Below, in pieces: positions 1 to 64,000 of a stretch of 64,000 nt of DNA. Position numbers and translations under genes: made by a program. Under the pieces are notes generated by a model. That model did not search any database, was not told the DNA's origin, and worked only from the letters and a program-made list of their open reading frames with translations. The DNA comes from Verrucomicrobiia bacterium (GTDB lineage Bacteria; Verrucomicrobiota; Verrucomicrobiia; Limisphaerales; UBA11358): positions 29,031 through 93,030 of the forward strand of contig JBAPQW010000041.1 in assembly GCA_049280815.1 (NCBI GenBank), in the 5' to 3' direction. Within the stretch, counting starts at the first letter, position 1; each line of letters begins with the position of its first letter.

Positions 1-872
1 CGGCCAATCTTGTCCGACAACAATCCGGCGCCGATGCGGCCGCAGGCGTTGCCGATGGCCATCACCGCCACGGCAAGGTACGCCGCCTCACCCATGCTCT
101 TCTTCGCCATGCCGCTGACGCTGCCAATAACCATCAGGCCCGCACCTGCACCGATGAAGTAAATCACCCACAACAGATAGAAACCCGGCGTTTGCAGGAT
201 TTCGCCCGGAGTGCTGCTGGCGGCTGCGCGTTCCGGGGCGGCATCGGCGTTGGCGGGTGGCGTGCCGGCGACGTAGCCCAACGGCGGGTTGCGCAGCAGT
301 TGCGCCAAGCCGCATACGATAACTGTGAAGACGATGCCGAGCATCAGCATCGTGGCCTTTACCTGATAATGGCCCAACAGGTATTGCGACACCGGCGAGA
401 GATAGACCGGCGCCAGCCCAAACCCCGCAACGACCAGGCCAGCAATGAGGCCGGTTTTCGCCGGCGGAAACCATTTCAGCGCTGGCGGCGTGGCGGACGA
501 ATAACCGAAACCGAGGCCGAGGCCAACCAGCAAGCCAAAGCCTAGCAGCCACACGCCGTAGCCGTTTGTGGTTGAGCAGAGCACGAACCCCGCTCCCACG
601 AGCAGGCCGCCAATGGACGCGGTGAGGCGCGGGCCGAATTTGTCCTGGCAGCGCCCGGCGAGGATCATCGTAAACGCAAACACCAGGCAGCAGAGGGCGT
701 AGGGATCGTTGAGCTGCGAGCCCTGCCAGCCGAATTCCTTCTCGATGGCACCTTTGAACATGCTCCACGTGTAAAGGATGCCGAGGGCCAGGTTGATGCC
801 CGTGCCGGAAAAGGTTACCACCCAGCCCCGACTCGTCGAGGGAGCCTTGGAAAGCGTTAAGGTGTCACTCAT
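1..872 (-). CDS. MFS transporter, oxalate/formate antiporter (OFA)-like, 3' end cut by window edge
   Basis: Not in the ORF track because it runs off the window. My translation of the minus strand from the ATG at 872 gives MSDTLTLSKAPSTSRGWVVTFSGTGINLALGILYTWSMFKGAIEKEFGWQGSQLNDPYALCCLVFAFTMILAGRCQDKFGPRL..., with multiple TM helices typical of OFA-family MFS. The track ORF 88..768 is another frame of the same DNA. Confidence 0.7.
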   Translation of the reverse strand, partial: MSDTLTLSKAPSTSRGWVVTFSGTGINLALGILYTWSMFKGAIEKEFGWQGSQLNDPYALCCLVFAFTMILAGRCQDKFGPRLTASIGGLLVGAGFVLCSTTNGYGVWLLGFGLLVGLGLGFGYSSATPPALKWFPPAKTGLIAGLVVAGFGLAPVYLSPVSQYLLGHYQVKATMLMLGIVFTVIVCGLAQLLRNPPLGYVAGTPPANADAAPERAAASSTPGEILQTPGFYLLWVIYFIGAGAGLMVIGSVSGMAKKSMGEAAYLAVAVMAIGNACGRIGAGLLSDKIG

Positions 873-984
873 GATTGAGCATTTTCTGGTTCAAATTTCA
901 GTACTTAGTATTCACCGTTCAGTGTCAGCCTTCAGGTCGCTGCTTACTGATCACCGCCACTCGCCTCGGCTTTCACCTCTCAAG

Positions 985-1746
985 CTACTGGCCCAGATGT
1001 TCGAGGGCTTTGACCAGTGGCGCGCTGGAAACCTTGATCATGCCATCCAACGGACGGCTCATCTCCAGGATGAGAAAAATGGCGCCCGACACCGACAACG
1101 CGCAGATGAGCAGCACCAGGATCACCGTTGCATTGCGAGGGGCGAACAAGCCAAAGCTGGTGTGCAGCATGGTGAGCCAGAAAAGCAACACCACGAGAAA
1201 CGGCGTTGGCAGGACGTTTTGCGCCTGCTCAATCACCAGCCAGCGGGCTTGCGCCAGATCGCCGGCAATCTGCTGTGCCTGCAAAAGCAACTGGCGCTGG
1301 GAGTCGGTGGCCGGCTTGAGTTCGCGCATTTGCATCTGGACCGTCTCCATCCCGTTCATCCGCTCGAAACCGGCTAATCCTGACACTCCCGTTTTCACCC
1401 CTGGCCACATCATTTCGATCCCGGCGGCGACGACGTGCCGCAACTGTTCGCGGACGGCTTTGGGCTCGGGGTCATAATTCGCCAGCACGCGATCCAGGAG
1501 GATGATTTTCGCGCCGCCTTGGGTGATCTCGGCATTCATGGTGTCAAACGAGCTTTTGGCCGAACTCACGAGCAAGCCCAGGACCAGCGCCGACAGCGTG
1601 GCTATCATGCCGGCCCCGAGCTTCACGGTGTCCTTGGAATCGTTGCTCAAATGATGGCCGGGCAGCAGGGAGCGCAAACCCAGGCCGAGCAGCACCCCGC
1701 CAAAGATGCACCCCGCGCTGATCAAAGCCACGGTCAGTGAATTCAT
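985..1746 (-). CDS. DUF4239-like membrane protein
   Basis: 253 aa with N-terminal and C-terminal TM helices flanking a helical soluble region. The start ATG shares one nucleotide with the acs stop (TAATG). Confidence 0.55.
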   Translation of the reverse strand: MNSLTVALISAGCIFGGVLLGLGLRSLLPGHHLSNDSKDTVKLGAGMIATLSALVLGLLVSSAKSSFDTMNAEITQGGAKIILLDRVLANYDPEPKAVREQLRHVVAAGIEMMWPGVKTGVSGLAGFERMNGMETVQMQMRELKPATDSQRQLLLQAQQIAGDLAQARWLVIEQAQNVLPTPFLVVLLFWLTMLHTSFGLFAPRNATVILVLLICALSVSGAIFLILEMSRPLDGMIKVSSAPLVKALEHLGQ

Positions 1747-3728
1747 TACTGCTTCCCCTTCACCAGCGCCTCCACCACCTGCGAATCCGCCAGCGTCGAG
1801 ACGTCGCCGATCTGATCGGTCTGGTTCTCGGCAATCTTGCGCAAAATGCGGCGCATGATCTTGCCCGACCGCGTTTTCGGCAGTCCCGGCGCAAATTGGA
1901 TCTTGTCCGGCACTGCAATCGCCCCGATTTCCTTGCGGACGTGCGCCGCGAGTTCCCTTTTCAACTCCTCGCTTTCATGGATGCCGTCCTTGAGCGTCAC
2001 GAAGGCGTAGAGGGCCTGACCCTTGATGTCGTGCGGCATGGGCGCGACGGCGGCCTCGGCCACTTTCGGATGGCTCACCAGCGCGCTTTCCACCTCCGCC
2101 GTGCCGATGCGATGGCCGGACACATTCACCACGTCGTCGACGCGCCCGAGCAGCCAGTAATCGCCGTCGGCATCCACGCGGCAGCCGTCGCCGGTGAAAT
2201 ACATGTTCTTGAACGTGCAGAAATAGGTGTTCACGAAACGGTCATGATCGCCCCAGGTGGTGCGCATGATGCCGGGCCACGGTTTCTTGAGGCACAACTT
2301 GCCGCCTTCGTTTGGTGCGCATTCCGTGTTGTCGTCGCGCAACACCACCGGTTCAATGCCGAAGAACGGACGGCTGGCACTGCCGGGTTTCAACGTGTTG
2401 ACGCCCGGTAATGGCGTGATGAGATGTCCGCCGGTCTCCGTCTGCCACCAGGTATCCACAATCGGGCAACGGCCGAGGCCAATGTTCCGGTGATACCACA
2501 TCCACGCCTCGGGATTGATGGGTTCGCCAACCGTGCCGAGCACGCGCAGCGAGCTCAGGTTGTGTTTGGCCGGCCATTCGTCTCCCAGCCGGATGAGCGC
2601 GCGGATGGCCGTCGGCGCAGTGTAAAACGCGGTGACCTTGAATTTCTCGACAATTTTCCAGAGCCGTCCCGCGTCGGGGTATGTCGGGATGCCCTCGAAC
2701 ATCAGCGTCGTTCCGCCGTTGCACAGCGGGCCGTAAACGACGTAGCTGTGGCCCGTCACCCAGCCGATGTCGGCGGTGCAGAAATAGACGTCGTCGTCAT
2801 GGATGTCGAAGACGTATTTGTGCGTGAGCGCCGACCACAACAAATAGCCGGCGGTGCTGTGAACCACGCCCTTGGGTTTGCCGGTGGAACCGGACGTGTA
2901 CAGGATGAACAGGAAATCCTCGGCCTTCATCGGCTCGGGCGGACATTCAGGCGAGGCCTTTGCCATCAGGTCGTGATACCACACGTCGCGGCCGGCGACG
3001 ATGTTGCAGGCTTCACTGTTGCGCTGGACGACGACGACCTTCTCGATGGTCGGTGTTTTCTTCAACGCCTCGTCGGCGATGCTTTTGAGCGGGATGCTCT
3101 TGCCGCCGCGCAACGAGACGTTCGCGGTGATGAGCAGCTTGCAGGTGGAATCATTGATGCGGTCGCTGAGGGAATCCGCGCTGAATCCGCCAAACACGAC
3201 GGAATGGATCGCGCCGATGCGCGCGCAGGCGAGCAGGGCGACGGCGGCCTCGGGAATCATCGGCATGTAGATCGCCACCCGGTCGCCCTTTTTGATACCC
3301 AGCGATTTCAACCCGTTGGCGAACCGGCAAACCTTCGCGTGCAATTCCGCATAGGTGATTTGTTGCACGTCCTCTTCCGGCTCGCCCTGCCAGATGATGG
3401 CAATCTTGTCGCGCGTGGCGGTTTTGAGGTGGCGATCGAGACAATTGACCGTGACATTGAGCTGGCCGTCCTCGAACCAGGTGTGCTGGATTTTTCGGGC
3501 GTCGGTGTCCCAGGTATATTTGCCGGCGACGGTCGGCGGCTTGAACCAGTCGAGCGTGGCGGCCTGCTCCAGCCAGAAGGCATCCGGCTCGCGGAGGGAC
3601 CGCAGGTAAAGCGCGGTGAACTGGGCGGCATTGAGGTGCGCGCGTTTGAGGGTTTCGGGCGACGGCGGGAACGTGCGGTTCTCCTGCAACAGGGAATCCG
3701 TCGAAATGGTTTTATTTGGCATGGTCAT
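1746..3728 (-). CDS. acs: acetyl-CoA synthetase (AMP-forming)
   Basis: Motifs [20 protein letters not shown] and the C-terminal [13 protein letters not shown] are present. The start was moved to MTMPNKT (ATG at 3728) because the upstream 92 codons of the track ORF translate a REP-like repeat. Confidence 0.95.
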
Positions 3729-3880
3729 GGCGCGCCAGTCGCGTGAGGCAACGCCTATTACGCGGATTGGCTTCCCCGCATTTGGGCAAAACTGATTCCA
3801 TCTGTCAATTCCACTGATGCCGCCGAAGGTACTCAATTTGCCAGGGTCGGGATGCCGCGCTGGTCTGCGGCGTCCACGCC

Positions 3881-3968
3881 CGCGTGCAGCGGGCGGAACG
3901 GCCTTGCTTCCCTGTGCGCCGCTGAATGCGGCGCGGTCATCACCGCGCGATGACCCTGCCTCAAAATC
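3881..3968. repeat. REP-like triple-hairpin element, copy 1
   Basis: Three consecutive stem-loops: cgcccgc/gcgggcg, gcgccgc/gcggcgc and ggtcatc/gatgacc. The element closely matches 17855-17947. Confidence 0.7.
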
Positions 3969-4004
3969 TAAATGAGTCGCCACCGATGCCAAGGTCTGCC
4001 GCAC

Positions 4005-4982
4005 TCACATGACCCGGTCCAGCAGCGGTTCGCCGCCGATAAAGCGGACAAAGTTTTTGAGAAAATGGCGCACCAGGGTCTTGGTTTCGTCAAGGTGTCC
4101 GCCCGCCACGTGCGGGGTGATGAAGCAATTGGGCTCCGCCCATAGCGGGTGATCGTCCGGCAGGGGTTCCGGTTCGGTCACATCCAGCCAGGCCGCCTTG
4201 ATGCGACCGGAACGCAGGGCCGCCAGCAAGGCATCCTGATCCACCGTCGAACCCCGCCCGAGGTTGTAGAAAATCGCTCCCGGCTTGAGGGTCGCAAAAC
4301 GGGTGGCGTTGAAGAAGTGGCGCGACTCCGGATTATCCGGGAGGATGCTGACGATGTGGTCGGCCTCATGGGCCAGCGTGTGGGCCAGCCGGTCTTCCGT
4401 GACGACCGGCACGCCTTCATCCCCCCGCGCTTTTCGACGATAGGCGATGAGCTTCATTTCGAAGGGGCGAAGCATTTCGACCAGTCGTCTGCCAATCGCC
4501 CCGTAACCCAGGATCAAAACGGTTTGTCCGCGGAGCGGAATGCAGGAACTGCGCAGGGCGCGCCAGGCCTCGGTGCCATTGGCGGTCCGGGTCCGGAGGG
4601 CCTCCGGCAAATTTCTCGCCTGGGCCAGCATGAAGCTCAGGCCCTGGGTGGCGCACGCCTCGTTATAAACGCTCGCGCTGTTGCTCACCGGGATTTTGCG
4701 CCGGGCCATGAGCGCCCGAAACTCCGGGTTGTCATAGCGGGTGATGCCCGACGAACTGACATGGATCCATTTCAGTTGACCGGCCTCGGCAATCGACTCG
4801 AGATCGGGCTGGCCAAACGCGACATCCACCGTGGCGAATTGCGGATCCCGCTCGGCCTTGGCCAGGACGGAGGATGCGGCCGTTTTGGGAAAAACGAGTT
4901 GATGCCCGCGGGTTCCCTCCTGCAGCATTTCCAAAATTTCCGGGGGTGTGGCAAAATCCACAAAGATTCGAAGTTTATTCAT
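4005..4982 (-). CDS. D-isomer-specific 2-hydroxyacid dehydrogenase (NAD-binding)
   Basis: Rossmann motif GYGAIGRRLVEML, catalytic-region RGSTVDQDAL and PHVAGG. Confidence 0.85.
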   Translation of the reverse strand: MNKLRIFVDFATPPEILEMLQEGTRGHQLVFPKTAASSVLAKAERDPQFATVDVAFGQPDLESIAEAGQLKWIHVSSSGITRYDNPEFRALMARRKIPVSNSASVYNEACATQGLSFMLAQARNLPEALRTRTANGTEAWRALRSSCIPLRGQTVLILGYGAIGRRLVEMLRPFEMKLIAYRRKARGDEGVPVVTEDRLAHTLAHEADHIVSILPDNPESRHFFNATRFATLKPGAIFYNLGRGSTVDQDALLAALRSGRIKAAWLDVTEPEPLPDDHPLWAEPNCFITPHVAGGHLDETKTLVRHFLKNFVRFIGGEPLLDRVM

Positions 4983-5112
4983 GGTCTCCTGCGTAAAGTC
5001 TCATTCAATTTCCATTCCTCTGCTTAAATGAAAGCATCCCGCCTGGCCACCACAAAACTGCAGCCGCGCTCCGTAAATTTCCCCAGGCAATCTCCTCGGG
5101 AAACGAATTCTG

Positions 5113-5508
5113 TCAATGCTTGCGCGGAAAATGCTCCGCCAGCAGGTCGCCGGCCTTTTGCACGCCGTGGAGGATGCCGGGCGTGAATTCGGCTTTGCGA
5201 AAGTAGCCGGTCATGGCGTCCGCCAGCTTCCGCCAGAATTCAGCACCACACTTCGCATGGACGGCTTCATCGCCGATGACGGCAAACTTATGCGCGCGCG
5301 GGGCCACAAAAATCAGCACGCCGTTCCGTTCCGGAGACTGGTTCATGCCCAGGCGCAGGAATTCGGCCTGCGCGGCGGCGACCGGGTCGTCGATGTGTTT
5401 ATGGCTGATGCTGACCCGGATTGCGCCTGTGGTCTTGTGTTCGGCATCCCGGATCGCCGCGACAATGTTGTCGTGTTGCAAATGTTTGGCGAAGGCGTCT
5501 GGGGGCAT
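5113..5508 (-). CDS. TPM-domain protein (TLP18.3/Psb32/MOLO-1 family phosphatase-like)
   Basis: 131 aa. NGVLIFVAPRAHKFAVIGD and the following helix are typical of the TPM fold. It sits next to a second TPM gene and lemA. Confidence 0.7.
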   Translation of the reverse strand: MPPDAFAKHLQHDNIVAAIRDAEHKTTGAIRVSISHKHIDDPVAAAQAEFLRLGMNQSPERNGVLIFVAPRAHKFAVIGDEAVHAKCGAEFWRKLADAMTGYFRKAEFTPGILHGVQKAGDLLAEHFPRKH

Positions 5509-5511
5509 ACG

Positions 5512-6273
5512 TTACCAGCTCCCTCCCGCGCCGCCGCCGCCGAAGCTGCCGCCGCCGCCTGAAAATCCTCCACCAGAAAAGCCGCCACCGCCCGAAAAAC
5601 CTCCGCCACCAGACGAACCGCCGCCCGACCAACCACCGCCCCAATATTGTATGCCGCCAGCCCGGTATCCCCGGCTGCGGAGAGACAGGATGATGACCAC
5701 CACGATGATCAGGAAAAAAAATGGGACGAGTCCATTGCCGCCATGATGGGCATAGGCCACATGGCCTTCCGCCACCGTCGTCCCGGTTCCCTTGTATTCG
5801 CCCTTCGTCGCCGCGAGGATGGCCTGCACCCCCGCCGTCAAACCGCCATCGAAATCACCGGCCTTGAAACGCGGGGTAATCTGCTCATCAATGATCCGCT
5901 TGCAAAGCGCGTCAGGCAGGACGCCCTCGAGTCCGTAGCCGACCTCCAGAAACATTTTATGGTCCTGCACGAAAACAAAAAGCACCGCCCCGTTGTTTTT
6001 ACCCTTTTGACCCGCCTGCCACGAACGCGCCACGCGCACGGTGTAATCTTCAATGGAGGAGTCCGACTGCATCTTCGGAAAAACGGCCACCACGATCTGA
6101 TCGGAGCTCTGGCGCTCGAAGTTTTCGAGGGTTTGGTTCAATTGCGCCACCGTGCCGGAGGAGACGACGTGGGCGTAGTCGTTGAAATAGGCTGCCGGCG
6201 CGGGCGGGATGACTTCATCCGCGAACAGCCGGAAGCCGAAAACCAGCGCCAGGATGATGCAGAAGTGTCGCAC
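5512..6273 (-). CDS. TPM-domain protein (YgcG-like) with TM helix and Gly-rich tail
   Basis: Signal peptide, NGAVLFVFVQDHKMFLEVGYGLEG, one TM helix, and the tail GGGWSGGGSSGGGGFSGGGGFSGGGFSGGGG. Confidence 0.8.
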   Translation of the reverse strand: MRHFCIILALVFGFRLFADEVIPPAPAAYFNDYAHVVSSGTVAQLNQTLENFERQSSDQIVVAVFPKMQSDSSIEDYTVRVARSWQAGQKGKNNGAVLFVFVQDHKMFLEVGYGLEGVLPDALCKRIIDEQITPRFKAGDFDGGLTAGVQAILAATKGEYKGTGTTVAEGHVAYAHHGGNGLVPFFFLIIVVVIILSLRSRGYRAGGIQYWGGGWSGGGSSGGGGFSGGGGFSGGGFSGGGGSFGGGGAGGSW

Positions 6274-6276
6274 GGC

Positions 6277-6924
6277 TTAAGGGTTGGCGGCTGCGGGTGC
6301 CGCCGCTGGTTTGTTGAAATCGAACTGGACCTTGGGCGGCGTCTCGGCGCCGGCAGTGGCGGTGAAATATGGTTTCTCGTGGAAGCCAAACGCTGCGGCG
6401 TAAAACACTGCCGGAAACGATTTGATGGCGGTGTCATAAGCCTGAACCGCCGTGTTGAAATCCCGGCGCTCGACGCTGATGCGGTTTTCCGTGCCCTCCA
6501 GCTGTGCCTGCAGCTCGCGGAAGTTCTCCGTCGCCTTCAAATCCGGATACCGCTCCACCACGACCAGCAAGCGGGACAAGGCTGACGAAAGCTGGCCTTG
6601 GGCCGATTCAAACGCCGCCAGCTTGGCGGGATCGCTTGGGGCGGAATTGGGGTCAAGCTTCACCTGTCCCACCGAGGCCCGGGCTGCGGTGATTTCCGTG
6701 AGCGTGGATTTCTCGAAATTGGCCGCGCCGGAGACGGTGGCGACGAGGTTGGGGATGAGATCGGCCCGGCGTTGATAGACGTTTTGCACCTGTGCCCATT
6801 GGCTGTCCACGGCCTGTGACAGTTTGACGAGATGGTTGTAACTCGCGCCCGCCGCCAGGATAATAAACAACGCGAGCAGACCGAGCACGACCAGAACACC
6901 GAGAATAATGGCGATTTTTTTCAT
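6277..6924 (-). CDS. lemA: LemA family protein
   Basis: N-terminal TM helix followed by YNHLVKLSQAVDSQWAQVQNVYQRRADLIPNLV, the canonical LemA signature. Confidence 0.9.
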   Translation of the reverse strand: MKKIAIILGVLVVLGLLALFIILAAGASYNHLVKLSQAVDSQWAQVQNVYQRRADLIPNLVATVSGAANFEKSTLTEITAARASVGQVKLDPNSAPSDPAKLAAFESAQGQLSSALSRLLVVVERYPDLKATENFRELQAQLEGTENRISVERRDFNTAVQAYDTAIKSFPAVFYAAAFGFHEKPYFTATAGAETPPKVQFDFNKPAAAPAAANP

Positions 6925-7179
6925 AGTGACCGTCCCACTTTAACTTTCTTCTGACGGCTCACAATTACAAAATTTGCCGTTGTCCGTAATCACGTGCGTT
7001 CCCACTTCCAGCGCGTCGGGTCGGAATCAGATGATCCACTTGAAGCGGCGAGCAGCGATCGATCATAGCTCACGGTGCAACCGTGGGTTTTCAACCGCAA
7101 ACCGTCCAAGCCCCAGAAAGGTGCGAAAGAAGCGTTTGGCCTCCGGCGCGAACACGGCAACCCGTTTTTAAAAACAGCC

Positions 7180-8910
7180 CTAGTTTCTCAACCGGAAGAA
7201 CAGGGAACCGGTGGATTTGCTGAGCGTCACACTATTTGTCCCGCCGCGGCTGTTCACCGGCCCGGTGTAATCGCCCCAGTTGGTCGTCGTCAAATCAGCG
7301 TTGGTTTGCAGGACAAATCCCGCCGCGGAAGTCGGCCACGACACGACGACGTTGTCCAACACCGTGGGGTTGTCCGGCGGGTCGGCGAGCATGAGGAACA
7401 GGGTTGGCGGAGCGGAGGGCGATCCGGAACTGGTCAACACCGGATTGAAGGATACGGAATTGGATCCCGCCACCCCATCAATCATGTAGGTTCCCGTGAA
7501 ATCAAACGGCTGGTTGCCGAACTGTGAAGCGCAAACCAGGATGTTGCTTTGCTGGGTGGCGATGCCGTCGGCTGACGTGCCATCCGGCCACCAGGCGTTG
7601 CCGGAACCGCACGTGATGATTTCATTTACCAATTGAGTCGCCGGACCGTTGGTAACGTAAGTGTTCTGGCCGTTGGGACCGTAAATAATTCCCAGATAAA
7701 CGGGACTGGCGCTGCCGGTGTTCAAACCCGAGTACGCGTAAGGCACGGGCGAGTAGGTCCAATCCAGCGTGTTGCTGGGATCCGTCGAGTTCATAATGAA
7801 CGACAACTGCGCGATGGAGATAAGATTCGTGCCACCCTTGATATCCATACCAAACGTCAGCCGGTTGCCCAGTTCCTGGGCGAACGCCGGGCCAAAAGCG
7901 GTGCCGGGATCGGCGACTCCCATCCACGACGGGAAACTGGTCGCCAGATTGTTGGTTACCGAAATCGCATTCGTTATTTGCTGATAGAAGGTCGGCGACG
8001 ACGGATCGCCAGACGAGGAAAATCCGTTGAGGATGGCGGTGACGGCATTGGAAGCCCAGGCGTTCCAACTGGGTGAACCCCACCGGTTCGGTGCCAGGGC
8101 GGGAAAGACCGAGATGCTGATGCCTCCGGTTCCCAAGATCGGGCCGGCACTGGGCGCCACTGGATTGAGCGTTACGGAATTGGATCCCGACACCCCGTCA
8201 ATTGTGTAGGTTCCGGTGAAATCAAAGGGCTGGTCGCTAATCTGCGTAGCGGCGAGCACCAGGTTGCTTTGCTGGCTGGCAATGTCCCCAGACGTGTCAT
8301 ACACCGCCCAGGCATTGCCGGAGCCACGACCCACGAGCTCATTGACCAGTTGCGTCGCCGGGCCGCTGGTGACGTAGGTATTGGTGCCGCCGGGACCGTA
8401 GATGATGCCGACATAGGATTGACTATAGTTGTAGGAGCCCTCCGCGAAGGCAAAATCGAGCGTATTGCTCGGGTCGGTGGAATGCGCGCTGAAGGCCAAT
8501 TGCGAAATGGAGATCAGGTTGGTCCCGCCTTTGATGTCGATGCCGAACTGGAGCCGGTTGCCCAACTCCTGGGAAAAGCTGGCGCCGAAAACATTACCCG
8601 GATCGGCCAGGCCGTTCCACGACGGAAAACCGGTCACGAGGTCATTCGTTATTGAAATCACCCCAGGCGCCCATTGGTAATAGCTGGGTGACGACGGGTC
8701 GCCATACGACGAATAGCCATTGGCGATGGCGGTGGTGGCGTTGGAGACCCAGGCGTTCCAATTGGGCGAACCATAGACATTGGGTGCCAGGGCGGGAACG
8801 ACCGAGATGGTGATTCCCTGGGCCTGCACCGGGGAGAGGGAAGGTGTCGCAAGCACGGTCAATAAAATGCCGCCAACAATCAAACGACGGGCTGAAGTCA
8901 TCGGTAACAT
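7180..8910 (-). CDS. secreted protein P1: two tandem ~245-aa repeats of an unrecognised domain plus a FFRL-type C-terminal domain
   Basis: Signal peptide ending VQAQG. The internal duplication runs ITISVVPALAPNVYGSPNWNAW... and ISISVFPALAPNRWGSPSWNAW.... The C-terminus is VVVSWPTSAAGFVLQTNADLTTTNW...SLFFRLRN. Confidence 0.8.
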   Translation of the reverse strand: MLPMTSARRLIVGGILLTVLATPSLSPVQAQGITISVVPALAPNVYGSPNWNAWVSNATTAIANGYSSYGDPSSPSYYQWAPGVISITNDLVTGFPSWNGLADPGNVFGASFSQELGNRLQFGIDIKGGTNLISISQLAFSAHSTDPSNTLDFAFAEGSYNYSQSYVGIIYGPGGTNTYVTSGPATQLVNELVGRGSGNAWAVYDTSGDIASQQSNLVLAATQISDQPFDFTGTYTIDGVSGSNSVTLNPVAPSAGPILGTGGISISVFPALAPNRWGSPSWNAWASNAVTAILNGFSSSGDPSSPTFYQQITNAISVTNNLATSFPSWMGVADPGTAFGPAFAQELGNRLTFGMDIKGGTNLISIAQLSFIMNSTDPSNTLDWTYSPVPYAYSGLNTGSASPVYLGIIYGPNGQNTYVTNGPATQLVNEIITCGSGNAWWPDGTSADGIATQQSNILVCASQFGNQPFDFTGTYMIDGVAGSNSVSFNPVLTSSGSPSAPPTLFLMLADPPDNPTVLDNVVVSWPTSAAGFVLQTNADLTTTNWGDYTGPVNSRGGTNSVTLSKSTGSLFFRLRN

Positions 8911-8919
8911 CGTGCAAGA

Positions 8920-9012
8920 TATTTAACAGAAGCGGGCAAAAACGTAATGAATTAGGGACATATTGCGGGAATCGAGGGGCGAATTGCTCCCGGTGGGGGA
9001 CGGAGCGGGGCG
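8920..9012 (-). promoter_or_regulatory. conserved upstream element E1 (promoter/operator candidate)
   Basis: The plus-strand core TATTTAACAGAAGCGGGCAAAAACGTAATGAATTAGGGACATATTGCGGGAATCGAGGGG is shared with 12273-12366, 36042-36135 and 13274-13349. It lies directly 5' of the P1 start codon. Confidence 0.65.
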
Positions 9013-9090
9013 GTAAACTCCAGAGGCCAACTTCCCAAGGCCAAAGTGTTTTAGGATGGCGATCTTGTTTCAGCCTTTGGCCTTCAGTCT

Positions 9091-9633
9091 TCAGCCCCTT
9101 TGCGATGCCATCTGGATGAGCAAATCATTCAGTTCCTGCATGCGCGGCGGCTTGCCAACCACGGCGTCCACGGCCGAAACCGTTTCCCTGTCTTCTTTGA
9201 TCATCGAACCCGAGCCGGTCATCAGGATCACCGGCGTGCCCGGCGACTCCGCTTTGATGGCCCGGGCCACCTGATGGCCATCGATATCCGGCATGCCCAA
9301 ATCGGTGACGACGATTTCGTATGGCTGGTTATTCAGCCGGGCGGCGCGGAACAATTCCAGCCCCTGTTTTCCGCCGGAGGCAACCGTCACCCGATGCTCG
9401 AAATGCGTGAGGCAATCCTTCATAAACTCCCGAACCAGCGGGTCGTCATCAATGCAAAGGATGCACACGGAGCGCCTGGATCCGGCCTGAGGCGGGTCGC
9501 CCCGGCCGGCTTCCAAATCGATTTCCCGAACAGGAACATTGAATTGAACGCTGGTGTCGCTGCCAGGAGCACTTTCAATCTCGATCGAGCCGTCGTGGCG
9601 CTGGGCCGTGCCAAAGAGGGAAGATCCATTCAT
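9091..9633 (-). CDS. single-domain response-regulator receiver with a vestigial histidine-kinase ATPase C-terminus at its N-terminus
   Basis: The REC residues are intact (CIDDD, VVTDLGMPDIDG, ILMTGSG, VVGKPP). N-terminal residues GSIEIESAPGSDTSVQFNVPV match the end of HATPase_c (G-x-I-x-v-x-S-x-x-G-x-G-T-x-F-x-x-x-lP). Confidence 0.8.
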   Translation of the reverse strand: MNGSSLFGTAQRHDGSIEIESAPGSDTSVQFNVPVREIDLEAGRGDPPQAGSRRSVCILCIDDDPLVREFMKDCLTHFEHRVTVASGGKQGLELFRAARLNNQPYEIVVTDLGMPDIDGHQVARAIKAESPGTPVILMTGSGSMIKEDRETVSAVDAVVGKPPRMQELNDLLIQMASQRG

Positions 9634-9680
9634 AGTATTGTTAAAGAATAGGGTTTGGTTGGTTCAATCTGACGGTTGTT

Positions 9681-12266
9681 TTAGGGGAGAGTGGCGCCGC
9701 GATAAAAACGGCTGGAATATTTTCCGGCGTTCGTATCGAGCAACGATAACAAGCCATTCACGTCGGCGACATTCGTGCTGATGGCCGTCCAGTGGATCAT
9801 GTCCGTTGAGGCCTGGAGCACGTAAGTCTGGCCGGGCGTCCCCGTCAGGCTGGCCGTCACGCACCCGGCTTGCGGCGGGGTGATGCAAATTTTGCAGGCC
9901 ACCGCGGCGGGGGCTGGATGGTTGACGACTTCAGTCAAACCATTGGTGCTGTTGTTAAAATTGCCGGCCGCATCCGCGTATTCCGCCGTGATGGTGAAAC
10001 TGCCGGCGCCGAGGGCCGAGCCGGACACGGTGGCACTCGCTTGACCGCCGGCGAGGGAAACCGGGCTGCCCAGATTCGTGCCGTTGTTCTTGAATTGCAC
10101 CGTGCCGGTCGGGGCGGCAGTGCTGGGAGACACCGGGTTCACCGTGGCCGTTAAGGTGATGTTCTGGTTGGTGAGCGCCGGGTTAAGCCCGGAAACCACG
10201 CCAACCGCGGTTCCCGCTTTCGTCACGGTGAGGGTGCCGTTCACGAAAACAAAACTGTAATTCACCGCACTCAGCGAGCCGAGGGCGGTCGTAATCGGAT
10301 AAGGACCACCCGCTACCGGGCTGCCGGCGATCGCCGTGGTGGTCAGGCCGGGATTGCCGGTGACGCCGCTGGTCGCGAGGGTCTCGCCACCGACCAAGCC
10401 GGAGTAACTGGCCGTCAAGGCCGGATTGGCCGCGCCAAAGGGACGAGACAAGCTGTCCGCCGTCACCGTCAGTGTGGCTTTGGCGATATTAGCGGTGGCG
10501 GTGGCAGTCGTGGAGGCCGGCGCGTAGTTGCCTGCATCGGTACCGGAGAGGGTGATGCCGCTCACGCTCACCGTCTTGCCGTTGGCCGCGATTTTATCCG
10601 CAAACGACGCGGCCGCATAGCTTTCACTGAGAACATCACCCGCCAGCCGGTTGTCCGAAAGCGTCACGGTGGCAGCGGTCGTACCATCATAAATCTTGTT
10701 CACGCCCACGGCGGTCACGGTCAGGCTGCGGGCAGTAATGCTGGCCGTGGCGATGGGCTGGGTCAGCTTGTAATTGGCGGCACTCGCGCCGGCGATCGTC
10801 AATCCGGAAACCGTCACGGTCTTGCCCGGGCCGACATTCTTGTTTGCGAATACGCCCTTGGCGCCGCTGGGGCTCAAAGTCATCGTGTCCCCGGCGATGA
10901 CCCCGACCAGCGTCGCGCCGCTGACGTTGAGGGTTGCGGTCGTCTTGGCGTCATAAACCTTGTTGCCGGCCGTGAGGCCCGAAACCGTCAGCGTAGCCGC
11001 CGTGATGTTGGCCGTGGTTGAAGCCGTGGTGGCCGCGAGCAGGTAGTTGCCGGAATCGATGCCCGAAATGGTGAGGCCCTTCACGTTCACTAGCTTGCCA
11101 TTGCCCACAGTCTTGTTGGTAAAAGACGCGGTCGCATAGCTCACGGTGAGGACATCGCCCGACACCCGATTGTCCGTGAACGTTACGGTCGCGTTGGTCG
11201 TTCCGTCGTAAGCCTTGTTCACGCCCTTGGCCGTCACGGTCAGGCTGCGCCTGGTGATGCTGGCCGTGGACGCGGGCTGAGTCAGGTTGTAATTGCCGGC
11301 GCTGGTGCCGGTGATCGTCAACCCGGAAACCGTCACGGTCTTGCCCGTGCCGATGTTCTTGTCGGCGAAGGTGCCTTTGGCACCGCTGACGCCCAAGGCC
11401 ACCGTGTCCCCGGCGAGAACCCCAACCAGAGCCGCGCCGTTGGTCTTGAGGGTCGCGGTGGTCTTGGCGTCGTAAACCTTGTTGCTGGCCGTAATGCCCC
11501 AAACCGTCAGCGTGGCCTTGTTGATCGTCTGTGACAGGGCGCCGGAAGTGCTGCCGGTGAAATTGGTGTTGCCGCCGTAAACCGCGGCGATGGAATGGAC
11601 CGTGGTCGCGGCGGAAATCTTGTTGGTGCTGAAGGAGGCCTGTCCCGATCCATTCAATGTTCCTGAACCCAGGATGGTGCTTCCATCCTTGAAGGTCACC
11701 GTCCCGGAAGGCATCCCGGTGGCGGGAGCGACGGGACTGACCTTTGCGGTGAAGGTCACGGATTGGCCGTACACCAGCGGGTTGATTGACGAGGTGAGGG
11801 TGACGGTGGTCTTGCCCTGGCTGACGGTGAAAACGCTGCTCGTGGCACCCTTCAGGCCGCTGGCGCTGGCCAACAACGCATTCCCGACACCGGCCTGGAT
11901 GATGTCCAGATTGGTGAACGTGGCCTTGCCGCTGACGTCGGTGTTCATGCTGGTGGTTCCCATCAGTCCGGCACCCTTGTTCAATGCCAGTAAAATCGTC
12001 GCACCGCTTTGCGGCACATTGGTTCCGTTTTGGGCCTTGAGCTGCACCACGACGCCGGTCATCTTTGCTCCAACTGTCGTCGTCACCGGTTGCGCCGCGA
12101 ATGCCAGTTTGTAGGCTGCCGATGGGGCGCCGGAAACCGTCATGGCCGTGCTGACGGTCGCCAGCAAGGCACATTCAAAGAACCGCATCCATGACAGTTT
12201 CATAAGCTGTTTCCGCTCAACCCCAAAAACTTCGCGCTGGGTCATCCGACTGATTGATTGATTCAT
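9681..12266 (-). CDS. secreted surface protein P2: Ig-like (Big) domains, MBG/YDG repeats and a FYR-type C-terminal domain
   Basis: Repeated motifs KVYDAKTTATL, NKAYDGTTNATVT and GNYNLTQP are typical of MBG-domain adhesin-like proteins. The signal peptide starts at the second Met (MKLSWMRFF, ATG 12203), which may be the true start. Confidence 0.85.
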   Translation of the reverse strand: MNQSISRMTQREVFGVERKQLMKLSWMRFFECALLATVSTAMTVSGAPSAAYKLAFAAQPVTTTVGAKMTGVVVQLKAQNGTNVPQSGATILLALNKGAGLMGTTSMNTDVSGKATFTNLDIIQAGVGNALLASASGLKGATSSVFTVSQGKTTVTLTSSINPLVYGQSVTFTAKVSPVAPATGMPSGTVTFKDGSTILGSGTLNGSGQASFSTNKISAATTVHSIAAVYGGNTNFTGSTSGALSQTINKATLTVWGITASNKVYDAKTTATLKTNGAALVGVLAGDTVALGVSGAKGTFADKNIGTGKTVTVSGLTITGTSAGNYNLTQPASTASITRRSLTVTAKGVNKAYDGTTNATVTFTDNRVSGDVLTVSYATASFTNKTVGNGKLVNVKGLTISGIDSGNYLLAATTASTTANITAATLTVSGLTAGNKVYDAKTTATLNVSGATLVGVIAGDTMTLSPSGAKGVFANKNVGPGKTVTVSGLTIAGASAANYKLTQPIATASITARSLTVTAVGVNKIYDGTTAATVTLSDNRLAGDVLSESYAAASFADKIAANGKTVSVSGITLSGTDAGNYAPASTTATATANIAKATLTVTADSLSRPFGAANPALTASYSGLVGGETLATSGVTGNPGLTTTAIAGSPVAGGPYPITTALGSLSAVNYSFVFVNGTLTVTKAGTAVGVVSGLNPALTNQNITLTATVNPVSPSTAAPTGTVQFKNNGTNLGSPVSLAGGQASATVSGSALGAGSFTITAEYADAAGNFNNSTNGLTEVVNHPAPAAVACKICITPPQAGCVTASLTGTPGQTYVLQASTDMIHWTAISTNVADVNGLLSLLDTNAGKYSSRFYRGATLP

Positions 12267-12272
12267 GCAAGC

Positions 12273-12366
12273 TATTTAACAGAAGTGCGCAAAAACGTAA
12301 TGAATTAGGGACATATTGCAGGATTTGAGGGGTGGATTGCGTCGGTTGAGGGACGGAGCGAGGCGG
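12273..12366 (-). promoter_or_regulatory. conserved upstream element E2
   Basis: Same core as E1, with few substitutions by eye. It ends 6 nt before the ATG at 12266. Confidence 0.65.
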
Positions 12367-12448
12367 CATGGATTAAAGGTAAAATTCCAAAGGCTAAAGT
12401 GTTTTCAATGTTCAGCAATTTATTCTTACCTACAGCCTTCACTCTTCT

Positions 12449-12958
12449 TTATGCCGGCTTGGCCATCCGCAGGAGCAGGTCGTTCAGTTCCTGGATGCAC
12501 GGCGGTTTGCCGACGACGATGTCCACCGCCGACGCCATGTTTCCGCCTTCCTTCATCATGGTGCCCCCTCCCGTCATCATGATGATGGGTGTGTTGGGGG
12601 ATTCGGTCTTGATCGTCCGGGCCACCTGGTAACCATCCATATCCGGCATGCCCAAATCGGTTATGACCGCATCGTAAGGCTCGCTTTTCAGCATGGCGGT
12701 GATGAACAATTCCACCCCGCGCCTTCCGCCGGAGGCAACCTTTACCCGATGCTCATAGTGCGCGAGACAATCTTTCATGATTTCCAGGATCTGCTCGTCG
12801 TCATCGATGCACAGGATGTGCAGGGACCGCTTCGGTGTGGCGGGAACCTGGGTTCCGCCTGCCGGGATGGTTTGCGGCCCAAGCCGGGAAAGCTCCCGCG
12901 GATCCGGCAGAGTATCCCGCAGCAGCTCCGAATAGACGAATACATGAGAATTGTTCAT
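12449..12958 (-). CDS. single-domain response-regulator receiver, paralog of 9091-9633
   Basis: CIDDDEQILEIMKDCLAHYEHRVKVASGG and VITDLGMPDMDGYQVARTIK align along the whole REC domain with 9091-9633. Both proteins start MN-x-S. Confidence 0.8.
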   Translation of the reverse strand: MNNSHVFVYSELLRDTLPDPRELSRLGPQTIPAGGTQVPATPKRSLHILCIDDDEQILEIMKDCLAHYEHRVKVASGGRRGVELFITAMLKSEPYDAVITDLGMPDMDGYQVARTIKTESPNTPIIMMTGGGTMMKEGGNMASAVDIVVGKPPCIQELNDLLLRMAKPA

Positions 12959-12994
12959 ACAATCAGAGGTTTTGTTGATTTGATACCAGAGTGG

Positions 12995-13201
12995 TCAGGG
13001 GGTAATACCCCGATGGAAATGATTGGAATGGTTCTTCGCGACCGGTTCACCAAACGGGAACCGCCCTTTGGCGTCGGTCAGCCGGTTGTTGGTTTTGAAT
13101 GCCACCGCGAAAACGACGTTGCTTTGCGCCCGCGCGGACCGGGCTGGACGGCCAGCCGTCAACGGGCCATCGACAAAAAACCACATCCTCGACTTTTTCA
13201 T
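12995..13201 (-). pseudogene. collapsed surface-protein cassette (N-terminus P3-like, last codons P2-like)
   Basis: MKKSRMWFF...AQSNVVFAVAFKTNNR parallels the P3 N-terminus MKKSWMWLV...AQNNVVVYAAEYNQSTNR. The C-terminal FHRGITP* parallels P2 FYRGATLP*. The signal-peptide-like region contains D and R residues. A good SD (AAAGGAG) precedes the ATG. Confidence 0.5.
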
Positions 13202-13273
13202 CGCTTGCTCCTTTAAATCCCCCGACAGTTCTCAACAGGTTGTCCATCCAACTGACTTGCTCAACTGTAAGTT

Positions 13274-13349
13274 TGTTTAACACAAACTGACAAAAAACTA
13301 ATAAATAAGGGACAAGTTGGGGGATTAGCGGGGTGAATTGCGCCCGGGG
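13274..13349 (-). promoter_or_regulatory. conserved upstream element E4 (most diverged copy)
   Basis: TGTTTAACACAAACTGACAAAAAACTAATAAATAAGGGACAAGTTGGGGGATTAGCGGGGTGAATTGCGCC aligns with E1-E3. Confidence 0.5.
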
Positions 13350-13567
13350 AGGGATGGAATTACATCGTGCGAGACGAATTCTTTCCGCCGCCCGCCGCGA
13401 GAATCTGAACGCCCTGGACGCGTCCCATTCGACGTCAGCCTTCAGGCGGTTTGGCGCCTCTGGGGCAACAAAAGGGGCGCCCTCAATCACAGTAACACGA
13501 ATGCCACGAGCAGCTATCAGTAACTGGAATTCACTCCAGCCTTGTATTTCAGGCGGCTTGCGGGATA

Positions 13568-14611
13568 ATGACTGGCGAACACCTTTCACCTTCACCTGCC
13601 ATGAGCGCCAAATCCGCCAAACCCAAGGAAACGCCCGAGGGCCGCTGGCTCTCCTACCGGCCCGAAATCAAGGTTCTCGATTGCACCATCCGCGACGGCG
13701 GCCTCATGAACAACCACCATTTCGACGACCAGATCGTCAAGGTGGTCTATGACACCTGCGTCGCCGCCGGCGTGGATTACATGGAGCTGGGTTACAAGTC
13801 GTCGCGCAAGGGCATCAAACTGGGCGAACATGGCTGCTGGAAATATTGCGTCGAAGACGACCTCCGCCGCGTCGTCGGCGAAAACAAAACAGATTTGAAG
13901 CTGTGCGTGATGGCCGACGCCGAACGCTGCGATTATCGCGAGGATATCCTGCCGAAAAAAGATTCGATCATCGACATGATCCGCGTGGCGACCTACATCA
14001 CCCAGATTCCTACCGCCCTGGACATGGTCAAGGACGCCCACGACAAGGGCTACGAAACAACAGTCAATTTGATGGCCGCCTCCGTCATCCCCGACCGCGA
14101 GCTGGACGAGGGGCTGGAAATGCTCGTCAAATCCGAGGCCAAGGCGATTTACCTGGTGGACAGTTTCGGGGCGTTTTACAGCGAGCAGATCCATGTGTTG
14201 GTGAAGAAATATCTTTCACATTGCAAACCCGCGGGCAAGGAGGTGGGCGTGCATATGCACAACAATCTGCAACTGGCCTACGCCAACACCATCGAAGGCA
14301 TCATCGAAGGCGCCAATTATCTCGACGCCACGATGGCCGGCCTGGGCCGGGGCGCAGGTAACTGCCCGATGGAACTGCTCATCGGTTTTCTGCGCAACCC
14401 AAAGTACGAACTCCGGCCCATCCTCGACTGCGTGCAGAACCACATCGAGCCGATGCGCGCGAAGTTGTTGTGGGGATACGACCTGCCCTACCTGTTGACG
14501 GGCCTGCGCAACCTGCATCCGCGCGCCGCCATCAAGTTCAAGGAAGCCGAACTGAAGGGCGAGAAGGGCGACATCCTGAAGTTCCACGACACCGTCACGG
14601 ACCAGGCTTGA
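13568..14611 (+). CDS. HMGL-like (DRE-TIM metallolyase / pyruvate carboxyltransferase-type) aldolase-domain protein
   Basis: LDCTIRDGG near the N-terminus and HMHNNLQLAYANT are metal-binding signatures of the HMGL-like family. An alternative start is ATG 13601 (MSAKSAK). Confidence 0.7.
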   Translation: MTGEHLSPSPAMSAKSAKPKETPEGRWLSYRPEIKVLDCTIRDGGLMNNHHFDDQIVKVVYDTCVAAGVDYMELGYKSSRKGIKLGEHGCWKYCVEDDLRRVVGENKTDLKLCVMADAERCDYREDILPKKDSIIDMIRVATYITQIPTALDMVKDAHDKGYETTVNLMAASVIPDRELDEGLEMLVKSEAKAIYLVDSFGAFYSEQIHVLVKKYLSHCKPAGKEVGVHMHNNLQLAYANTIEGIIEGANYLDATMAGLGRGAGNCPMELLIGFLRNPKYELRPILDCVQNHIEPMRAKLLWGYDLPYLLTGLRNLHPRAAIKFKEAELKGEKGDILKFHDTVTDQA

Positions 14612-14636
14612 GGCGCTTGCCGCAAGGAGGCGCAAC

Positions 14637-14687
14637 CATTTTTGGACTGCGGCGTGGCGCTCCGCTTCCCGCCGCAGTCCAAAAATA
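14637..14687. repeat. perfect long palindrome (REP-like), likely bidirectional terminator
   Basis: atttttggactgcggcg ... cgccgcagtccaaaaat lies between the convergent aldolase and Pat-like genes. Confidence 0.6.
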
Positions 14688-14774
14688 GATAGCGTCTTTG
14701 CGCTTTCGCGTCCTTGCGTTGAAAAGTTTTCGCATGTTTCGTGTATTTCGCGGTTGATGAGATTCAAACATAAC

Positions 14775-14801
14775 GCCCCCGGACGGATGTTCCGACCGGG
14801 G
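14775..14801 (-). terminator. stem-loop downstream of the Pat-like gene
   Basis: cccccgg-N13-ccggggg lies 29 nt after the stop at 14830. On the minus strand only a weak T-rich run follows. Confidence 0.4.
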
Positions 14802-14829
14802 GCTGGAATTTAAGTCAAAATGCCGGTAA

Positions 14830-17604
14830 TCAATATACGTATTCGGCGGTGTAGTCGCGGCCGTCAGCCCCGGCGGTCAGCTTGAACCCGACCTGCTTGC
14901 TGATGTGGTGCATGGCGTGGTTGTCGGCCATGATTTCCGCGGAGAGACGCGTGAGTTTCTCGTCCCGCCCGATCGCCACCAGGCGTTTGAGCAGCTCGGC
15001 GCCCAGTCCCTTTTTCTGCCAGTGATCGTTCACGAGTAACGCAAACTCGCCTTCGTTCAGGCCGTGTTCCTTACTTAACCGGCCCACACCCAGGATTTCC
15101 CGCTGCTTGTTCTTGGGATCCTTGCGTTCGGCCACCAGTGCAATCTCGCGGTCATAATCGTTGAAACAGATGCGCGTCAGCCGTTCGTGCGCGATGCGCT
15201 GGTCGAGTTTCAACTGGGTGAAATAACGGTGATACACGCTTTCCTCGGAGAGGGTCTCGTGAAACTTCACCAGCAACGGCTCGTCCTCGGGCTGGATGGG
15301 CCGGATGGTCACCGACGTGCCGTCCTTCATTTTCCATGGCGATGAGTATTGGGTCGGGCAGGGACGGATGGCGAGCCGGGGCAGTTGGTCTTCGGTCGTC
15401 TTCGGGTCGTGCAGGATGACCCGGGCATCGAGCGCGACGAGATCATCGGCGGAGGCGAACATCGGGTTGATGTCGATTTCCTTGATCCAGCGTTGCTCGG
15501 CGACGAGCTGGCTGAAGCCGACCATCAATTTCTCGAGCGCGGCGAGGTCCACCGACTTGCGGCCGCGGACGCCCTTGAGCGCGTGATAAATCTTGGTCGT
15601 CTCCATCATGCGCCGGGCGAGCGTGGTGTTCAACGGCGGCAGCGCCAGCGCCTTGTCCTTGAACACTTCCACCAACTGGCCGCCCATGCCGAACAGGAGC
15701 ACCGGCCCGAATTGCGGGTCAATGCTGCTGCCCAGGATGATTTCGTACCCTTCGCTCAGCTTGATCATTTTCTGGACGGTGACGCCCTGGAAATGCTCGG
15801 CGCCGGCCTTTTCGGTGCAGGCGGTCTTGATGGCCTTGAACGCGCGCTTCACATCGGCCTCGTCCTTGAGATTTAATTGCACACCGCCCACGTCGGTCTT
15901 GTGGGTGATGGTTTCGGAGTAAAGTTTGAGCACGATCGGATAACCAATTTCCTTGGCGTGTTTGACCGCTTCGGCCTCGCTCTTCGCCACCTTGGTGATG
16001 ACAGTCGGGATGTTGTAACAGGCGAGCAGTTCCTTGGATTCGGATTCGGTGAAGATGGTGCGACCGGTTTTCCGAACCGATTCAATCAAGGTTGCGGCCT
16101 TGGCCCGGCCGGATTTGAGATCGTCGGCATCGGCGGAAGGCACGGGGGTTTCGTACAGGGCGCGGAGATTGTCGGCGTAACGCCACATGGACGTGAACAC
16201 GCGCGCGGCCGTGTCGGGATAGGGAAAGGTCGGGATGCCGGCGCGATTCAGGATGGCCTCGCCTTCGGCCACGTCCCGGCCGCCCATCCAGCTGGCGAGC
16301 ACCGGCTTGCCTTCGATGTGGCCGAACGCCTTCAATTTTTCCGCGGTGTCGGTGCATTCGGTCATGGATTGCGGCGTCAAAATGACGAGCAAGCCGTCGC
16401 TGTTCGGATCGCGGCCTGCGATTTCCAGCGTCTTGGCGTAGGCTTCCGCACTGGCGTCGCCCAGCACGTCGATGGGGTTGTTGCGTGACCAGGAGGGCGG
16501 CAGAAACTTGTCCAGTTCCGCAATGGTGCCCTTGGAAACCTCCGCCAGCGCGCCGCCGGTGGTGAGCAGCGCGTCGGTGGCCAGCACGCCGGGCCCGCCG
16601 GCGTTGGAGATCATGGTCAGGCGGTTGCCCTTGGGACGCGGCTGCCGGCCCAGCACTTCGGACATGTAAAACAAATCGGAGATGTTGTTCACGCGCAACA
16701 CGCCGCAGCGCTTGAACGCGGCTTCCAGCACGTCGTCGCTGCCGGTCAGCGAACCGGTGTGCGACGCGGCGGCCTTGGCGGCGCCCTCGGTGCGGCCGGG
16801 TTTGATGACGATGATCGGCTTGGTCAACGCCACTTCACGGGCGGCGGACAGAAACGAGCGCGCGTCGCCGATGGTTTCCATGTAAATGACGATGCTCTTG
16901 GTCTTCGGATCGTCGCCGAGGTAGTAAATCAAGTCGCCCCAGCCGACATCGAGCATGGAGCCGAGCGAGGCGAAACAGCTGAAGCCTACATTTTCCTTGA
17001 GGCTCCAGTCGAGCACGGCACAGCAGAGCGCGCCGCTCTGGCTCAGGAACGCCACGTCGCCGGGCTGGGCGATGGTGGCGGCAAAACTGGCGTTGAACCC
17101 GATGTTCGGCATCTGGACGCCGAGACAGTTGGGACCGACGATGCGCATGCCGGCGGCGCGGGCGTCGGCGAGGATTTGTTGTTCCAGCTTCACGCCTTCG
17201 GGGCCGGTTTCCTTGAAACCCGCGGAAATGATGATGACGCCGCCAACCCCGGCCTTGGCGCAATCCTTGATCAGCCCGGGCACGGTCTTCGCCGGCGTGC
17301 AGATGACCGCCAGGTCCACCTTCTCCGGCACCGCGCCGATGCTGGGATAGGCCTTGACGCACAGCACGGAGGAACGCTTCGGATTGATGGGATAGACCAC
17401 GCCGCTGAAACCGCCGCGGCCGAGGCCTTCAAACAGCATCCGCCCGACGCTGCGGGGCTTGTCCGTGGCGCCGATGACGGCGACGACCTTCGGGGCGCAG
17501 ATGGGATCCAGCGGATGCTTGCGCGTCTGGTGCAGGATGTCGTGGGCGGGCTCGAGGCGTTTGATTTCAGGAGTGGAAGGGGTCATGATTTTGGTGGATT
17601 CCAT
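14830..17604 (-). CDS. bifunctional ADP-forming acetyl-CoA synthetase-like / GNAT N-acetyltransferase (Pat/YfiQ-like protein lysine acetyltransferase)
   Basis: 924 aa. It has an N-terminal CoA-binding domain ([14 protein letters not shown]), succinyl-CoA-synthetase-like and ATP-grasp regions, and a C-terminal GNAT domain ([16 protein letters not shown]). Confidence 0.85.
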
Positions 17605-17854
17605 AAAATGTTTTTTGCAGATAGCTGTCGGTTGACCGCCTGCGCGTCACGATGCAAACCGGACAGGGCAACCGTCCGGCACGGGCAGGTTTTGCGGTGT
17701 TTCGAGCATAAATGTTCTACAGCCTCAAACTCCTATTTTTCAAGGTGTTCTACTCACCAAACCTTGTTGAAGACTATACAAATTTTGCGGAGCCAAACCA
17801 ACCTTGAAAAAATGAGTGGGTTGTAACGGCGAGGGCAGGAACGCCGCGCTTCGG

Positions 17855-17947
17855 CCCGCCTGCAGTGGGCGGAACAGAGTCGGAGGAAGCACTTTGCCCC
17901 GCTCAACGCGGCGCGGTCATCGCCGCGCGATGACCCTGCCTCAAATC
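17855..17947. repeat. REP-like triple-hairpin element, copy 2
   Basis: gcggcgcggtcatcgccgcgcgatgaccctgcctcaaatc differs from copy 1 over this stretch by one substitution and one missing A in the terminal A-run. The outer hairpin is kept with changed bases (ccgcc/ggcgg). Confidence 0.7.
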
Positions 17948-17967
17948 ACGTTGAAGTCACCGCCCGT

Positions 17968-19038
17968 TCAGTGGCCGAGCAATTGCGCGCGGTATTCCGT
18001 GGGCGACTGGCCGAGCAGCTTTTTAAAGACGCGGTTGAAATGCGTGAGCGACTGGAAGCCGACTTCAAACGCGATCTCGCTGACGCGCAGGTTGGGGTTC
18101 AACAACAGGTTCTTGGCCTTCTCGATGCGCACCCGGGAAAGGTAGTCGGTGAAATTGATGCCGGTGACCTTCTTGAACATCTTGCAAAAGTAAAACGTGC
18201 TCATGTTCACCGCCTTGGCCGCCCGGGCGAGCGACAGTTCCTCGGTGTGGTGCTCGTATATGAATTCCTTGGCGCGCTTGATGATGGGCGGCTCGGTGTT
18301 TTTTTGCTGGATGAAAATCTGATTGCCCAGCATGGCCAGGTGCTGCGAAAAAATCACGAGCAGCCGGACGATGGCTTCATGCTGTTTGGCCGTGACCACT
18401 TTCGTGGCATAGAACGCCTGCTTGAGCGCGTCCCGGTCCATCTCCACACCCCAGCTCGCCACCAGTTTGGCGGCCCGGTCAAACTGGCGCGGGGTCGGCT
18501 TCTGGCCGAGCAGCTGCCCGGTCTGCAGATAGCCGATGAGCCGGTCGCCCAGCCGCACCGGCACGGCGGTGTCAAGCAGTCCGGCCGGACAGGAGATCGT
18601 CTTGGGTTCGTTGACGGCCTTTTCGCAAAGCTGTTCCCAGACCTGCAAACACGCGGCGCAGGCGCGGCTCTTTTGCGACACGAGCGCGCAAAAGGGATTT
18701 TCGTTACGCTTCCCGTGATGCGGCAACTGCCAGGTTTCCAGCGGCTGCAGCGACACCGGCAAACCCGTCAGCACGTTGAACGCGCGCTCATACTCCTGGT
18801 ACACCTTCGAATCGGAAATGGCCTTGATCAGGGCGCGGTTGTTGTTGCCGCCGGTGCCATTGCCGTTGTTGCTGCCGCTGCCATTCATCGCCGCGACCGT
18901 CGTCCGGTCCCGGGCGGAACCCTTTTTTGCGGACACGATCTCCGGTGGACATTCACACTTGTGGAAGCAAGGCGCCGGCGCCAGCTCCTTCACGTCCAAA
19001 ATCGATGTCAAAGCACCCTTAACAATGCTTGTTTGCAC
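17968..19038 (-). CDS. AraC-family transcriptional regulator with PocR-like sensor domain
   Basis: The Cys-rich PocR-type region is FCALVSQKSRACAACLQ...ISCPAGLLDTAVPV...IGYLQTGQ. The C-terminal HTH_AraC is ARAAKAVNMSTFYFCKMFKKVTG...VSEIAFEVGFQSLTHFNRVFKK. An internal start (MNGSG, 18888) is possible. Confidence 0.8.
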   Translation of the reverse strand: MQTSIVKGALTSILDVKELAPAPCFHKCECPPEIVSAKKGSARDRTTVAAMNGSGSNNGNGTGGNNNRALIKAISDSKVYQEYERAFNVLTGLPVSLQPLETWQLPHHGKRNENPFCALVSQKSRACAACLQVWEQLCEKAVNEPKTISCPAGLLDTAVPVRLGDRLIGYLQTGQLLGQKPTPRQFDRAAKLVASWGVEMDRDALKQAFYATKVVTAKQHEAIVRLLVIFSQHLAMLGNQIFIQQKNTEPPIIKRAKEFIYEHHTEELSLARAAKAVNMSTFYFCKMFKKVTGINFTDYLSRVRIEKAKNLLLNPNLRVSEIAFEVGFQSLTHFNRVFKKLLGQSPTEYRAQLLGH

Positions 19039-19367
19039 AGGAACAAATTAAGCAAACCTCACATGGACGTCAAGTGAAATGGCAAAAATTAATTCTGAAC
19101 CGGGTCAACCCAACACTTTGGCCGGCAAAAGGCTATGAACAATTTCACGGTCTAATGATGCGAAGCAGGACAGCCAATGAACCGGGCGCCAGCCGGCTTT
19201 GCCGACGGCATAAAAAGGCTGCGGAGCGGTGAGGGAGAGCGGCCGGCAGCGGCGACCAGGAAATTGTTGAACGATCCGACACCGGCGCAAGGCAGGGTGA
19301 TAGTTTGCCAATTTTTGCAGAGCCATGCCGGCCCATCCGCCCGAGTCTTTGTATAAGTTTACGCCCA

Positions 19368-19901
19368 ATGATTGCCACGTTAAAAAAAGAAAAAGGAATC
19401 CGTCTGGCGACGGTGCTGCAACACGCCAGCGGCGACAAGCGCTTCAAGATCCTGGAAGCGCATATGAAGAAGCACCAATTCAAACACGACGCGCTGATCG
19501 AGGTGCTGCACAAGGCCCAGGAATTGTTTGGCTTTCTCGAGGACGACCTGCTCCTGTTCGTCGCCTGCAAGCTCAAGCTGCCGGCCAGCCGCGTGTATGG
19601 CGTCGCAACCTTTTACCATTTCTTCACCCTCAAACCCCAGGGCGCCCACACCTGCGTCGTGTGCATGGGCACGGCCTGCTACGTCAAGGGCGCGGACAAG
19701 GTGCTCGCCGCCGTCGAGGAAAAAGCCCGGATCAAGGCCGGCGAAACCACACCGGACAATCAAATCTCGCTGCTGACGGCGCGGTGCATCGGCGCCTGCG
19801 GCATTGCGCCCGCGGTCGTGTATGACGGCGTGGTCACACCGCGGCAGACCCCTGAAACCGCGCTCGCCCAGGTGAAAGGATGGATGCCACATGGTAATTG
19901 A
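19368..19901 (+). CDS. hoxE: NAD-reducing hydrogenase diaphorase subunit HoxE (NuoE-like 2Fe-2S)
   Basis: [16 protein letters not shown], the C-x4-C motif CVVCMGTAC and CIGACGIAP. Start set at MIATLKK. Confidence 0.85.
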
Positions 19902-21549
19902 TGATCTCAACGCGATTGCGGAAAAGGAGCGGGCCAGCCGCAAGAAAATTGTTGTCCGCTGCTGCCTGGCGGCCGGCTGCATGTCCTCCAACTCGGAGGC
20001 GGTCAGGAAAAGCCTCGAAGCGGCGGTAAAGGACGCCGGCCTGGACGACGAGGTGGAAGTCCGTGGTGTCGGCTGCATGAAATTGTGTTGCGAAGGCCCG
20101 CTGGTGAGCATTGACACCCAGAATGCGCTTTACGAAAAGGTCACGCCCGAGGATGCCCTTTCGCTCATCCAGACGTTGAAAGGCGGCAAAACCACCGTCC
20201 AATGTGGTGACTTCAATCATCCTTTTTTCAAAAAGCAACTGTCCATCGTCCTGGCCAACAGCGGCGAGATCGATCCGGAACGCATTGAAGCCTACATCGC
20301 TGCCGAGGGTTATCAGGCGCTGCACGACGTGCTCCGCGAGATGACACCCAAGGAAGTGGTGGAGACCATGGTCAAGAGCGGCCTGCGCGGCCGCGGGGGC
20401 GCGGGTTTTCCCACCGGCATCAAATGGGGCACGGTCGCCAAGACCCAAAGCATCCAGAAATATGTCATCTGCAACGCCGATGAGGGCGACCCCGGCGCCT
20501 TCATGGACCGCAGCGTCTTGGAAAGCGACCCGCACAGCGTGCTCGAAGGCATGGCCATCGCCGCCTATGCCGTCGGGGCCAACCAGGGTTTCATCTACGT
20601 CCGTGCGGAATATCCGCTGGCCATCAAACGATTGCAGACGGCCATCAAACAGGCCAAGCAACTCGGCCTGCTCGGCAGTGGCGTTTTTGAATCGCCCTTC
20701 AATTTCAACATCGACATCCGCATCGGCGCGGGCGCGTTCGTTTGCGGCGAGGAAACCGCCCTGATGGCGTCGGTTGAAGGCAAGCGCGGGACGCCGCGTC
20801 CGCGTCCGCCGTTCCCGGCCGAAAGCGGTCTGTGGGATTGCCCCACGCTGATCAACAACGTCGAGACGTTCGCCAACGTGCCGCCGATTCTGCGCAAGGG
20901 CGCGGAATGGTTCGCCGGCATCGGCACGGAGAAAAGCAAGGGCACCAAGGTTTTTGCGCTCGCCGGCAAGATCACCAACACCGGCCTCATCGAAGTGCCG
21001 ATGGGCACGCCGTTGCGGCAGATCGTCGAGGAAATGGGCGGTGGCGCCCCGGACGGCGGCAGAATCAAGGCCGTGCAGACCGGCGGACCGTCGGGCGGCT
21101 GCATTCCCGCCGACGCGCTGGATACGCCGGTGGATTATGAATCCCTCGGCAAGCTCGGCTCCATCATGGGTTCGGGCGGCATGATCGTGATGGACGAAAC
21201 CACCCGGATGGTGGACGTGGCGCGGTATTTCATGGAGTTCTGCGTGGACGAATCCTGCGGCAAGTGCATTCCCTGCCGGGCCGGCACCGTGCAAATGCTG
21301 CATCTGCTGGAGAAAATTCTCAACCGCCAGGCCACGGCGCGCGACCTCGCCAAACTCGAGGAGCTTTGCGACATGGTCAAAAACACCAGCCTCTGCGGCC
21401 TCGGCCAGACGGCGCCAAATCCCGTGCTGAGCACGCTGCGATTTTTCCGCAAGGAATACGCAGAGTTGATCCAGCCGGACTCCTACGGCGCTCCGGGCAA
21501 TGGCGAAGCAAAGAAAACCGGACTGGCGACAACGAAACAACCCAGCTGA
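19891..21549 (+). CDS. hoxF: diaphorase subunit HoxF (NuoF-like, FMN/NAD-binding, 4Fe-4S)
   Basis: [29 protein letters not shown] and [10 protein letters not shown]. Confidence 0.95.
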
Positions 21550-21554
21550 TTTTT

Positions 21555-22271
21555 ATGGCCGCCAAAACTTTAACGATTGATGGAAAACAGGTCAGCGCCG
21601 AGGAAGGCGCGACCATTCTGGACGTGGCGACCGACGTCGGCATCAAAATCCCGACGCTGTGCCATCTCGATGGGGTGTATGATATTGGCGCGTGCCGCCT
21701 TTGCCTCGTGGAGGTCACGGGCATTGCCAAACTGCTGCCCGCCTGCACGACGAAGATCAGCGAGGGCATGGACGTGAAGACCGACAGTGAACGGCTGCAA
21801 AAATACCGGCGCATGACGCTGGAGCTGCTGTTTGCGGAACGCAACCACACCTGCGCCGTGTGCGTGGCCAACGGCCATTGCGAATTGCAGACCCTGGGCT
21901 ACAGCCTGGGCATGGACCATGTGCGTTACGATTATTGTTTTCCGAAATGGAACGTGGACGCGACGCACCGGCTGTTTGGCATGGACCACAACCGCTGCAT
22001 TCTTTGCACCCGTTGCGTCCGGGTGTGCTGGCATATCGAGGGCGCGGGCACCAAGAACGTCTCCGGCCGCGGCGCCCGGGCCACCATCATCAGCGACCTC
22101 AACCAGCCGTGGGGCGATTCCGAAACCTGCACGGCCTGCGGCAAATGCGTGATGTCCTGCCCGACCGGCGCGTTGTTCCACCAGGGTTCGACGGTGTCCG
22201 AAATGGAACGTGACCGCACCAAACTCGAATTCATCGTCAACGCACGGGAGAAAAAACAATGGAACGTTTAA
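21555..22271 (+). CDS. hoxU: diaphorase subunit HoxU (NuoG N-terminal-like, 2Fe-2S/4Fe-4S)
   Basis: [13 protein letters not shown]...CRLCLVEV...[11 protein letters not shown]...[16 protein letters not shown]. Start set at ATG 21555. Confidence 0.9.
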
Positions 22272-22807
22272 GAGTAGCCACCGTCTGGCTGGGCGGCTGT
22301 GCCGGCTGCCACATGTCCTTTCTTGACCTGGACGAGTTCCTCATCGAGCTCGCCGGCAAAATCGACCTCGTTTACAGCCCGGTCGTGGACGTCAAGGAAT
22401 ATCCCGAGAACGTGGACGTCTGCCTCATCGAAGGCGCCGTCTGCAACGAGGACAACCTCGAAATCCTCCATAAAATCCGCGCCCGGACCAAGGTGCTGGT
22501 GGCCTTCGGCGATTGCGCCGTCACCGGCAACGTTCCGGCCATCCGCAACCAGCTTGGCCTGCGCAACGACGAGAATGTGCTCCAGCGCGCCTATATCGAG
22601 AACGCCCAGGACAATTCGTGCGTGCCGAAGGCCGAGGGCATTTTGCCCGCGCTGCTCAAGCGCGTGATGCCGGTCCATGAAGCCGTTCAGGTGGAATATT
22701 TCCTGCCCGGCTGTCCGCCGCCCGCCGACCGCATCAAGGCAGTCATGGTCCAGGTGTTGAACGGCGAAACGCCAAAGCTCGTGGGCCTGCAACTGAAATT
22801 TGGTTAA
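22259..22807 (+). CDS. hoxY: [NiFe] hydrogenase small subunit HoxY
   Basis: [23 protein letters not shown] and LPGCPP. Confidence 0.9.
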
Positions 22808-22814
22808 TAAGTTT

Positions 22815-24239
22815 ATGTCAAAACGCATCGTCATCGACCCCGTGACCCGCATTGAGGGCCATGCCAAGATCAGCATCTTCATGGACGACGCGGGCAACGT
22901 GTCCGACGCCATCTTCCACGTCGTGGAATTCCGCGGCTTCGAAAAATTCTGCGAAGGCCGTCCCTACGCCGAAATGCCCGGCATCACCCCGCGCATCTGC
23001 GGCATCTGCCCCGTCAGCCATCTGCTCGCCTCCGCGAAGGCCGGCGACGCCATCATGGCTGTCAATATTCCGGTCGCCGCCGACAAGCTGCGCCGGCTGA
23101 TGAACCTGGGGCAGATCATCCAGAGCCACGCGTTGAGTTTCTTTCACCTGAGCGCGCCGGACTTCCTGCTTGGCTGGGACACGCCGCCGGCGCAACGCAA
23201 CGTGTTCGGTTTGATTGCCGCCAACGCCGACCTTGCCCGGGCCGGCATCCGCCTGCGCCAGTTCGGTCAGGAGATCATCGAAATCCTCGGCGGCAAAAAA
23301 ATTCACCCGGCGTGGGCCGTTCCCGGCGGCGTGCGCAGCCCGCTGACGGAGGCCGGCCGGGCGAAAATCCGCGCCTGGCTGCCGGAGGCGTTCGCCACGA
23401 CGAAGGTCGCGTTCGACTTGTTCAAGAAAACCCTCGAAACGCACCAGCGCGAAATCCAGATCTTCGGCAATTTCCCGTCGCTGTTCATGGGTCTCGTCGC
23501 CCCGGATGGCACCTGGGAACATCATGGTGGCAAACTGCGGTTCAGCGACAGCAGCGGCAGCATCATCGCCGACCAGCTCGATCCGCAAAATTATTTCGAT
23601 TACATCGGCGAATCGGTGCAGAATTCGTCCTATCTCAAGTCGCCCTATTACAAGCCGCTCGGTTTTCCCGACGGCATGTACCGCGTCGGCCCGCTGGCCC
23701 GCCTGAACATCTGCGAGCAAATGGGCGTGCCCAAGGCGGACGCGGAATTGAAAAAATTCAAGAAGATGGGCCATGGCGCGGTCACGTCGTCGTTCCTCTA
23801 CCATTACGCGCGGCTCATCGAAATCCTCGCGTCGCTGGAATACGTCGAGCGTTACCTGGACGACCCCGACCTGTTGAGCAACGAGCTCCGTGCCGACGCC
23901 GGCATCAACAGCCTGCGCGGGGTGGGGGCGAGCGAAGCGCCACGCGGCACGCTGTTCCACGACTACACCGTGGACCGCGATGGCCTGCTCAAAAAAGTGA
24001 ATCTCATCGTCGCCACCGGCCAGAACAACCTGGCGATGAACCAGACCGTGGCGCAAATCGCCCGGCATTACGTGCATGGCAAGGATATTCCCGAACCCAT
24101 GCTCAACCGCATCGAGCATGGGATCCGCTGTTACGACCCGTGCCTGAGCTGCTCGACTCACGCCGTCGGCCAGATGCCGTTGCATGTGCAGTTGATCGCG
24201 CCGGACGGCACGGTGCTCAACGAAATGGCGCGCGGATAG
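22815..24239 (+). CDS. hoxH: [NiFe] hydrogenase large subunit HoxH
   Basis: N-terminal RIEGH and [10 protein letters not shown]. The C-terminal DPCLSCSTH is followed by a 24-aa extension, the substrate for the maturation protease. Confidence 0.95.
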
Positions 24240-24262
24240 GTTTTGGTAGGTTGTTGTGGCGG

Positions 24263-24302
24263 GCGGGGAAACGGATGTCTGGCTGTTTCCCCGCTTTTTT
24301 TT
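24263..24302 (+). terminator. rho-independent terminator after hoxH
   Basis: gcggggaaac-N12-gtttccccgc followed by T8. Confidence 0.8.
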
Positions 24303-24323
24303 CCGGCGCAAGTGGTTTAGCTT

Positions 24324-24791
24324 TTGACCGTGAGCCACCATTCGCAGCCGGCCGCCGCCGGGGACTTTCTGGTCGTCGGGTACGGCAACGAACTGCGCGG
24401 CGATGACGGTGTCGGTCCCAAGGTCGCTGCGGCCGTGGAAGAGCTCCACCTGCCCGGCGTACGCACGCTGATCTGCCCATTGCTCACCCCCGAATATGCC
24501 GAGCTGATTTCCCAGGCGCGGCGGGTGGTTTTTGTGGATGCCGCGGTGGATGCGCCGAAGAAAGTCCAGTGGCGCAAGCTCGAACCCAACGAGACCTCCC
24601 AAATCATGGCCCATGCCGCCGACCCGCGCACGATGCTGGCGCTGGCCCGCGACGTTTTTGGCCACTGCCCGGAAGCCTGGTGGCTGACGATCCCCGCCGA
24701 AAACACCGGTTTCAGCGAGGAGCTTTCACCATCCGTCCGCCGCGGCCTGCAAGAAGCCGTGGAAAAGATCCGCGCGCTCGCGGTCAAATAA
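24324..24791 (+). CDS. hoxW: hydrogenase maturation endopeptidase HoxW
   Basis: LVVGYGNELRGDDGVGPKVA signature. The start is non-ATG (TTG 24324 or GTG 24330). Confidence 0.85.
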   Translation: MTVSHHSQPAAAGDFLVVGYGNELRGDDGVGPKVAAAVEELHLPGVRTLICPLLTPEYAELISQARRVVFVDAAVDAPKKVQWRKLEPNETSQIMAHAADPRTMLALARDVFGHCPEAWWLTIPAENTGFSEELSPSVRRGLQEAVEKIRALAVK

Positions 24792-24942
24792 GGGAGAGTG
24801 GTCGGCAACTTCTGTTGAGCGGGCGCCGGCAGGGGGGCATATTTTTGATGACCAGAGTTGAAACCGGCTGCGCGGGAAACAACGTGGAATGGTCCGCGAA
24901 GCCCATCGGGTCCGCTGTGACAGCCGGCGCTGAAAGGATTAT

Positions 24943-27282
24943 GTGAACGTGCCGCCAGCAATGCGATTGAAGGCCACCGTGCGTGGCGCGGTGCAGGGGG
25001 TTGGCTTCCGGCCGTTCGTCTTCCGGCTCGCCGCCGAATTGCAACTGGCTGGCTGGGTCAATAACTCCCCCCAGGGAGTATTCATCGAAGCCGAAGGTCC
25101 ACGTCCCGATCTGGAAAAATTTCTGCTGCGCCTCGAAGCGGAAAAACCGGCGCGCAGCTCGATACAAAGCCTCGAAGCCTCGTGGCTTGATCCCGCCGGT
25201 TACAAGGGTTTTGAAATCCGGCTGAGCGAGACCGGTGGCGACACGACCACGCTGGTGTTGCCGGACATCGCCACCTGTCCCGAGTGTCTCCGCGAAATTA
25301 TCGATCCGGCGAACCGCCGGCATCATTATCCTTTCACGAATTGCACGAATTGTGGGCCGCGTTTCAGCATCATCGAATCGCTGCCTTACGACCGGTCAAA
25401 CACCTCCATGCAGCAGTTTGCGATGTGTGCACCATGCCGGGCCGAATATGACGACCCGCGCGACCGGCGGTTTCACGCGCAGCCGAATGCCTGTCCGATT
25501 TGCGGCCCGCAGCTTGAATTGTGGAATTCATCCGGCGAGGCGGTTTTTGGCGGGCACCAGGCCCTGCGCGCCGCCGCCCGGGCCATCCGTCGCGGCCAGA
25601 TTGTGGCGGTCAAAGGTCTCGGTGGATTTCATTTCATGGTTGCTGCGCACGACGAACCAGCCGTGGGCCGCCTGCGCGAGCGCAAGCAGCGCGAGGAAAA
25701 ACCCTTTGCCCTGATGTTCCCCTCGCTGGAGAGCGTGAAGGCTGAATGTGAAGTGTCACCACTGGAGGAACGATTGCTCCGCTCGCCTGAGGCGCCGATT
25801 GTCCTGTTAAACAAAATCGCCCATCGCCCATCGTCCATTGCCAATTCCATCGCCCCGGCCAATCCATGCCTCGGGGTGATGCTGCCGTCGAATCCCCTCC
25901 ATCACCTGCTTCTGACCGAACTCGGTTTTCCCGTCGTCGCCACCAGCGGCAACCTGAGCGATGAACCGATTTGCACGGATGAACACGAGGCCCTGGAACG
26001 GCTGCACGATGTCGCCGATGTTTTTCTGGTTCATAACCGTCCGATTATCCGGCAGGTGGACGATTCGATTGTGCGCGTCATGCTCGATCGCGAGCTGGTG
26101 TTGCGCCGCGCCCGTGGCTATGCGCCCTTGCCCATTACGCTTGACCCTCAAACCTCAAACCTCAACTCCCAACCCATTCTGGCCGTTGGCGCCCAGCTCA
26201 AAAATGCCGTGGCGCTTTTGGTTGGCAACCAGGTTTTCATCAGTCAACATATCGGTGATCTCGAAACCGAGCCGGCCCATGCCGCCTTCCGCCGCGTCAT
26301 TGCGGATTTTGAAAAGCTTTACCACGCCCGGCCGCAAATCATCGCCGCCGACCTGCATCCCGACTATCTCTCGACCAAGTTTGCAAACGACACCGGCAGG
26401 GCCGGGCTGCCGCTCGGCCCGGATGCGCGGCAGCGCCTCCCGACCCGCGTCGGCGTCCAACATCACATCGCGCACGTCCTGTCCTGCATGGCGGAAAATG
26501 AACTTGAGCCGCCGGCGCTTGGCGTTGCGTGGGACGGCACCGGCTATGGAACCGATGGCACCATCTGGGGCGGTGAGTTTTTCCTGGTCACCCACCAAAG
26601 CATCGAGCGCGTCGCCCATCTGCGCCCGTTCCGTCTGCCCGGTGGCGACCAGGCGGTCAAGGAACCCCGCCGCACCGCGTTGGGCCTGCTTTATGCAATG
26701 TCCGGCGACAACATTTTTGGGCGAAAAGACCTGGCGCCGGTCGCCGCATTTTCACCGGCCGAACTGGCCACGTTGAAGGCGATGCTGACAAAACAAATAA
26801 ATTCGCCCCTGACCACGAGCATGGGCAGGCTGTTCGACGCCGTCGCCTCGATCCTCAATCTTCGCCAGCACATCCGCTTCGAGGGCCAGGCCGCCATGGG
26901 ACTGGAATTCGCGCTCGATGGAGCTGTAACGAATGATCATTACCACCTGTCACCGGTCACCTGCCACCCGTCGTCCGTGTTGGATTGGTCGCCCATGATC
27001 CTGGCGATTTTGGCGGATGTGAAGAACGGCATTTCGGTCGCCACCATCTCCGCCAAATTCCACAACGCGCTGGTCGAAGGAATGGTTGCGATGGCAAAAC
27101 ATGCCGGACAAGAACACGTCGTCCTTTCGGGCGGCTGTTTTCAGAACCGTTATTTGACGGAACACGTGGTGCGGCGTCTGGAGGCGGAAGGTTTTCGGCC
27201 GTACTGGCACCAGCGCGTGCCGCCGAATGACGGCGGCATCGCCCTGGGACAAGTCATTGCCGCGCGGCGCATGAAAGGTTAA
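24943..27282 (+). CDS. hypF: carbamoyltransferase HypF
   Basis: Acylphosphatase domain VQGVGFRPFV, zinc fingers CPECLREI...CTNCGPRF and CAPCRAEY...CPICGP, and a YrdC-like plus Kae1-like C-terminus. GTG start, or ATG 24961. Confidence 0.95.
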   Translation: MNVPPAMRLKATVRGAVQGVGFRPFVFRLAAELQLAGWVNNSPQGVFIEAEGPRPDLEKFLLRLEAEKPARSSIQSLEASWLDPAGYKGFEIRLSETGGDTTTLVLPDIATCPECLREIIDPANRRHHYPFTNCTNCGPRFSIIESLPYDRSNTSMQQFAMCAPCRAEYDDPRDRRFHAQPNACPICGPQLELWNSSGEAVFGGHQALRAAARAIRRGQIVAVKGLGGFHFMVAAHDEPAVGRLRERKQREEKPFALMFPSLESVKAECEVSPLEERLLRSPEAPIVLLNKIAHRPSSIANSIAPANPCLGVMLPSNPLHHLLLTELGFPVVATSGNLSDEPICTDEHEALERLHDVADVFLVHNRPIIRQVDDSIVRVMLDRELVLRRARGYAPLPITLDPQTSNLNSQPILAVGAQLKNAVALLVGNQVFISQHIGDLETEPAHAAFRRVIADFEKLYHARPQIIAADLHPDYLSTKFANDTGRAGLPLGPDARQRLPTRVGVQHHIAHVLSCMAENELEPPALGVAWDGTGYGTDGTIWGGEFFLVTHQSIERVAHLRPFRLPGGDQAVKEPRRTALGLLYAMSGDNIFGRKDLAPVAAFSPAELATLKAMLTKQINSPLTTSMGRLFDAVASILNLRQHIRFEGQAAMGLEFALDGAVTNDHYHLSPVTCHPSSVLDWSPMILAILADVKNGISVATISAKFHNALVEGMVAMAKHAGQEHVVLSGGCFQNRYLTEHVVRRLEAEGFRPYWHQRVPPNDGGIALGQVIAARRMKG

Positions 27283-27293
27283 GGTAAAAGCAG

Positions 27294-27572
27294 ATGTGTC
27301 TGGCCATTCCAGGAAAAATTGAAAGCATCAGCGGCGACGATCCGCTGACGCGCATGGGCAAAATCAATTTTGGCGGCATCCTCAAGCAAGCCTGTCTGGC
27401 CTATGTGCCGGAGGCCCGGATTGGCGATTACGTCATCGTCCACGTCGGTTTCGCCCTCAGCCGGGTCGATGAAGCTGAGGCGCACAAGGTGTTCGACTAT
27501 TTGAAGCAGATGGAAGCGCTCGCCGAATTGGAAGACAGCAACGCCGGCGCGCCGCCGGCGCCAAGTGACTGA
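27294..27572 (+). CDS. hypC: hydrogenase assembly chaperone HypC
   Basis: MCLAIPGKI N-terminus. Confidence 0.9.
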   Translation: MCLAIPGKIESISGDDPLTRMGKINFGGILKQACLAYVPEARIGDYVIVHVGFALSRVDEAEAHKVFDYLKQMEALAELEDSNAGAPPAPSD

Positions 27573-27646
27573 CAATTTGAACGGGTGGGGAAGCGTCTTA
27601 ACGAGCCGAAAGCTGGCTTGTCAACCGCCTCGCTCCACCCCTGGCC

Positions 27647-28735
27647 ATGAAATACCTCGACGAATACCGTGACGGCGAACGCGCGCAGCAATTCGCGCGG
27701 GAAATTCACCGCGTCACGACCCGGCCATGGAACATCATGGAGGTCTGCGGTGGTCAGACGCATGCGATTGTAAAATTCGGCCTCGACGAGCTGCTGCCGG
27801 AACGCCTCACGCTGATTCACGGCCCGGGCTGCCCGGTCTGCGTGACGCCGCTCGAAATGATCGACAAGGCGCTGGAAATCGCCGCGCGGCCCAACGTCAT
27901 TTTCGCCTCGTTTGGCGACATGTTGCGCGTGCCCGGCAGCACCACCGATTTGCTTTCCGTCAAAGCCAAGGGCGGCGACGTGCGCATCGTTTATTCACCG
28001 CTGGACGCCGTGAAACTCGCGGAACAAAATCCGGCGAAAGAAATAGTTTTCTTTGGCATCGGTTTTGAAACCACCGCGCCCGCGACAGCGATGGCGGTTT
28101 GCCAGGCTGCGCACAAAGGCCTGAAGAATTTTTTCGTGCTCATCTCGCACGTGCTCGTGCCGCCGGCCATTGAGGCGCTGATGTCGTCGCCGAACTGCAA
28201 GGTGCAGGGCTTTCTCGCCGCCGGCCACGTCTGCGCGGTGATGGGCTATGAGGAATACCCGCCGATCGCGGCGAAGCACCATGTGCCGATCGTCGTCACC
28301 GGCTTCGAGCCGCTGGACATTTTGCAGGGGATATTGATGGTGGTGCAGCAACTGGAATCCGGCCGGGCGGAGGTAGAAAACCAATATACCCGGTCGGTGC
28401 GGCGCGAGGGGAATCCGGCGGCCCAGGCAATCATCCGCAAGGTTTTCAAGGTCGTGCCCCGTAAATGGCGCGGCGTTGGCGAAATACCGGAAAGCGGCCT
28501 CGGTTTGAACGACACCTACGCCGCATACGACGCCGAAAAGAAGTTCGGCCTGGCCGATCATCACGTGGACGAACCGGCTGAATGCCTGAGCGGCCTGGTC
28601 CTGCAGGGGCAAATCAAGCCGCACGAGTGCCCGGCCTTCGGCGCGAAATGCACGCCGGAACATCCGCTCGGCGCGACGATGGTGTCGAGCGAAGGCGCGT
28701 GCGCGGCTTATTACCGCTATCGCCGGCGGAACTGA
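27647..28735 (+). CDS. hypD: hydrogenase formation protein HypD
   Basis: [25 protein letters not shown] and FETTAP motifs. Confidence 0.95.
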
Positions 28736-28838
28736 ATCATTCATGAAAAAACCTTCAACCTCCAATGTTTTACGGAGCGGCGAACACATTGCGTTCGACG
28801 TTGGGCATTGAAGTTTGGAAGTTCCCAGCGCTGATTTT

Positions 28839-29882
28839 ATGGAGTTTAACCCAATCTGTCCGATTCCGATCCAACAGTACCCGAACGTGTTGATGGCGCA
28901 CGGTGGCGGCGGCAGGCTGATGCACCAGCTCATCAGCAAAATGTTTCTGACGGCCTTCGACCATCCGTTGCGCGAAACGCAGCACGACTCGGCGGTGGTG
29001 GAATGGACCGCCAACAAGCTCGCGTTTACCACCGATTCCTATGTGGTGCGCCCGATTTTGTTCCCCGGCGGTGACATCGGTTCAATGGCCGTGCACGGCA
29101 CGGTGAACGACCTCGCCATGAGCGGCGCGCGCCCGCTTTACCTCAGCAGCGCGTTCATCCTCGAAGAAGGGCTGCCGATGGAAACGCTCTGGCGCGTGGT
29201 CTGCTCGATGCGCGATGCGGCGCAACGGTGCGGCGTACACATCATCACCGGCGATACCAAGGTCGTCGACAAGGGCAAGGGCGACGGCCTGTTCATCAAC
29301 ACCGCCGGCATCGGGGTCGTTGAACACGAACAAAAAATTGCGCCGCAAAATGTCCGGCCCGGCGACGTGGTCATGGTCAACGGCGATCTGGGGCGGCACG
29401 GCATGGCCATCATGGCCGTGCGCGAGGGCCTGGAATTTGAAAGCCAGATCGACAGTGATTCCGCGCCGGTGGCGGATCTCGTGCTGCAGCTTTTGAAAGC
29501 CGGAATCGAAATTCACTGTCTGCGCGACCTGACACGTGGCGGCCTGGCCAGCGCGCTCAACGAAATCGCCGAAGCTGCGGGCGTTAAAATCGCCGTCGAG
29601 GAAACATCCGTGCCGGTGCGCGAGGACGTTCACGCTGCATGCGAGATGCTCGGGCTCGACCCGCTGCAGGTCGCGTGCGAGGGACGGTTTGCCGCATTCA
29701 TTGCGGCCAAGGACGCGGACCGGGCATTGCAAATCATGCGTGGAGACGCCATGGGAACCGGGGCGGCGGTGATTGGCCTGGTCCGGGAGCCTTCAGGTGC
29801 CTTGGTCACGCTGAAAAGCGCCGTTGGCGTGGGCCGGATTCTGGACATGCCGAGCGGCGAGCAATTGCCCCGGATTTGTTGA
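28839..29882 (+). CDS. hypE: hydrogenase expression/formation protein HypE
   Basis: AHGGGG near the N-terminus, an AIR-synthase-like fold and the C-terminal PRIC. ATG 28839 is preferred over TTG 28815. Confidence 0.9.
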
Positions 29883-29946
29883 TGGCCCGCCGGCGGTTCT
29901 CAAACGCTTGCTTGTCGTCCCCGCATTTTTTGTTACGCTGCGCGGA

Positions 29947-30996
29947 ATGCAAAAAATTCTTCTCGGCCTGTGGCTGGCCCTGCTCTGGCCTGCTGCCGGT
30001 GCGGAAATAAAAATTGATTTCAGCGACATGCCGGCCGGCCGGATGCCGGCCAATTTCCACCCGGTGCTGGCGGGCGGCGGCCCGCCTGGCGAATGGAAGA
30101 TAGTCATGGCCGAGGTGCCACCGCTGCTGGCGCCGCTTTCGCCGCAGGCTCCCGTGGTCGCGCACCGCGCCGTGGTCGCGCAAACCAGCGCTGACCCGAC
30201 TGACGAGCGGTTTCCCATGTTGATTTACGACGGCGAGACGTTCAAGGATTTCACTTTAACGACCCGGTTCAAGATCGTCAGCGGCATCACCGAGCAAATG
30301 GCCGGCGTCGTGTTCCGCTTTCAAAACGAATCTAATGGTTACGTCATCCGCGCCAGCGCGTTGGGACACAACATACGTTTTTACAAGGTTGTAAACGGCG
30401 TCCGATCCGATCCCATCGGTCCGGGGGCGGATGTTTCCGCCGGGGTCTGGCACACGCTGACGGTGCAGTGCGAGGGCAATCAAATCACCTGCTGGCTGGA
30501 CGACAGGCTGGTGATGCCGCCGCTGCAGGACAATTCGTTTACCGCCGGCAAAATTGGTTTTCGCACCAAGTCCGACACGGTGGGCTATTTTGGCGACACG
30601 ACCATCAGTTACACGCCAATGGTGCCGCTGGTCCAGGCGGTACTGCAAGGCATCCTGAAGGAACAACCGCGCATCCTTGGGCTGCGTATTTACACCCTCG
30701 ACGCCAAAGGCCAGCCGCGCGTCATCGCCAGCAAACTGGAAACCGAAATCGGCCAGCCTGGCACCGACGCCGAGAAGAACGCCATCACGGATGGCACGGT
30801 ATCCTTTGGGCGCACCAAGGGCACGGTGGTGCTCTCCCTGCCATTGCGCGATCGCAACGGCGACCCGATGGCGGCGGTGCGGGTGGAGTTGAAATCATTT
30901 CTGGGCGAAACCCAGGACAACGCGTTCACCCGCGCCGCGATGATTGTGAACACCGTCCAGGGGCGGATCACGTCGAAGGAAGATTTGGCGGAATAG
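29947..30996 (+). CDS. secreted concanavalin-A-like (DUF1080/LamG-like) domain protein
   Basis: Signal peptide MQKILLGLWLALLWPAAGA. FKDFTLTTRFKIVSG...GVVFRFQNESNGYVIRA...WHTLTVQCEGNQITCWLDD resembles DUF1080-type jelly-roll domains. Confidence 0.45.
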   Translation: MQKILLGLWLALLWPAAGAEIKIDFSDMPAGRMPANFHPVLAGGGPPGEWKIVMAEVPPLLAPLSPQAPVVAHRAVVAQTSADPTDERFPMLIYDGETFKDFTLTTRFKIVSGITEQMAGVVFRFQNESNGYVIRASALGHNIRFYKVVNGVRSDPIGPGADVSAGVWHTLTVQCEGNQITCWLDDRLVMPPLQDNSFTAGKIGFRTKSDTVGYFGDTTISYTPMVPLVQAVLQGILKEQPRILGLRIYTLDAKGQPRVIASKLETEIGQPGTDAEKNAITDGTVSFGRTKGTVVLSLPLRDRNGDPMAAVRVELKSFLGETQDNAFTRAAMIVNTVQGRITSKEDLAE

Positions 30997-31003
30997 CGGC
31001 CGT

Positions 31004-31894
31004 TCAGGGTTTCGCGGGGGAGGGCGTGGGAGCTGGCGCGGGAATTAGACCGGGTGCCATCACCATTGGCATGTCGGTTGGTTTCACCCGGCGCACCCCG
31101 CCGAGGACCGTGATATTGCCCTGGTCATCGGTTTGCAACCGTGGCCGAGTGGTGAAATAATCGTAATTTTCCTGCTCAACAAAGTCGCCGGCAGGATTGA
31201 CCACCGTGTAAGTGAAGACCCGCGCGCCGCTTTGATAAATCACGTGCAGATTGTTGAGGCGGTCCAGTTGCGCCTCCGGTTGGCTGAACGAAACCATCGG
31301 GCCAATGGCCCGGACCTTGAAGACTTGCCGTTCGGCATCGTCGCTTACCTGCACATACATCCGCAGTTGCGAATGAAGATAATTCGCCTGTTCCAGGGTG
31401 TATTTGCGGGCCTCGGGGGCGCCATTCGTTGCTCCGGCGGCGGCGGGAATGCCGAACGATTGCGACCACAATTTCGCCCCGTCAATCACTTCGAAGTTTT
31501 GGGGCGGACTGGGGATGTCCACGTTCCAATCCTTGATGTGCAGCGTGGCGACGATGCGATAACCGCCCTGCCGCGTCAGCTTGAAATAAGGCGCCACATC
31601 CACGGCCTTGGTGGCCATTTGCGACGAATCCAGATCAAACTCACCCTGCACCGGCGCGTCAGCATACTTGGTCACCACGTAATCATCCACCGCCGTCACG
31701 CTAAACGTAACCCAGTTCGGGTCGGCGCCCAGATGCAGCAGCTGGCCGGAACGGTTTGTAACCCGCACCTTCACCAGCAACGATTCACTGGGCAGAAATT
31801 GTGACTGATCCATCAGCAGCTCCACGGTGATCTGCGCGGACGCGCTAAACCAGGTCAACCACACCAGTCCAAAAATGGCCAATGAAAATTTCAT
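31004..31894 (-). CDS. secreted hypothetical protein
   Basis: Signal peptide MKFSLAIFGLVWLTWFSASAQ and a Pro-rich C-terminus. I recognise no family. It lies downstream of P3 on the same strand. Confidence 0.55.
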   Translation of the reverse strand: MKFSLAIFGLVWLTWFSASAQITVELLMDQSQFLPSESLLVKVRVTNRSGQLLHLGADPNWVTFSVTAVDDYVVTKYADAPVQGEFDLDSSQMATKAVDVAPYFKLTRQGGYRIVATLHIKDWNVDIPSPPQNFEVIDGAKLWSQSFGIPAAAGATNGAPEARKYTLEQANYLHSQLRMYVQVSDDAERQVFKVRAIGPMVSFSQPEAQLDRLNNLHVIYQSGARVFTYTVVNPAGDFVEQENYDYFTTRPRLQTDDQGNITVLGGVRRVKPTDMPMVMAPGLIPAPAPTPSPAKP

Positions 31895-31982
31895 CTGAAC
31901 ATGGATACTCTAAACGGCAACCGGCTCATGGCAATCTTAAACCGCAGGACGCGTGGGTGCCTTGCCAGCCGCCACCAACATT

Positions 31983-32014
31983 GCGGGCCGACGGATTTTC
32001 ATCCGGCGGCCCGC
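31983..32014 (-). terminator. stem-loop after the P3 stop codon
   Basis: gcgggccgacgg-N8-ccggcggcccgc forms a 12-bp stem with one mismatch. It lies 45 nt from the stop at 32059. Confidence 0.4.
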
Positions 32015-32058
32015 GTTTTCCCCCAAGTTGTTTAGGCGATTATGTGGAACCGGTGCTT

Positions 32059-35000
32059 TTATTGCACCTGCACCCGGAAGAAACAATGTGGAGTGCCGCT
32101 GACACTGTTCGTCACAGAAACCATCGTGCCGGTCCCCGCCACAGACCCACCGACCGGGGCCCAGGTGGCAACCGGGAGGTTGGTGGAACACTCGAGTTGA
32201 TAGGTCTGATTTGAAAACGTCTGCCAGCTGACGACGAATTGTTGTGTTCCATTGACGTTGACTGTGGCACCGGTCAGTTGCGGGGCCGCGATCACCTTAA
32301 GGCTTCCACTCACATATTGAATCGTGTAGTTGGCAGCTCCCGCACCGCTGGCGGTGATCGGATAATTACCGGCGCCACTCGCTGTGGTTGCCGTCGTATT
32401 CAATACCACTGGGGGCGATAATATGCTGGTGTCGTCGCCACTGGCAAAACCGTTGTAACTGGCGGTCAGCGGCGGATTGGGCATCCCGTAAATCTTGGTC
32501 TTGGCGTCGGCTGCCACTGTCAATATCGCCTTGCCGATCACCAAGGTGTTGGTGGCGCTGCCCTGGTAATTGACATCATTGATCGTGCCGATGACCGTGT
32601 AGCTGCCGGCGCTGACGGGAACCGTGGCTGAACCATTGTACGTAAAGCTCACCGCCAAACCGTTCGGGGTTGTCGTCGCCGCCGCCGGCTTAAAGGTGCC
32701 ATCATAGGTCTGGCTGAGACCGCTGAGCGAAATCGAGCTGGCAGCCTTGTTGATCACCAGCATGTTGGTGGCGCTGCCCTGGTAATTGGCGTCATTGATG
32801 GTGCCGGTCACGGTGTAGCTGCCGGCATTGGTGGGAACCGTGGCCGAACCGTTGTAGGTAAATGTCACCGCCAACCCGCCTGGAGTTGTTGTCGCCGTTG
32901 CTGGCTCGGCTGAACCATTGTAAGTCTGGCTCAAGCTGCCCAGCACGATTGAACCCGAAGCCTTGATGATAACGCCCGCGGTGCTGGACACAATACTGAC
33001 AGTGTAATTATTGCCGCTGTTGCCGTCGTTGATCGCGTAAGAGCTGATACTCAGGGTCTTGCCTGCGCCCGCGTCCGGCGTGTCGTAAGTCTCGGCCAGG
33101 CCGCTCACGGTGTCGCTGCCCTGCAGACCGCTGGTTGTCGGAGTCGCCGAGGCAATGGTCGACCCGTCATAAATCTTGGTGTTCGCCACCGCCGTAATGG
33201 TCAAAGTTGCTGCTGTAATGTCCGCCGCCAGGCCCGTTGGCTGAGTCAGTGTGTAATTGCCGGCATCCGTCCCGGTGATGGCATATCCGCCCGCGGAAAC
33301 CGGAATGCCCGTCCCCACGTTCGGATTGGCAAACGCGGCGCTCACGTCGCCCGTGAACAGGCTCACATCATCACCACTCACCCCTCCGTTCAAAGTTGCC
33401 GTGCCGTTCAATTGCGCATTCGTTGTTCCATCATACACTTTGGCGGCTGCCACCACGCCACTCACGGTCAATCCGGCGGTGGCGACGTTCGCCGTCACGT
33501 TCGTTGGATCAGCCAGGGTGTAATTGGCCGCCGCCGCGCCGCCCAGCGCCAGCCCCGACACCGTCACTGGCTTGTTCGTGTTGACATTTTTGTCCGCAAA
33601 ATATGCCACAGCATTGCTGGTGACCAGGGCCACGTCGTCTCCGTTCAGCACGCCCGCCAAACCGGCATTGCTCGCATCCAGCGTGGCATTCGTCGTGCCG
33701 TCATACACCTTGTCCAAGGCCAGCAGATTCGTTACGGTCAGCGCCAGCGCGCTCACCGTGATGTTCACGGAACCGCTCGCACCGGCCAGCGTGTAGTTGC
33801 CCGCCGCCGCGCCGCCCAACGTCAGCGCACCAAAGGACGTGATTGCCTCTGACCCGGCATTCGCGCTGGCCAGCGTGCCGCTGCCCGAGGCCACCGTCAC
33901 GTTGTCGCTGCCAATCTTGTTCGCCACCGACAAAATTTCCGCCGCCACCGTCGTTGTTCCGTCATAAGACCGGCTGCCCGTCAAATTTACCGGCAGTGCG
34001 TTGATCGTCAGCGCCGTCGCATTCCCGGCCGCCTGGACGAACGTGTAGTTGCCATTGTTGGCCGTCAATCCGGCACCATTGATCGCATAGCTACCCACGC
34101 CGCTGGACGAAGTCGCCGCCGGCGTGAACGTCAGCGTGCCCGTCGTCGCATTGCCTTGGTTGTCCGTTCCTAAAAATCCAGTCACCGAACCGCTCACACC
34201 AGGTACCACCGATCCGTAAGTCGTGCTCGCAGGGTTCGCAGTGTACATCAGTGTTGCCGCGTTAATGACGAGCGAGTTGGTGGCACTGCCCTGGTAATTG
34301 GCGTCATTGATGGTGCCGACCACGGTGTAGCTGCCGGCGCTGGTGGGAACGGTAACCGAACCGTTGTAGGTAAATGTCACTGCCAAACCGCTCGGAGTCG
34401 TGGTCGCCGTCGCCGGCTCGGCAGAACCACTGTAGGTCTGGCTGAGGCTGCCCAACACGATTGAGCTGGAAGCCTTGCTGATGACGAGCGAGTTGGTGGC
34501 GCTGCCCTGGTAATTGGCGTCATTGATGGTGCCAACCACCGTGTAGCTGCCGGCGCTGGTGGGAACAGTCGCCGAACCGTTGTAGGTAAATGTCACTGCC
34601 AAACCGCTCGGAGTCGTGGTCGCCGTCGCCGGCTCGGCAGAACCACTGTAGGTCTGGCTGAGGCTGCCCAACACGATTGAGCTGGAAGCTTTGCTGATGA
34701 CGAGCGAGTTGGTGGCGCTGCCCTGGTAATTGGCGTCATTGATGGTGCCAACCACGGTGTAGCTGCCGGCGCTGGTGGGAACGGTAACCGAACCGTTGTA
34801 GGTAAATGTCACTGCCAGCCCGCTTGGGATCGTGGTCGCCGTCGCTGCTTTGGCCGTGCCATCATACGTCTGGCTCAGACTTCCAAGGGTTACGGTGGCG
34901 CTACCTTTGCTGACCGTCAAAGTCGCGTTGTTGGTCACGGTTCCCATGGCCCCGCTCACGATGACGCCATAGGTCGCCGCGTCGCTGGTGCCCACGTTGG

Positions 35001-35976
35001 TCAAGGACAGGCTGCTGTTCGTCTGGCCACTGACAATCGAACCGTTCCTCAGCCAGACATAGCCATATGGTGGCGTGCCTGAGGCTACCGTGCTGAACAC
35101 GACAGTGTTTCCCGCCACGGTCGTCTGGTTTGATGGTCCCGTCGCACTCACCGGCACGGTGAGATTGGTGATCGCCTGGGGGACATTGCCCGAGAAGTTG
35201 AAGTTGGAGGGGAAATTGGTGCCGGCACCGACCAGGTTGATGGTGATTTGGTGAGTGCTGCCATTCGCATTGGTTCCACCGGTCACGAAACTGTTCAGGT
35301 CGAGGGTCGCCAATTCGGGGATCGGATTGGTGACAGATCCCAGTTTGATGAAGACCCCGTACGTGTACTGGCTTCCATTCTCAAGCGTCAGGTAGGGGTA
35401 GCCGACGGCCTCTCCCATCCACGTTGCCGCGCCGTTTGTGGTATTGACCCGATAGATGTCAGTGTTCGTGCTCGTATTGCTGACGTAGAGATTGCCGTCC
35501 TGTGCAAAGCGGATGTTCTGGCCGGTAGTGCCCAGGTTGCGGGGGGTGCCATAACTTCCGATCAAAGTTGCCGTCCCATTGGTGGTATTGATCGTGTACA
35601 GCTTGCTCGACGTGGCTCCGAACAGCACTCCGTCACTTTGGCGGAAGGCCAACGATTCGATGCCGCTCACACTAAAATTAGCGACCAGGGCGACAGCGCC
35701 GTTGGTTTTATTGAACGCCACCAGGGCCGTGGTGTTGGAGATGCCATACAACATCCCGTTTGTGGGGCAGTAAGCAATGTCGTTCATCACCGTACTGCCA
35801 TACGAGGAAATCTTGGTGAAGGTGCCGTTCAACAGGTTAATCGTGCCGAAACGATTGGTAGACTGGTTGTACTCGGCGGCATAAACGACGACATTGTTCT
35901 GCGCCCAAGCGGGCATGGCGAAGCTGCCGGCTCCCAGCACGGCGCCGATTACCAACCACATCCATGACTTTTTCAT
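32059..35976 (-). CDS. giant secreted surface protein P3: beta-propeller-like N-domain, Ig I-set-like domain, many MBG/YDG repeats and a FFRV-type C-terminal domain
   Basis: Signal peptide MKKSWMWLVIGAVLGAGSFAMPAWA (ATG 35976; the track ORF starts at GTG 36036). Repeated motifs are LSQTY.G.A.PATATTTPSGLAVTFTYNGS and KVYDGTTNA. The C-terminus is FVVSWQTFSNQTYQLECSTNLPVATW...CFFRVQVQ. Confidence 0.85.
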   Translation of the reverse strand: MKKSWMWLVIGAVLGAGSFAMPAWAQNNVVVYAAEYNQSTNRFGTINLLNGTFTKISSYGSTVMNDIAYCPTNGMLYGISNTTALVAFNKTNGAVALVANFSVSGIESLAFRQSDGVLFGATSSKLYTINTTNGTATLIGSYGTPRNLGTTGQNIRFAQDGNLYVSNTSTNTDIYRVNTTNGAATWMGEAVGYPYLTLENGSQYTYGVFIKLGSVTNPIPELATLDLNSFVTGGTNANGSTHQITINLVGAGTNFPSNFNFSGNVPQAITNLTVPVSATGPSNQTTVAGNTVVFSTVASGTPPYGYVWLRNGSIVSGQTNSSLSLTNVGTSDAATYGVIVSGAMGTVTNNATLTVSKGSATVTLGSLSQTYDGTAKAATATTIPSGLAVTFTYNGSVTVPTSAGSYTVVGTINDANYQGSATNSLVISKASSSIVLGSLSQTYSGSAEPATATTTPSGLAVTFTYNGSATVPTSAGSYTVVGTINDANYQGSATNSLVISKASSSIVLGSLSQTYSGSAEPATATTTPSGLAVTFTYNGSVTVPTSAGSYTVVGTINDANYQGSATNSLVINAATLMYTANPASTTYGSVVPGVSGSVTGFLGTDNQGNATTGTLTFTPAATSSSGVGSYAINGAGLTANNGNYTFVQAAGNATALTINALPVNLTGSRSYDGTTTVAAEILSVANKIGSDNVTVASGSGTLASANAGSEAITSFGALTLGGAAAGNYTLAGASGSVNITVSALALTVTNLLALDKVYDGTTNATLDASNAGLAGVLNGDDVALVTSNAVAYFADKNVNTNKPVTVSGLALGGAAAANYTLADPTNVTANVATAGLTVSGVVAAAKVYDGTTNAQLNGTATLNGGVSGDDVSLFTGDVSAAFANPNVGTGIPVSAGGYAITGTDAGNYTLTQPTGLAADITAATLTITAVANTKIYDGSTIASATPTTSGLQGSDTVSGLAETYDTPDAGAGKTLSISSYAINDGNSGNNYTVSIVSSTAGVIIKASGSIVLGSLSQTYNGSAEPATATTTPGGLAVTFTYNGSATVPTNAGSYTVTGTINDANYQGSATNMLVINKAASSISLSGLSQTYDGTFKPAAATTTPNGLAVSFTYNGSATVPVSAGSYTVIGTINDVNYQGSATNTLVIGKAILTVAADAKTKIYGMPNPPLTASYNGFASGDDTSILSPPVVLNTTATTASGAGNYPITASGAGAANYTIQYVSGSLKVIAAPQLTGATVNVNGTQQFVVSWQTFSNQTYQLECSTNLPVATWAPVGGSVAGTGTMVSVTNSVSGTPHCFFRVQVQ
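34262..34918 (-). repeat. three tandem 219-bp near-identical coding repeats (MBG modules) inside P3
   Basis: Units 34262-34480 and 34481-34699 differ at only a handful of positions by eye. The third unit, 34700-34918, is slightly more diverged. Two further diverged units lie at 32536-32970. Confidence 0.85.
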
Positions 35977-36041
35977 ATCTTTTTCCTGTTTGACCCAAGT
36001 TTTCGCACCCGGTTTCCAATCCAATTGATTCTTCACCTCGT

Positions 36042-36135
36042 TATTTAACAGAAACGGCGCAAAACGTAATGGATTAGGGACACAATGCGGGATTTGAGGG
36101 GTGAATCGCGCCTGGTAAGGGGCGGAATTCGGAGG
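36042..36135 (-). promoter_or_regulatory. conserved upstream element E3
   Basis: TATTTAACAGAAACGGCGCAAAACGTAATGGATTAGGGACACAATGCGGGATTTGAGGGGTGAATCGCGCC lies between the LytTR regulator stop and P3. Confidence 0.65.
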
Positions 36136-36181
36136 AAACGGAGGGAAAACAAGGCCGGACGGCCCAGGTCATCTCACCGAC

Positions 36182-36949
36182 TTAGGGCATGACGCCCAGT
36201 TGCCGGAGCTGTTCCCGATAACCCCGGGTGAGCGTTACGCGGGTGCCATTGCGGAGCGAAACCATGTATTCGCCGTGAAACATGGGATGCAATTCCTTGA
36301 CCGACTCGATGTTCACGATGGTCGAGCGGCTGATGCGGACAAAACGATCCGGGGGAAGTTTTTCCTCCAGAGCGGTCATGGTTTCGCGCAGCATATGCGT
36401 TTCACTGCCAACGTACAGCTTCACATAATTGTCCGCCGCCTCCACCAAATCGATATCCGTCAGGCGCAGGAACACAATGCGCCCGTTGGACTTGACGGCC
36501 AGCCGCTCCGGATATTTTGAACCGGCCTTCAGATCGTTCAGCAAACCGTCCAGTTTCTGCTGGATTTCACCGGTCTGATTGCTCTGAATTTGTTGCCGGG
36601 CCCGTTGCACCGCCGATCGCAAGCGCGCCAGCTGGCAGGGTTTCATCAGGTAATCCAGGGCGTGCGCTTCAAAAGCCTTCAACGCAAAATCATCGCGCCC
36701 CGTCACAAAGATGATGACCGGCATCCGCGGAAGCTTGATCTGGGCGACCACTTCGAAGCCGTCCAGTTCGGGCATTTGCACGTCGAGAAATACCAGGTCG
36801 GGCGCCAGCTCATTGATGGATTCGACGGCTTGGCGGCCGCTGGCGGCCGTCCCGATGATCTCGATGTCCGGCTCGGAATGGTGGAGCATGTCCCGCAATA
36901 CCGCCAACCCGGTCGCCTGGTCATCCACGAGTAAAGCACGAATTTTCAT
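36182..36949 (-). CDS. LytR/AlgR-family response regulator (REC + LytTR DNA-binding domain)
   Basis: REC: MKIRALLVDDQ and DLVFLDVQMPELDG. LytTR: FLRLTDIDLVEAADNYVKLYVG...FVRISRSTIVNI. ATG 36949 is preferred over TTG 36970. Confidence 0.85.
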   Translation of the reverse strand: MKIRALLVDDQATGLAVLRDMLHHSEPDIEIIGTAASGRQAVESINELAPDLVFLDVQMPELDGFEVVAQIKLPRMPVIIFVTGRDDFALKAFEAHALDYLMKPCQLARLRSAVQRARQQIQSNQTGEIQQKLDGLLNDLKAGSKYPERLAVKSNGRIVFLRLTDIDLVEAADNYVKLYVGSETHMLRETMTALEEKLPPDRFVRISRSTIVNIESVKELHPMFHGEYMVSLRNGTRVTLTRGYREQLRQLGVMP

Positions 36950-37302
36950 TTTGCTGTTCGATGCTGCCAATCCGGCAATTTATTTTCGTTCAAAGTGTCA
37001 AATCCTGACAATGTGTTTAATACTGAAAAACATGAGCAGTTGCCATGCCTCGGCCGCCTCTGATTGGCGGTGATGTCTTGAATTTGGATTCAATTATTTC
37101 AGAACCCCGGAAACCCCATAAAAACCAAGACAACCAACTGAAAGTCTAAAAAATATCCAATAAAGGCCCGTGGCATTTTCTTTAATTTGGACACGGTAGT
37201 TCGGTTCCCTTGACAGTGTCCCCGGCTGACCTGGTCAAGTTGGGTGAGGCAATTTAAATTCACGGCCGCCTCTGCCGGCCAATAAACCGCTCGTCCGCCT
37301 CG

Positions 37303-38895
37303 TCACTTCCAATAATTCCAGTCCACCGCGGGGAAAAGATTGTCGCGGGATTCGATTTCGCGCAGCCATTTCTCATCCACGCTCGTGGCCGTCAACTGGT
37401 CGTGCAACGCGATGAACCGGAGCAGATGTTCCTTCACGCGCCGACGCGCATAGTCGGGGCTCGTGCCGGCGCGCAGAATGAACGGCCAGTCGCTGGCCTG
37501 CGCCAGCAGCAGTTCGCGCGCGGCCTGGCGCAAGGCGCGCGCCTTCAGGCCGGCCGCCTTCGGAAATTGTTGCGCGAGTCCGGTCATCCGCTCCTGGGCC
37601 ACCTGCAGGTGCGGATAGATCCATTCGTTGTTCTCGTTCAACCACACGCGCCAATAGCCTTCCTCGCCCCAGCTGGACGCGCAGGGCGCGGCGATTTGAT
37701 TGGTCGCATGCCGGTGCAGGTATTTGCCGGGCGTGATGAGCGCGATGGTTTTCTGGTCGTAAAACAGTTTGCGGGCGAAGTAATCAAGAAATTCGGGCCC
37801 CTCGTACCACCAGTGGCCGAACAGCTCCGCGTCATACGGCGCCACCACCAGCGGCGGACGGTCCAGCAGCCCGGCCAGACGCCGGACCTGGCCCACTCGT
37901 TCGTTGAGAAAATGGCCGGCGTGATCGGCGGCGGCCTGCAAGGCGGCGCTGCGATCGTAAATCTGCTTGTCTCCCGTCCCGCCGGTGATGCGGTAATATT
38001 TGATGCCGGTGAACCCTCGATTTTCTGGTGAAGGCAGATGCGGTTTCACATAATCGAAATCAAGGTCGAAACCCACGTCACGGTAAAAATCGCGGTAACG
38101 CGCATCGCCGGGATACCCTTCATGCTGGCTCCAGACCTGTCGCGAGGAATCATAATCGCGCCCAAAGGCAGCGATGCCGTTGGGGGTGTAAATCGGCGCA
38201 TAGGTGCCGAACCGCGGCCGCGGTTTGGCTTGCAACACGCCGTGCGAATCAAGAATGAACCAGCGGATGTTCGCCTCCTGCAAAAATTGTTCAATGCCGT
38301 CCACGTAAGCGCATTCCGGCAGCCAGATGCCGCCCGGTTCGCGCCCGAAACAAGCCCGGTAATGGTCGCGGGCGGTTAAAATTTGGGCGCGGACGGACGG
38401 CGGGTGGTTCGCCAGCAGCGGCAACAATCCGTGGGTGGCGGCGGTGGTGATGATTTCAATCCGGCCTTCGTCCTGAAATTGTTTGAAGGCATTGACCAGA
38501 TTGCCGCCGCAGGCGCGCCAGGTGTCCCGCACCAGGGTGAACCGGTGGTGATACATCCAGGCGAGTTCACGAAACGCCCGGTCCCAGTGGGTGCGATGGA
38601 TTTCCTTTTCCGCCAGCTCAATGAGGCCGTCCAGATGCCGCGCATACCGGTCGCGCAGGAGCGGATCCAGCAGCATCGAGCACAACGGCGGCGAGAGCGA
38701 AAGGGTTAACGGTGCATCCATGCCGTCGCGCCGCCAGCCGTCGAGGATTTGCAGCAGCGGGACGTAGGTTTCGGTAACCGCTTCAAAAAGCCAGCTTTCC
38801 TCCAGGAATTTTTCGTGCTCCGGATGGCGCACGAATGGCAGGTGGGCGTGCAGCACGAGCGACAGATACCCTGAGGGCCAAGGCTGCTCGCTCAT
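37303..38895 (-). CDS. GH57-family 1,4-alpha-glucan branching enzyme-like protein
   Basis: The N-terminal GYLSLVLHAHLPFVRHPE, WLPECAY and a DUF1957-type C-terminal region are typical of GH57 branching enzymes. Confidence 0.8.
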   Translation of the reverse strand: MSEQPWPSGYLSLVLHAHLPFVRHPEHEKFLEESWLFEAVTETYVPLLQILDGWRRDGMDAPLTLSLSPPLCSMLLDPLLRDRYARHLDGLIELAEKEIHRTHWDRAFRELAWMYHHRFTLVRDTWRACGGNLVNAFKQFQDEGRIEIITTAATHGLLPLLANHPPSVRAQILTARDHYRACFGREPGGIWLPECAYVDGIEQFLQEANIRWFILDSHGVLQAKPRPRFGTYAPIYTPNGIAAFGRDYDSSRQVWSQHEGYPGDARYRDFYRDVGFDLDFDYVKPHLPSPENRGFTGIKYYRITGGTGDKQIYDRSAALQAAADHAGHFLNERVGQVRRLAGLLDRPPLVVAPYDAELFGHWWYEGPEFLDYFARKLFYDQKTIALITPGKYLHRHATNQIAAPCASSWGEEGYWRVWLNENNEWIYPHLQVAQERMTGLAQQFPKAAGLKARALRQAARELLLAQASDWPFILRAGTSPDYARRRVKEHLLRFIALHDQLTATSVDEKWLREIESRDNLFPAVDWNYWK

Positions 38896-39134
38896 TCGTC
38901 AAGTTTGTTGTCGACCCATCTTGCAATGGCGCGGGCCCGGACCAAGGCGGCCACGCCCAGCACAAACAACAGCGTCAGAAAGCTGGCATGAAGCACTCCC
39001 ACCGGGATCTGACGTTTGTGGCATTCTGCCAGGTATAATCCTAATTCCAGCAAACTTATGCTGATGAGGGCGGCAGCAGCAAAATGAACGAGCATCAAAG
39101 CTCCCCGGGGCGGCGAGTCCATGGAATCAAACAT
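38892..39134 (-). CDS. small two-TM membrane protein
   Basis: 80 aa counted from MFDSMD. Its stop overlaps the GH57 start (ATGA) and its start overlaps the DUF4912 stop, so a coupled operon position supports it as real. Confidence 0.4.
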   Translation of the reverse strand: MFDSMDSPPRGALMLVHFAAAALISISLLELGLYLAECHKRQIPVGVLHASFLTLLFVLGVAALVRARAIARWVDNKLDE

Positions 39135-40395
39135 TTTCCGGCAAGGGTGGCTTGAGCGCAGGATCCTGCGGATGCATGCCGACATCGCCGAGGTATTCGG
39201 TCTCGCGGCTGAATTTCAGATTGGCCGCCCGCGCATCCGTGCCGTCGGCGGAAACCGCCACGGCAGGCAAATCATATTTTCCATCCGGCAACGCGAAACG
39301 GAAGCTGAACGACCCGTCGGAGCGCAATTTGATTTCGTGTCCGCCGAGCGTGACCCTGGCCGTTGGCTCGGTGGCGCCGTAAATGATCAATTCCGCGTTG
39401 ACGTTGAACCAAAATCCCTTCGGCTGGGTCAGGCCCCCGAAGGGGCTGGAAAGGCTGGAAACGCCGAGTGACGAGATTTCCTGCGCGAGCCGGCGGCGGA
39501 TCAGTTCGGTGATTTCAAGCGAGCCCATCCAGACACGGCGACCGTCGTCAATGTTGACGATTTTGGCCAGCGCCTGCTCCTGTTGTGCCGTCCAGATTGA
39601 CACCGGTGTCCCATTGGCGCGGGGCAGTTCCGGATGACCATGGCGGCGCAGTTCCTCGACCGCCTGCGCCAGCGGCAGATTCTCGCGCACGGCGGATTTG
39701 ATGATTTCGATCAGTTTGGCAAAGGGAAATTCAAAGGGAATCGTGGCGAATTCAACATCGCCCTCCACCGCGGCAGCGTCCGGCGGGGTGACCGTGGCGC
39801 TGGAGACTGCAATCCGCGTCCACCGGCCGAGCGGCGAATAATACCCGAGCTCGGCGGCGTAGGAATCACCGGAGCGCTCGACATGGGCGAACCAGTGGCG
39901 CGATTCGGGATGCACATGGATTTCACAGACCGGATGACCTTCGATCTTGCCGGTATAAACCCGCAGGATGAGATGGCCGTCAGATGACTTGGCGTTGAGT
40001 TTCGATTGCTGCTCCCGGGTCAGGTCCCAATAGGCATAAATCCAGTGGGGGTCGCGCGCGGTCAAAAACAACCGTCGGGTGCCATAGGCTTCGGGCAGTT
40101 CGGTTTCGGCGGTTTCAAAATGTTGCGGCGGGGGCACGGGGCCGAGCGCGTATTTCTGGCCGGGGCCGCTGGCGGATGGCGGCGCGGGCGGGCCGCCTTC
40201 GAGCAGCAGCGGCGGAACTTCGATTTTCCGGCGACCAACGGCGGCGGACTTGGGTTTGGCGGTGCGGCGGGCCTTCAGCTTCGGCGTTTCGACCGCGGAA
40301 ACTGTTTCCGGCGGCGGTTTGGCAGCTTGGCGTGGGCGCCCCACGGAGGTTTTCGTCTTTTTCTCTGATGACACGGGTGCTGGTTTAGATTTCAT
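39127..40395 (-). CDS. DUF4912-domain protein (glycogen-cluster associated)
   Basis: A Lys/Pro-rich N-terminus is followed by LPEAYGTRRLFLTARDPHWIYAYWDLT, the DUF4912 signature. Start set at MKSKPAPV (ATG 40395). The longer track ORF is antisense to the gene at 40561. Confidence 0.7.
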   Translation of the reverse strand: MKSKPAPVSSEKKTKTSVGRPRQAAKPPPETVSAVETPKLKARRTAKPKSAAVGRRKIEVPPLLLEGGPPAPPSASGPGQKYALGPVPPPQHFETAETELPEAYGTRRLFLTARDPHWIYAYWDLTREQQSKLNAKSSDGHLILRVYTGKIEGHPVCEIHVHPESRHWFAHVERSGDSYAAELGYYSPLGRWTRIAVSSATVTPPDAAAVEGDVEFATIPFEFPFAKLIEIIKSAVRENLPLAQAVEELRRHGHPELPRANGTPVSIWTAQQEQALAKIVNIDDGRRVWMGSLEITELIRRRLAQEISSLGVSSLSSPFGGLTQPKGFWFNVNAELIIYGATEPTARVTLGGHEIKLRSDGSFSFRFALPDGKYDLPAVAVSADGTDARAANLKFSRETEYLGDVGMHPQDPALKPPLPENV

Positions 40396-40560
40396 AACCG
40401 CAAATCCCTGTTTCGTGGCACTGACTTCATTGCCGGAGCCGAGTTTACGGCGGGAATCCGCCGGGCGCAATGGTAATTTTACGGCGTTTTCAGCCGGGTG
40501 GTTGACAACTTTTGCGAAAGCGCTTGCCAGCCGGCGGACGGAGGTGTTTATTTGTTCGTT

Positions 40561-40959
40561 ATGGCAGGCACGAATGGGGCGCAATCCAAGAACAACTCGA
40601 TCACGATCTTTGTCGTGGACGACGAGCCGATGTTGCTGGAAATGGCGGTGATGATTCTTGAGCCGCTGCACTTCCGGGTGCGGACATTTCGGGACCCGCA
40701 AACGGCGCTGGCGGAGTACTCCGCGGCCAAGCCGCGACCGTCGCTGGTCGTGACGGATTATGCGATGCACACCATGAGCGGGATGGATTTGATCCGCGAA
40801 TGCCGGCGCATTCATCCGGAGCAAAAAATCATTTTGTTGAGCGGCACCGTAGATGAAAGCGTTTATGCCAACGCCACGGCCAAGCCGGATCGTTTCCTGG
40901 CCAAACCGTATCAGGTCAGCGATTTTGTCACCATGGTTCAATCCCTCGCCTCAAGCTGA
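40561..40959 (+). CDS. single-domain response-regulator receiver
   Basis: IFVVDDEP, LVVTDYAMHTMSGMDL, IILLSG and FLAKPY. Confidence 0.8.
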   Translation: MAGTNGAQSKNNSITIFVVDDEPMLLEMAVMILEPLHFRVRTFRDPQTALAEYSAAKPRPSLVVTDYAMHTMSGMDLIRECRRIHPEQKIILLSGTVDESVYANATAKPDRFLAKPYQVSDFVTMVQSLASS

Positions 40960-41011
40960 GGCCGGGCGTACGGGTGCCGGTTCAGGGTGGTGAAGGCTGG
41001 TTGGATATAAA

Positions 41012-41788
41012 TTGATTATGCAGAAATTATTCCTGAGCGTCGTCATCGTGCTGGCGATTTTGATCCTCGTCGGAGGCCTGGTCGGGAATTTCTTTCTCGG
41101 CCCCATCGTCAAAGCGGGCATCGAAACGATCGGCCCGAAAATCACGCAGGTCTCCATCCGGGTGGATGCGGTGAAGTTATCGTTGCTGACCGGCTCGGCC
41201 AGCATCACCGGTCTCCTGGTTGGCAATCCGCAAGGTTACACTGCGCCGCAGGCCATCAGCGTCGGTTCCGCCACGGTGGGCCTGAATCCCTTTTCGGTTT
41301 TATCGGACAAAATTGTCGTCCGCTCGGTGCGCGTGGATGCCCCGGAAATCACCTTTGAAGGCAATCCCTTCAGCGGGAACAACCTCAGTAAAATCGAGCA
41401 AAACGTCAACGCCTACGGTAATAAAGCCGCCGTCTCCCCGGCCACTAATGCCACCTCCTCGGCCGCCGGCAAACCCGCCAGGAAACTTGAAGTGGACGAC
41501 ATTTTAATCACCCACGCCAAGGTTGATTTCAACGGCGTCTCCCTGACGCTGCCGGATGTTCACCTTACGGATTTGGGCAAGGGTAGCGATGGTATCACCG
41601 CGGCGGATTTGACGCGCCGGGTGCTGCAGGTCCTTACCACCGCCACCGTCAAAGCGGTCGCCAACTCCGCCACCAACGTCGGAAAAGGCGCCGAGAAGGC
41701 AGGCCAGGATCTTGAAAAATCGGTGGGTTCCAATCTGAACAACCTCACCCATGGATTGGGCGGTTTGTTCAGGAAATCTACGAATTAG
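41012..41788 (+). CDS. membrane-anchored hypothetical protein (AsmA-like N-terminal architecture)
   Basis: One N-terminal TM helix, then beta-rich repeats (VKLSLLTGSASITGLLVGNPQGY, VRVDAPEITFEG). Confidence 0.4.
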   Translation: MIMQKLFLSVVIVLAILILVGGLVGNFFLGPIVKAGIETIGPKITQVSIRVDAVKLSLLTGSASITGLLVGNPQGYTAPQAISVGSATVGLNPFSVLSDKIVVRSVRVDAPEITFEGNPFSGNNLSKIEQNVNAYGNKAAVSPATNATSSAAGKPARKLEVDDILITHAKVDFNGVSLTLPDVHLTDLGKGSDGITAADLTRRVLQVLTTATVKAVANSATNVGKGAEKAGQDLEKSVGSNLNNLTHGLGGLFRKSTN

Positions 41789-41886
41789 CTCCCGCTCCGG
41801 GGTTTTTACCTCTTGCGCCAACGATTTTAAGATTGCAAGCACGGTTCTCTGCTCTAAACTCAGGTTGAAGCCCGTAAGTTGAGGTT

Positions 41887-43962
41887 ATGTTTTTTGGCGT
41901 TGATTATTATCCTGAGCAGTGGGTCTTTCCCTTCGCCGGCACCGCCGACAATCCCGAGAGCGCCTGGGAGCGCGACGCGGAATTGATGATCAAGGCCGGC
42001 TTCAATGTGGTCCGCATTGGCGAGTTTTCCTGGGGCATCTGCGAACCCGAGGAAGGCAAATACGATTTCCTCTGGCTGCGCCGTGTCATGGACATTATGG
42101 CGGCTCACAACATCAAGGTGGTTCTCGGCACCCCCACCGCCGCGCCGCCCATCTGGCTGGCTAAAAAGCATCCGGAAATTCTGCCGCTGGACGAATACGG
42201 CCTGGTCAAGCACGAAGGCACCCGCCGTGCCGTCTGCTTCAACAACGATATATTCTGGAATATTTCCAAGCGCCTGGTTGAAAACATGGCCCAGGCCCTG
42301 GGCGATCATCCCCAATTGATCGCCTGGCAGATCGATAGCGGCCTCGGGGGACATCAGACCGAATGGTCATTTAATGAAGATTCGCGCCTGGAATGGCAAA
42401 ACTGGCTCAAGTTGAAATACGAAACCATCGACCGGCTCAATAATCATCTCGGTTTGCGTTGCTGGGGCCAGATCGTTACTTCCTTCGACGATGTGCCCAT
42501 GCCCAGATACGCGCCCGCCCCGCACAACCCGGCGCTGCTGCTCGATTGGAACCGTTTCTGCAGCGACGCCATCATCGCCTTTGCCCGGATGCAGGCCGAT
42601 GTTCTGCGCGAGATCTGCCCCGACCATCCCGTCACCGTCAACCTGCGCGCGCTGACACGCAAATTCGACCACTTCGACATGGCTAACGTCGTGGATTTTA
42701 TCTCCGTCGAAAGCAACGCCGCCATCAAGACCAAATCCACCGAGCTGGCCTGCGACATTGACATCCTCCGCTCGCTCAAGAAAAACGACATCAAGACGCC
42801 CAACAGCGACTGCGGATTCTGGGTCATTGAACAAAAGGCCGGCCAGGTCAACTGGCAGGAGGTCAACTCGCTCGTCCGTCCCGGTGTCATCCGGCTGCTG
42901 ACCTATCAATTGATTTCGCGGGGCGCCAGCGGCGTATTTTATTACCACTGGCGCCAGCCGCGCATCGGCAATGATAAGTTCTTCGGCGCCGTGCTGCCAC
43001 ACCATCTCGAAGGCAGCAGCCGCACGTTCAAGGAGATCAGCCAGATTGGCGAAGAACTGAAATTGCTCGGCCCGGCCATCCGCGGCACGCGAATCGTGGC
43101 TGACGCCTGCATTCTTTATACGCACGAGAACGACTGGGTGCTGCAACAGCCGCAGCAGCCGAACAAATTTTTCAACCTCCGCGAACACATTCAACTCATC
43201 TACAACGCGCTGCACGACCGCAACATCTCCGTGGATTTTGCGCAGCCCACGGAGGATCTTTCGCAATACAAGATCGTGTTCGCCCCCTCGCTGCACCTGC
43301 TGTCCGCGGGCGACGCGGACCGGCTCAAACTGTACGTCCAGAACGGCGGCACGCTCGTAGGCACGTTCAACACCGGCCTCGTCAATGAACATTGCATCGT
43401 GCCCGACGACGGCTACCCGAACAACCTGACCGATTTGTTCGGCCTGGAAGTTTTGGAATTTGACCCCATCCCCCCCGGCGAGGAAAACCATCTCACCTTC
43501 AAGGGCGCGTTTCCGACCAGCCATTTGCATCCCGCCCGGCTTTGGTGCGACATCATCGAGCCCAAGGGCTGCCAGATTCTGGCAACCTTCGCGAAGGACT
43601 TTTACGCCGGCCGGCCGGCCATCACGATGAACGCGTTCGGACTCGGCAAGGCCATTTATATCGGCACGATGAGCCAACCCCACTTTTACCTCGATCTGGT
43701 CTCGTGGCTGCGCCAGATGTGCGGGCTGCAACCGCTGCTCAAGGTTCCCGAAAATGTCGAGGTGTGCATGCGCCAGCGGGAGGGCATCCGCGTTTTCTTT
43801 CTGTTGAACCACCAAAACTCGCCGGTGCGCATCCAGTTTTACAAACCGATGCACGATTTCCTCACGGGCAATACCTTCTCCGGCAACTACGACATTCCCC
43901 CGTACGGCGTCCTCGTGCTCGACGAACATCCCGAAAATAAAATGTCCGCCGCCACCGCCTGA
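41887..43962 (+). CDS. GH42 beta-galactosidase
   Basis: MFFGVDYYPEQW, NVVRIGEFSWGICEPEEGKYDF and a WVIEQKAG catalytic region. Confidence 0.9.
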   Translation: MFFGVDYYPEQWVFPFAGTADNPESAWERDAELMIKAGFNVVRIGEFSWGICEPEEGKYDFLWLRRVMDIMAAHNIKVVLGTPTAAPPIWLAKKHPEILPLDEYGLVKHEGTRRAVCFNNDIFWNISKRLVENMAQALGDHPQLIAWQIDSGLGGHQTEWSFNEDSRLEWQNWLKLKYETIDRLNNHLGLRCWGQIVTSFDDVPMPRYAPAPHNPALLLDWNRFCSDAIIAFARMQADVLREICPDHPVTVNLRALTRKFDHFDMANVVDFISVESNAAIKTKSTELACDIDILRSLKKNDIKTPNSDCGFWVIEQKAGQVNWQEVNSLVRPGVIRLLTYQLISRGASGVFYYHWRQPRIGNDKFFGAVLPHHLEGSSRTFKEISQIGEELKLLGPAIRGTRIVADACILYTHENDWVLQQPQQPNKFFNLREHIQLIYNALHDRNISVDFAQPTEDLSQYKIVFAPSLHLLSAGDADRLKLYVQNGGTLVGTFNTGLVNEHCIVPDDGYPNNLTDLFGLEVLEFDPIPPGEENHLTFKGAFPTSHLHPARLWCDIIEPKGCQILATFAKDFYAGRPAITMNAFGLGKAIYIGTMSQPHFYLDLVSWLRQMCGLQPLLKVPENVEVCMRQREGIRVFFLLNHQNSPVRIQFYKPMHDFLTGNTFSGNYDIPPYGVLVLDEHPENKMSAATA

Positions 43963-44046
43963 GCGGCAGTTTGTTTTTGCTGCGGTCCAATTTCGGGAAT
44001 GCGGTTCTTGCGGGGCCATGGCTCGACGCGAAACGGAGAACGAAGG

Positions 44047-44121
44047 TGGTGGGCGATGAGGGATTCGAACCCCCGACCGTCTCCGTGTAAAGGAGCTGCG
44101 CTACCACTGCGCCAACCGCCC
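44047..44121 (-). tRNA. tRNA-Val (anticodon UAC), CCA encoded
   Basis: Hand-folded cloverleaf: acceptor GGGCGGT/ATCGCCC, D-stem GCGC/GCGC, anticodon loop UUUACAC, T-arm GGGGG-TTCGAAT-CCCTC and a 3' ACCA. Length 75 nt. Confidence 0.9.
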
Positions 44122-44312
44122 GGACCACCGGCACGCTATCAGAGCCAGGTAATCACAACAAGTCCCGGGCGATGGCCTCGAAATTCATCGCGCGGGAATA
44201 TGACAGGAAACCAGCCTCGCCGGGGATTTGTCTGAACGAAACCGCCGGCAATCCGCACCACGGAGTTGCCGGTTTTGCTTTTCGTTTGAGGCCGGTGCGG
44301 CAAGATGTTGTG

Positions 44313-45230
44313 ATGCCAACCGGCTACTGTCTGGTCTATCTCCGCAACGGTGCGCGTTCCATCCGTTCGCTGACCGAAGCCGAGACGTTTCATCCGGTCA
44401 TCGGACCGGCCATCGAAGCCGAGGCGCTGTATGTCCGGCAACTGCACCTGCCGGAACGCGCGCAGGCAACGCCCGGTGAATTTGTCATCTGGGATGTCGG
44501 TCTCGGGGCGGCCGCCAATGCGCTGACGGCCATCCGGCTCATTCGGGAAGGTTTGCAGGGCAACCCGGCGAAACTGCGGCTCGTCAGCTTCGATCGCACC
44601 AGCGCCGCGGCGGCGTTTGCGCTCGAACATGGCGCGGAACTGGGTTACGTGGCTGGGTACGAATCCGCCCTGGCCGAACTGGTTCAAAATCGTTCCGTCC
44701 AATTCAGCGATGATTTGCTTCAGGTTGATTGGACGCTGGAGCCCGGCGATTTCCCGGCATGGCTGAAACAATTTGTTGGTGGGGACGCGCTGCCGTGCAT
44801 CCAGGCTGACCAGCAGGTCAGCCCTACCAGAACACCCGCACCCCACGCCATTTTATTTGACCCGTATTCACCGAAGAAAAATCCCGCGATGTGGACGGTG
44901 TCGTTGTTTGCCGATTTGTTTGGCCGGCTGGATCCGCAGCGTCCGTGCGCGCTGGCCAATTACACCCGCAGCACCATGGCCCGGGTGACGATGCTGCTGG
45001 GCGGGTTCTTTGTGGGGGTGGGACATCCGTCGGGCTTGAAGGAGGAAACCACCGTGGCGGCCAACCGGATTGAGCTGCTGGACGAGCCCCTGGACCGTCA
45101 ATGGCTGGAGCGCGCGAAATGTTCGCACAGCGCCGAGCCGCTGGACGGGCGGGATTACCGGCAGGCGCCCTTGTCGCCGAAAACCTGGGAACGGTTGCGG
45201 CAGCATCCCCAATTCGGGCGAACGGCCTGA
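44313..45230 (+). CDS. MnmC-like SAM-dependent methyltransferase (DUF752 family)
   Basis: FVIWDVGLGAAANAL and ILFDPYSPKKNPAMWT resemble the MnmC C-terminal-less methyltransferase family. Start set at MPTGY. Confidence 0.5.
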   Translation: MPTGYCLVYLRNGARSIRSLTEAETFHPVIGPAIEAEALYVRQLHLPERAQATPGEFVIWDVGLGAAANALTAIRLIREGLQGNPAKLRLVSFDRTSAAAAFALEHGAELGYVAGYESALAELVQNRSVQFSDDLLQVDWTLEPGDFPAWLKQFVGGDALPCIQADQQVSPTRTPAPHAILFDPYSPKKNPAMWTVSLFADLFGRLDPQRPCALANYTRSTMARVTMLLGGFFVGVGHPSGLKEETTVAANRIELLDEPLDRQWLERAKCSHSAEPLDGRDYRQAPLSPKTWERLRQHPQFGRTA

Positions 45231-45369
45231 TAATCTTTGGTGCCTTGATTTGCTGCGTCAAGCCTGTGTTCAAATGAATCACCACACGGCGCCGACGCGA
45301 CAGCCCTCATTGGGATCCTGCTGACAATCTGCGCTTGCGCCAGTAGCGGGATGCGCGAAACTTCAAAGC

Positions 45370-45918
45370 ATGACGGCACAAGACCAGGCGGGACAATCCA
45401 ATGGCGGCTCAAACCCGTCGCGCTGGTCGCGATGGGTGCGCATTGCGGTGATTGGCCGCCATCCAAGAATGACCCTGGTGCGGGTTGCCGTTTTGATTGT
45501 TGCCTGCTTTGTGGTTTTTAGGTTCGTCCTGTTGCCGATCCGCGTCGAAGGCATCAGCATGCTCCCGACCTACCATGACCGCTCGGTGAATGTTGTAAAC
45601 CGGCTCGCCTACTGCTGGCGTGAGCCGCGGCGCGGTGACGTGGTCAGCATCCGCCTGGCGGGTCCGCATGTGATGTATATGAAACGCATCATCGGCTTGC
45701 CCGGCGAAACCGTCGCCTTCGAAAACGGCCGCGTGCTGATCAACGGCGAGGTGCTGGATGAACCCTATGAGAAAACGCCTTGCGACTGGAATCGTCCGCC
45801 CGTCAAACTCGGGCCGGACGAGTTTTTTGTCGTGGGGGACAATCGCACGATGCCGCAGCAGTTTCACCAATTTGGCGAAACGCCGCGCAATCGTATCCTC
45901 GGCAAAGTACTGTTATGA
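45370..45918 (+). CDS. lepB: signal peptidase I
   Basis: VEGISMLPT (catalytic Ser), YMKRIIGLPGE (catalytic Lys box) and FVVGDNR. Confidence 0.9.
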   Translation: MTAQDQAGQSNGGSNPSRWSRWVRIAVIGRHPRMTLVRVAVLIVACFVVFRFVLLPIRVEGISMLPTYHDRSVNVVNRLAYCWREPRRGDVVSIRLAGPHVMYMKRIIGLPGETVAFENGRVLINGEVLDEPYEKTPCDWNRPPVKLGPDEFFVVGDNRTMPQQFHQFGETPRNRILGKVLL

Positions 45919-46412
45919 AAATCTTTTTCCGCATGCTGTTGGTGGCCGCCCTGGCCGCGCTGGGTGTTTGGCTGTGGGCGGTCCTGTTTCCCAGCCCGGA
46001 AAAAGTCATCGGCCACCGTTTCGCCGAACTCGCCCGCACCGCCTCGGTTCCTGCCGGCGCAGGCGATCTGGCCCGGCTGGCGGCGGCGCGCAGCCTGGCC
46101 GGGTTTTTCTCCACCAATGTCGAAATGAACCTGGACCTGCCCCGGTTCGGCCAGCTCAGTTCCATGGACCGCGAGGAAATCACCCAGATGGCGCTGGCGG
46201 CCGGTTCGCGAGGCGGCGGATTGCAGGTGAGGTTTCCCGACATAAATATAACGGTGGCCCCGGGCCGGCAGTCGGCCGTGGTCGATCTGACCGTTACCGC
46301 GGTCGTGGCTGGTGAGCCGGATACCATCGTGCAGGAAATGAAGATCACCCTGCATAAGATCGACGGACAATGGCTGATCACCCGCGTCGAAACCGTCCGC
46401 ACGCTGTCCTGA
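45915..46412 (+). CDS. membrane-anchored hypothetical protein
   Basis: MKIFFRMLLVAALAALGVWLWAV anchor. The start overlaps the lepB stop (ATGA). The C-terminal part looks NTF2-like (weak). Confidence 0.5.
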   Translation: MKIFFRMLLVAALAALGVWLWAVLFPSPEKVIGHRFAELARTASVPAGAGDLARLAAARSLAGFFSTNVEMNLDLPRFGQLSSMDREEITQMALAAGSRGGGLQVRFPDINITVAPGRQSAVVDLTVTAVVAGEPDTIVQEMKITLHKIDGQWLITRVETVRTLS

Positions 46413-46472
46413 CCCGTTCGGTTCCGTCATTTTGAACTTTGCACCGTGGCCGGCTCCTTTCATAGTTGACCC

Positions 46473-47444
46473 ATGAACGTTTTTGTCACCGGCGGCGCCG
46501 GTTATATCGGTTCCATCTGCACGGAAGAACTGCTCAACGCCGGCCATGCGGTCACGGTTTATGACAACCTTACCGAAGGCCATCGCTCGGCGGTGGATCC
46601 CCGCGCGACCTTTGTTTTGGGCAAGCCGGAGCAGGAAGGCGACGTTCTCAACGCCGTCAAATCCGCGAAACCCGACGCCATCATGCACTTCGCCGCCAGC
46701 GCTCTCGTCGGCGAATCCATGGCCAACCCCAAAAAGTATTTCCACAACAACCTCGTCAACGCGCTCAAGTTCGCCGATGCCGCCGTGGAATGCGGGGTGA
46801 AAAAATTCGTCTTCAGCTCCACGTGCGCAACCTACGGCCCGCCCGACCGCGTGCCCATGACCGAGGATTTGCCACAGCGTCCGATCAATCCCTACGGCGA
46901 GGCGAAGTTGATGTTTGAGAAGGTGCTGATCTGGTACCAGCAGCTTTACCAGCTGGAATTCATCGCCTTCCGCTATTTCAACGCCGCCGGCGCGAGCGAG
47001 CAGTTTGGCGAACATCATCGCATCGAGACGCACATCGTGCCGAACGTCCTCATGGTCGCGCTCGGCCAGAAGCTGCAGTGCGAGATTTTTGGCACGGATT
47101 ATCCGACGCCCGACGGCACCTGCGTCCGCGATTACATCCACATTAAGGACCTGGCGCAGGCGCACATGCTCGGGCTGCAGCCGGGCAAGGCCGGCTTTTA
47201 CAATCTGGGCAACGGGGACGGTTATTCCGTGAGGCAGGTGATTCAAATGTGCGAAAAGGTGACGGGCAAAAAAATTCCCGCCGTGGAAAGGCCGCGCCGG
47301 CCCGGCGACCCGCCGAAGCTCGTCGCGTCGGCTGAAAAAGCCGTCCGCGAACTGGGCTGGAAGCCAAAGTACCCGAAGCTGCAAGACATCGTGGCCACCG
47401 CCTGGGCCTGGCACAAAAAACATCCGAACGGATACCCGGATTGA
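46473..47444 (+). CDS. galE: UDP-glucose 4-epimerase
   Basis: VTGGAGYIGS and YGEAK (Y-x3-K) in a typical GalE-length protein. Confidence 0.9.
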   Translation: MNVFVTGGAGYIGSICTEELLNAGHAVTVYDNLTEGHRSAVDPRATFVLGKPEQEGDVLNAVKSAKPDAIMHFAASALVGESMANPKKYFHNNLVNALKFADAAVECGVKKFVFSSTCATYGPPDRVPMTEDLPQRPINPYGEAKLMFEKVLIWYQQLYQLEFIAFRYFNAAGASEQFGEHHRIETHIVPNVLMVALGQKLQCEIFGTDYPTPDGTCVRDYIHIKDLAQAHMLGLQPGKAGFYNLGNGDGYSVRQVIQMCEKVTGKKIPAVERPRRPGDPPKLVASAEKAVRELGWKPKYPKLQDIVATAWAWHKKHPNGYPD

Positions 47445-47519
47445 ACCATGGGTGGTTCATGGGAGAAACAGGGCAAATTGAAACACCAGTCTCACTGATC
47501 TGGCTGGGTGGGTCCACAT

Positions 47520-47553
47520 GCGAAACTTCGTCGTAGGTACGACAAAGTTTCGT
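47520..47553. terminator. 15-bp-stem hairpin between convergent galE and nikR
   Basis: cgaaacttcgtcgta-gg-tacgacaaagtttcg, with one mismatch. Confidence 0.4.
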
Positions 47554-47598
47554 TATCGTACGGTGAATGCAGGTGTAAATTTGCGCCGAAACGCAGCC

Positions 47599-48027
47599 TC
47601 ACGACGGCAGATCCTTGCCGGTCGTGGTCACGGTGAGCTTGCCGTGTTTCACCCCCTTGGCGGTGATGAGTTCGTCAGCGATCTTGCGAATTACCCCCGC
47701 CTTGCCGCGCACTAGCAACACTTCCAGACAGTTGTGATGGTCCAGATGCACATGCACGGTTGAGAGAATCACGTCGTGATGGTCGTGCTGGATGTCGGTG
47801 AGGGTTTCCTGGACATGCATCTTGTGGTGGTCGTAAACCAGCGTGATGGTGCCAGCGATGTCCTCGTTGCCAAATTTCTCCCGGTGCTCGACGAGGTGAT
47901 TGCGGATCATGTCGGCGATGGCCAGCGACCGGTTGTCGTAGCCTTTTTCGCCCGACATCTCATCCAGTTGCCGTAGCAGCGACGGCGGCAGGGATACGCT
48001 GAAACGGCTCACAGTTTCTTTTTTCAT
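47599..48027 (-). CDS. nikR: nickel-responsive regulator NikR
   Basis: Ribbon-helix-helix N-terminus RFSVSLPPSLLRQLD and a His-rich metal-binding domain HDHHDVILSTVHVHLDHHNCLEV. Confidence 0.9.
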   Translation of the reverse strand: MKKETVSRFSVSLPPSLLRQLDEMSGEKGYDNRSLAIADMIRNHLVEHREKFGNEDIAGTITLVYDHHKMHVQETLTDIQHDHHDVILSTVHVHLDHHNCLEVLLVRGKAGVIRKIADELITAKGVKHGKLTVTTTGKDLPS

Positions 48028-48063
48028 GCGACGTGGAAGACGGTAACAAACCCGCGACGCGCG

Positions 48064-48684
48064 TCAATCCGTAGCCGCAAGGTTCGAGTCAGTGATTATT
48101 CGTGTTTTGTCCGATTGGGGCAGTTTTTCAATCGTAAAAAGCTTTTCCTCCGGAAGCTGGCCGCATTCGCGGGCGAGAGATCCCAGTTGGTCTTCGGGCT
48201 GGTGACGGATTTTTTCCAGGAATTTCAAATCCGGCTTGAGCAGCAGCACGGGGCCGGTACCCTCCTTGCGCCGGACGCTCACGTGAACATCCGCCATGGT
48301 CATGACTTCGCCCAGCCGGATGTCCAGCCGGCCGATGCTGTTGCCCGTGCCGACCACCAGCCCGTCAGCGATGCAGGAATACGGCGTTTGAAGCGGAATA
48401 TAGCAGATGATGTCCAGTTCATGTTGTCCCCAAGTGCCGCCCAATTCGCGCAGCGCCGCCTTGCCCATGCGCCAGCCGAGAACGTTCCATGGGCCGACAT
48501 GGCCGTGCGCCTGTTTGATTTCATTCCACCAGTTGGTGGGTTCCTGCGCCTGGTTCCAAACATTTGAACCCGGTGTGGATTGTGTTGCTGCCGCCGGATT
48601 TTCGCCGTCGTGCGCAAAAAGTCTGGCCAGGGTCAAAAAGGTTATGACGGGCAGTAAAATGAGAATAAAAGCATGTTTCTTCAT
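48064..48684 (-). CDS. exported FmdE-domain protein
   Basis: Signal peptide MKKHAFILILLPVITFLTLARLFA. HGHVGPWNVLGWRMGKAAL and CIADGLVVGTG resemble the FmdE (formylmethanofuran dehydrogenase subunit E-like) fold. Confidence 0.55.
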   Translation of the reverse strand: MKKHAFILILLPVITFLTLARLFAHDGENPAAATQSTPGSNVWNQAQEPTNWWNEIKQAHGHVGPWNVLGWRMGKAALRELGGTWGQHELDIICYIPLQTPYSCIADGLVVGTGNSIGRLDIRLGEVMTMADVHVSVRRKEGTGPVLLLKPDLKFLEKIRHQPEDQLGSLARECGQLPEEKLFTIEKLPQSDKTRIITDSNLAATD

Positions 48685-48694
48685 GGGTTTTTGG

Positions 48695-49381
48695 TTATTG
48701 GCTGGTGAATTGGGTTCCGTTCCGGTCGGCGTAACGCGCAATGACGCCGCTGTCACCGGCCTGGTGATACCAGGTATCGCTGCTCATGGGAGCGTAACTG
48801 CTCAGCGACTTCGGGCTGCTCGGCTGTGGTCCCAGGCTCCATACGACCCAGCGCACCGGACTGATTTTCGGGTCGGTGTAGTATTTCCCGGAACTGCCGC
48901 CAAGATCGGGAAAGTTCGTCGGCACCCACAGTGAATAATTTCCCGCCGCGCTGCCATTGAGCAGTTCCGGCCCGGGAGCGGCGTATTTGTAGGTGTGATC
49001 GGAATTGAAAACGTCCTCCAAGTCGGCTTCCAGTCCGCCTTGGTTTCTATGCGGCAGGTAATGTTCATTTGCCAGTTCGACAGGCAGCTCGCACCAGTGA
49101 GTCATGAGGTCGCTGTTGCAATTCACACGCACGGGCGGAAGTTTGCCGGCGTAATCGGTGGAATACATTTCCAGCGCCAGGCCGATGCCATAAAGCTCGG
49201 CCCGGACCCTCGTGACATTGGCTTTTTCCTTCGCCCTCGCCAGCAAGGGCAGGAGCAACGCCGCCAGCAATGCGATGATGGCGATGACGACCAACAACTC
49301 GACCAAGGTGAAAGCGGTTATTGTGCCCGGTAATGAAACTGGAGGCGTCGCGGTCCTGGATTTCCCATTGGCAATGATCAT
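48695..49381 (-). CDS. prepilin-type N-terminal cleavage/methylation-domain protein (pseudopilin-like)
   Basis: AFTLVELLVVIAIIALLAALLLP. The start ATG overlaps the upstream stop (ATGA). Confidence 0.8.
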   Translation of the reverse strand: MIIANGKSRTATPPVSLPGTITAFTLVELLVVIAIIALLAALLLPLLARAKEKANVTRVRAELYGIGLALEMYSTDYAGKLPPVRVNCNSDLMTHWCELPVELANEHYLPHRNQGGLEADLEDVFNSDHTYKYAAPGPELLNGSAAGNYSLWVPTNFPDLGGSSGKYYTDPKISPVRWVVWSLGPQPSSPKSLSSYAPMSSDTWYHQAGDSGVIARYADRNGTQFTSQ

Positions 49382-50562
49382 TGCACCTGCTGCAGCCGGT
49401 AAAATTTCTGAGCGCCAGTGGACTGCACAATCACCGTATTTTGACCGTTCAAGACCACCGGCGCGTTGGTAACGGCTGTCCAATTGCGTGTGGTCAAGGA
49501 ATCGCTGCTTTGCAGCTGGTAATTGGACAGCGCGGCCGGCCAAGTGATGACCGGCTGGCTGGCGATGCCCAACAGCGCATCAGACGATGGCGCAAATTCC
49601 TGCACAAATAATTCGTAACCGAAAGTCCCGTCCGTACCGGAGCCGGATTCCTGAAGGAAAACACCCGTGCCATCAAAACGGTTGGTTGGTGCGGGGCCGA
49701 GATCGTAAAGCGGATGGATCAATGGGAATTGCCGGCCCTGGTCATCAGTTGCAGTACAATAACGCGAGTTCCAATCGGAGTTGGTGTTCCAACCGTTGGT
49801 GGTGACCAGCGTCAGGCCGTTGATACGAACGCGCATCCCCTGGTAATGCTCGCCGCCGGTGGCCCGGGTCGGGTCAAAAATATCGTAATGCCCCGTTGGG
49901 CCGAGATTGGTGCTGATCACCGAAGCCAGCGAGATCACGGCTGGCGCGGGCAGACCGAAATTGGAGGACACCAGTGAAATGGTGAAGTCGTAGGTGGGAT
50001 CGATGCTGTGTTCCTCATTGATGTTTTGCATGCCGCCGTAAAACAGCGACCCGTTGGCCGTCACCAGCACCAGGTCACCTTTTTGAAAGGCGTAACCGGT
50101 GGCTGGATCATGACTCACTCGGGATACTTCAGCCGACCAAGCCGGATTGGAGTAGCTGAGGTCGCTGTTGGCCTCCCAGGGCAGATTGCCATAGTTTTGT
50201 CCCATCCAGCATTCCACGCCGCCGCGGTCGCCAGAGTAAATGGTCTGCACGAACACCTGCCATTGGCCGCCCAGTTGAAGGATTCCGGCCCCAAAATTCC
50301 ACGGAATGAAATCCGGCATCGAGTCGAGCATCTCGGACGGATCGGTCAACAAAACGCCGACCAGCGTGATGGGAAAGCTGCCGTTCCAGGTGCTGACACC
50401 GCTGGCATCCACGGCCTCCAGGTTGGTGACGGTTTCAGACCGCGCGACGCCGGCGGCCAGCAACAGCCCGCAGAAGCCGGTTGCCAAAAGGTTAATCGAA
50501 GTTTTACCCGCGCGATGCCGCGTCGGGGCTTGACCTGAATGGGATTGAAATGTTACGTTCAT
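49378..50562 (-). CDS. secreted protein P4 with FYRL-type C-terminal domain
   Basis: Signal/anchor INLLATGFCGLLLAAGVA. The C-terminus is VITWPAALSNYQLQSSDSLTTRNWTAV...AQKFYRLQQVQ. The start is uncertain (50562 or 50598). Confidence 0.7.
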   Translation of the reverse strand: MNVTFQSHSGQAPTRHRAGKTSINLLATGFCGLLLAAGVARSETVTNLEAVDASGVSTWNGSFPITLVGVLLTDPSEMLDSMPDFIPWNFGAGILQLGGQWQVFVQTIYSGDRGGVECWMGQNYGNLPWEANSDLSYSNPAWSAEVSRVSHDPATGYAFQKGDLVLVTANGSLFYGGMQNINEEHSIDPTYDFTISLVSSNFGLPAPAVISLASVISTNLGPTGHYDIFDPTRATGGEHYQGMRVRINGLTLVTTNGWNTNSDWNSRYCTATDDQGRQFPLIHPLYDLGPAPTNRFDGTGVFLQESGSGTDGTFGYELFVQEFAPSSDALLGIASQPVITWPAALSNYQLQSSDSLTTRNWTAVTNAPVVLNGQNTVIVQSTGAQKFYRLQQVQ

Positions 50563-50628
50563 AAAAAACAGTGTTACTGACGAACTAGTATTACTCAATC
50601 ATAAATTCGTGTTACCATAAAGTATTAG
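50550..50628. promoter_or_regulatory. array of five direct heptamers (R-T-R-T-T-A-S) in the divergent nikR-operon / cbiM promoter; candidate NikR operator
   Basis: ATGTTAC 50550, GTGTTAC 50571, GTATTAC 50588, GTGTTAC 50609 and GTATTAG 50622. Start-to-start spacings are 21, 17, 21 and 13 nt. Confidence 0.35.
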
Positions 50629-50637
50629 CTGAGATAT

Positions 50638-51576
50638 ATGCACATACCAGATGGATTCATTGACGGCAGAACTGCGGCGGTGGCCGGCGTCATTTCCGCC
50701 GTGGGCGTCGGCTTTGCCCTGCGGCGGGTGCGGCGCGAACTGCCGCCTCGCCGGGTGCCGCTGCTCGGCCTGTCGGCGGCGTTTCTGTTCGCGGCGCAGA
50801 TGGTGAATTTTCCAGTGGCGGGCGGAACGTCCGGCCATCTGGTCGGTGGCACTTTGGTGGCAGCTTTGCTTGGACCCAGTGCGGCGGTGGTGGTGGTGAC
50901 GACGGTGCTCATCGTGCAATGTTTTTTGTTCCAGGACGGCGGCGTCACGGCGTTGGGCGCGAATATTTTCAACATGGCCATCATCAATTCTGTGGCGGGA
51001 TATTTGATTTACCGTGTGATTTGCCATTGGTTGACGGGCCTTCGTGGACGGGTTACGGCGGTCGCTTTTGCCGCCTGGTGTGCAACGGTGCTGGCGGCCA
51101 TCAGTTGTGCCGGCCAACTGGCGTGGTCGGGCACCATTCCCTGGTCGGTGGCGTTTCCGGCCATGACGACGGTGCATATGTTCATTGGTGTCGGCGAAGG
51201 CCTGATCAGCGCGCTGGTTTTTCTGGCGGTTTATCGCGCCCGTCCGGACTTGATCACCGAGACAACCCAGACGGCCCAGCCGCAACGGCTCGGCGAACTG
51301 GTGGGTTACGGTTTGCTGGTTACGCTGGGAGTTGCCGTGTTCATTGCCCCGTTTGCCTGTTCGTGGCCGGACGGATTGGATGCAGTGGCCGAAAGATTCG
51401 GGTTCCGTCACAGCACGGCGCCGTTGTTGCCCGCACCCGCGCCGGATTATCAAATACCCGGAATACACTGGGCGATTGGCGCAACCGCATTGGCGGGTGC
51501 AGCCGGTTCACTGATTGTTTTCGCCCTGGCCCTGCTCATGGGGCGATGGCTGGTACCCACGCCAAAGGATTCGTGA
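50638..51576 (+). CDS. cbiM: ECF-transporter substrate component CbiM/NikM fused to a PDGLE (CbiN-replacing) domain
   Basis: MHIPDGF N-terminus and seven TM helices, then SWPDGLDAV and a final TM helix. Confidence 0.85.
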   Translation: MHIPDGFIDGRTAAVAGVISAVGVGFALRRVRRELPPRRVPLLGLSAAFLFAAQMVNFPVAGGTSGHLVGGTLVAALLGPSAAVVVVTTVLIVQCFLFQDGGVTALGANIFNMAIINSVAGYLIYRVICHWLTGLRGRVTAVAFAAWCATVLAAISCAGQLAWSGTIPWSVAFPAMTTVHMFIGVGEGLISALVFLAVYRARPDLITETTQTAQPQRLGELVGYGLLVTLGVAVFIAPFACSWPDGLDAVAERFGFRHSTAPLLPAPAPDYQIPGIHWAIGATALAGAAGSLIVFALALLMGRWLVPTPKDS

Positions 51577-52187
51577 GCGTTCATTTGGTCCAGCATCATC
51601 ACGGCCCGCCCGATAGTCTGATGCACCGTTTGCCGGCTGCGCTGAAGCTCGGTATTGCACTCATCATCATTGTGGCCACCGTGCTGGCGCCGATTCAATG
51701 GCGGGCTTGGTTCATCGGCGTGGCGGGTTTGCTGGTGCTGGCGGCGATATTGAGCCAGTTGCCGCTGTTGTTTTTATTCAGACGATTGTTGGTGTTGTCG
51801 CCGTTTGTTCTGGGAGTAGTGGTGGTCAACGCTTATCAACCCGCCGGCCGCGTCAATTGGCTGGGCGTGGCGGTCAAAGGAGGTTTATGCCTGCTGACCG
51901 TCATTTTGGTTTCAAATACCACACCCTTCAGCCAGATTCTGCGGGTGCTCAAATCCATCCACGTGCCGGCGCTGCTCATCACCACGATCGCGCTCATGCA
52001 CCGCTACCTCTTCGTGTTGCTGGACGAAGCCGAGCGGATGCGCCGCGCGCGGGCCAGCCGAACGTTCACGCGCGGGCGGCGGTTTCACTGGCGCACGCTG
52101 GCCACGGTAGTCGGGCAGTTGTTCATCCGCGCGTCGGAACGGGCTGAACGCATCTACGACGCCATGTGCGCGCGCGGGTGGAAATGA
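51573..52187 (+). CDS. cbiQ: ECF-transporter T component CbiQ
   Basis: HRLPAALKLG..., ITTIALMHRYLFVLLDEAERMRRARASR (the conserved ARG motif region). The GTG start overlaps the cbiM stop (GTGA). An alternative start is ATG 51621. Confidence 0.8.
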   Translation: MSVHLVQHHHGPPDSLMHRLPAALKLGIALIIIVATVLAPIQWRAWFIGVAGLLVLAAILSQLPLLFLFRRLLVLSPFVLGVVVVNAYQPAGRVNWLGVAVKGGLCLLTVILVSNTTPFSQILRVLKSIHVPALLITTIALMHRYLFVLLDEAERMRRARASRTFTRGRRFHWRTLATVVGQLFIRASERAERIYDAMCARGWK

Positions 52188-52933
52188 ACTCCGCCATTGA
52201 AATCACGAATCTGCAATACCGTTACCACGACGGCACGGAGGCGCTGCGCGGGGTGAGTTTCCGCATCGCGCCGGGCGAATGCGTCGCCTTGCTCGGTCCA
52301 AACGGTTCCGGCAAATCCACGTTGTTGCTGCACTTGAACGGCATTCTGCCGGAGAAATTGGTTGGCGACGGCGCGGTAAAAATCCTCGGCGATCCACTGG
52401 CGACGGCAAACCTCGAAACCGTTCGCCGGCAGGTCGGCTTGGTTTTTCAAGACCCGGACGATCAGCTTTTTTGTCCCACGGTGCAGGAAGACGTGGCCTT
52501 TGGCCCGCAACAACTTGGACTTGATGATGCGGAAGCCGCCGCGCGGGTCGAAAAGGCATTGGCGCAGGTCGGCCTCGCCGGTTTTGGCCATCGCGCCACG
52601 CATCACTTGAGTCACGGCGAGAAGCGCCGCGTCTGCCTGGCCGGCGTGCTGGCATGTGAGCCGGCGATTTTAATTCTGGACGAACCGACGAGCGATCTCG
52701 ATCCGCGCGGCCGGCGTGAATTCAAGGCGTTGCTGCGGCAGATTCCCGCGACCAAGTTGATTGCAACCCATGATCTGGAACTGGTGGTGGAACTGTGTTC
52801 GCGGGTGATTGTGCTCGACCGCGGTGCGGTGGTGGCGGATGGACCGATGTTTGAACTGCTCAATGACGAAAGGCTCATGTTGGCGCACGGCTTGGAACGT
52901 CCGCACATTTTGCGGCATGAGCATCCTCACTAG
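52184..52933 (+). CDS. cbiO: ECF-transporter ATPase CbiO
   Basis: Walker A GPNGSGKST, signature LSHGEKRRV and Walker B ILILDEP. The ATG overlaps the cbiQ stop. Confidence 0.9.
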   Translation: MNSAIEITNLQYRYHDGTEALRGVSFRIAPGECVALLGPNGSGKSTLLLHLNGILPEKLVGDGAVKILGDPLATANLETVRRQVGLVFQDPDDQLFCPTVQEDVAFGPQQLGLDDAEAAARVEKALAQVGLAGFGHRATHHLSHGEKRRVCLAGVLACEPAILILDEPTSDLDPRGRREFKALLRQIPATKLIATHDLELVVELCSRVIVLDRGAVVADGPMFELLNDERLMLAHGLERPHILRHEHPH

Positions 52934-53035
52934 CGGAAGCCAACCACGTTAGAACATTTTACTTTCCAACCCCGCCTGGCCGGCTTACCTTGCAAAGGCT
53001 TCGCGGGCGCTGCCAGGGTTCGGCGGCGGAAAAAG

Positions 53036-53491
53036 TTGGCCATGAAAACAATATTTCTCGTTGAGGACGACGCGGTCGTCGTACAGGTTTATCGGGCAAA
53101 ATTTTTGCGCGAAGGGTTTGGGGTCGAGGTGGCGGGAGACGGTCTGGTTGCCCTGAAAATGCTGCTGACGGTCAAGCCTGATATTGTGATTTTGGACCTG
53201 ATGATGCCCAAGCTGAATGGCGTGGACGTCCTCAAATACATCCGTTCCACCCCCGAATTGAAGGCGACCCCGGTGGTTATTCTTTCCAATGCCCACATGA
53301 CCAGCCTGGCCCAGGAAGCGGCGGCGATTGGCGCAGAAAAAGCCCTGTTGAAATCGAGTTGTACCCCGGGTCAATTGCTCGAAGTCATCAACAGCCTGCT
53401 TAGCGGAAAGGCGTCCGACAACGACGGGACAGAACGCCTGGCCGCGCCAGCCAAGCTGCCGCCGAAGCCGCCAACCAAACTGCAGTCCTGA
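53036..53491 (+). CDS. single-domain response-regulator receiver
   Basis: IFLVEDD, IVILDLMMPKLNG, VVILSN and LLKS, with a Pro/Lys-rich tail. Confidence 0.8.
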   Translation: MAMKTIFLVEDDAVVVQVYRAKFLREGFGVEVAGDGLVALKMLLTVKPDIVILDLMMPKLNGVDVLKYIRSTPELKATPVVILSNAHMTSLAQEAAAIGAEKALLKSSCTPGQLLEVINSLLSGKASDNDGTERLAAPAKLPPKPPTKLQS

Positions 53492-53539
53492 ATCCAGAAA
53501 TCGTCTTGCCAAACCCGCGTCCCCGCGGCACTATCCGAC

Positions 53540-55102
53540 ATGGCAGTGACGCGACAGTCCGGCTTCGACGATCCGTTCTACCAACCGGCGGAACAGTTCT
53601 TCCCTGCAAACAACAAGCTCGGTCTTACGTTCGACGACATCACGCTGGCGACGTTGTATTCGGAGATTCTCCCGCGTGACACCCAGCTCGACACCCAGCT
53701 CGCGGAAAACCTGCACCTCAACATCCCGGTCATTTCGTCGGACATGGACACCGTGACCGAGTCGCGCATGGCCATCGCCATGGCGGCCAACGGCGGCCTC
53801 GGCCTCATCCATTACAACATGCCGGAGCGCCAGCAGCTTTCCGAGGTGAGCCGCGTCAAAAATCACGTGCATGGCCTGATCCAGGAACCGATCACCGTCG
53901 CGCCGGACCAGCTCATCGGCGACGTGTTGAAAATCATCGAGGAGCGCAAATTTGCCTTCGGCACGTTTCCGGTTGTGGATGACAAGGGCAGGCTCGTCGG
54001 CCTCCTTTCCGGCCACGTGGTCAAGCCGCGCTATGCCAAACGCAAGGTGGCTGACGCCCTCACGCCGCGGGCCCAGGTCCACACCATCAGCCAGAAGGAG
54101 CTGGGCAAGGATCCCATCGCCAAGGCTGACAAATTTTTCACCGAACATCTCGGCATCCACAAACTGCTCGTGGTGGATGACAAGGACAAACTGCGCGGCC
54201 TGTTTACGATGAGCGACATCGAGCGCATCGCGCAGGAGCGCAACGCGCAGTTCAAGCCCGCGCGCGACGGGAACTTTCACCTGATCTGCGGCGCCGCCGT
54301 CTCGGCCACGCGCAATGCCTTCGGCGAACTCGACCGGCAACGCATTCTGAACCACGTCGGCGGGCTGGTGGAGCGGGGCGTGGACGCGGTGGCGGTTTCG
54401 ACCGCGCACGGCCACAGCAAGGGTGTGGGCGACACGGTGAAGGTTTTGCGCGATGCGTTTCCGAAGCTGCCCATCATCGCCGGCAACGTGACCAGCGCGG
54501 CGGGCGTGGAATATCTGGCCGATTGCGGCGCGAACGCCATCAAGGTGGGGCAGGGACCGGGTTCCATCTGCACCACGCGCATCGTTGCGGGGGTGGGCAT
54601 CCCGCAAATGACCGCGCTGTACGTCAGCTCGCGCGCGGGGGCGAAGAAAAAGGTCGCGGTTCTGGCGGACGGCGGCATCACCAAATCCGGGGACATCATC
54701 AAGGCCTTGACGCTGTCCCAGGCGGTGATTTGCGGCGGGATTTTTGCCGGGTGCAACGAGGCGCCCGGCGACGTCGTCGAAATTGGCGGCAAACTTTACA
54801 AGCAATACCGCGGCATGGGCAGCCTGGCCGCGATGAAATCCGGCTCGGCGGCGCGTTACGGCCAGCCGGTGAATCCCACCCAGAAGGTCGCCGCCGAAGG
54901 CATCGAAGCGCTCAAGGAAGCGTGCGGTTCGGTGGACCGCGTGCTCGCGCAGCTCATCGGCGGCATCCAGTCCGGCATGGGTTATCTTGGCGCGGCGAAC
55001 CTGGCGCAACTGCGCGAGAAGGCGCGTTACATCCGGGTCAGCCCCGCCGGCATGCGCGAAGCCGCCCCGCACGACGTGGTGGAATTGAAGACGGGAAACT
55101 AG
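53540..55102 (+). CDS. guaB: IMP dehydrogenase
   Basis: A CBS pair insert, GSICTTR catalytic loop and YRGMGS. Confidence 0.95.
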
Positions 55103-55196
55103 AGCGCGGGTGACCTTTTCCCCGGCGTGAATTGAAATTGTCGGAAGTTAACCGAAGCGGGTTTACCGCCCATCCTTGGATTCGGCAAATTTGTTC

Positions 55197-55901
55197 TCAT
55201 TGCCCAGCTTGTTTTTGGTAAACCTGTGGATCAATACGCACAACCTCATTGGAGTCGCTAACCGCCCCCACGTGGTCTCCTGTCCGCTCTCTTACGACAC
55301 TCCTGTGGAAGTATGCCTTCGCATAGTTCGTCCGAAGTTGGATGGCCTCAGTGAAGTCAAGAATCGCCTTTTGATACTCACCCTGTCGCTCAAGACTGAT
55401 ACCGCGATTGCAGTAATACTCTGGATCATTTGGATTCAGTTGTATCGCCTCAGTTAGGTCGGCCACAGAGCCGTTGTAGTCGGCCAATCTTCCGCGGGAC
55501 GAGCCTCGATTGTAATAGGCCTCAGCGTCCTTGGGGTTTAAGCGGATCGCTTCGGTAGCGTCGCGCACTGCCTTCGCGTAGTCACCTTTTTGCTGCCAGA
55601 CAACGCTGCGGTCGGAGTAGGCCATAAAGGACTTAGGATTCAGGCGTATGGCTTCGTCAAAGTCCGAAATGGCAGCATCCGGATCACCAACCCGTGCCCG
55701 AGCGATTCCGCGCCACCTGAACGCTTCAGGGAGTTGCGGATTCAGTCGTATTGCTTCGGAACAGTCGGCAATCGCCCCAGGGTAGTTGGACCGCTCACAT
55801 TTGGTTGCCGCCGATTCCAATAAAGAATCGGGTGACTTCGTGCATCCCGGAAGCAGCAGGAGCGCCGCAATCAGGCCGACAAACATTTGAGGAGGTTGCA
55901 C
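55197..55901 (-). CDS. TPR-repeat lipoprotein
   Basis: Lipobox LLLPGC. There are six or more 34-aa TPR units with repeated EAIRLNP. Confidence 0.8.
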   Translation of the reverse strand: MQPPQMFVGLIAALLLLPGCTKSPDSLLESAATKCERSNYPGAIADCSEAIRLNPQLPEAFRWRGIARARVGDPDAAISDFDEAIRLNPKSFMAYSDRSVVWQQKGDYAKAVRDATEAIRLNPKDAEAYYNRGSSRGRLADYNGSVADLTEAIQLNPNDPEYYCNRGISLERQGEYQKAILDFTEAIQLRTNYAKAYFHRSVVRERTGDHVGAVSDSNEVVRIDPQVYQKQAGQ

Positions 55902-56235
55902 GACGTTGTGCGGGATTTGCCGGACAGATAATGGACAGCTTGTTTTGCAGCCTGTCCTGTTTCATGGTTGCCAGTCTGTTTCGCATTCAAGTTTCTGTCC
56001 AGCCCACTTTTGACACGGCAGTTCACGCCCGTTTCCCAAACCGGACTGAACAACGAAGACGCGAGGACGCAAAGGCGATCGAGGCCAGGGAACATTCAAC
56101 GCTCAACTTTCAACTCTCAACATTGAATTGAAAGCGGTGAAGTGCCAGTCTTCCCCGTTTTGATAATTCTTCTTGGCGCCCTTTGTTGCTTTGTTGTTCA
56201 AACTCTTCCCTGTGCCTCGGACGACGTTAAAGGGG

Positions 56236-56460
56236 TTAAAACACAATCGGCTCGTTCAATTTGCCGCACTGGATGCAGCGCGAACGGTCCACGTCCGCGT
56301 CGTCGGTGTAAACATAACCGCACTTCTGGCAACGGAAGATGCGGTCCTCGGTGTGCGTCGGCCCGAAGCGGCGCCGGCGCATTTCGGAATAAATTCCCAG
56401 CCCGCAGAGCGCGCCGAGCATCAACGCCACATAAACCACGATGAGGGAGGCGACACTCAT
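56236..56460 (-). CDS. small membrane-anchored zinc-ribbon protein
   Basis: 74 aa with one TM helix, then CQKCGY...CIQCG (C-x2-C ... C-x2-C). It is the last gene of the exbB-exbD-tonB-like operon. Confidence 0.5.
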   Translation of the reverse strand: MSVASLIVVYVALMLGALCGLGIYSEMRRRRFGPTHTEDRIFRCQKCGYVYTDDADVDRSRCIQCGKLNEPIVF

Positions 56461-56466
56461 GACGGG

Positions 56467-57288
56467 TTAACGGCCGGGTTCATTCGTGCTGGCCAGCGGC
56501 ACGGTGTGCCAGTTGAAAATCAGCCGGCCGATGGTCAGTTGCGGCGCGGGCGCAAAGCGCGCCGTCCGGGCCAGTTCAAGCGCGTGCTGGTCGGCGTCGT
56601 CCAAATGGCCGGCGGCTTCCAGGGGATTGTCGGCGGGCAGCAAAACGGCCGAAACCACGTTGCCCGCCGCATCCACCACCACCTGCACCTTGCTCGGCGC
56701 AATCACGTCGTTATAAGGCAGCGACGGCACCGCAATCGGATTGAGCATTGGTCGTCGGGCCACGTCACCCTGGATGAGCAGGGTGGAAGCTTGCGCGAGC
56801 ACGGGCTCAATCGGCAACCCGGGCGCGCTGAGCTTCAGCGGTGGTTTCAACTGCAGCTCCAGGCCGTCGAAACGGTTGGTCTGCATGAATTCGTTGAACG
56901 GGGCTCCGAGTTCCCGGGCGGACAAGGGCAGTTCGCCGGGCGGTTCCGTCCAGCGAAACGACGGCTGTTTCAAGACCTGCGTTTGCCTCCGGATGGCGGC
57001 GGCAAAATCCCCCGGGTGCGGCAGGGCAAAGAGCGTGGGGTCGTTTAGGGCAAACCATTCACCGGCACCGTCGACGAGCTGGAGGGCCGGAACCTTGGTG
57101 ACCGGGCGCGGGGCGATTTCTTTTCGCGCGCCGAAGGCAAAAAGCAAAATGACATGCGCCGCATAAACCAGGGCGACCAACACCAGCCACCGGCCATGCG
57201 TCCACGCGCCATCGCCCGACGGCTCCCGCCGGGGCGGAACGCTGCCGGCCAGTCCGTCCGGAGGCGATTCAGCGGCTGCGGGGTTCAT
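56467..57288 (-). CDS. TonB-like energy-transducer protein (divergent)
   Basis: One TM helix (WLVLVALVYAAHVILLFAF) and a C-terminal beta-rich region (VQVVVDAAGNVVSAVLL). Its start overlaps the exbD stop. The assignment rests mostly on operon position. Confidence 0.5.
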   Translation of the reverse strand: MNPAAAESPPDGLAGSVPPRREPSGDGAWTHGRWLVLVALVYAAHVILLFAFGARKEIAPRPVTKVPALQLVDGAGEWFALNDPTLFALPHPGDFAAAIRRQTQVLKQPSFRWTEPPGELPLSARELGAPFNEFMQTNRFDGLELQLKPPLKLSAPGLPIEPVLAQASTLLIQGDVARRPMLNPIAVPSLPYNDVIAPSKVQVVVDAAGNVVSAVLLPADNPLEAAGHLDDADQHALELARTARFAPAPQLTIGRLIFNWHTVPLASTNEPGR

Positions 57289-57710
57289 GGGACAACGGGC
57301 GGGGTGACGGCGCCCGGCAGGGTGGCCAGCAGCGCATTGGTGATGCCGGCGTTGCGCGCCAGCAGCGTCAAGCGGACGAGCTGCTCGTAGGTCACGGCCT
57401 GGTCGGCCTGGATCACGAGCGTGAGCGGTTCGCGGGACTTATGGACGGCGGTGAGGAGGGCCGATCTCAATTTGGTTTCAGTGACGATCTGGTTGGCGAC
57501 ATAAAACCGTCCGCCGGCATCCACGGCGACGGCGACGGTGGGTTTGTCCGTGCCAGGCAGATCGCTGGCCAGGGGCAGCCGGAGCGGCAGGCCGGGCGTG
57601 GGCAGCAGCCCGCCGAGCATCAGGAAAATGACCAGCAGAAACAGGACCGCCGCGAACGGCGCCATGTCAAACGGGCCGCGCAACAGCCGGGAATGACGCG
57701 GAAATTTCAT
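57285..57710 (-). CDS. exbD: biopolymer transporter ExbD/TolR
   Basis: 141 aa with an N-terminal TM helix and the typical ExbD periplasmic domain (VAVAVDAGGRFYVANQ). Confidence 0.8.
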   Translation of the reverse strand: MKFPRHSRLLRGPFDMAPFAAVLFLLVIFLMLGGLLPTPGLPLRLPLASDLPGTDKPTVAVAVDAGGRFYVANQIVTETKLRSALLTAVHKSREPLTLVIQADQAVTYEQLVRLTLLARNAGITNALLATLPGAVTPPVVP

Positions 57711-57827
57711 GCCTGGAAAAACCGGACGCGCATTTCACGGATTCGCAGAGATTGATTTGTTGAACGGGTCCTCACGCAGGTCTTTGCCAAGGGTTGGTCA
57801 TGGTGAAAATTGGTGTCATCCGGGTCC

Positions 57828-58451
57828 TTACTTGGAAGGCCCGTTGCCGTTCTCGGTGAGGATGTTGACGATTTCGGCGGCGGTGCGTTCCATGTCGAGC
57901 ACGATTTTATTGATGCGGCTGACGAGATAATTGTAACCGGCATGAACGGGAATGGCCACGGCGATGCCGGCCGCCGCGCAAATCAGCGCCTCCCAGACCC
58001 CGGCCGAAAGGGTGTTGAGGTGCGCATAAAGGCCGTCCGCCTGCAATTGCATGAAGATGCGGATGAAGCCGATGATGGTGCCCAGCAGGCCCAACAACGG
58101 GGCGATCTGGGCGATGGTTGCGAGCAGGTTGAGCCGTTCCTCCAGCAGCGGCACCTCGGTGAGGCCGGCTTCCTCGACCGCCTCCCGCACGCGCTCACGG
58201 CCGCGGTCGCGGTTGAGGATGGCGGTTTTGACGATGCGCGCCACGGGCCCGGGCGTGGCGTCGCAGATGGAAATGGCCTCGACGACATTGTCGCGTTTGA
58301 GCACGGTGCGGACACCGTTGAGAAATTCGGCGGAATTGATCTGGGAACGATGACAATAGAGCACGCGTTCGATGAAGGTGGCGAGGGCGATGGCCGCGGC
58401 GAGCATAATCAGCCAGATCACCGGGCCGCCATTGGACAGAAGCATTGGCAT
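57828..58451 (-). CDS. exbB: MotA/TolQ/ExbB proton-channel protein
   Basis: Three TM helices and the conserved APLLGLLGTIIG motif. Confidence 0.85.
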   Translation of the reverse strand: MPMLLSNGGPVIWLIMLAAAIALATFIERVLYCHRSQINSAEFLNGVRTVLKRDNVVEAISICDATPGPVARIVKTAILNRDRGRERVREAVEEAGLTEVPLLEERLNLLATIAQIAPLLGLLGTIIGFIRIFMQLQADGLYAHLNTLSAGVWEALICAAAGIAVAIPVHAGYNYLVSRINKIVLDMERTAAEIVNILTENGNGPSK

Positions 58452-58616
58452 GAAGTTTTTATAGGCGTTTGCAGCCGAACTTCAAAGCGCAAAGTTGGGC
58501 GGCCAAGAGCAGAAATTAAAATTCCGAACCCGGAAGTTGCGCCGGACAATCGCGGCGGGCGCTGTTCCGATTTCTAAATTCTGGCTTCCGGCTTCCGGGT
58601 TCAGTATTCTTGCGGC

Positions 58617-58997
58617 ATGGAAAAGCCCGACCAGTTTTGCGAATTGTTCCGCATGCAAAAGGCCCTCAACGAACGCATCGGTGTCCACACCGGGAGCATG
58701 AACGAGGAGGAAAAGACACGATGGATTTTGAACTACTGCCGCGCGATGTCGCAGGAAATGGCCGAACTCACCGACAGCGTGCCGTGGAAATGGTGGGCCA
58801 AATACCAGAAATTCGACGAACAGAACGCGCGCGTCGAGGTGGTGGATCTGTTTCACTTCCTCATCAGCCTGGCCCAGGTGCTCGGCATGAGCGCCGATGA
58901 CGTCTTTGCCGCCTATGTCAAAAAGAACGAGGTGAATTTCAAGCGGCAGGAATCCGGCTACACGGCGAAGGACGAGGGCGATTCGAAACACATTTAA
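58617..58997 (+). CDS. all-alpha dimeric dUTPase-family (MazG-like) NTP pyrophosphatase
   Basis: EMAELTDSVPWKWW and VEVVDLFHFL resemble the dimeric dUTPase (dUTPase_2) family. Confidence 0.6.
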   Translation: MEKPDQFCELFRMQKALNERIGVHTGSMNEEEKTRWILNYCRAMSQEMAELTDSVPWKWWAKYQKFDEQNARVEVVDLFHFLISLAQVLGMSADDVFAAYVKKNEVNFKRQESGYTAKDEGDSKHI

Positions 58998-59022
58998 TTC
59001 CGCGCGCCTTATATTATTATTT

Positions 59023-60498
59023 ATGGGTCTTATTTTCAAAGACGCGAACGACCAGCTGCCGCCGAACCCGAAAGCCGCCCGCACGCGGGCCATCCTGTTG
59101 TCGCTGCCCTTTGCCATCGTAGGAATCGTCGCGCTCGCCTTTCTTTTGCACGACGAAATTGGCAGCGGCTTTGGAATGAAAAAGCAAATGGCGACGGGAC
59201 TTTTGAGCGTGGTTGTCGTTTGCGGAGGACTCATTGCCCTCATCTTCGGCATCAACGCCAAGAAACAGGCGCTGAAGGCCGGGTCGTTGAAATCCGGCGA
59301 TGGCGAAAAACCCTGGCTTCAGCGCGGTGATTGGGCCGCGGGCCGCATTCTTTCGTCGTCGCGCCGCGCCATTTTGCTGCTGTGGATTTTTGTGATTTTT
59401 TGGAACGTCATTTCCGCCGTGATTGCGTTCGTGGTCGTATCGCAGGCGGTCCAGTCCGGCAACCATGCCGCGTTCATCGCGTTGATTTTTCCCGTCGTGG
59501 GCATTGCCGTGCTGTTTTATGCCGCGAAAACCACGCTGGCGTGGCGGCGATTCGGACAATCCAGTTTTGAAATGGCGGCGGTTCCCGGCGCGCTCGGCGG
59601 CACCCTCGAAGGGATGATCCAGGTCAAAGGACGATTGGAGCCGGAACACGGCCTGCATCTGCGGTTGAGTTGCGTCCGCCGCGCGACCAGCGGTTCGGGC
59701 AATAATCGCAGCACAACCGAAAGAATCCTCTGGCAGGACGAAAAATGGCTGCGCGCCGACCTGCCGCAAACCGATTTGAACGCAACGGGCATTCCCATTT
59801 ACTTCCGATTGCCGGACAACCTGCCCGAATCCAACGCAAGCCGGGGCGACGGGATTCATTGGAAGTTGGAAGCCTCAGCCCGGTTGCGCGGCCCGGATTT
59901 CGACGCGACGTTTGAAGTGCCCGTTTTTAAACTGGCGGAGACGCCGGCGCCGTCCGACGATCCGACCGCACCCTTCCAGATGTCGCTCGACGATGTCCGG
60001 CGGCTGATTCACTCTCGCATCCAGGTGAACGACCTTCCGGGGGGCGGCCGGGAATTCGTTTTTCCCTCGGCGCGCAATCCCGGCTTCGCCACCGGCGCGA
60101 CGGCGATCTGGCTGATTTGGACGGGCATCATCGTCCTGCTGCTTTGCAAGCACGCACCGCTCCTGTTCCCGCTGGCCTTCGGGGCGGTGGATTTGCTGAT
60201 GACCGTGTTTGTGGTTGACCTTTGGTTTCGCTACAGCCGGGTGGTGGTTACACCGGAACGGGTCCAAATTGAAACTTCCTGGCTGGGGATAAAAAAGCGG
60301 CGCACGCTCGAAATATCCGGCCTGGCAAATATCTCGGCCGAGGTCGGCGCCACCGCCGGACATTCGGCCTATTACGACTTGAAAATCCGGACCCGCGACC
60401 GCCAGGACTTCACGGCGGCCAAAAATCTCGGCAGCAAACCGGAAGCCGACTGGCTCGTTCGGGAAATGAGCACGGCCCTGAAGCGTCCGCCGGCTTGA
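59023..60498 (+). CDS. multi-pass membrane protein, unknown function
   Basis: 491 aa with six predicted TM helices in three pairs. Between and after them are a beta-rich soluble module and a C-terminal bPH-like module. Confidence 0.6.
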   Translation: MGLIFKDANDQLPPNPKAARTRAILLSLPFAIVGIVALAFLLHDEIGSGFGMKKQMATGLLSVVVVCGGLIALIFGINAKKQALKAGSLKSGDGEKPWLQRGDWAAGRILSSSRRAILLLWIFVIFWNVISAVIAFVVVSQAVQSGNHAAFIALIFPVVGIAVLFYAAKTTLAWRRFGQSSFEMAAVPGALGGTLEGMIQVKGRLEPEHGLHLRLSCVRRATSGSGNNRSTTERILWQDEKWLRADLPQTDLNATGIPIYFRLPDNLPESNASRGDGIHWKLEASARLRGPDFDATFEVPVFKLAETPAPSDDPTAPFQMSLDDVRRLIHSRIQVNDLPGGGREFVFPSARNPGFATGATAIWLIWTGIIVLLLCKHAPLLFPLAFGAVDLLMTVFVVDLWFRYSRVVVTPERVQIETSWLGIKKRRTLEISGLANISAEVGATAGHSAYYDLKIRTRDRQDFTAAKNLGSKPEADWLVREMSTALKRPPA

Positions 60499-60547
60499 CG
60501 TAAAAATTTCTCGGCAAGCGCCGGCGAACGGCTACCATCGTCCGCAA

Positions 60548-61171
60548 ATGGCGCGCCCAGTCAGCAACCAGCCTTCCGGAAAGACCGTTCCGCCGCGCTG
60601 GCGACAGGAGGTCGAACGCATCCTCATCACGGAAGGCCAGATCGCCCGGCGCATCCGCACGCTGGCGCGCGACATCGAGCGCGATTTTCGCGGGCGCGAA
60701 ACGGTGGTCGTCTCCCTGCTCAACGGCACCGTCATGTTCCTGGCGGATTTGATCCGCCATCTCAACCTGCCGTTGCGGCTGGATTTCATCGGCGTGTCCA
60801 GCTACGGCGCCGGCACGGAATCTGGCGACCTGGTGTTCACCAAGGAATTGCGGCTGGACATGCGCGGGCGCGACGTGCTGCTGGTGGATGACATCCTGGA
60901 CACCGGCAAGACCATGAGCCGCGTGCTGCCCAAACTTCGCGCTCTCAAGCCGCGCCGGATCAAGGTATGCGTGCTGCTCGACAAACCGGTGCGCCGGGTC
61001 GAAGACGTCAAGGCCGACTATGTCGGTTTTGAAATCCCGGATTATTTTGTCGTGGGTTATGGCCTCGATTTTGCCGAACGTTACCGGAACCTGCCATTCG
61101 TCGGGGTTTTGCATCCGCACGTTTACAAGCAGGCCTGCCAGCGCGTCAATGAGGCCTTTGGGCAGAAGTAA
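60548..61171 (+). CDS. hpt: hypoxanthine phosphoribosyltransferase
   Basis: PRPP motif VLLVDDILDTGKT. The flexible loop SSYG is also present. Confidence 0.9.
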   Translation: MARPVSNQPSGKTVPPRWRQEVERILITEGQIARRIRTLARDIERDFRGRETVVVSLLNGTVMFLADLIRHLNLPLRLDFIGVSSYGAGTESGDLVFTKELRLDMRGRDVLLVDDILDTGKTMSRVLPKLRALKPRRIKVCVLLDKPVRRVEDVKADYVGFEIPDYFVVGYGLDFAERYRNLPFVGVLHPHVYKQACQRVNEAFGQK

Positions 61172-61174
61172 ATC

Positions 61175-62449
61175 ATGGAATTGAAATTCATCAGTCTGCT
61201 GGGCTGGTTCACCATGATTGCGGTGGCCTGGGCCATTTCCTGCAACCGCAAATTGTTTCCCTGGCGGACGGTCATTTGGGGCGTCGGCCTGCAATTCACC
61301 CTGGCCGTGCTGATTTTAAAAATGCCGTGGGGCGGCCTGTTGTTTGAATTCGCCGGCAAGGTGATCCAGAAGCTCATCCAGTTTTCCAACGAGGGCTGCA
61401 AATTCGTTTTCGGCCCCCTGGCGGATGAAGGCTTGCTGGCGGATAAATTTGGCCCGGGCAACGGCGTGGTTTTCGCCATTCTCGTCATGGGCACCATCAT
61501 TGTCGTCGCTTGCCTTTCATCGCTGCTTTACCACTGGGGCATTCTGCAGCGTGTGGTGCGCGCCATCGCCTGGGCGATGCGCAAGATCATGCGCACCAGC
61601 GGCAGCGAGACGCTTTCCGCCTGCGCCAACATTTTCATGGGCCAGACCGAGGCCCCGCTCATGATCCGGCCCTACGTCCCGCGCCTGACGCACAGCGAAT
61701 TGATGACCGTCATGGTCTGCGGCATGGCACACATCGCCGGCGGCGTCGCCGCGGTCTATGCGGACATGGGCTACCGGGCGGGCTACCACAACACTGCCGG
61801 ACATCTGCTGGCGGCCTCGGTGCTGAATTGTCCCGCCGCGTTGCTGATCGCGAAAATCCTGGTACCCGAGACCGAAATCAGCGAGACCGCCGCCAGCGCG
61901 CCGGCAACCGTTCCCCGCACGACCGTCAACTCCATTGACGCGATCTGCCGCGGCGCGGGCGATGGGTTCCATCTGGCGTTGAACGTCATCGCCATGCTCA
62001 TTGCGTTTATTGCCATGATCGGGCTGGCGAATTACATCATCCAGTTTCCGCAAACGCATCTCCTCGGCGTGGCCCATCCGGTTCAATTACAAACGCTGTT
62101 CGGCTGGGTCAACGCCCCGTTCGCCTGGCTCATGGGCGTGCCGGCGCAGGATTGCGTGAACGTCGGGCAGATCCTGGGCGAGCGTATCGTGCTGAACGAA
62201 TTCGTCGGGTACCTCGACCTCACGACCAACGCGAAACAACTGGCGCTCGACCCGCGCAGTTTCACGATTGCCACCTATGCGCTGTGCGGGTTCGCGAATT
62301 TCTCGAGCATCGCCATCCAGGTGGGCGGCATCGGCTCGCTCGCGCCCGAACGCCGCAGCGAAATGGCCAAAATCGGTTTTCGCGCGATGTGCGGTGGGCT
62401 GCTCGCCGCCTATATGACCGCCTCGCTGGCGGGCTTCCTCTTGCCATAA
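61175..62449 (+). CDS. nupC: NupC/NupG-family concentrative nucleoside transporter
   Basis: N-terminal LLGWFTMIAVAW..., GSETLSACANIFMGQTEAPL and NEFVGY motifs. Confidence 0.85.
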   Translation: MELKFISLLGWFTMIAVAWAISCNRKLFPWRTVIWGVGLQFTLAVLILKMPWGGLLFEFAGKVIQKLIQFSNEGCKFVFGPLADEGLLADKFGPGNGVVFAILVMGTIIVVACLSSLLYHWGILQRVVRAIAWAMRKIMRTSGSETLSACANIFMGQTEAPLMIRPYVPRLTHSELMTVMVCGMAHIAGGVAAVYADMGYRAGYHNTAGHLLAASVLNCPAALLIAKILVPETEISETAASAPATVPRTTVNSIDAICRGAGDGFHLALNVIAMLIAFIAMIGLANYIIQFPQTHLLGVAHPVQLQTLFGWVNAPFAWLMGVPAQDCVNVGQILGERIVLNEFVGYLDLTTNAKQLALDPRSFTIATYALCGFANFSSIAIQVGGIGSLAPERRSEMAKIGFRAMCGGLLAAYMTASLAGFLLP

Positions 62450-62494
62450 CTGATTTGATTTACTCCGGGTGTTGAGTTAGCGTCCGATTCTGTC

Positions 62495-63733
62495 ATGGCA
62501 TTTCTCAACGACAATTATCTCAAGCTGAAGGCCGGGTACCTGTTTCCGGAAATCGGACGCCGGGTGAAGATGTTTTGCGAGGCGAGCCCCGAGGCGGCCA
62601 GACGCCTCATCCGTTGCGGCATCGGCGATGTGACCGAGCCTTTGCCAGCCGCCGCCATCGGTGCCATGCACCAGGCGGTGGACGAAATGGCGGTGCGCGA
62701 AACCTTCAAAGGTTATGGTCCCGAGCAGGGCTACGAATGGCTGCGCGCCGTCATTGCCAAAAATGAATTCCGCGACCGGGGCTGTGACGTTGCCGATGAC
62801 GAGATTTTTGTCAGCGACGGTTCCAAATGCGATTGCGGCAACATCCTGGATATTTTTGGACCCAAAAACAAAATCGCCGTCAGCGACCCGGTGTATCCGG
62901 TCTATGTGGACACGAACGTGATGGCCGGCCACACCGGCGAGGCCAACGAAGCCGGGGCCTATGCAAAGCTCGTTTATCTGCCGTGCCGTCCCAGCAACGG
63001 ATTTATTCCCGAGCCGCCGAAACGGCACGTGGACGTGATCTATCTTTGCTCGCCGAACAATCCGACCGGCGCGGCAGCCACACGGCCGCAACTCGAGGCC
63101 TGGGTGAAATACGCACTCGAACACAAGGCCGTCATATTGTTCGACGCGGCCTACGAGGCGTACATCACCGATCCGGCGTTGCCGCATTCGATCTACGAAA
63201 TCCCCGGTGCGCGCGAGTGCGCCATCGAATTCCGCAGCTGCTCGAAAAACGGCGGGTTCACCGGCGTGCGCTGCGCGTTCACGGCGGTGCCGAAATCGCT
63301 TAACGCCCAGACGAAGGCTGGCGGGTTCCAGCCGCTGCATCCGCTCTGGCTGCGGCGCATGACGACAAAATTTAACGGCGTGAGTTACATGGTGCAACGC
63401 GGCGCGGAGGCGCTTTACTCGCCCGAGGGCAAGGTCCAGGTCCAGGCGCTCATCGCGCATTATCTTGGCAATGCGAATGTGCTCCGCGAAGGCGCCAAGC
63501 AGGCGCACTTGAAAGTTTTTGGCGGCGTCAACGCGCCTTACATCTGGGTGAAGGCCCCGAAAGGCGTCACGAGCTGGCAGGCATTTGATAAAATCCTGGG
63601 TGAAGCGAATGTGGTCATCACCCCTGGCAGCGGGTTCGGCGCGAAAGGTGAGGGGTATTTTCGCATCAGCGCCTTCAACAGCCGCGCCAATGCCGAGGAA
63701 GTCGCGCGCCGTTTGCCGGAGTTGAAGTGGTAA
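62495..63733 (+). CDS. dapL: LL-diaminopimelate aminotransferase
   Basis: [17 protein letters not shown]-terminus and the [13 protein letters not shown]-lysine region. Confidence 0.9.
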
Positions 63734-63910
63734 ATTCTGACGTAGCCGCGTCTCGGCAGAGCGCCGCCAACGCCCGCAGTAATGTCAAATGGCGGCTTTC
63801 AGCAGAAAGCCATTACGCCACGGGCGGAAGTTGGAGGATGTTGTGGGTTTGTTGAGCAGCAGCCAAATTAATCATTTCCCATCAACCGCAAGCTTGATGG
63901 ATTGTAAATT

Positions 63911-64000
63911 GTGAACATCGTTGTCTGGATAACCTTGGGACTGGTTTTGGCCCGGCTGGCAATGGAACTCTGGCTGGCATTGCTCAACCGTCGTCATGTG
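63911..64000 (+). CDS. possible start of an M48 (Ste24-like) peptidase, cut by window end
   Basis: GTG-initiated VNIVVWITLGLVLARLAMELWLALLNRRHV resembles the Peptidase_M48_N start. Only 30 codons are visible. Confidence 0.3.
   Translation, partial: MNIVVWITLGLVLARLAMELWLALLNRRHV

Follow-up and report, generated by a model that had tools for sequence, protein, structure and literature searches.

Three tandem secreted-protein units of a Verrucomicrobiia bacterium as probable neighbouring operons under a common promoter element

Why does the same unit recur three times, head to tail, on the minus strand of a Verrucomicrobium contig, with different genes inside each copy? The initial annotation of this 64,000-nucleotide stretch (the window) described units made of a conserved 5′ element, a secreted-protein gene and an orphan receiver gene, and took conserved flanks around unrelated cargo as a possible mark of repeated recombination or cassette exchange. 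We compared the window with itself by BLASTN, and the repeated architecture was borne out. The receiver-plus-element segment 8910-9475 matched 12263-12830 (74% over 575 nt, E=3e-97), and E1 matched E4 (77%, 83 nt, E=2e-11). Two segments of the array also matched a distant site: 12141-12357, covering E2, the 5′ untranslated region (5′UTR) and the signal peptide, aligned with 35914-36126 (72.5%, 222 nt, E=4e-19), and 13179-13361, covering E4, the UTR and the start, aligned with 35954-36129 (69%, 183 nt, E=1e-13). An nhmmer profile of the ~100-nt element, E, placed three copies in the array, close to the positions annotated initially, and one elsewhere in the window, all on the minus strand. A pattern search found the element core TGTCCCTWATTYATTASKTTTTTG four times in the window, where 0 occurrences were expected, and exposed the fourth copy, E3, lying outside the three-unit array (7180-13349).

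E1, 8916-9023, minus strand: element ahead of P1 (nhmmer 93.2 bits); repeats R1 8994-9008, R2 8972-8987, R3 8951-8966; −10-like box TGTTAAATA at 8920-8928, with the P1 ATG only 10 nt downstream
E2, 12269-12366, minus strand: element ahead of P2-REC2 (87.5 bits); repeats R1 12347-12361, R2 12325-12340, R3 12304-12319, matching CCCT-N17-CCCT-N17-CCCT; −10-like box TGTTAAATA at 12273-12281
E4, 13272-13369, minus strand: element ahead of the decayed unit 1 (81.5 bits); repeats R1 13348-13362, R2 13326-13341, R3 13305-13320; −10-like box TGTTAAACA at 13274-13282
E3, 36039-36138, minus strand: element between a LytTR regulator gene and P3 (99.1 bits); repeats R1 36116-36130, R2 36094-36109, R3 36073-36088; −10-like box TGTTAAATA at 36042-36050

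E consists of three ~16-nt direct repeats (GGAATTCCGCCCCTCA, GCAATTCACCCCTCAA and GCAATGTGTCCCTAAT), followed by a conserved block and an extended −10-like box, TGTTAAATA. The CCCT cores of the repeats are spaced exactly 21 nt apart, and the autocorrelation of E is highest at lag 21 (54% identity); 42 of 5,000 shuffles reach this value somewhere between lags 8 and 35. The −10-like hexamer is without the canonical final T, no −35 box is recognisable and a simple sigma-70 scan makes no call on E. We found at least 25 copies in Limisphaerales metagenome-assembled genomes (MAGs), 25 of which aligned ungapped with a mean column identity of 83%. Conservation extends from ~60 nt upstream of GTCCCT to TGTTAAATA and breaks off sharply behind it; the genes downstream are of five types (P3, p350, P2, P1 and REC), and homology stops at the −10-like box. 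The two most diverged copies, in L107 and L111, keep the three repeats and the TGTTAA box and have a changed intervening block. The copies of E are probably those of one promoter common to neighbouring transcription units.

A ~100-nt length, high conservation and an upstream position would also fit a transcribed regulatory RNA, whether a structured 5′ leader, a riboswitch or a small RNA on either strand, and the 5′UTR downstream of E is itself conserved among P3-, P2- and p350-type genes. However, no consensus fold was obtained for E (RNAalifold, 4 pairs, −2.7 kcal/mol) or for the UTR (0 consensus pairs), and an Rfam search with E returned nothing, even at E≤5. On the sense strand C is strongly enriched and G is scarce, conservation stops at the −10-like box rather than beginning after one, and the start codon of P1-type units follows E by only 10 nt. 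We consider a transcribed RNA very unlikely.

The gene next to E3 suggests how a promoter of this kind might be read.

LytTR-family response regulator, 36182-36970, minus strand: Pfam LytTR 3.7e-25 and Response_reg 3.5e-23

This gene lies directly upstream of E3, and the same adjacency recurs in 10 related loci (11 in total): orthologues of 87-91% identity stand immediately upstream of E and P3 in L001, L004, L005, L008, L010, L014, L016, L019 and L020, as does an 80% orthologue in L107. Because the loci were mostly picked by the E pattern, the adjacency carries an ascertainment bias; in unbiased look-ups, E was found downstream of an 80%-identical orthologue and was absent after orthologues of 74% and 71%. 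In L108, which has lost P3, a remnant of repeat R2 still adjoins the LytTR stop codon. The regulator has no neighbouring gene for a cognate kinase, and no E-like site lies upstream of its own gene. LytTR regulators bind 9-11-nt repeats, 11-13 nt apart, upstream of weak promoters, and these repeats have no common consensus (PMC4847170, PMC4227749). The nearest regulatory parallel to E is found in LytTR/AgrA/AlgR-family promoters (agr P2/P3, YpdB-yhjX, and the ComE and PlnC boxes), which likewise have imperfect direct repeats of ~9-16 nt placed ~21 nt apart, a poor or absent −35 box, a regulator gene that adjoins a target and a small regulon of secreted products. Unlike these promoters, which usually have two repeats, E has three in phase; it is C-rich and resembles no known box, its binding by LytTR is putative, and its host is an uncultured Verrucomicrobium with an orphan regulator and no adjacent LytS-type kinase. 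The regulator is probably to be seen as the candidate activator acting on E. Our preferred reading, to which we give a probability of about 0.6, is that the array represents paralogous E-adhesin-REC operons in tandem within one LytTR-type regulon.

E may instead be a shared promoter or operator read by another factor, such as an ECF-type sigma or a different regulator, with the LytTR gene adjoining one copy for other reasons; the history of duplication and decay would be unchanged. A GCAAT-N17-CGTT arrangement, read from the alignment of copies, resembles ECF −35/−10 spacing, although E lacks the AAC core usual in ECF −35 boxes and the CGTT '−10' block is not conserved in L107 and L111, where the repeats and TGTTAA are. 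In most copies the block between R3 and the −10 box, ATTCATTACGTTT, matches the repeats in conservation; two-site LytTR models leave it unexplained, and a simple two-repeat LytTR site does not account for the invariant block GTCCCTaATTCATTACGTTT. The two more distant LytTR orthologues without a downstream E-P3 also fit another factor, but the adjacency in 11 loci and the relic in L108 speak for the LytTR regulator, and no sigma or anti-sigma gene adjoins any E copy in the loci examined. We consider another factor a possible but unlikely reader of E.

Similar promoters ahead of non-homologous genes have been described as 'putative mobile promoters' (Nijveen, Matus-Garcia and van Passel 2012; PMC3575422), and E resembles them in being highly similar upstream of such genes, both within one genome and across relatives. 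On this model E would be a non-autonomous, MITE-like sequence inserted ahead of unrelated genes and conserved by recent spread rather than by regulatory selection. The same ~100 nt indeed precede P1, REC and P3-family genes with sharp ends of homology on both sides, and in L027 one copy closely precedes a hybrid kinase gene that is intact, with remnants beside it. Against mobility, there are just 1-4 copies per genome, orientation and distance to the gene are constant, we noted neither terminal inverted repeats nor target-site duplications, no transposase adjoins the copies and E has no matches in plasmids or phages. E3 is 85-90% identical to the orthologous copies in nine genomes, conserved at the level of coding sequence, which argues for long-term purifying selection. 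In contrast to putative mobile promoters, the copies of E appear old and selected, belong to one apparent regulon and bear no sign of ongoing mobility, and a mobile origin seems improbable to us. Transposase genes are present in L106 and L109 and are unrelated.

If E is a common promoter, the regulon would have secreted proteins as its outputs (P3, P2, p350 and P1).

Short ORF, 12995-13201, minus strand: 68-aa remnant (pseudogene) of a p350-type secreted protein
P2, 9681-12203, minus strand: secreted Ig/YDG/MBG-repeat protein (Pfam YDG ×4, Big_3_5 ×2, MBG_2)
P3, 32059-35976, minus strand: large secreted protein, full-length paralogue of P2 and p350
P1, 7180-8910, minus strand: secreted protein with an internal ~230-aa duplication and a C-terminal domain

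The initial annotation saw essentially nothing between the element and the receiver of unit 1, and unrelated cargoes in the others. The short ORF, however, is what is left of a ~350-aa protein, p350, whose first 39 aa it joins to the last 28; relatives (L006, L009, L021, L036, L039 and L106) still have the intact gene. It retains the signal peptide with the first residues and the last ~28 residues. Smith-Waterman comparison with p350 of L006 scored 66 for the N-part and 64 for the C-part (shuffles 23.5 ± 3.5, 0 of 500 as high). The likeness of first and last codons noted earlier is real. By this match the short ORF is a p350 gene with an internal deletion; another, larger deletion has affected p350 in L018 and L105. 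E4 has its nearest relative (84%) in the copy ahead of the intact p350 gene in L021. The mechanical reading frame of P2 runs to 12266, into the 5′UTR. The most likely start of P2 is instead the ATG at 12203 (MKLSWMR), since its UTR and start align with those of units E3 and E4. An orthologue in L105 is 77% identical. P3 has, by Pfam, a DUF4394-like N-domain, an Ig domain, MBG_3/YDG/MBG_2 repeats and a C-terminal domain; P2 is without the N-domain and p350 without the repeats. The N-domains of P3 and p350 are 53% identical, the repeats of P2 and P3 33-39%, and the C-terminal domains of P2 and p350 44% (BLASTP); the C-terminus of P3 resembles those of P2 and p350 by eye only, with no separate BLASTP match. 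The UTR and signal peptide of P3 are homologous to those of units 1 and 2. Judged by these alignments, P2, p350 and P3 are paralogues with a common promoter, 5′UTR and signal peptide. P1 does differ, as annotated, giving no BLASTP match to P2, P3 or p350, and the protein, whose duplicated domain (internal repeats D3 and D5-D7) was annotated as novel, has no match in Pfam or NCBIfam. It has 82 homologues, of which the five with an organism label are all from Verrucomicrobiota MAGs and the rest are unnamed metagenome proteins; E precedes its orthologues in L003, L011, L015, L017, L056, L058, L060, L105, L106 and L111. An AF2 model of P1 consists of tandem beta-sandwiches (pLDDT 71). With their beta-sandwich, beta-propeller and Ig-repeat folds, P3, P2, p350 and P1 are most likely surface or adhesive proteins.

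Behind the adhesin genes stand the receiver genes.

REC1, 12449-12958, minus strand: stand-alone receiver gene (Pfam Response_reg 4.6e-19)
REC1 leader, 12959-12994, minus strand: translation-initiation region homologous to the REC leader consensus
REC2, 9091-9633, minus strand: stand-alone receiver gene (Pfam Response_reg 3.6e-19)
REC2 leader, 9634-9680, minus strand: conserved REC leader

The genes are homologous, as annotated (64% protein identity), and so are the spacers before them: the consensus CACGAATCAACAAAACCGGTTTTAAT-ATG precedes REC genes in more than 20 loci irrespective of the upstream content, and in L012, L013 and L022 it lies directly 3′ of the −10-like box of E. On a tree, REC1 groups with the first REC of L105, and by this placement the two genes stand for distinct and old paralogue lineages. 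REC1 matches residues 531-667 of a 668-aa hybrid histidine kinase (L027:8438-10444) at 69%, and residues 6-176 of REC2 align with its residues 497-667 at 63%. The HATPase_c domain of this kinase spans residues 410-527, and the first ~31 aligned residues of REC2 are the tail of that domain; NCBIfam matches of REC2 also fall at the C-terminal ends of hybrid kinases. On these alignments the REC genes are 3′ fragments of a hybrid kinase gene of this 668-aa kind.

Could E and the REC flanks be recombination sites between which surface-protein genes are swapped? Conserved flanks do enclose different cargo, and E1 and E2 are mutually nearest copies (85%), compatible with gene conversion. The content between element and receiver also differs among related genomes: some have p350 or P2 there, others only remnants or nothing. 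Yet comparison with related genomes, set out beforehand as the test of this idea, gave a syntenic, fixed three-unit array in the closest relative (L105, between HMGL-like and LemA genes), at ~80% nucleotide identity. In one related MAG, four E units are dispersed over two contigs (L009, L018 and L111 on one, L010 on the other), in separate places with different neighbours each. The adhesin between E and REC was lost in about ten lineages with a different junction in each, which argues against site-specific excision and a fixed crossover point. In keeping with the initial annotation, the window ORFs tested include no gene for a recombinase (integrase or invertase) or a reverse transcriptase, and the related loci with gene tables that we read show none beside E. 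Neither inverted repeats nor attC-like folds appeared in the ORFs and loci examined, nor did we see signs of phase or antigenic variation. Every unit is headed by a promoter of its own, the two REC lineages are old, and the cargoes of the P3 family differ by domain loss and deletion rather than being unrelated inserts. The likeness to integron gene-cassette arrays (head-to-tail units, conserved boundaries, variable content) is superficial: IntI integrase, attI and attC are lacking, the units carry promoters, their junctions are heterogeneous and the array is fixed in a relative. We regard cassette exchange as largely refuted, so that the earlier interpretation is partly supported, its architecture being right and its mechanism not.

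A closer match is provided by tandem paralogous adhesin or surface-protein operons with pseudogene remnants. Like these, the units run head to tail with a common promoter, 5′UTR and signal peptide, P2 and p350 share a C-terminal domain detectable by BLASTP, divergence or deletion has affected the middle domains, and independent deletions recur across lineages; the stand-alone receiver gene from a hybrid histidine kinase sets them apart. We suggest that an E-adhesin-REC operon was duplicated, that its copies diverged by domain loss, that three units were brought into tandem in the window lineage and that an internal deletion then destroyed the adhesin of unit 1, so that E4 would now drive REC1 through a 68-codon remnant. 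Having arisen by duplication and decay, the three 'cassettes' of this soil Verrucomicrobium would be neighbouring transcription units of an ordinary small regulon, not a dedicated diversification system of an undescribed type.

In the preferred reading, the LytTR regulator would bind the phased repeats on one helix face of E, the ~100-nt cis-regulatory module heading each of the three adjacent units, and activate transcription from a start a few bases downstream of TGTTAAATA. REC1 and REC2 would be co-transcribed behind the adhesin genes on a bicistronic transcript and, more speculatively, might act back on the phosphorelay, serving as phosphate sinks or connectors. They resemble CheY-type single-domain sinks and connectors in standing alone and in their presumed expression as pathway outputs, although an origin as hybrid-kinase 3′ fragments with a HATPase tail is unusual for such proteins and the role is purely conjectural. 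The residues of the phospho-acceptor pocket are invariant, with the acidic pocket and the Thr and Lys residues intact in both REC1 and REC2.

Self-BLASTN of 6900-13700 against the window, together with an element profile, bore out the initial annotation of repeated minus-strand units that share a 5' element of about 100 nt, here called E. Flank homology is strong: 8910-9475 and 12263-12830, each a receiver gene with the element downstream of it, align at 74% over 575 nt (E=3e-97), and copies E1 and E4 align at 77% over 83 nt. The array also matched a second region, with 12141-12357 aligning to 35914-36126 (72.5%, E=4e-19) and 13179-13361 to 35954-36129 (69%, E=1e-13). A 24-nt core of E occurs four times in the window where none is expected, and this count revealed a fourth copy, E3. 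The features are as follows.

7180-8910, minus strand: P1, a secreted-protein gene (unit 3)
8916-9023, minus strand: E1, from the element profile, upstream of P1
9091-9633, minus strand: REC2, the stand-alone receiver gene that follows the secreted-protein gene P2 (unit 2)
12269-12366, minus strand: E2, from the element profile, upstream of P2
12449-12958, minus strand: REC1, the stand-alone receiver gene that follows a 68-codon ORF (unit 1)
13272-13369, minus strand: E4, from the element profile, upstream of the 68-codon ORF
36039-36138, minus strand: E3, from the element profile, between a LytTR response-regulator gene and P3, which encodes a 1305-aa secreted protein
36182-36970: LytTR response regulator (REC+LytTR by Pfam), 44 nt upstream of E3

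E1 and E2 are mutually nearest copies (85%), which hints weakly at gene conversion. No further E-like or repeat motifs were found in the window, the region upstream of the LytTR gene included. Scanning one genome per species with the E pattern returned 22 loci, 21 of them true copies. Nineteen of the 21 came from Verrucomicrobiota or Limisphaerales MAGs from peat, bog or soil. The other two (L007 and L020) sit in bins labelled 'uncultured Bifidobacteriaceae' and carry P2-like or LytTR-P3 genes on the same contigs; they are probably mis-binned Verrucomicrobial contigs. Exact-protein look-ups retrieved two short contigs only, from the same organism (L103 and L104; Logan, SRR27973166), and these terminate inside E2 and E1: with a promoter that recurs, short-read assemblies break off precisely at unit boundaries.

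Twenty-five copies of E aligned without gaps at a mean column identity of 83%. The conserved stretch starts about 60 nt 5' of GTCCCT and ends abruptly after TGTTAAATA, beyond which the sequence varies with the downstream gene, and the sense strand is C-rich and G-poor. Three direct repeats, R1 to R3 (GGAATTCCGCCCCTCA, GCAATTCACCCCTCAA and GCAATGTGTCCCTAAT), place their CCCT cores at columns 26-29, 47-50 and 68-71 of the alignment of E copies (A4), an exact 21-nt phase; the autocorrelation of E peaks at lag 21, a peak reached by 42 of 5000 shuffles (p about 0.008). The repeats are followed on the 3' side by a conserved block, beyond which stands an extended -10-like box, TGnTAAATA. The end of R3 is about 27 nt upstream of the TGTTAAATA box, E has no canonical -35, and a scan for canonical sigma-70 promoters and terminators gave nothing informative in E. 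In the diverged copies L107 and L111, the three repeats and a TGTTAA box are kept and the block between them is altered, which picks out the important parts of E as a phylogenetic footprint. The motif GCAAT-N17-CGTT would allow E to be read as an ECF-type promoter, a minor rival, but its CGTT block is lost in both of these copies. A sigma-54 reading of CTGTTAAATAACTTGCA was rejected, as there is no GG at -24 and TTGCA varies among copies.

The sites of LytTR-family regulators consist of two or more repeats, direct or inverted, of 9-11 nt that lie 11-13 nt apart (PMC4847170); they have no universal consensus, and the promoters downstream of them have weak core elements (PMC4847170; PMC4227749). 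The repeats of E agree with this number and spacing. LytTR-dependent promoters are also accompanied by a genome-encoded LytTR regulator, typically beside a target, as is the case in the window. Orthologues of this regulator (87-91% identity) lie directly upstream of E-P3 in nine genome loci besides the window, and an orthologue in L107 (80% identity), found independently of E, has the same arrangement; the order LytTR gene, E, P3 thus occurs in 10 related loci in total. E is most likely an activator-dependent promoter under the control of the regulator at 36182-36970, with start site and binding predicted. Separately, in L108, where the LytTR orthologue is 74% identical and the downstream P3 has been lost, a lone relic of R2 (GCGCAATCCACCCCTCAAT) remains at 7763-7788, directly after the regulator stop codon.

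We also considered that E or the leaders after it might act as a structured cis-regulatory RNA or riboswitch. RNAalifold found no consensus structure in the 25 E copies (4 pairs, -2.7 kcal/mol) and no pairs in 17 5'UTRs, and small 5' hairpins seen by eye in some UTRs were unsupported by it. Rfam returned only one tRNA elsewhere (gathering thresholds over the whole window; E<=5 on 6900-13700). With neither conserved secondary structure nor an Rfam match, this reading was rejected.

E precedes five kinds of gene: P3 orthologues, p350, P2-type Ig/YDG/MBG genes, P1 orthologues, whose ATG follows the -10-like box by only about 10 nt, and a receiver gene directly. The p350 protein (about 350 aa, intact only in relatives) combines the N-terminal DUF4394-like domain of P3 with a C-terminal domain. 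The repeats of P2 match those of P3 at 33-39%, and the C-terminal domain of P2 matches that of p350 at 44% by BLASTP; P2, P3 and p350 are therefore paralogues that differ by domain loss. The architecture and the variability of its cargo are real. The cargo genes had been described as unrelated to one another, which holds for P1, with no BLASTP similarity to the P3/P2/p350 family, and fails for P2 and the p350 remnant of unit 1, both paralogous with P3. The reported agreement of the first codons of units 1 and 2 is genuine and belongs to a homologous 5'UTR and signal peptide that these units have in common with P3; so is that of the last codons and of the 'spacer' before the receiver gene, which is the REC gene leader. 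Highly similar upstream sequence before non-homologous genes characterizes a reused or mobile promoter (PMC3575422), and E stands before P1, REC and the P3/P2/p350 family. Four E units lie apart in one MAG (MFD01476.bin.1.197), three of them (L009, L018 and L111) on one 1-Mb contig and the fourth (L010) on another, each with different neighbouring genes, so that the regulon, a small one, is made up of independent E-plus-gene units. Their adjacency in the window is happenstance.

The origin of the receiver genes could be traced. Residues 6-176 of REC2 match positions 497-667 of a hybrid histidine kinase of 668 aa at 63% (L027:8438-10444; HisKA, HATPase_c 410-527, REC 549-661). More than 20 related metagenome loci contain this kinase in intact form, and in the two whose surroundings were scanned, L028 and L030, it lies between PolX and ThiD genes. 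The kinase gene is thus the source of the stand-alone REC genes, which are 3' fragments of it. Some still code for the tail of the ATPase domain; in REC2 this amounts to the final ~31 residues of HATPase_c (RHDGSIEIESAPGSDTSVQFNVPV). Response_reg is the sole Pfam domain of REC1 and REC2. Eight sequences share D62/D63/D64, D111, T139 and K161 (REC2 numbering) without exception, so that the REC genes have the acidic pocket, phospho-acceptor Asp, Thr and Lys of single-domain response regulators and, like them, no output domain. That the REC proteins feed back as phosphate sink or connector is offered as a hypothesis only. Directly upstream of the intact kinase gene, L027:7898-8413 contains an E copy, the remnant of a P2-type signal peptide (MKLLWIRF...) and what is left of the final ~40 REC codons; the stretch resembles an E-P2-REC unit that has decayed beside the parent kinase. 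Two REC genes stand in tandem in L066:531-1290, and two lie 3.7 kb apart in L067:5389-10384 with unrelated genes between. Just downstream of the REC2 stop, two perfect 10-bp arms of an inverted repeat enclose a 28-nt loop (9037-9046/9075-9084), an arrangement partly conserved after REC1; the folds were not significantly better than those of shuffles (z = -1.9 and -0.8), and hairpins downstream of REC and of the LytTR gene were likewise not significant (z = -0.8 to -1.9).

The initial annotation proposed cassette exchange as the mechanism behind the array; comparison with relatives contradicted this, which leaves that interpretation only partly supported. In the closest relative found, L105 (P1 85% identical, about 80-91% nucleotide identity), the order is HMGL, E, remnant, REC1', E, P2', REC2', E, P1', LemA, with the flanks as in the window; the two differ only by indels around an otherwise fixed, syntenic array. 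One is about 1.7 kb of extra sequence between the HMGL gene and E (L105:2924-4538; DUF1294, a CusF-like protein and a 118-aa ORF), and another a 175-aa lipoprotein-like ORF between REC1' and E2' (L105:5759-6286) that is absent from the window. More distant relatives have the order p350-REC-E-P1 (L003, L011, L056, L058, L060 and L106), E-p350-REC (L006, L036 and L039) or E-REC. REC1 and REC2 (64% identity) belong to different clades, both of which contain orthologues from other genomes, so their duplication is old. The 68-codon ORF of unit 1 joins the N-terminal 39 residues of p350 to its C-terminal 28 (Smith-Waterman 66 and 64, against 23.5 +/- 3.5 for shuffles) and is a pseudogene with an internal deletion. 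Each lineage examined has a different sequence between E and REC, with these junctions:

L013/L022: fusion immediately 3' of the -10 box
L048: UTR fused to a point shortly ahead of the former stop codon
L063: UTR fused to the start of REC
L057, L033, L018, L105 and the window: various remnants of signal peptide plus C terminus
L050, L052 and L055: further distinct junctions

Such heterogeneous, untidy junctions argue against site-specific exchange, a shufflon or an invertible promoter, and show that the adhesin was lost by independent untidy deletions rather than by site-specific excision. In L059:10050-10095, E itself is deleted save its last 18 nt (GCCGGCTTCTGTTAAATA), which are fused to the REC stop codon; P1 is probably co-transcribed with p350-REC there.

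Other routes to exchange fared no better. Integron cassettes are promoterless, whereas here every unit carries a promoter of its own; the element they share is direct, unstructured and promoter-like, no inverted repeats or attC-like folds typical of attC-bounded cassettes were found at unit boundaries, and no IntI was found near the array in the window or adjacent to it in L105 or L106. A MITE or other mobile element was rejected, with no inverted repeats flanking the units and no match to E in plasmid and phage collections. As the initial annotation had stated, neither recombinase nor reverse transcriptase is present among the scanned window ORFs: Pfam scans of the flanking and intervening ORFs returned no recombinase (families included LemA, TPM, HMGL, ACS/GNAT, AraC, Nuo51, HypF/D/E and GH57), and no reverse transcriptase was seen that would support a diversity-generating retroelement. 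The repeats within P1 and P2 are diverged domain duplications (70-79% identity).

The locus is a further instance of phenomena already known: a LytTR-type phased-repeat regulon promoter, reused before unrelated genes, that sits on tandem paralogous adhesin-receiver operons decaying by deletion. It reveals no new recombination or diversification mechanism. A bolder reading, to which we give a probability of roughly 0.3, is that a Limisphaerales clade repeatedly reused E as a self-contained, portable LytTR-dependent promoter before unrelated secreted-protein genes and a kinase 3' fragment, making free receivers an output of the pathway with built-in feedback; the array would reflect regulon growth by duplication, with the adhesin repeatedly discarded and E-REC kept. 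To our knowledge, almost nothing is known of transcriptional regulation in this Verrucomicrobial group. If the explanation of the array as part of a LytTR-type regulon is right, the locus would provide, for an uncultured peat and soil lineage, a cis-regulatory motif, a candidate regulator and a defined regulon of four promoters whose secreted products are probably adhesive. The locus is also a clear natural example of promoter reuse, of stand-alone receiver genes derived from a hybrid-kinase tail and of two-gene operons that recurrently lose one member.

P1 has 82 homologues, a narrow family in which the few organism-labelled members come from Verrucomicrobiota MAGs and the named ones are all 'hypothetical'. 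P1 has an internal duplication of about 230 aa and no hit in Pfam or NCBIfam. An AF2 model (pLDDT 71) shows tandem beta-sandwich modules, with weak Foldseek matches in the PDB to multi-Ig adhesins (MSCRAMM, AgI/II; TM<0.3). Downstream of P3, a 296-aa secreted protein with no family hit (31004-31894) occupies the same position in L008 and L107 and may be in the P3 transcription unit. P1, P2, P3, p350 and an unrelated RCC1-repeat protein end in a domain of ~70-90 aa (...W....V...........F(F/Y)R(L/V/G)..), seen in the window at 7180-7400, 9681-9950 and 32059-32300 and in the RCC1-repeat protein (L067:10577-12229), which lies downstream of the two REC genes of that locus. The domain gave a BLASTP match for the P2-p350 pair, the rest being recognized by eye, and in P1, P2 and P3 it matched no Pfam or NCBIfam family; it may serve in C-terminal sorting or anchoring and be specific to the clade.

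Follow-up and report, generated by a model that had tools for sequence, protein, structure and literature searches.

The 64-kb stretch of DNA analysed here (the window) carries four copies of a conserved element. We consider this element to be a LytTR-dependent promoter-operator for surface-protein and signalling genes, with three boxes that would serve the neighbouring REC+LytTR regulator. On the sequence evidence, we assign this reading a probability of about 0.68. The best explanation for each copy is that it acts as DNA; a functional RNA, a gene for a peptide and a mobile repeat are all less plausible. The element would add a further case to an established type of control region and does not reveal a new mechanism.

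A conserved element of about 95 nt present four times had been claimed in an earlier note on this DNA, and both an exact core and a profile HMM bear this out. The core TGTCCCTNATNNATTANNTTTT occurs without mismatch four times in the window, always on the minus strand (8939-8960, 12292-12313, 13293-13314 and 36061-36082), compared to 0.01 matches expected from shuffles. The profile HMM, built from 22 copies, also yielded four copies in the window, all on the minus strand (8920-9015, 12273-12364, 13274-13366 and 36041-36136) and with scores of 76-91 bits, and no matches between them. When nhmmer --max was run on the window and all related loci, the HMM scores were bimodal, and no intermediate matches pointing to additional diverged copies were obtained in this set. 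The copies, E1 to E4, and their predicted parts are as follows.

8919-9015, minus strand: E1, putative promoter-operator element 5' of P1 (nhmmer 85.4 bits)
E1 boxes, minus strand: R1 8994-9001 GTCCCCCA; R2 8973-8980 GCCCCTCG; R3 8952-8959 GTCCCTAA
E1 putative core promoter, minus strand: -35-like ATTACG 8943-8948; TG-extended -10-like TGTTAAATA 8920-8928; predicted +1 at ~8913
12272-12364, minus strand: E2, element 5' of P2 (nhmmer 81.0 bits)
E2 boxes, minus strand: R1 12347-12354 GTCCCTCA; R2 12326-12333 ACCCCTCA; R3 12305-12312 GTCCCTAA; TGTTAAATA at 12273-12281
13273-13366, minus strand: E4, the most diverged copy (nhmmer 75.8 bits)
E4 boxes, minus strand: R1 13348-13355 ATCCCTCC; R2 13327-13334 ACCCCGCT; R3 13306-13313 GTCCCTTA; TGTTAAACA at 13274-13282
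36041-36136, minus strand: E3, element flanked by the LytTR regulator gene (5') and P3 (3') (nhmmer 90.8 bits)
E3 boxes, minus strand: R1 36116-36123 GCCCCTTA; R2 36095-36102 ACCCCTCA; R3 36074-36081 GTCCCTAA
E3 putative core promoter, minus strand: ATTACG 36065-36070; TGTTAAATA 36042-36050

Ungapped comparison over 90 nt resulted in identities of 0.84 (E1/E2), 0.77 (E1/E3) and 0.76 (E2/E3), in line with the earlier estimate that these three copies differ at about one position in five. The values for E4 against the others are 0.70-0.73. E1 and E2 are parts of a larger tandem module, in which each copy is preceded on its 5' side by a receiver gene (RR1 and RR2, 75% identical over 300 nt).

Each copy contains three 8-bp boxes in the arrangement GCCCCTCA-N13-ACCCCTCA-N13-GTCCCT(A/T)A, with a period of exactly 21 bp in all copies. 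The box consensus is [G/A][C/T]CCCT[C/A/T]A, and GCAAT-like spacer bases precede each box. Self-similarity reaches 0.41-0.42 at lag 21 and 0.35-0.36 at lag 42, compared to a background of 0.27; a strong sub-period of 10-11 bp was not found in this analysis. TRF detected no tandem repeat in the window copies because the three units are too diverged. At the related locus L086 (1817-1909), the 21-nt unit is present in tandem in 4.4 copies with a 98% match; boxes number up to about six in L086. Formation of a G-quadruplex or i-motif by the C-runs was considered and is not favoured, given that the loop between runs extends up to 17 nt and that the boxes are the simpler account of the C-runs.

Conservation, measured as information content, stays high between about -95 and TAAATA and drops abruptly right after TGTTAAATA. 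A gap of 3 nt separates the end of the R3 box from the -35-like ATTACG, which is not conserved, and the box starts 34 nt before TAAATA, the transcription start site itself being only predicted. TAAATA matches the sigma-70 -10 hexamer at three of six positions and lacks the final T, ATTACG also matches at three of six, and a TG is found at the extended -10 position. The element falls short of the canonical sigma-70 definition (at least four of six matches per hexamer and a -10 that has both A2 and T6), and a scan for the sigma-70 consensus calls no promoter there. Inspection by eye for sigma-54, ECF and sigma-28 patterns revealed neither GG/GC at -24/-12 nor AAC/CGT at ECF spacing. Since ATTACG is lost in distant copies, TAAATA is a poor -10 and the consensus scan is silent, the promoter is one that we infer. 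The earlier note had proposed an activator-dependent promoter with the C-rich 60 nt as the predicted activator site. This proposal gains support, as conservation stops at TGTTAAATA, the C-rich part consists of the three 21-bp-phased boxes, and the spacing from boxes to TGTTAAA is kept where the intervening sequence has diverged.

Genes downstream of the element were called with an ATG-only ORF finder in a non-redundant set of 75 copies from MAGs and metagenome contigs. An ORF could be called for 68 of them and was co-oriented with the element in every case. With few exceptions, these ORFs belong to four families, namely P1-like, P2-like and P3/P3N-like secreted proteins and REC-only receivers, and within each gene class the distance from element to start codon is fixed. 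The genes concerned in the window are:

7180-8910, minus strand: P1, secreted protein of 576 aa whose N-terminus resembles a signal peptide
9091-9633, minus strand: RR1, 180-aa receiver-only protein between P2 and E1 (Pfam Response_reg 3.6e-19)
9681-12203, minus strand: P2, 840-aa adhesin-like secreted protein (Big_3_5, YDG and MBG_2 domains)
12449-12958, minus strand: RR2, 169-aa receiver-only protein, paralog of RR1, located 3' of E4 and the decayed ORF (Pfam Response_reg 4.6e-19)
12995-13201, minus strand: decayed P3N-like remnant ORF of 68 aa (MKKSRMW...), 3' of E4 and followed by RR2
32059-35976, minus strand: P3, 1305-aa adhesin-like secreted protein (MBG_3, YDG, MBG_2 and Ig domains)

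Within P1, a segment of about 231 aa is duplicated, and neither Pfam nor NCBIfam gives a match for the protein; its orthologs, with 80-88% identity, follow about 14 of the non-redundant element copies. Over its first ~45 residues, RR1 can be aligned with hybrid histidine kinases, namely with the C-terminal end of their kinase domain, and its NCBIfam alignments to hybrid kinases begin at residues 5-13. RR1-like genes lie directly 3' of the element in relatives, as do RR2-like genes in L050 and L086. The assumption that every copy precedes a surface-protein gene holds for E1-E3, but not for E4, which precedes the decayed 68-aa remnant. The cargo genes are repeat-rich. They had been described as unrelated except at their termini, which needs correction: both P2 and P3 contain YDG and MBG_2 domains and share DNA repeats.

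For the start codons, the earlier note had left open whether the mRNAs are leaderless or whether translation starts further downstream, behind a conserved leader. The downstream start applies to P2, P3 and the short ORF, which share the conserved beginning MK(K/L)S(W/R)M about 64-71 nt 3' of the element. P2 starts with MKLSWM at 12203, in an ORF that is open up to 12266, and its orthologs in L084 and L077 start with MKKSW/MSKSR. P3 starts with MKKSWMW 64 nt after E3. A leaderless or nearly leaderless mRNA fits P1, since in every ortholog the ATG follows TAAATA at the same distance of 10 nt; three of the orthologs have no other ATG. The ~65-nt leader that follows the element in the P2/P3 class is moderately conserved. 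A structured RNA element in this leader was rejected because the alignment of 39 MKKSWM-class leaders gave a consensus energy of 0.0 and two of these copies lack 32 nt.

About 19 copies were found in about 15 MAGs of Limisphaerales/Verrucomicrobiota, and 69 metagenome contigs carry the element. The gene arrangements around it are syntenic and stable across species. Between close species, the identity of the element is 0.89, modestly above the synonymous-site identity of 0.82. Part of the striking similarity is thus a mere consequence of how closely related the genomes are. Three distant orthologous loci, L096, L100 and L101, with regulator identities of 0.80, 0.76 and 0.74 (global alignment), show identities at 4-fold sites of 0.64, 0.69 and 0.47, and the identity of the element is higher in each. 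Only the boxes and TGTTAAA survive at these loci; the spacings of 21 bp and 30 nt are unchanged, while the spacers and the '-35' have diverged. The GCAAT spacers are more conserved than a model with 9-bp boxes needs.

The candidate regulator is encoded next to E3:

36182-36949, minus strand: response regulator with REC and LytTR domains, 255 aa when counted from the ATG (Pfam LytTR 3.7e-25, Response_reg 3.5e-23)

Its best NCBIfam match is BtsR (3e-45, 154.5 bits compared to an equivalog cut-off of 246), and a terminator-like hairpin (36152-36165) separates the gene from E3. A LytTR ortholog is located 30-38 nt 5' of the element in 16 of the 75 non-redundant copies, and the order LytTR-element-P3, kept in 16 of the 75, was also seen in eight MAG loci other than the window. 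The three distant orthologous loci also have a LytTR gene directly 5' of the element. L097 retains a single vestigial box just 3' of the regulator stop codon, and LytTR orthologs with 66-75% identity in L098, L099 and L102/L103 have no element downstream. No histidine kinase gene was found beside the regulator, either in the window or in the orthologous loci, and the profile HMM gave no element 5' of the regulator gene itself (upstream of 36949). The upstream neighbours of the element copies include no other recurring DNA-binding regulator, and the LytTR regulator already singled out in the earlier note thus remains the likely candidate, as the only one recurrently adjacent. Apart from LytTR and RR1/RR2, the genes on the 5' side are a mixed set, in which the real-looking ones resemble housekeeping enzymes by eye; several of the upstream ORFs are probably spurious.

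LytTR regulators bind direct repeats of 9-11 nt that are 11-13 nt apart, and their sites have no universal consensus (PMC4847170). A weak -35 box follows the repeats after 4-11 bp, and the -10 is often extended (PMC6193735; PMC4227749). The element shows both the repeat arrangement expected of such operators, with three boxes at a period of 21 bp (PMC4847170, PMC6193735), and the expected linkage, with a LytTR-domain regulator gene directly 5' of E3 and of 16 of the 75 non-redundant copies. The number of boxes counts against a LytTR operator, being three or more compared to the usual two. The older general consensus for LytTR sites, [TA][AC][CA]GTTN[AG][TG], is not matched by the boxes; GTT-containing stretches are present (TACGTTTT and TCTGTTAAA), but they are 16 and not 21 nt apart, and TACGTTTT is not conserved. 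As LytTR sites share no common consensus (PMC4847170), this mismatch does not exclude the element from LytTR operators.

The E. coli YehT/BtsR site has been given as an oligonucleotide of the form GCCGCTCA..ACCGCTTA-N13-ACCACTCA (PMC4847170). This operator, in the promoter of btsT (yjiY), has the same 8-bp direct-repeat boxes, 13-bp gaps and 21-bp period. Its boxes GCCGCTCA, ACCGCTTA and ACCACTCA are nearly the same as GCCCCTCA, ACCCCTCA and GTCCCT(A/T)A here, and a third upstream box is common to both. Our reading of the E. coli sequence places a putative -10-like TAACTC 34 nt from where the proximal box begins, which equals the offset of TAAATA. Kraxenberger et al. reportedly described in 2012 the BtsR motif ACC[G/A]CT[C/T]A with a 13-bp spacer. 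Compared to this motif, the spacer of the element is exactly 13 and the matches amount to 7/8 for R2 (ACCCCTCA) and 6/8 for both R1 and R3; position 4 of the box is C in the element, whereas it is G or A in the BtsR motif. There are clear differences between the systems. With 32% identity to E. coli BtsR and a score below the cut-off, the window regulator is not a BtsR equivalog. In E. coli, btsS and btsR form an operon, whereas the window regulator has no adjacent LytS-type kinase. The target of BtsR is a pyruvate transporter of the CstA family, while the element precedes genes for secreted adhesin-like and REC-only proteins, with several target promoters per genome compared to one for BtsR.

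The LytTR-regulated promoters of Gram-positive quorum and bacteriocin systems, those of AgrA (P2/P3), ComE, PlnC/D and HdrR/BrsR, have paired direct repeats with a period of ~21 bp before a poor -35, an arrangement that the element would share. Their core promoters are weak or oddly spaced, often with an extended -10, hence their dependence on an activator (PMC4227749, PMC6193735, PMC4847170). The Gram-positive sites fit the older consensus and normally consist of two repeats, whereas the element is C-rich and has three boxes, or about six in L086. Most of these systems activate their own operons, unlike the window regulator, whose gene has no element copy on its 5' side. Iteron-like and other phased direct-repeat operators share with the element tandem units of ~21-22 bp on one face of the helix in variable copy number. 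Unlike iterons, the copies are chromosomal, dispersed at the 5' ends of genes and followed at constant distance by a -10-like box; neither replication genes nor signs of a plasmid were found around them.

In the mechanism that we propose, the upstream two thirds of the element would consist of three direct-repeat boxes at predicted positions of about -88/-81, -67/-60 and -46/-39, their 21-bp spacing corresponding to two helical turns. The last third would be a weak core promoter that lacks a conserved -35, has the -10-like TGTTAAATA with its TG extension and is predicted to start transcription about 7 nt further on. Once phosphorylated, the REC+LytTR regulator would occupy the boxes cooperatively, on the same side of the helix, and bring in RNA polymerase; we infer activation rather than repression. 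In this way, a small regulon might be co-activated that comprises three secreted adhesin-like families (P1, P2 and P3/P3N) and the receiver-only RR1/RR2. By acting as phosphate sinks, these receivers could exert feedback on the phosphorelay.

To our knowledge, transcriptional control in the uncultured Limisphaerales, which are abundant in peat and bog soils, is almost wholly undescribed, and our literature search found no paper linking LytTR regulators to regulation in Verrucomicrobia. The element offers a concrete regulon to test, with an orphan LytTR regulator, a defined operator and adhesin-like and receiver-only targets. Three [G/A][C/T]CCCT[C/A/T]A boxes with a 21-bp period and TGTTAAATA behind them provide a search model for annotating Limisphaerales genomes, and the element would be a natural example of a multi-box LytTR operator with variable copy number. 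It also hints that the BtsR-type box and the 8+13 geometry are very old. A more far-reaching interpretation is unlikely, although we put it forward tentatively: the copy-number-variable operator, the orphan BtsR-like regulator and the receiver 'decoys' derived from hybrid kinases would form an undescribed tunable switch, by which Limisphaerales of peat soil control giant adhesins in response to one nutrient-type signal, and BtsR-like DNA specificity would be conserved from Proteobacteria to Verrucomicrobiota.

Among the alternatives, the one that survives best also treats the element as a promoter-operator, but has the boxes bound by another transcription factor encoded elsewhere, the LytTR gene being a mere conserved neighbour of P3. 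In 59 of the 75 copies there is no adjoining LytTR gene, the boxes are off the classical LytTR consensus, and the regulator seemingly does not control its own gene, given the missing element upstream of 36949. Phasing of ~21-22 bp can also result from other factors, e.g. tandem dimers of winged-helix regulators. However, no alternative DNA-binding regulator recurs near the element, the strong sub-period of 10-11 bp is absent, and the element is found behind LytTR orthologs down to 72-80% identity, with the vestigial box behind one of them. Box sequence and 8+13 layout are close to the site of BtsR, the best family match of the regulator. We therefore regard a different factor as improbable.

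It is considerably less probable that the element is part of a 'promoter plus signal-peptide' cassette, kept alike by gene conversion or recombination and serving as a homology patch for cargo shuffling. Such a cassette is compatible with promoter function. E1 and E2 share features such as CGCTCCGTCCC and AATATG, which are missing from their orthologs in other genomes, the element of the P2/P3/P3N class is accompanied by the leader and the MKKSWM signal peptide, and the cargo genes are rich in repeats. These points are opposed by the stable synteny across species and by the distant orthologs, which keep boxes and -10 and lose the spacers, as predicted by selection on binding sites and not by homogenisation. 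In addition, the window copies are all direct, and recombination between them would therefore delete genes.

A role of the transcribed element as RNA, be it a cis-regulatory leader, riboswitch-like or a small RNA from either strand, is very improbable. Its length, contiguity and high conservation would suit such a role, as would the moderately conserved leader of ~65 nt in the P2/P3 class, but conservation stops at the -10-like box and does not extend into the transcript, and the leader itself lacks both a consensus structure and, in two copies, 32 nt. A check for RNA structure suggested in the earlier note yielded no consensus structure on either strand: RNAalifold on 22 copies gave consensus folds of -0.4 kcal/mol (sense) and -5.8 kcal/mol (antisense) with no compensatory pairs. 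Shuffle z-scores of single sequences were near zero (-0.9 to +1.4), and Rfam gave no match at the gathering threshold or at E<=1. An RNA element was rejected on these grounds.

We give hardly any credence to a micro-peptide of the form (N)TG-S-L-I-H/Y-Y-V-...-F-C-stop that ends at the TAA inside TGTTAAATA. In most copies this frame runs for about 30 codons without a stop, an NTG codon is retained whatever the variable base before TGTCCC, and some variable sites are synonymous (CTA/CTT, ATT/ATC/ATA, GTT/GTA). However, a conserved start codon is absent, as is a ribosome-binding site, and NTG includes CTG and TTG; residues 7-10 change non-conservatively, and E4 has an in-frame TAG. The entropy per codon position (0.57/0.33/0.53) is not coding-like, the apparent wobble sites are N positions of the search pattern used, and 50 conserved upstream bases are left unexplained. 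With the other five frames stopped in most copies, a coding function was rejected.

A generic intergenic repeat (REP or MITE) is just as implausible in spite of the multiple copies per genome, since inverted termini and palindromic structure are absent, the window has only four copies in 64 kb, none stands outside gene 5' regions in ~0.6 Mb of related loci, and the random spread over gene types and orientations named in the earlier note as the sign of such a repeat is not seen in the window, the related loci or the 68 called ORFs, which are all co-oriented, fall into four families and start at a fixed distance within each class.

The element repeated in the window looks like a LytTR (BtsR-like) direct-repeat operator joined to a weak promoter, both of them predicted. 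Four copies of its core, TGTCCCTNATNNATTANNTTTT, are present in the window, all of them minus-strand (8939-8960, 12292-12313, 13293-13314 and 36061-36082), compared to 0.01 matches expected from shuffles. A profile HMM built from 22 copies matched only 8920-9015 (E1), 12273-12364 (E2), 13274-13366 (E4) and 36041-36136 (E3), at 76-91 bits, with no intermediate-scoring match elsewhere in the window. Ungapped identities over 90 nt are 0.84 (E1/E2), 0.77 (E1/E3), 0.76 (E2/E3) and 0.70-0.73 (E4), while a four-way alignment and a repeat finder place the extent of similarity at ~95-140 nt. The coordinates and sequence in the earlier note agree with these results and are correct. The copies lie in two arrays, listed in minus-strand order:

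First array: E4, remnant ORF, RR2, E2, P2, RR1, E1, P1
12995-13201, minus: 68-aa remnant ORF, after E4
12449-12958, minus: RR2, receiver-only protein
9681-12203, minus: P2, secreted protein, after E2
9091-9633, minus: RR1, receiver-only protein, between P2 and E1
7180-8910, minus: P1, secreted protein, after E1
Second array: LytTR regulator, hairpin, E3, P3
36182-36949, minus: LytTR regulator with REC and LytTR domains
36152-36165, minus: terminator-like hairpin between regulator and E3
32059-35976, minus: P3, secreted protein, after E3

P2 and P3 contain Big_3_5, YDG, MBG and Ig domains; for P1, Pfam and NCBIfam gave no match. P1 (7180-8910) is an internal tandem duplication with a unit of ~231 aa, its DNA repeats being 693-720 nt apart and 70-79% identical. 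Inside P3 (32520-34979), a 216-nt (72-aa) unit is present in five tandem copies with 64-79% identity, which correspond to the MBG_3 domain repeats. A C-terminal segment of ~70 aa, ending in F(F/Y)R-type residues and without family match, is alike in all three proteins. RR1 and RR2 are paralogs (75% identity across 300 nt). From residue 5-13, RR1 aligns to the kinase-domain end and receiver of hybrid histidine kinases, and, in alignments to the ArcB, TorS and EspC models, the first ~45 residues of the receiver-only proteins fall on the ATPase domain's C-terminal end. Judged from these alignments, the receiver-only proteins (RR1, RR2 and those of L017, L026 and L082) have the appearance of hybrid-kinase C-terminal fragments that are conserved and expressed separately; their genes have an element copy of their own in some relatives. 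Around the arrays, the window has what look like ordinary housekeeping genes of a chromosome; a LytS-type kinase was not found among them.

Scanning species-representative genomes with a 20-base degenerate pattern yielded ~19 true copies, all with an identical 39-nt core spacing, and a few clearly unrelated chance matches with other spacings. The true copies belong to 15 MAGs, each carrying a Verrucomicrobiota, Verrucomicrobiae or Limisphaerales label; SPRUCE, bog and palsa are among their isolate names. A separate pattern anchored on boxes R2 and R3 gave 69 loci in a metagenome scan. Across all loci, nhmmer found 99 strong matches, corresponding to 75 non-redundant copies. With an ATG-only ORF finder, a co-oriented ORF starting within ~160 nt downstream was called for 68 of the 75 and none for the other 7. 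These ORFs fall into defined classes: P3 or its short version P3N (MKKSWM-like start, leader of 61-71 nt), P1 (ATG at a fixed 10 nt past the -10-like TAAATA), P2, and RR1/RR2-like REC-only proteins (~12 copies), apart from a few exceptions such as the unmatched ORF of 196 aa at L092. The random distribution by gene type and orientation that the earlier note named as evidence against its reading was not observed. Its statement that the element always lies 5' of a surface-protein gene needs widening, since the downstream set also includes receivers. At L008/L084, the L008 contig, labelled as an 'uncultured Bifidobacteriaceae' MAG, is probably mis-binned: the P2 ortholog on it, at 69-78% identity, is typical of Limisphaerales loci, as is its element copy.

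When the element is compared with itself, similarity shows a sharp maximum at a 21-nt offset (0.41-0.42 versus a background of 0.27) and another peak at 42 nt (0.35-0.36). Set out in 21-nt rows, the consensus is CGGAATTCCGCCCCTCACCGG, GCGCAATTCACCCCTCAAATC, CCGCAATGTGTCCCTTATTCA, TTACGTTTTAGCCCGTTTCTG and TTAAATAA..., for which three 8-bp boxes, each followed by 13 nt, are the cleanest description. In 66 non-redundant copies the boxes are R1 GCCCCTCA, R2 ACCCCTCA and R3 GTCCCT(A/T)A, with a conserved GCAAT in the spacers. On the minus strand of L086 (1817-1909), the 21-nt unit GCAATTCGCCCCTCACCGGGA is present in 4.4 tandem copies (98% match), preceding R2- and R3-like units and a GGTTAAAAAT box; this array identifies the 21-bp unit as the element's evolutionary module. 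The whole variant spans L086 1761-1914 (minus strand), with a related copy at L069 5183-5273; the cargo at L086 differs, with a signal-peptide-like ORF of 43 aa first and an ORF of 144 aa after it.

In 16 of the 75 non-redundant copies, and likewise in the window, the element begins 30-38 nt past the end of a REC+LytTR gene. In the other copies, RR1/RR2 or a mixed set of genes lie upstream, without any further DNA-binding regulator that recurs among the 75. LytTR sites are direct repeats of 9-11 nt, 11-13 nt apart, without universal consensus (PMC4847170), typically 4-11 bp upstream of a weak -35 and often with an extended -10 (PMC6193735); promoters that depend on AgrA are inherently poor (PMC4227749). 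The top NCBIfam match of the regulator is BtsR (3e-45, below the equivalog cut-off), and its identity to E. coli BtsR is 32%. An oligo of the E. coli YehT/BtsR site (PMC4847170) includes GCCGCTCA, ACCGCTTA and ACCACTCA, spaced 20 and 21 nt apart; the site lies upstream of btsT. Like the element, it has the 8+13 geometry and a nearly identical box. The BtsR motif published by Kraxenberger et al. in 2012 is reportedly ACC[G/A]CT[C/T]A with a 13-bp spacer. In the E. coli btsT promoter (L105 401-500), there are by our own reading 34 nt from the start of the proximal BtsR box to a -10-like TAACTC, matching the R3-to-TAAATA distance of the window element. Element and regulator do not belong to a BtsS/BtsR system, because the regulator falls short of equivalog status, has no adjacent kinase gene and has different targets. 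The element also differs from textbook LytTR sites in its three phased boxes (more in L086), its well-conserved spacers, its several dispersed targets and the lack of a copy upstream of the regulator's own gene (HMM scan of the window). We found no paper on this element or on LytTR regulation in Verrucomicrobia, and consider the result a solid, testable regulon prediction of moderate interest.

Recent common ancestry accounts for part of the striking similarity: among the 15 closest LytTR-linked loci, element identity (0.889) exceeds that of 4-fold degenerate sites (0.819) by a small margin. The real evidence of constraint is patterned divergence at longer range. Identity of regulator orthologs declines gradually from 92% to 65%, and contigs of several of them (L096-L103) were compared. 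A P3-like gene follows the element at L096 (50.5 bits; regulator identity 0.80) and L100 (76.7 bits; 0.76), while L101 has a 31.5-bit copy before an 800-aa protein (0.74 in global alignment, 72% by BLASTP). Element identity is higher than that of 4-fold sites each time (0.76 vs 0.64, 0.78 vs 0.69 and 0.59 vs 0.47, respectively). The diverged copies keep CACCCC / CCACCCCT / ATGTCCC.AA and TTTCTGTTAAA at exactly unchanged 21-nt and 30-nt spacings; spacers and the '-35' ATTACG are replaced. At L097, a lone vestigial GCGCAATCCACCCCTCAATCAC box unit (5763-5790) immediately follows the stop codon of the LytTR ortholog (74% identity), with a convergent ABC-transporter operon in place of P3. The element is absent at L098, L099 and L102/L103.

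The element is DNA-level, neither RNA nor coding. Information content is high from ~95 nt upstream through TAAATA and at background level straight after. RNAalifold gave essentially no structure (-0.4 kcal/mol sense, -5.8 antisense) and no compensatory pairs on either strand, single-copy folding z-scores lie between -0.9 and +1.4, and Rfam has no match even at E<=1. The 65-nt leader of the MKKSWM class is without consensus fold, and 32 nt of it are missing in two copies. As for coding, five of six frames are closed and the sixth, open for ~30 codons, lacks a conserved start (codon-position entropy 0.57/0.33/0.53).

If TAAATA is the -10 hexamer, we infer a start ~7 nt downstream, e.g. near 8913 for E1. 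The boxes would then lie at ~-88/-81, -67/-60 and -46/-39, which would place the proximal one next to or across part of the -35 region, the usual position of an activator compensating for a missing -35. A TG two bases before the hexamer would fit an extended -10; a sigma-70 consensus scan called no promoter at the element. The P1 mRNA is probably leaderless or nearly so, since its start codon would fall at ~+4 and the MTQITSARR start is the only ATG in three P1 orthologs. The presence of REC-only genes in the predicted regulon would point to feedback acting on the phosphorelay.

A second conserved non-coding block of ~95 nt was observed on the minus strand at 3870-3965 and 17850-17945 (54-nt core, 91% identical), upstream of an AMP-forming acetyl-CoA synthetase (ORF 1746-4004) and a Pat-like CoA-binding/ATP-grasp/GNAT protein (14830-17604). 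It has no Rfam match. As RNA it forms two adjacent GC-rich hairpins (MFE -30.9 kcal/mol, z -3.6), with a third after them in both copies, and may be a regulatory element common to acetate/acetyl-CoA genes.
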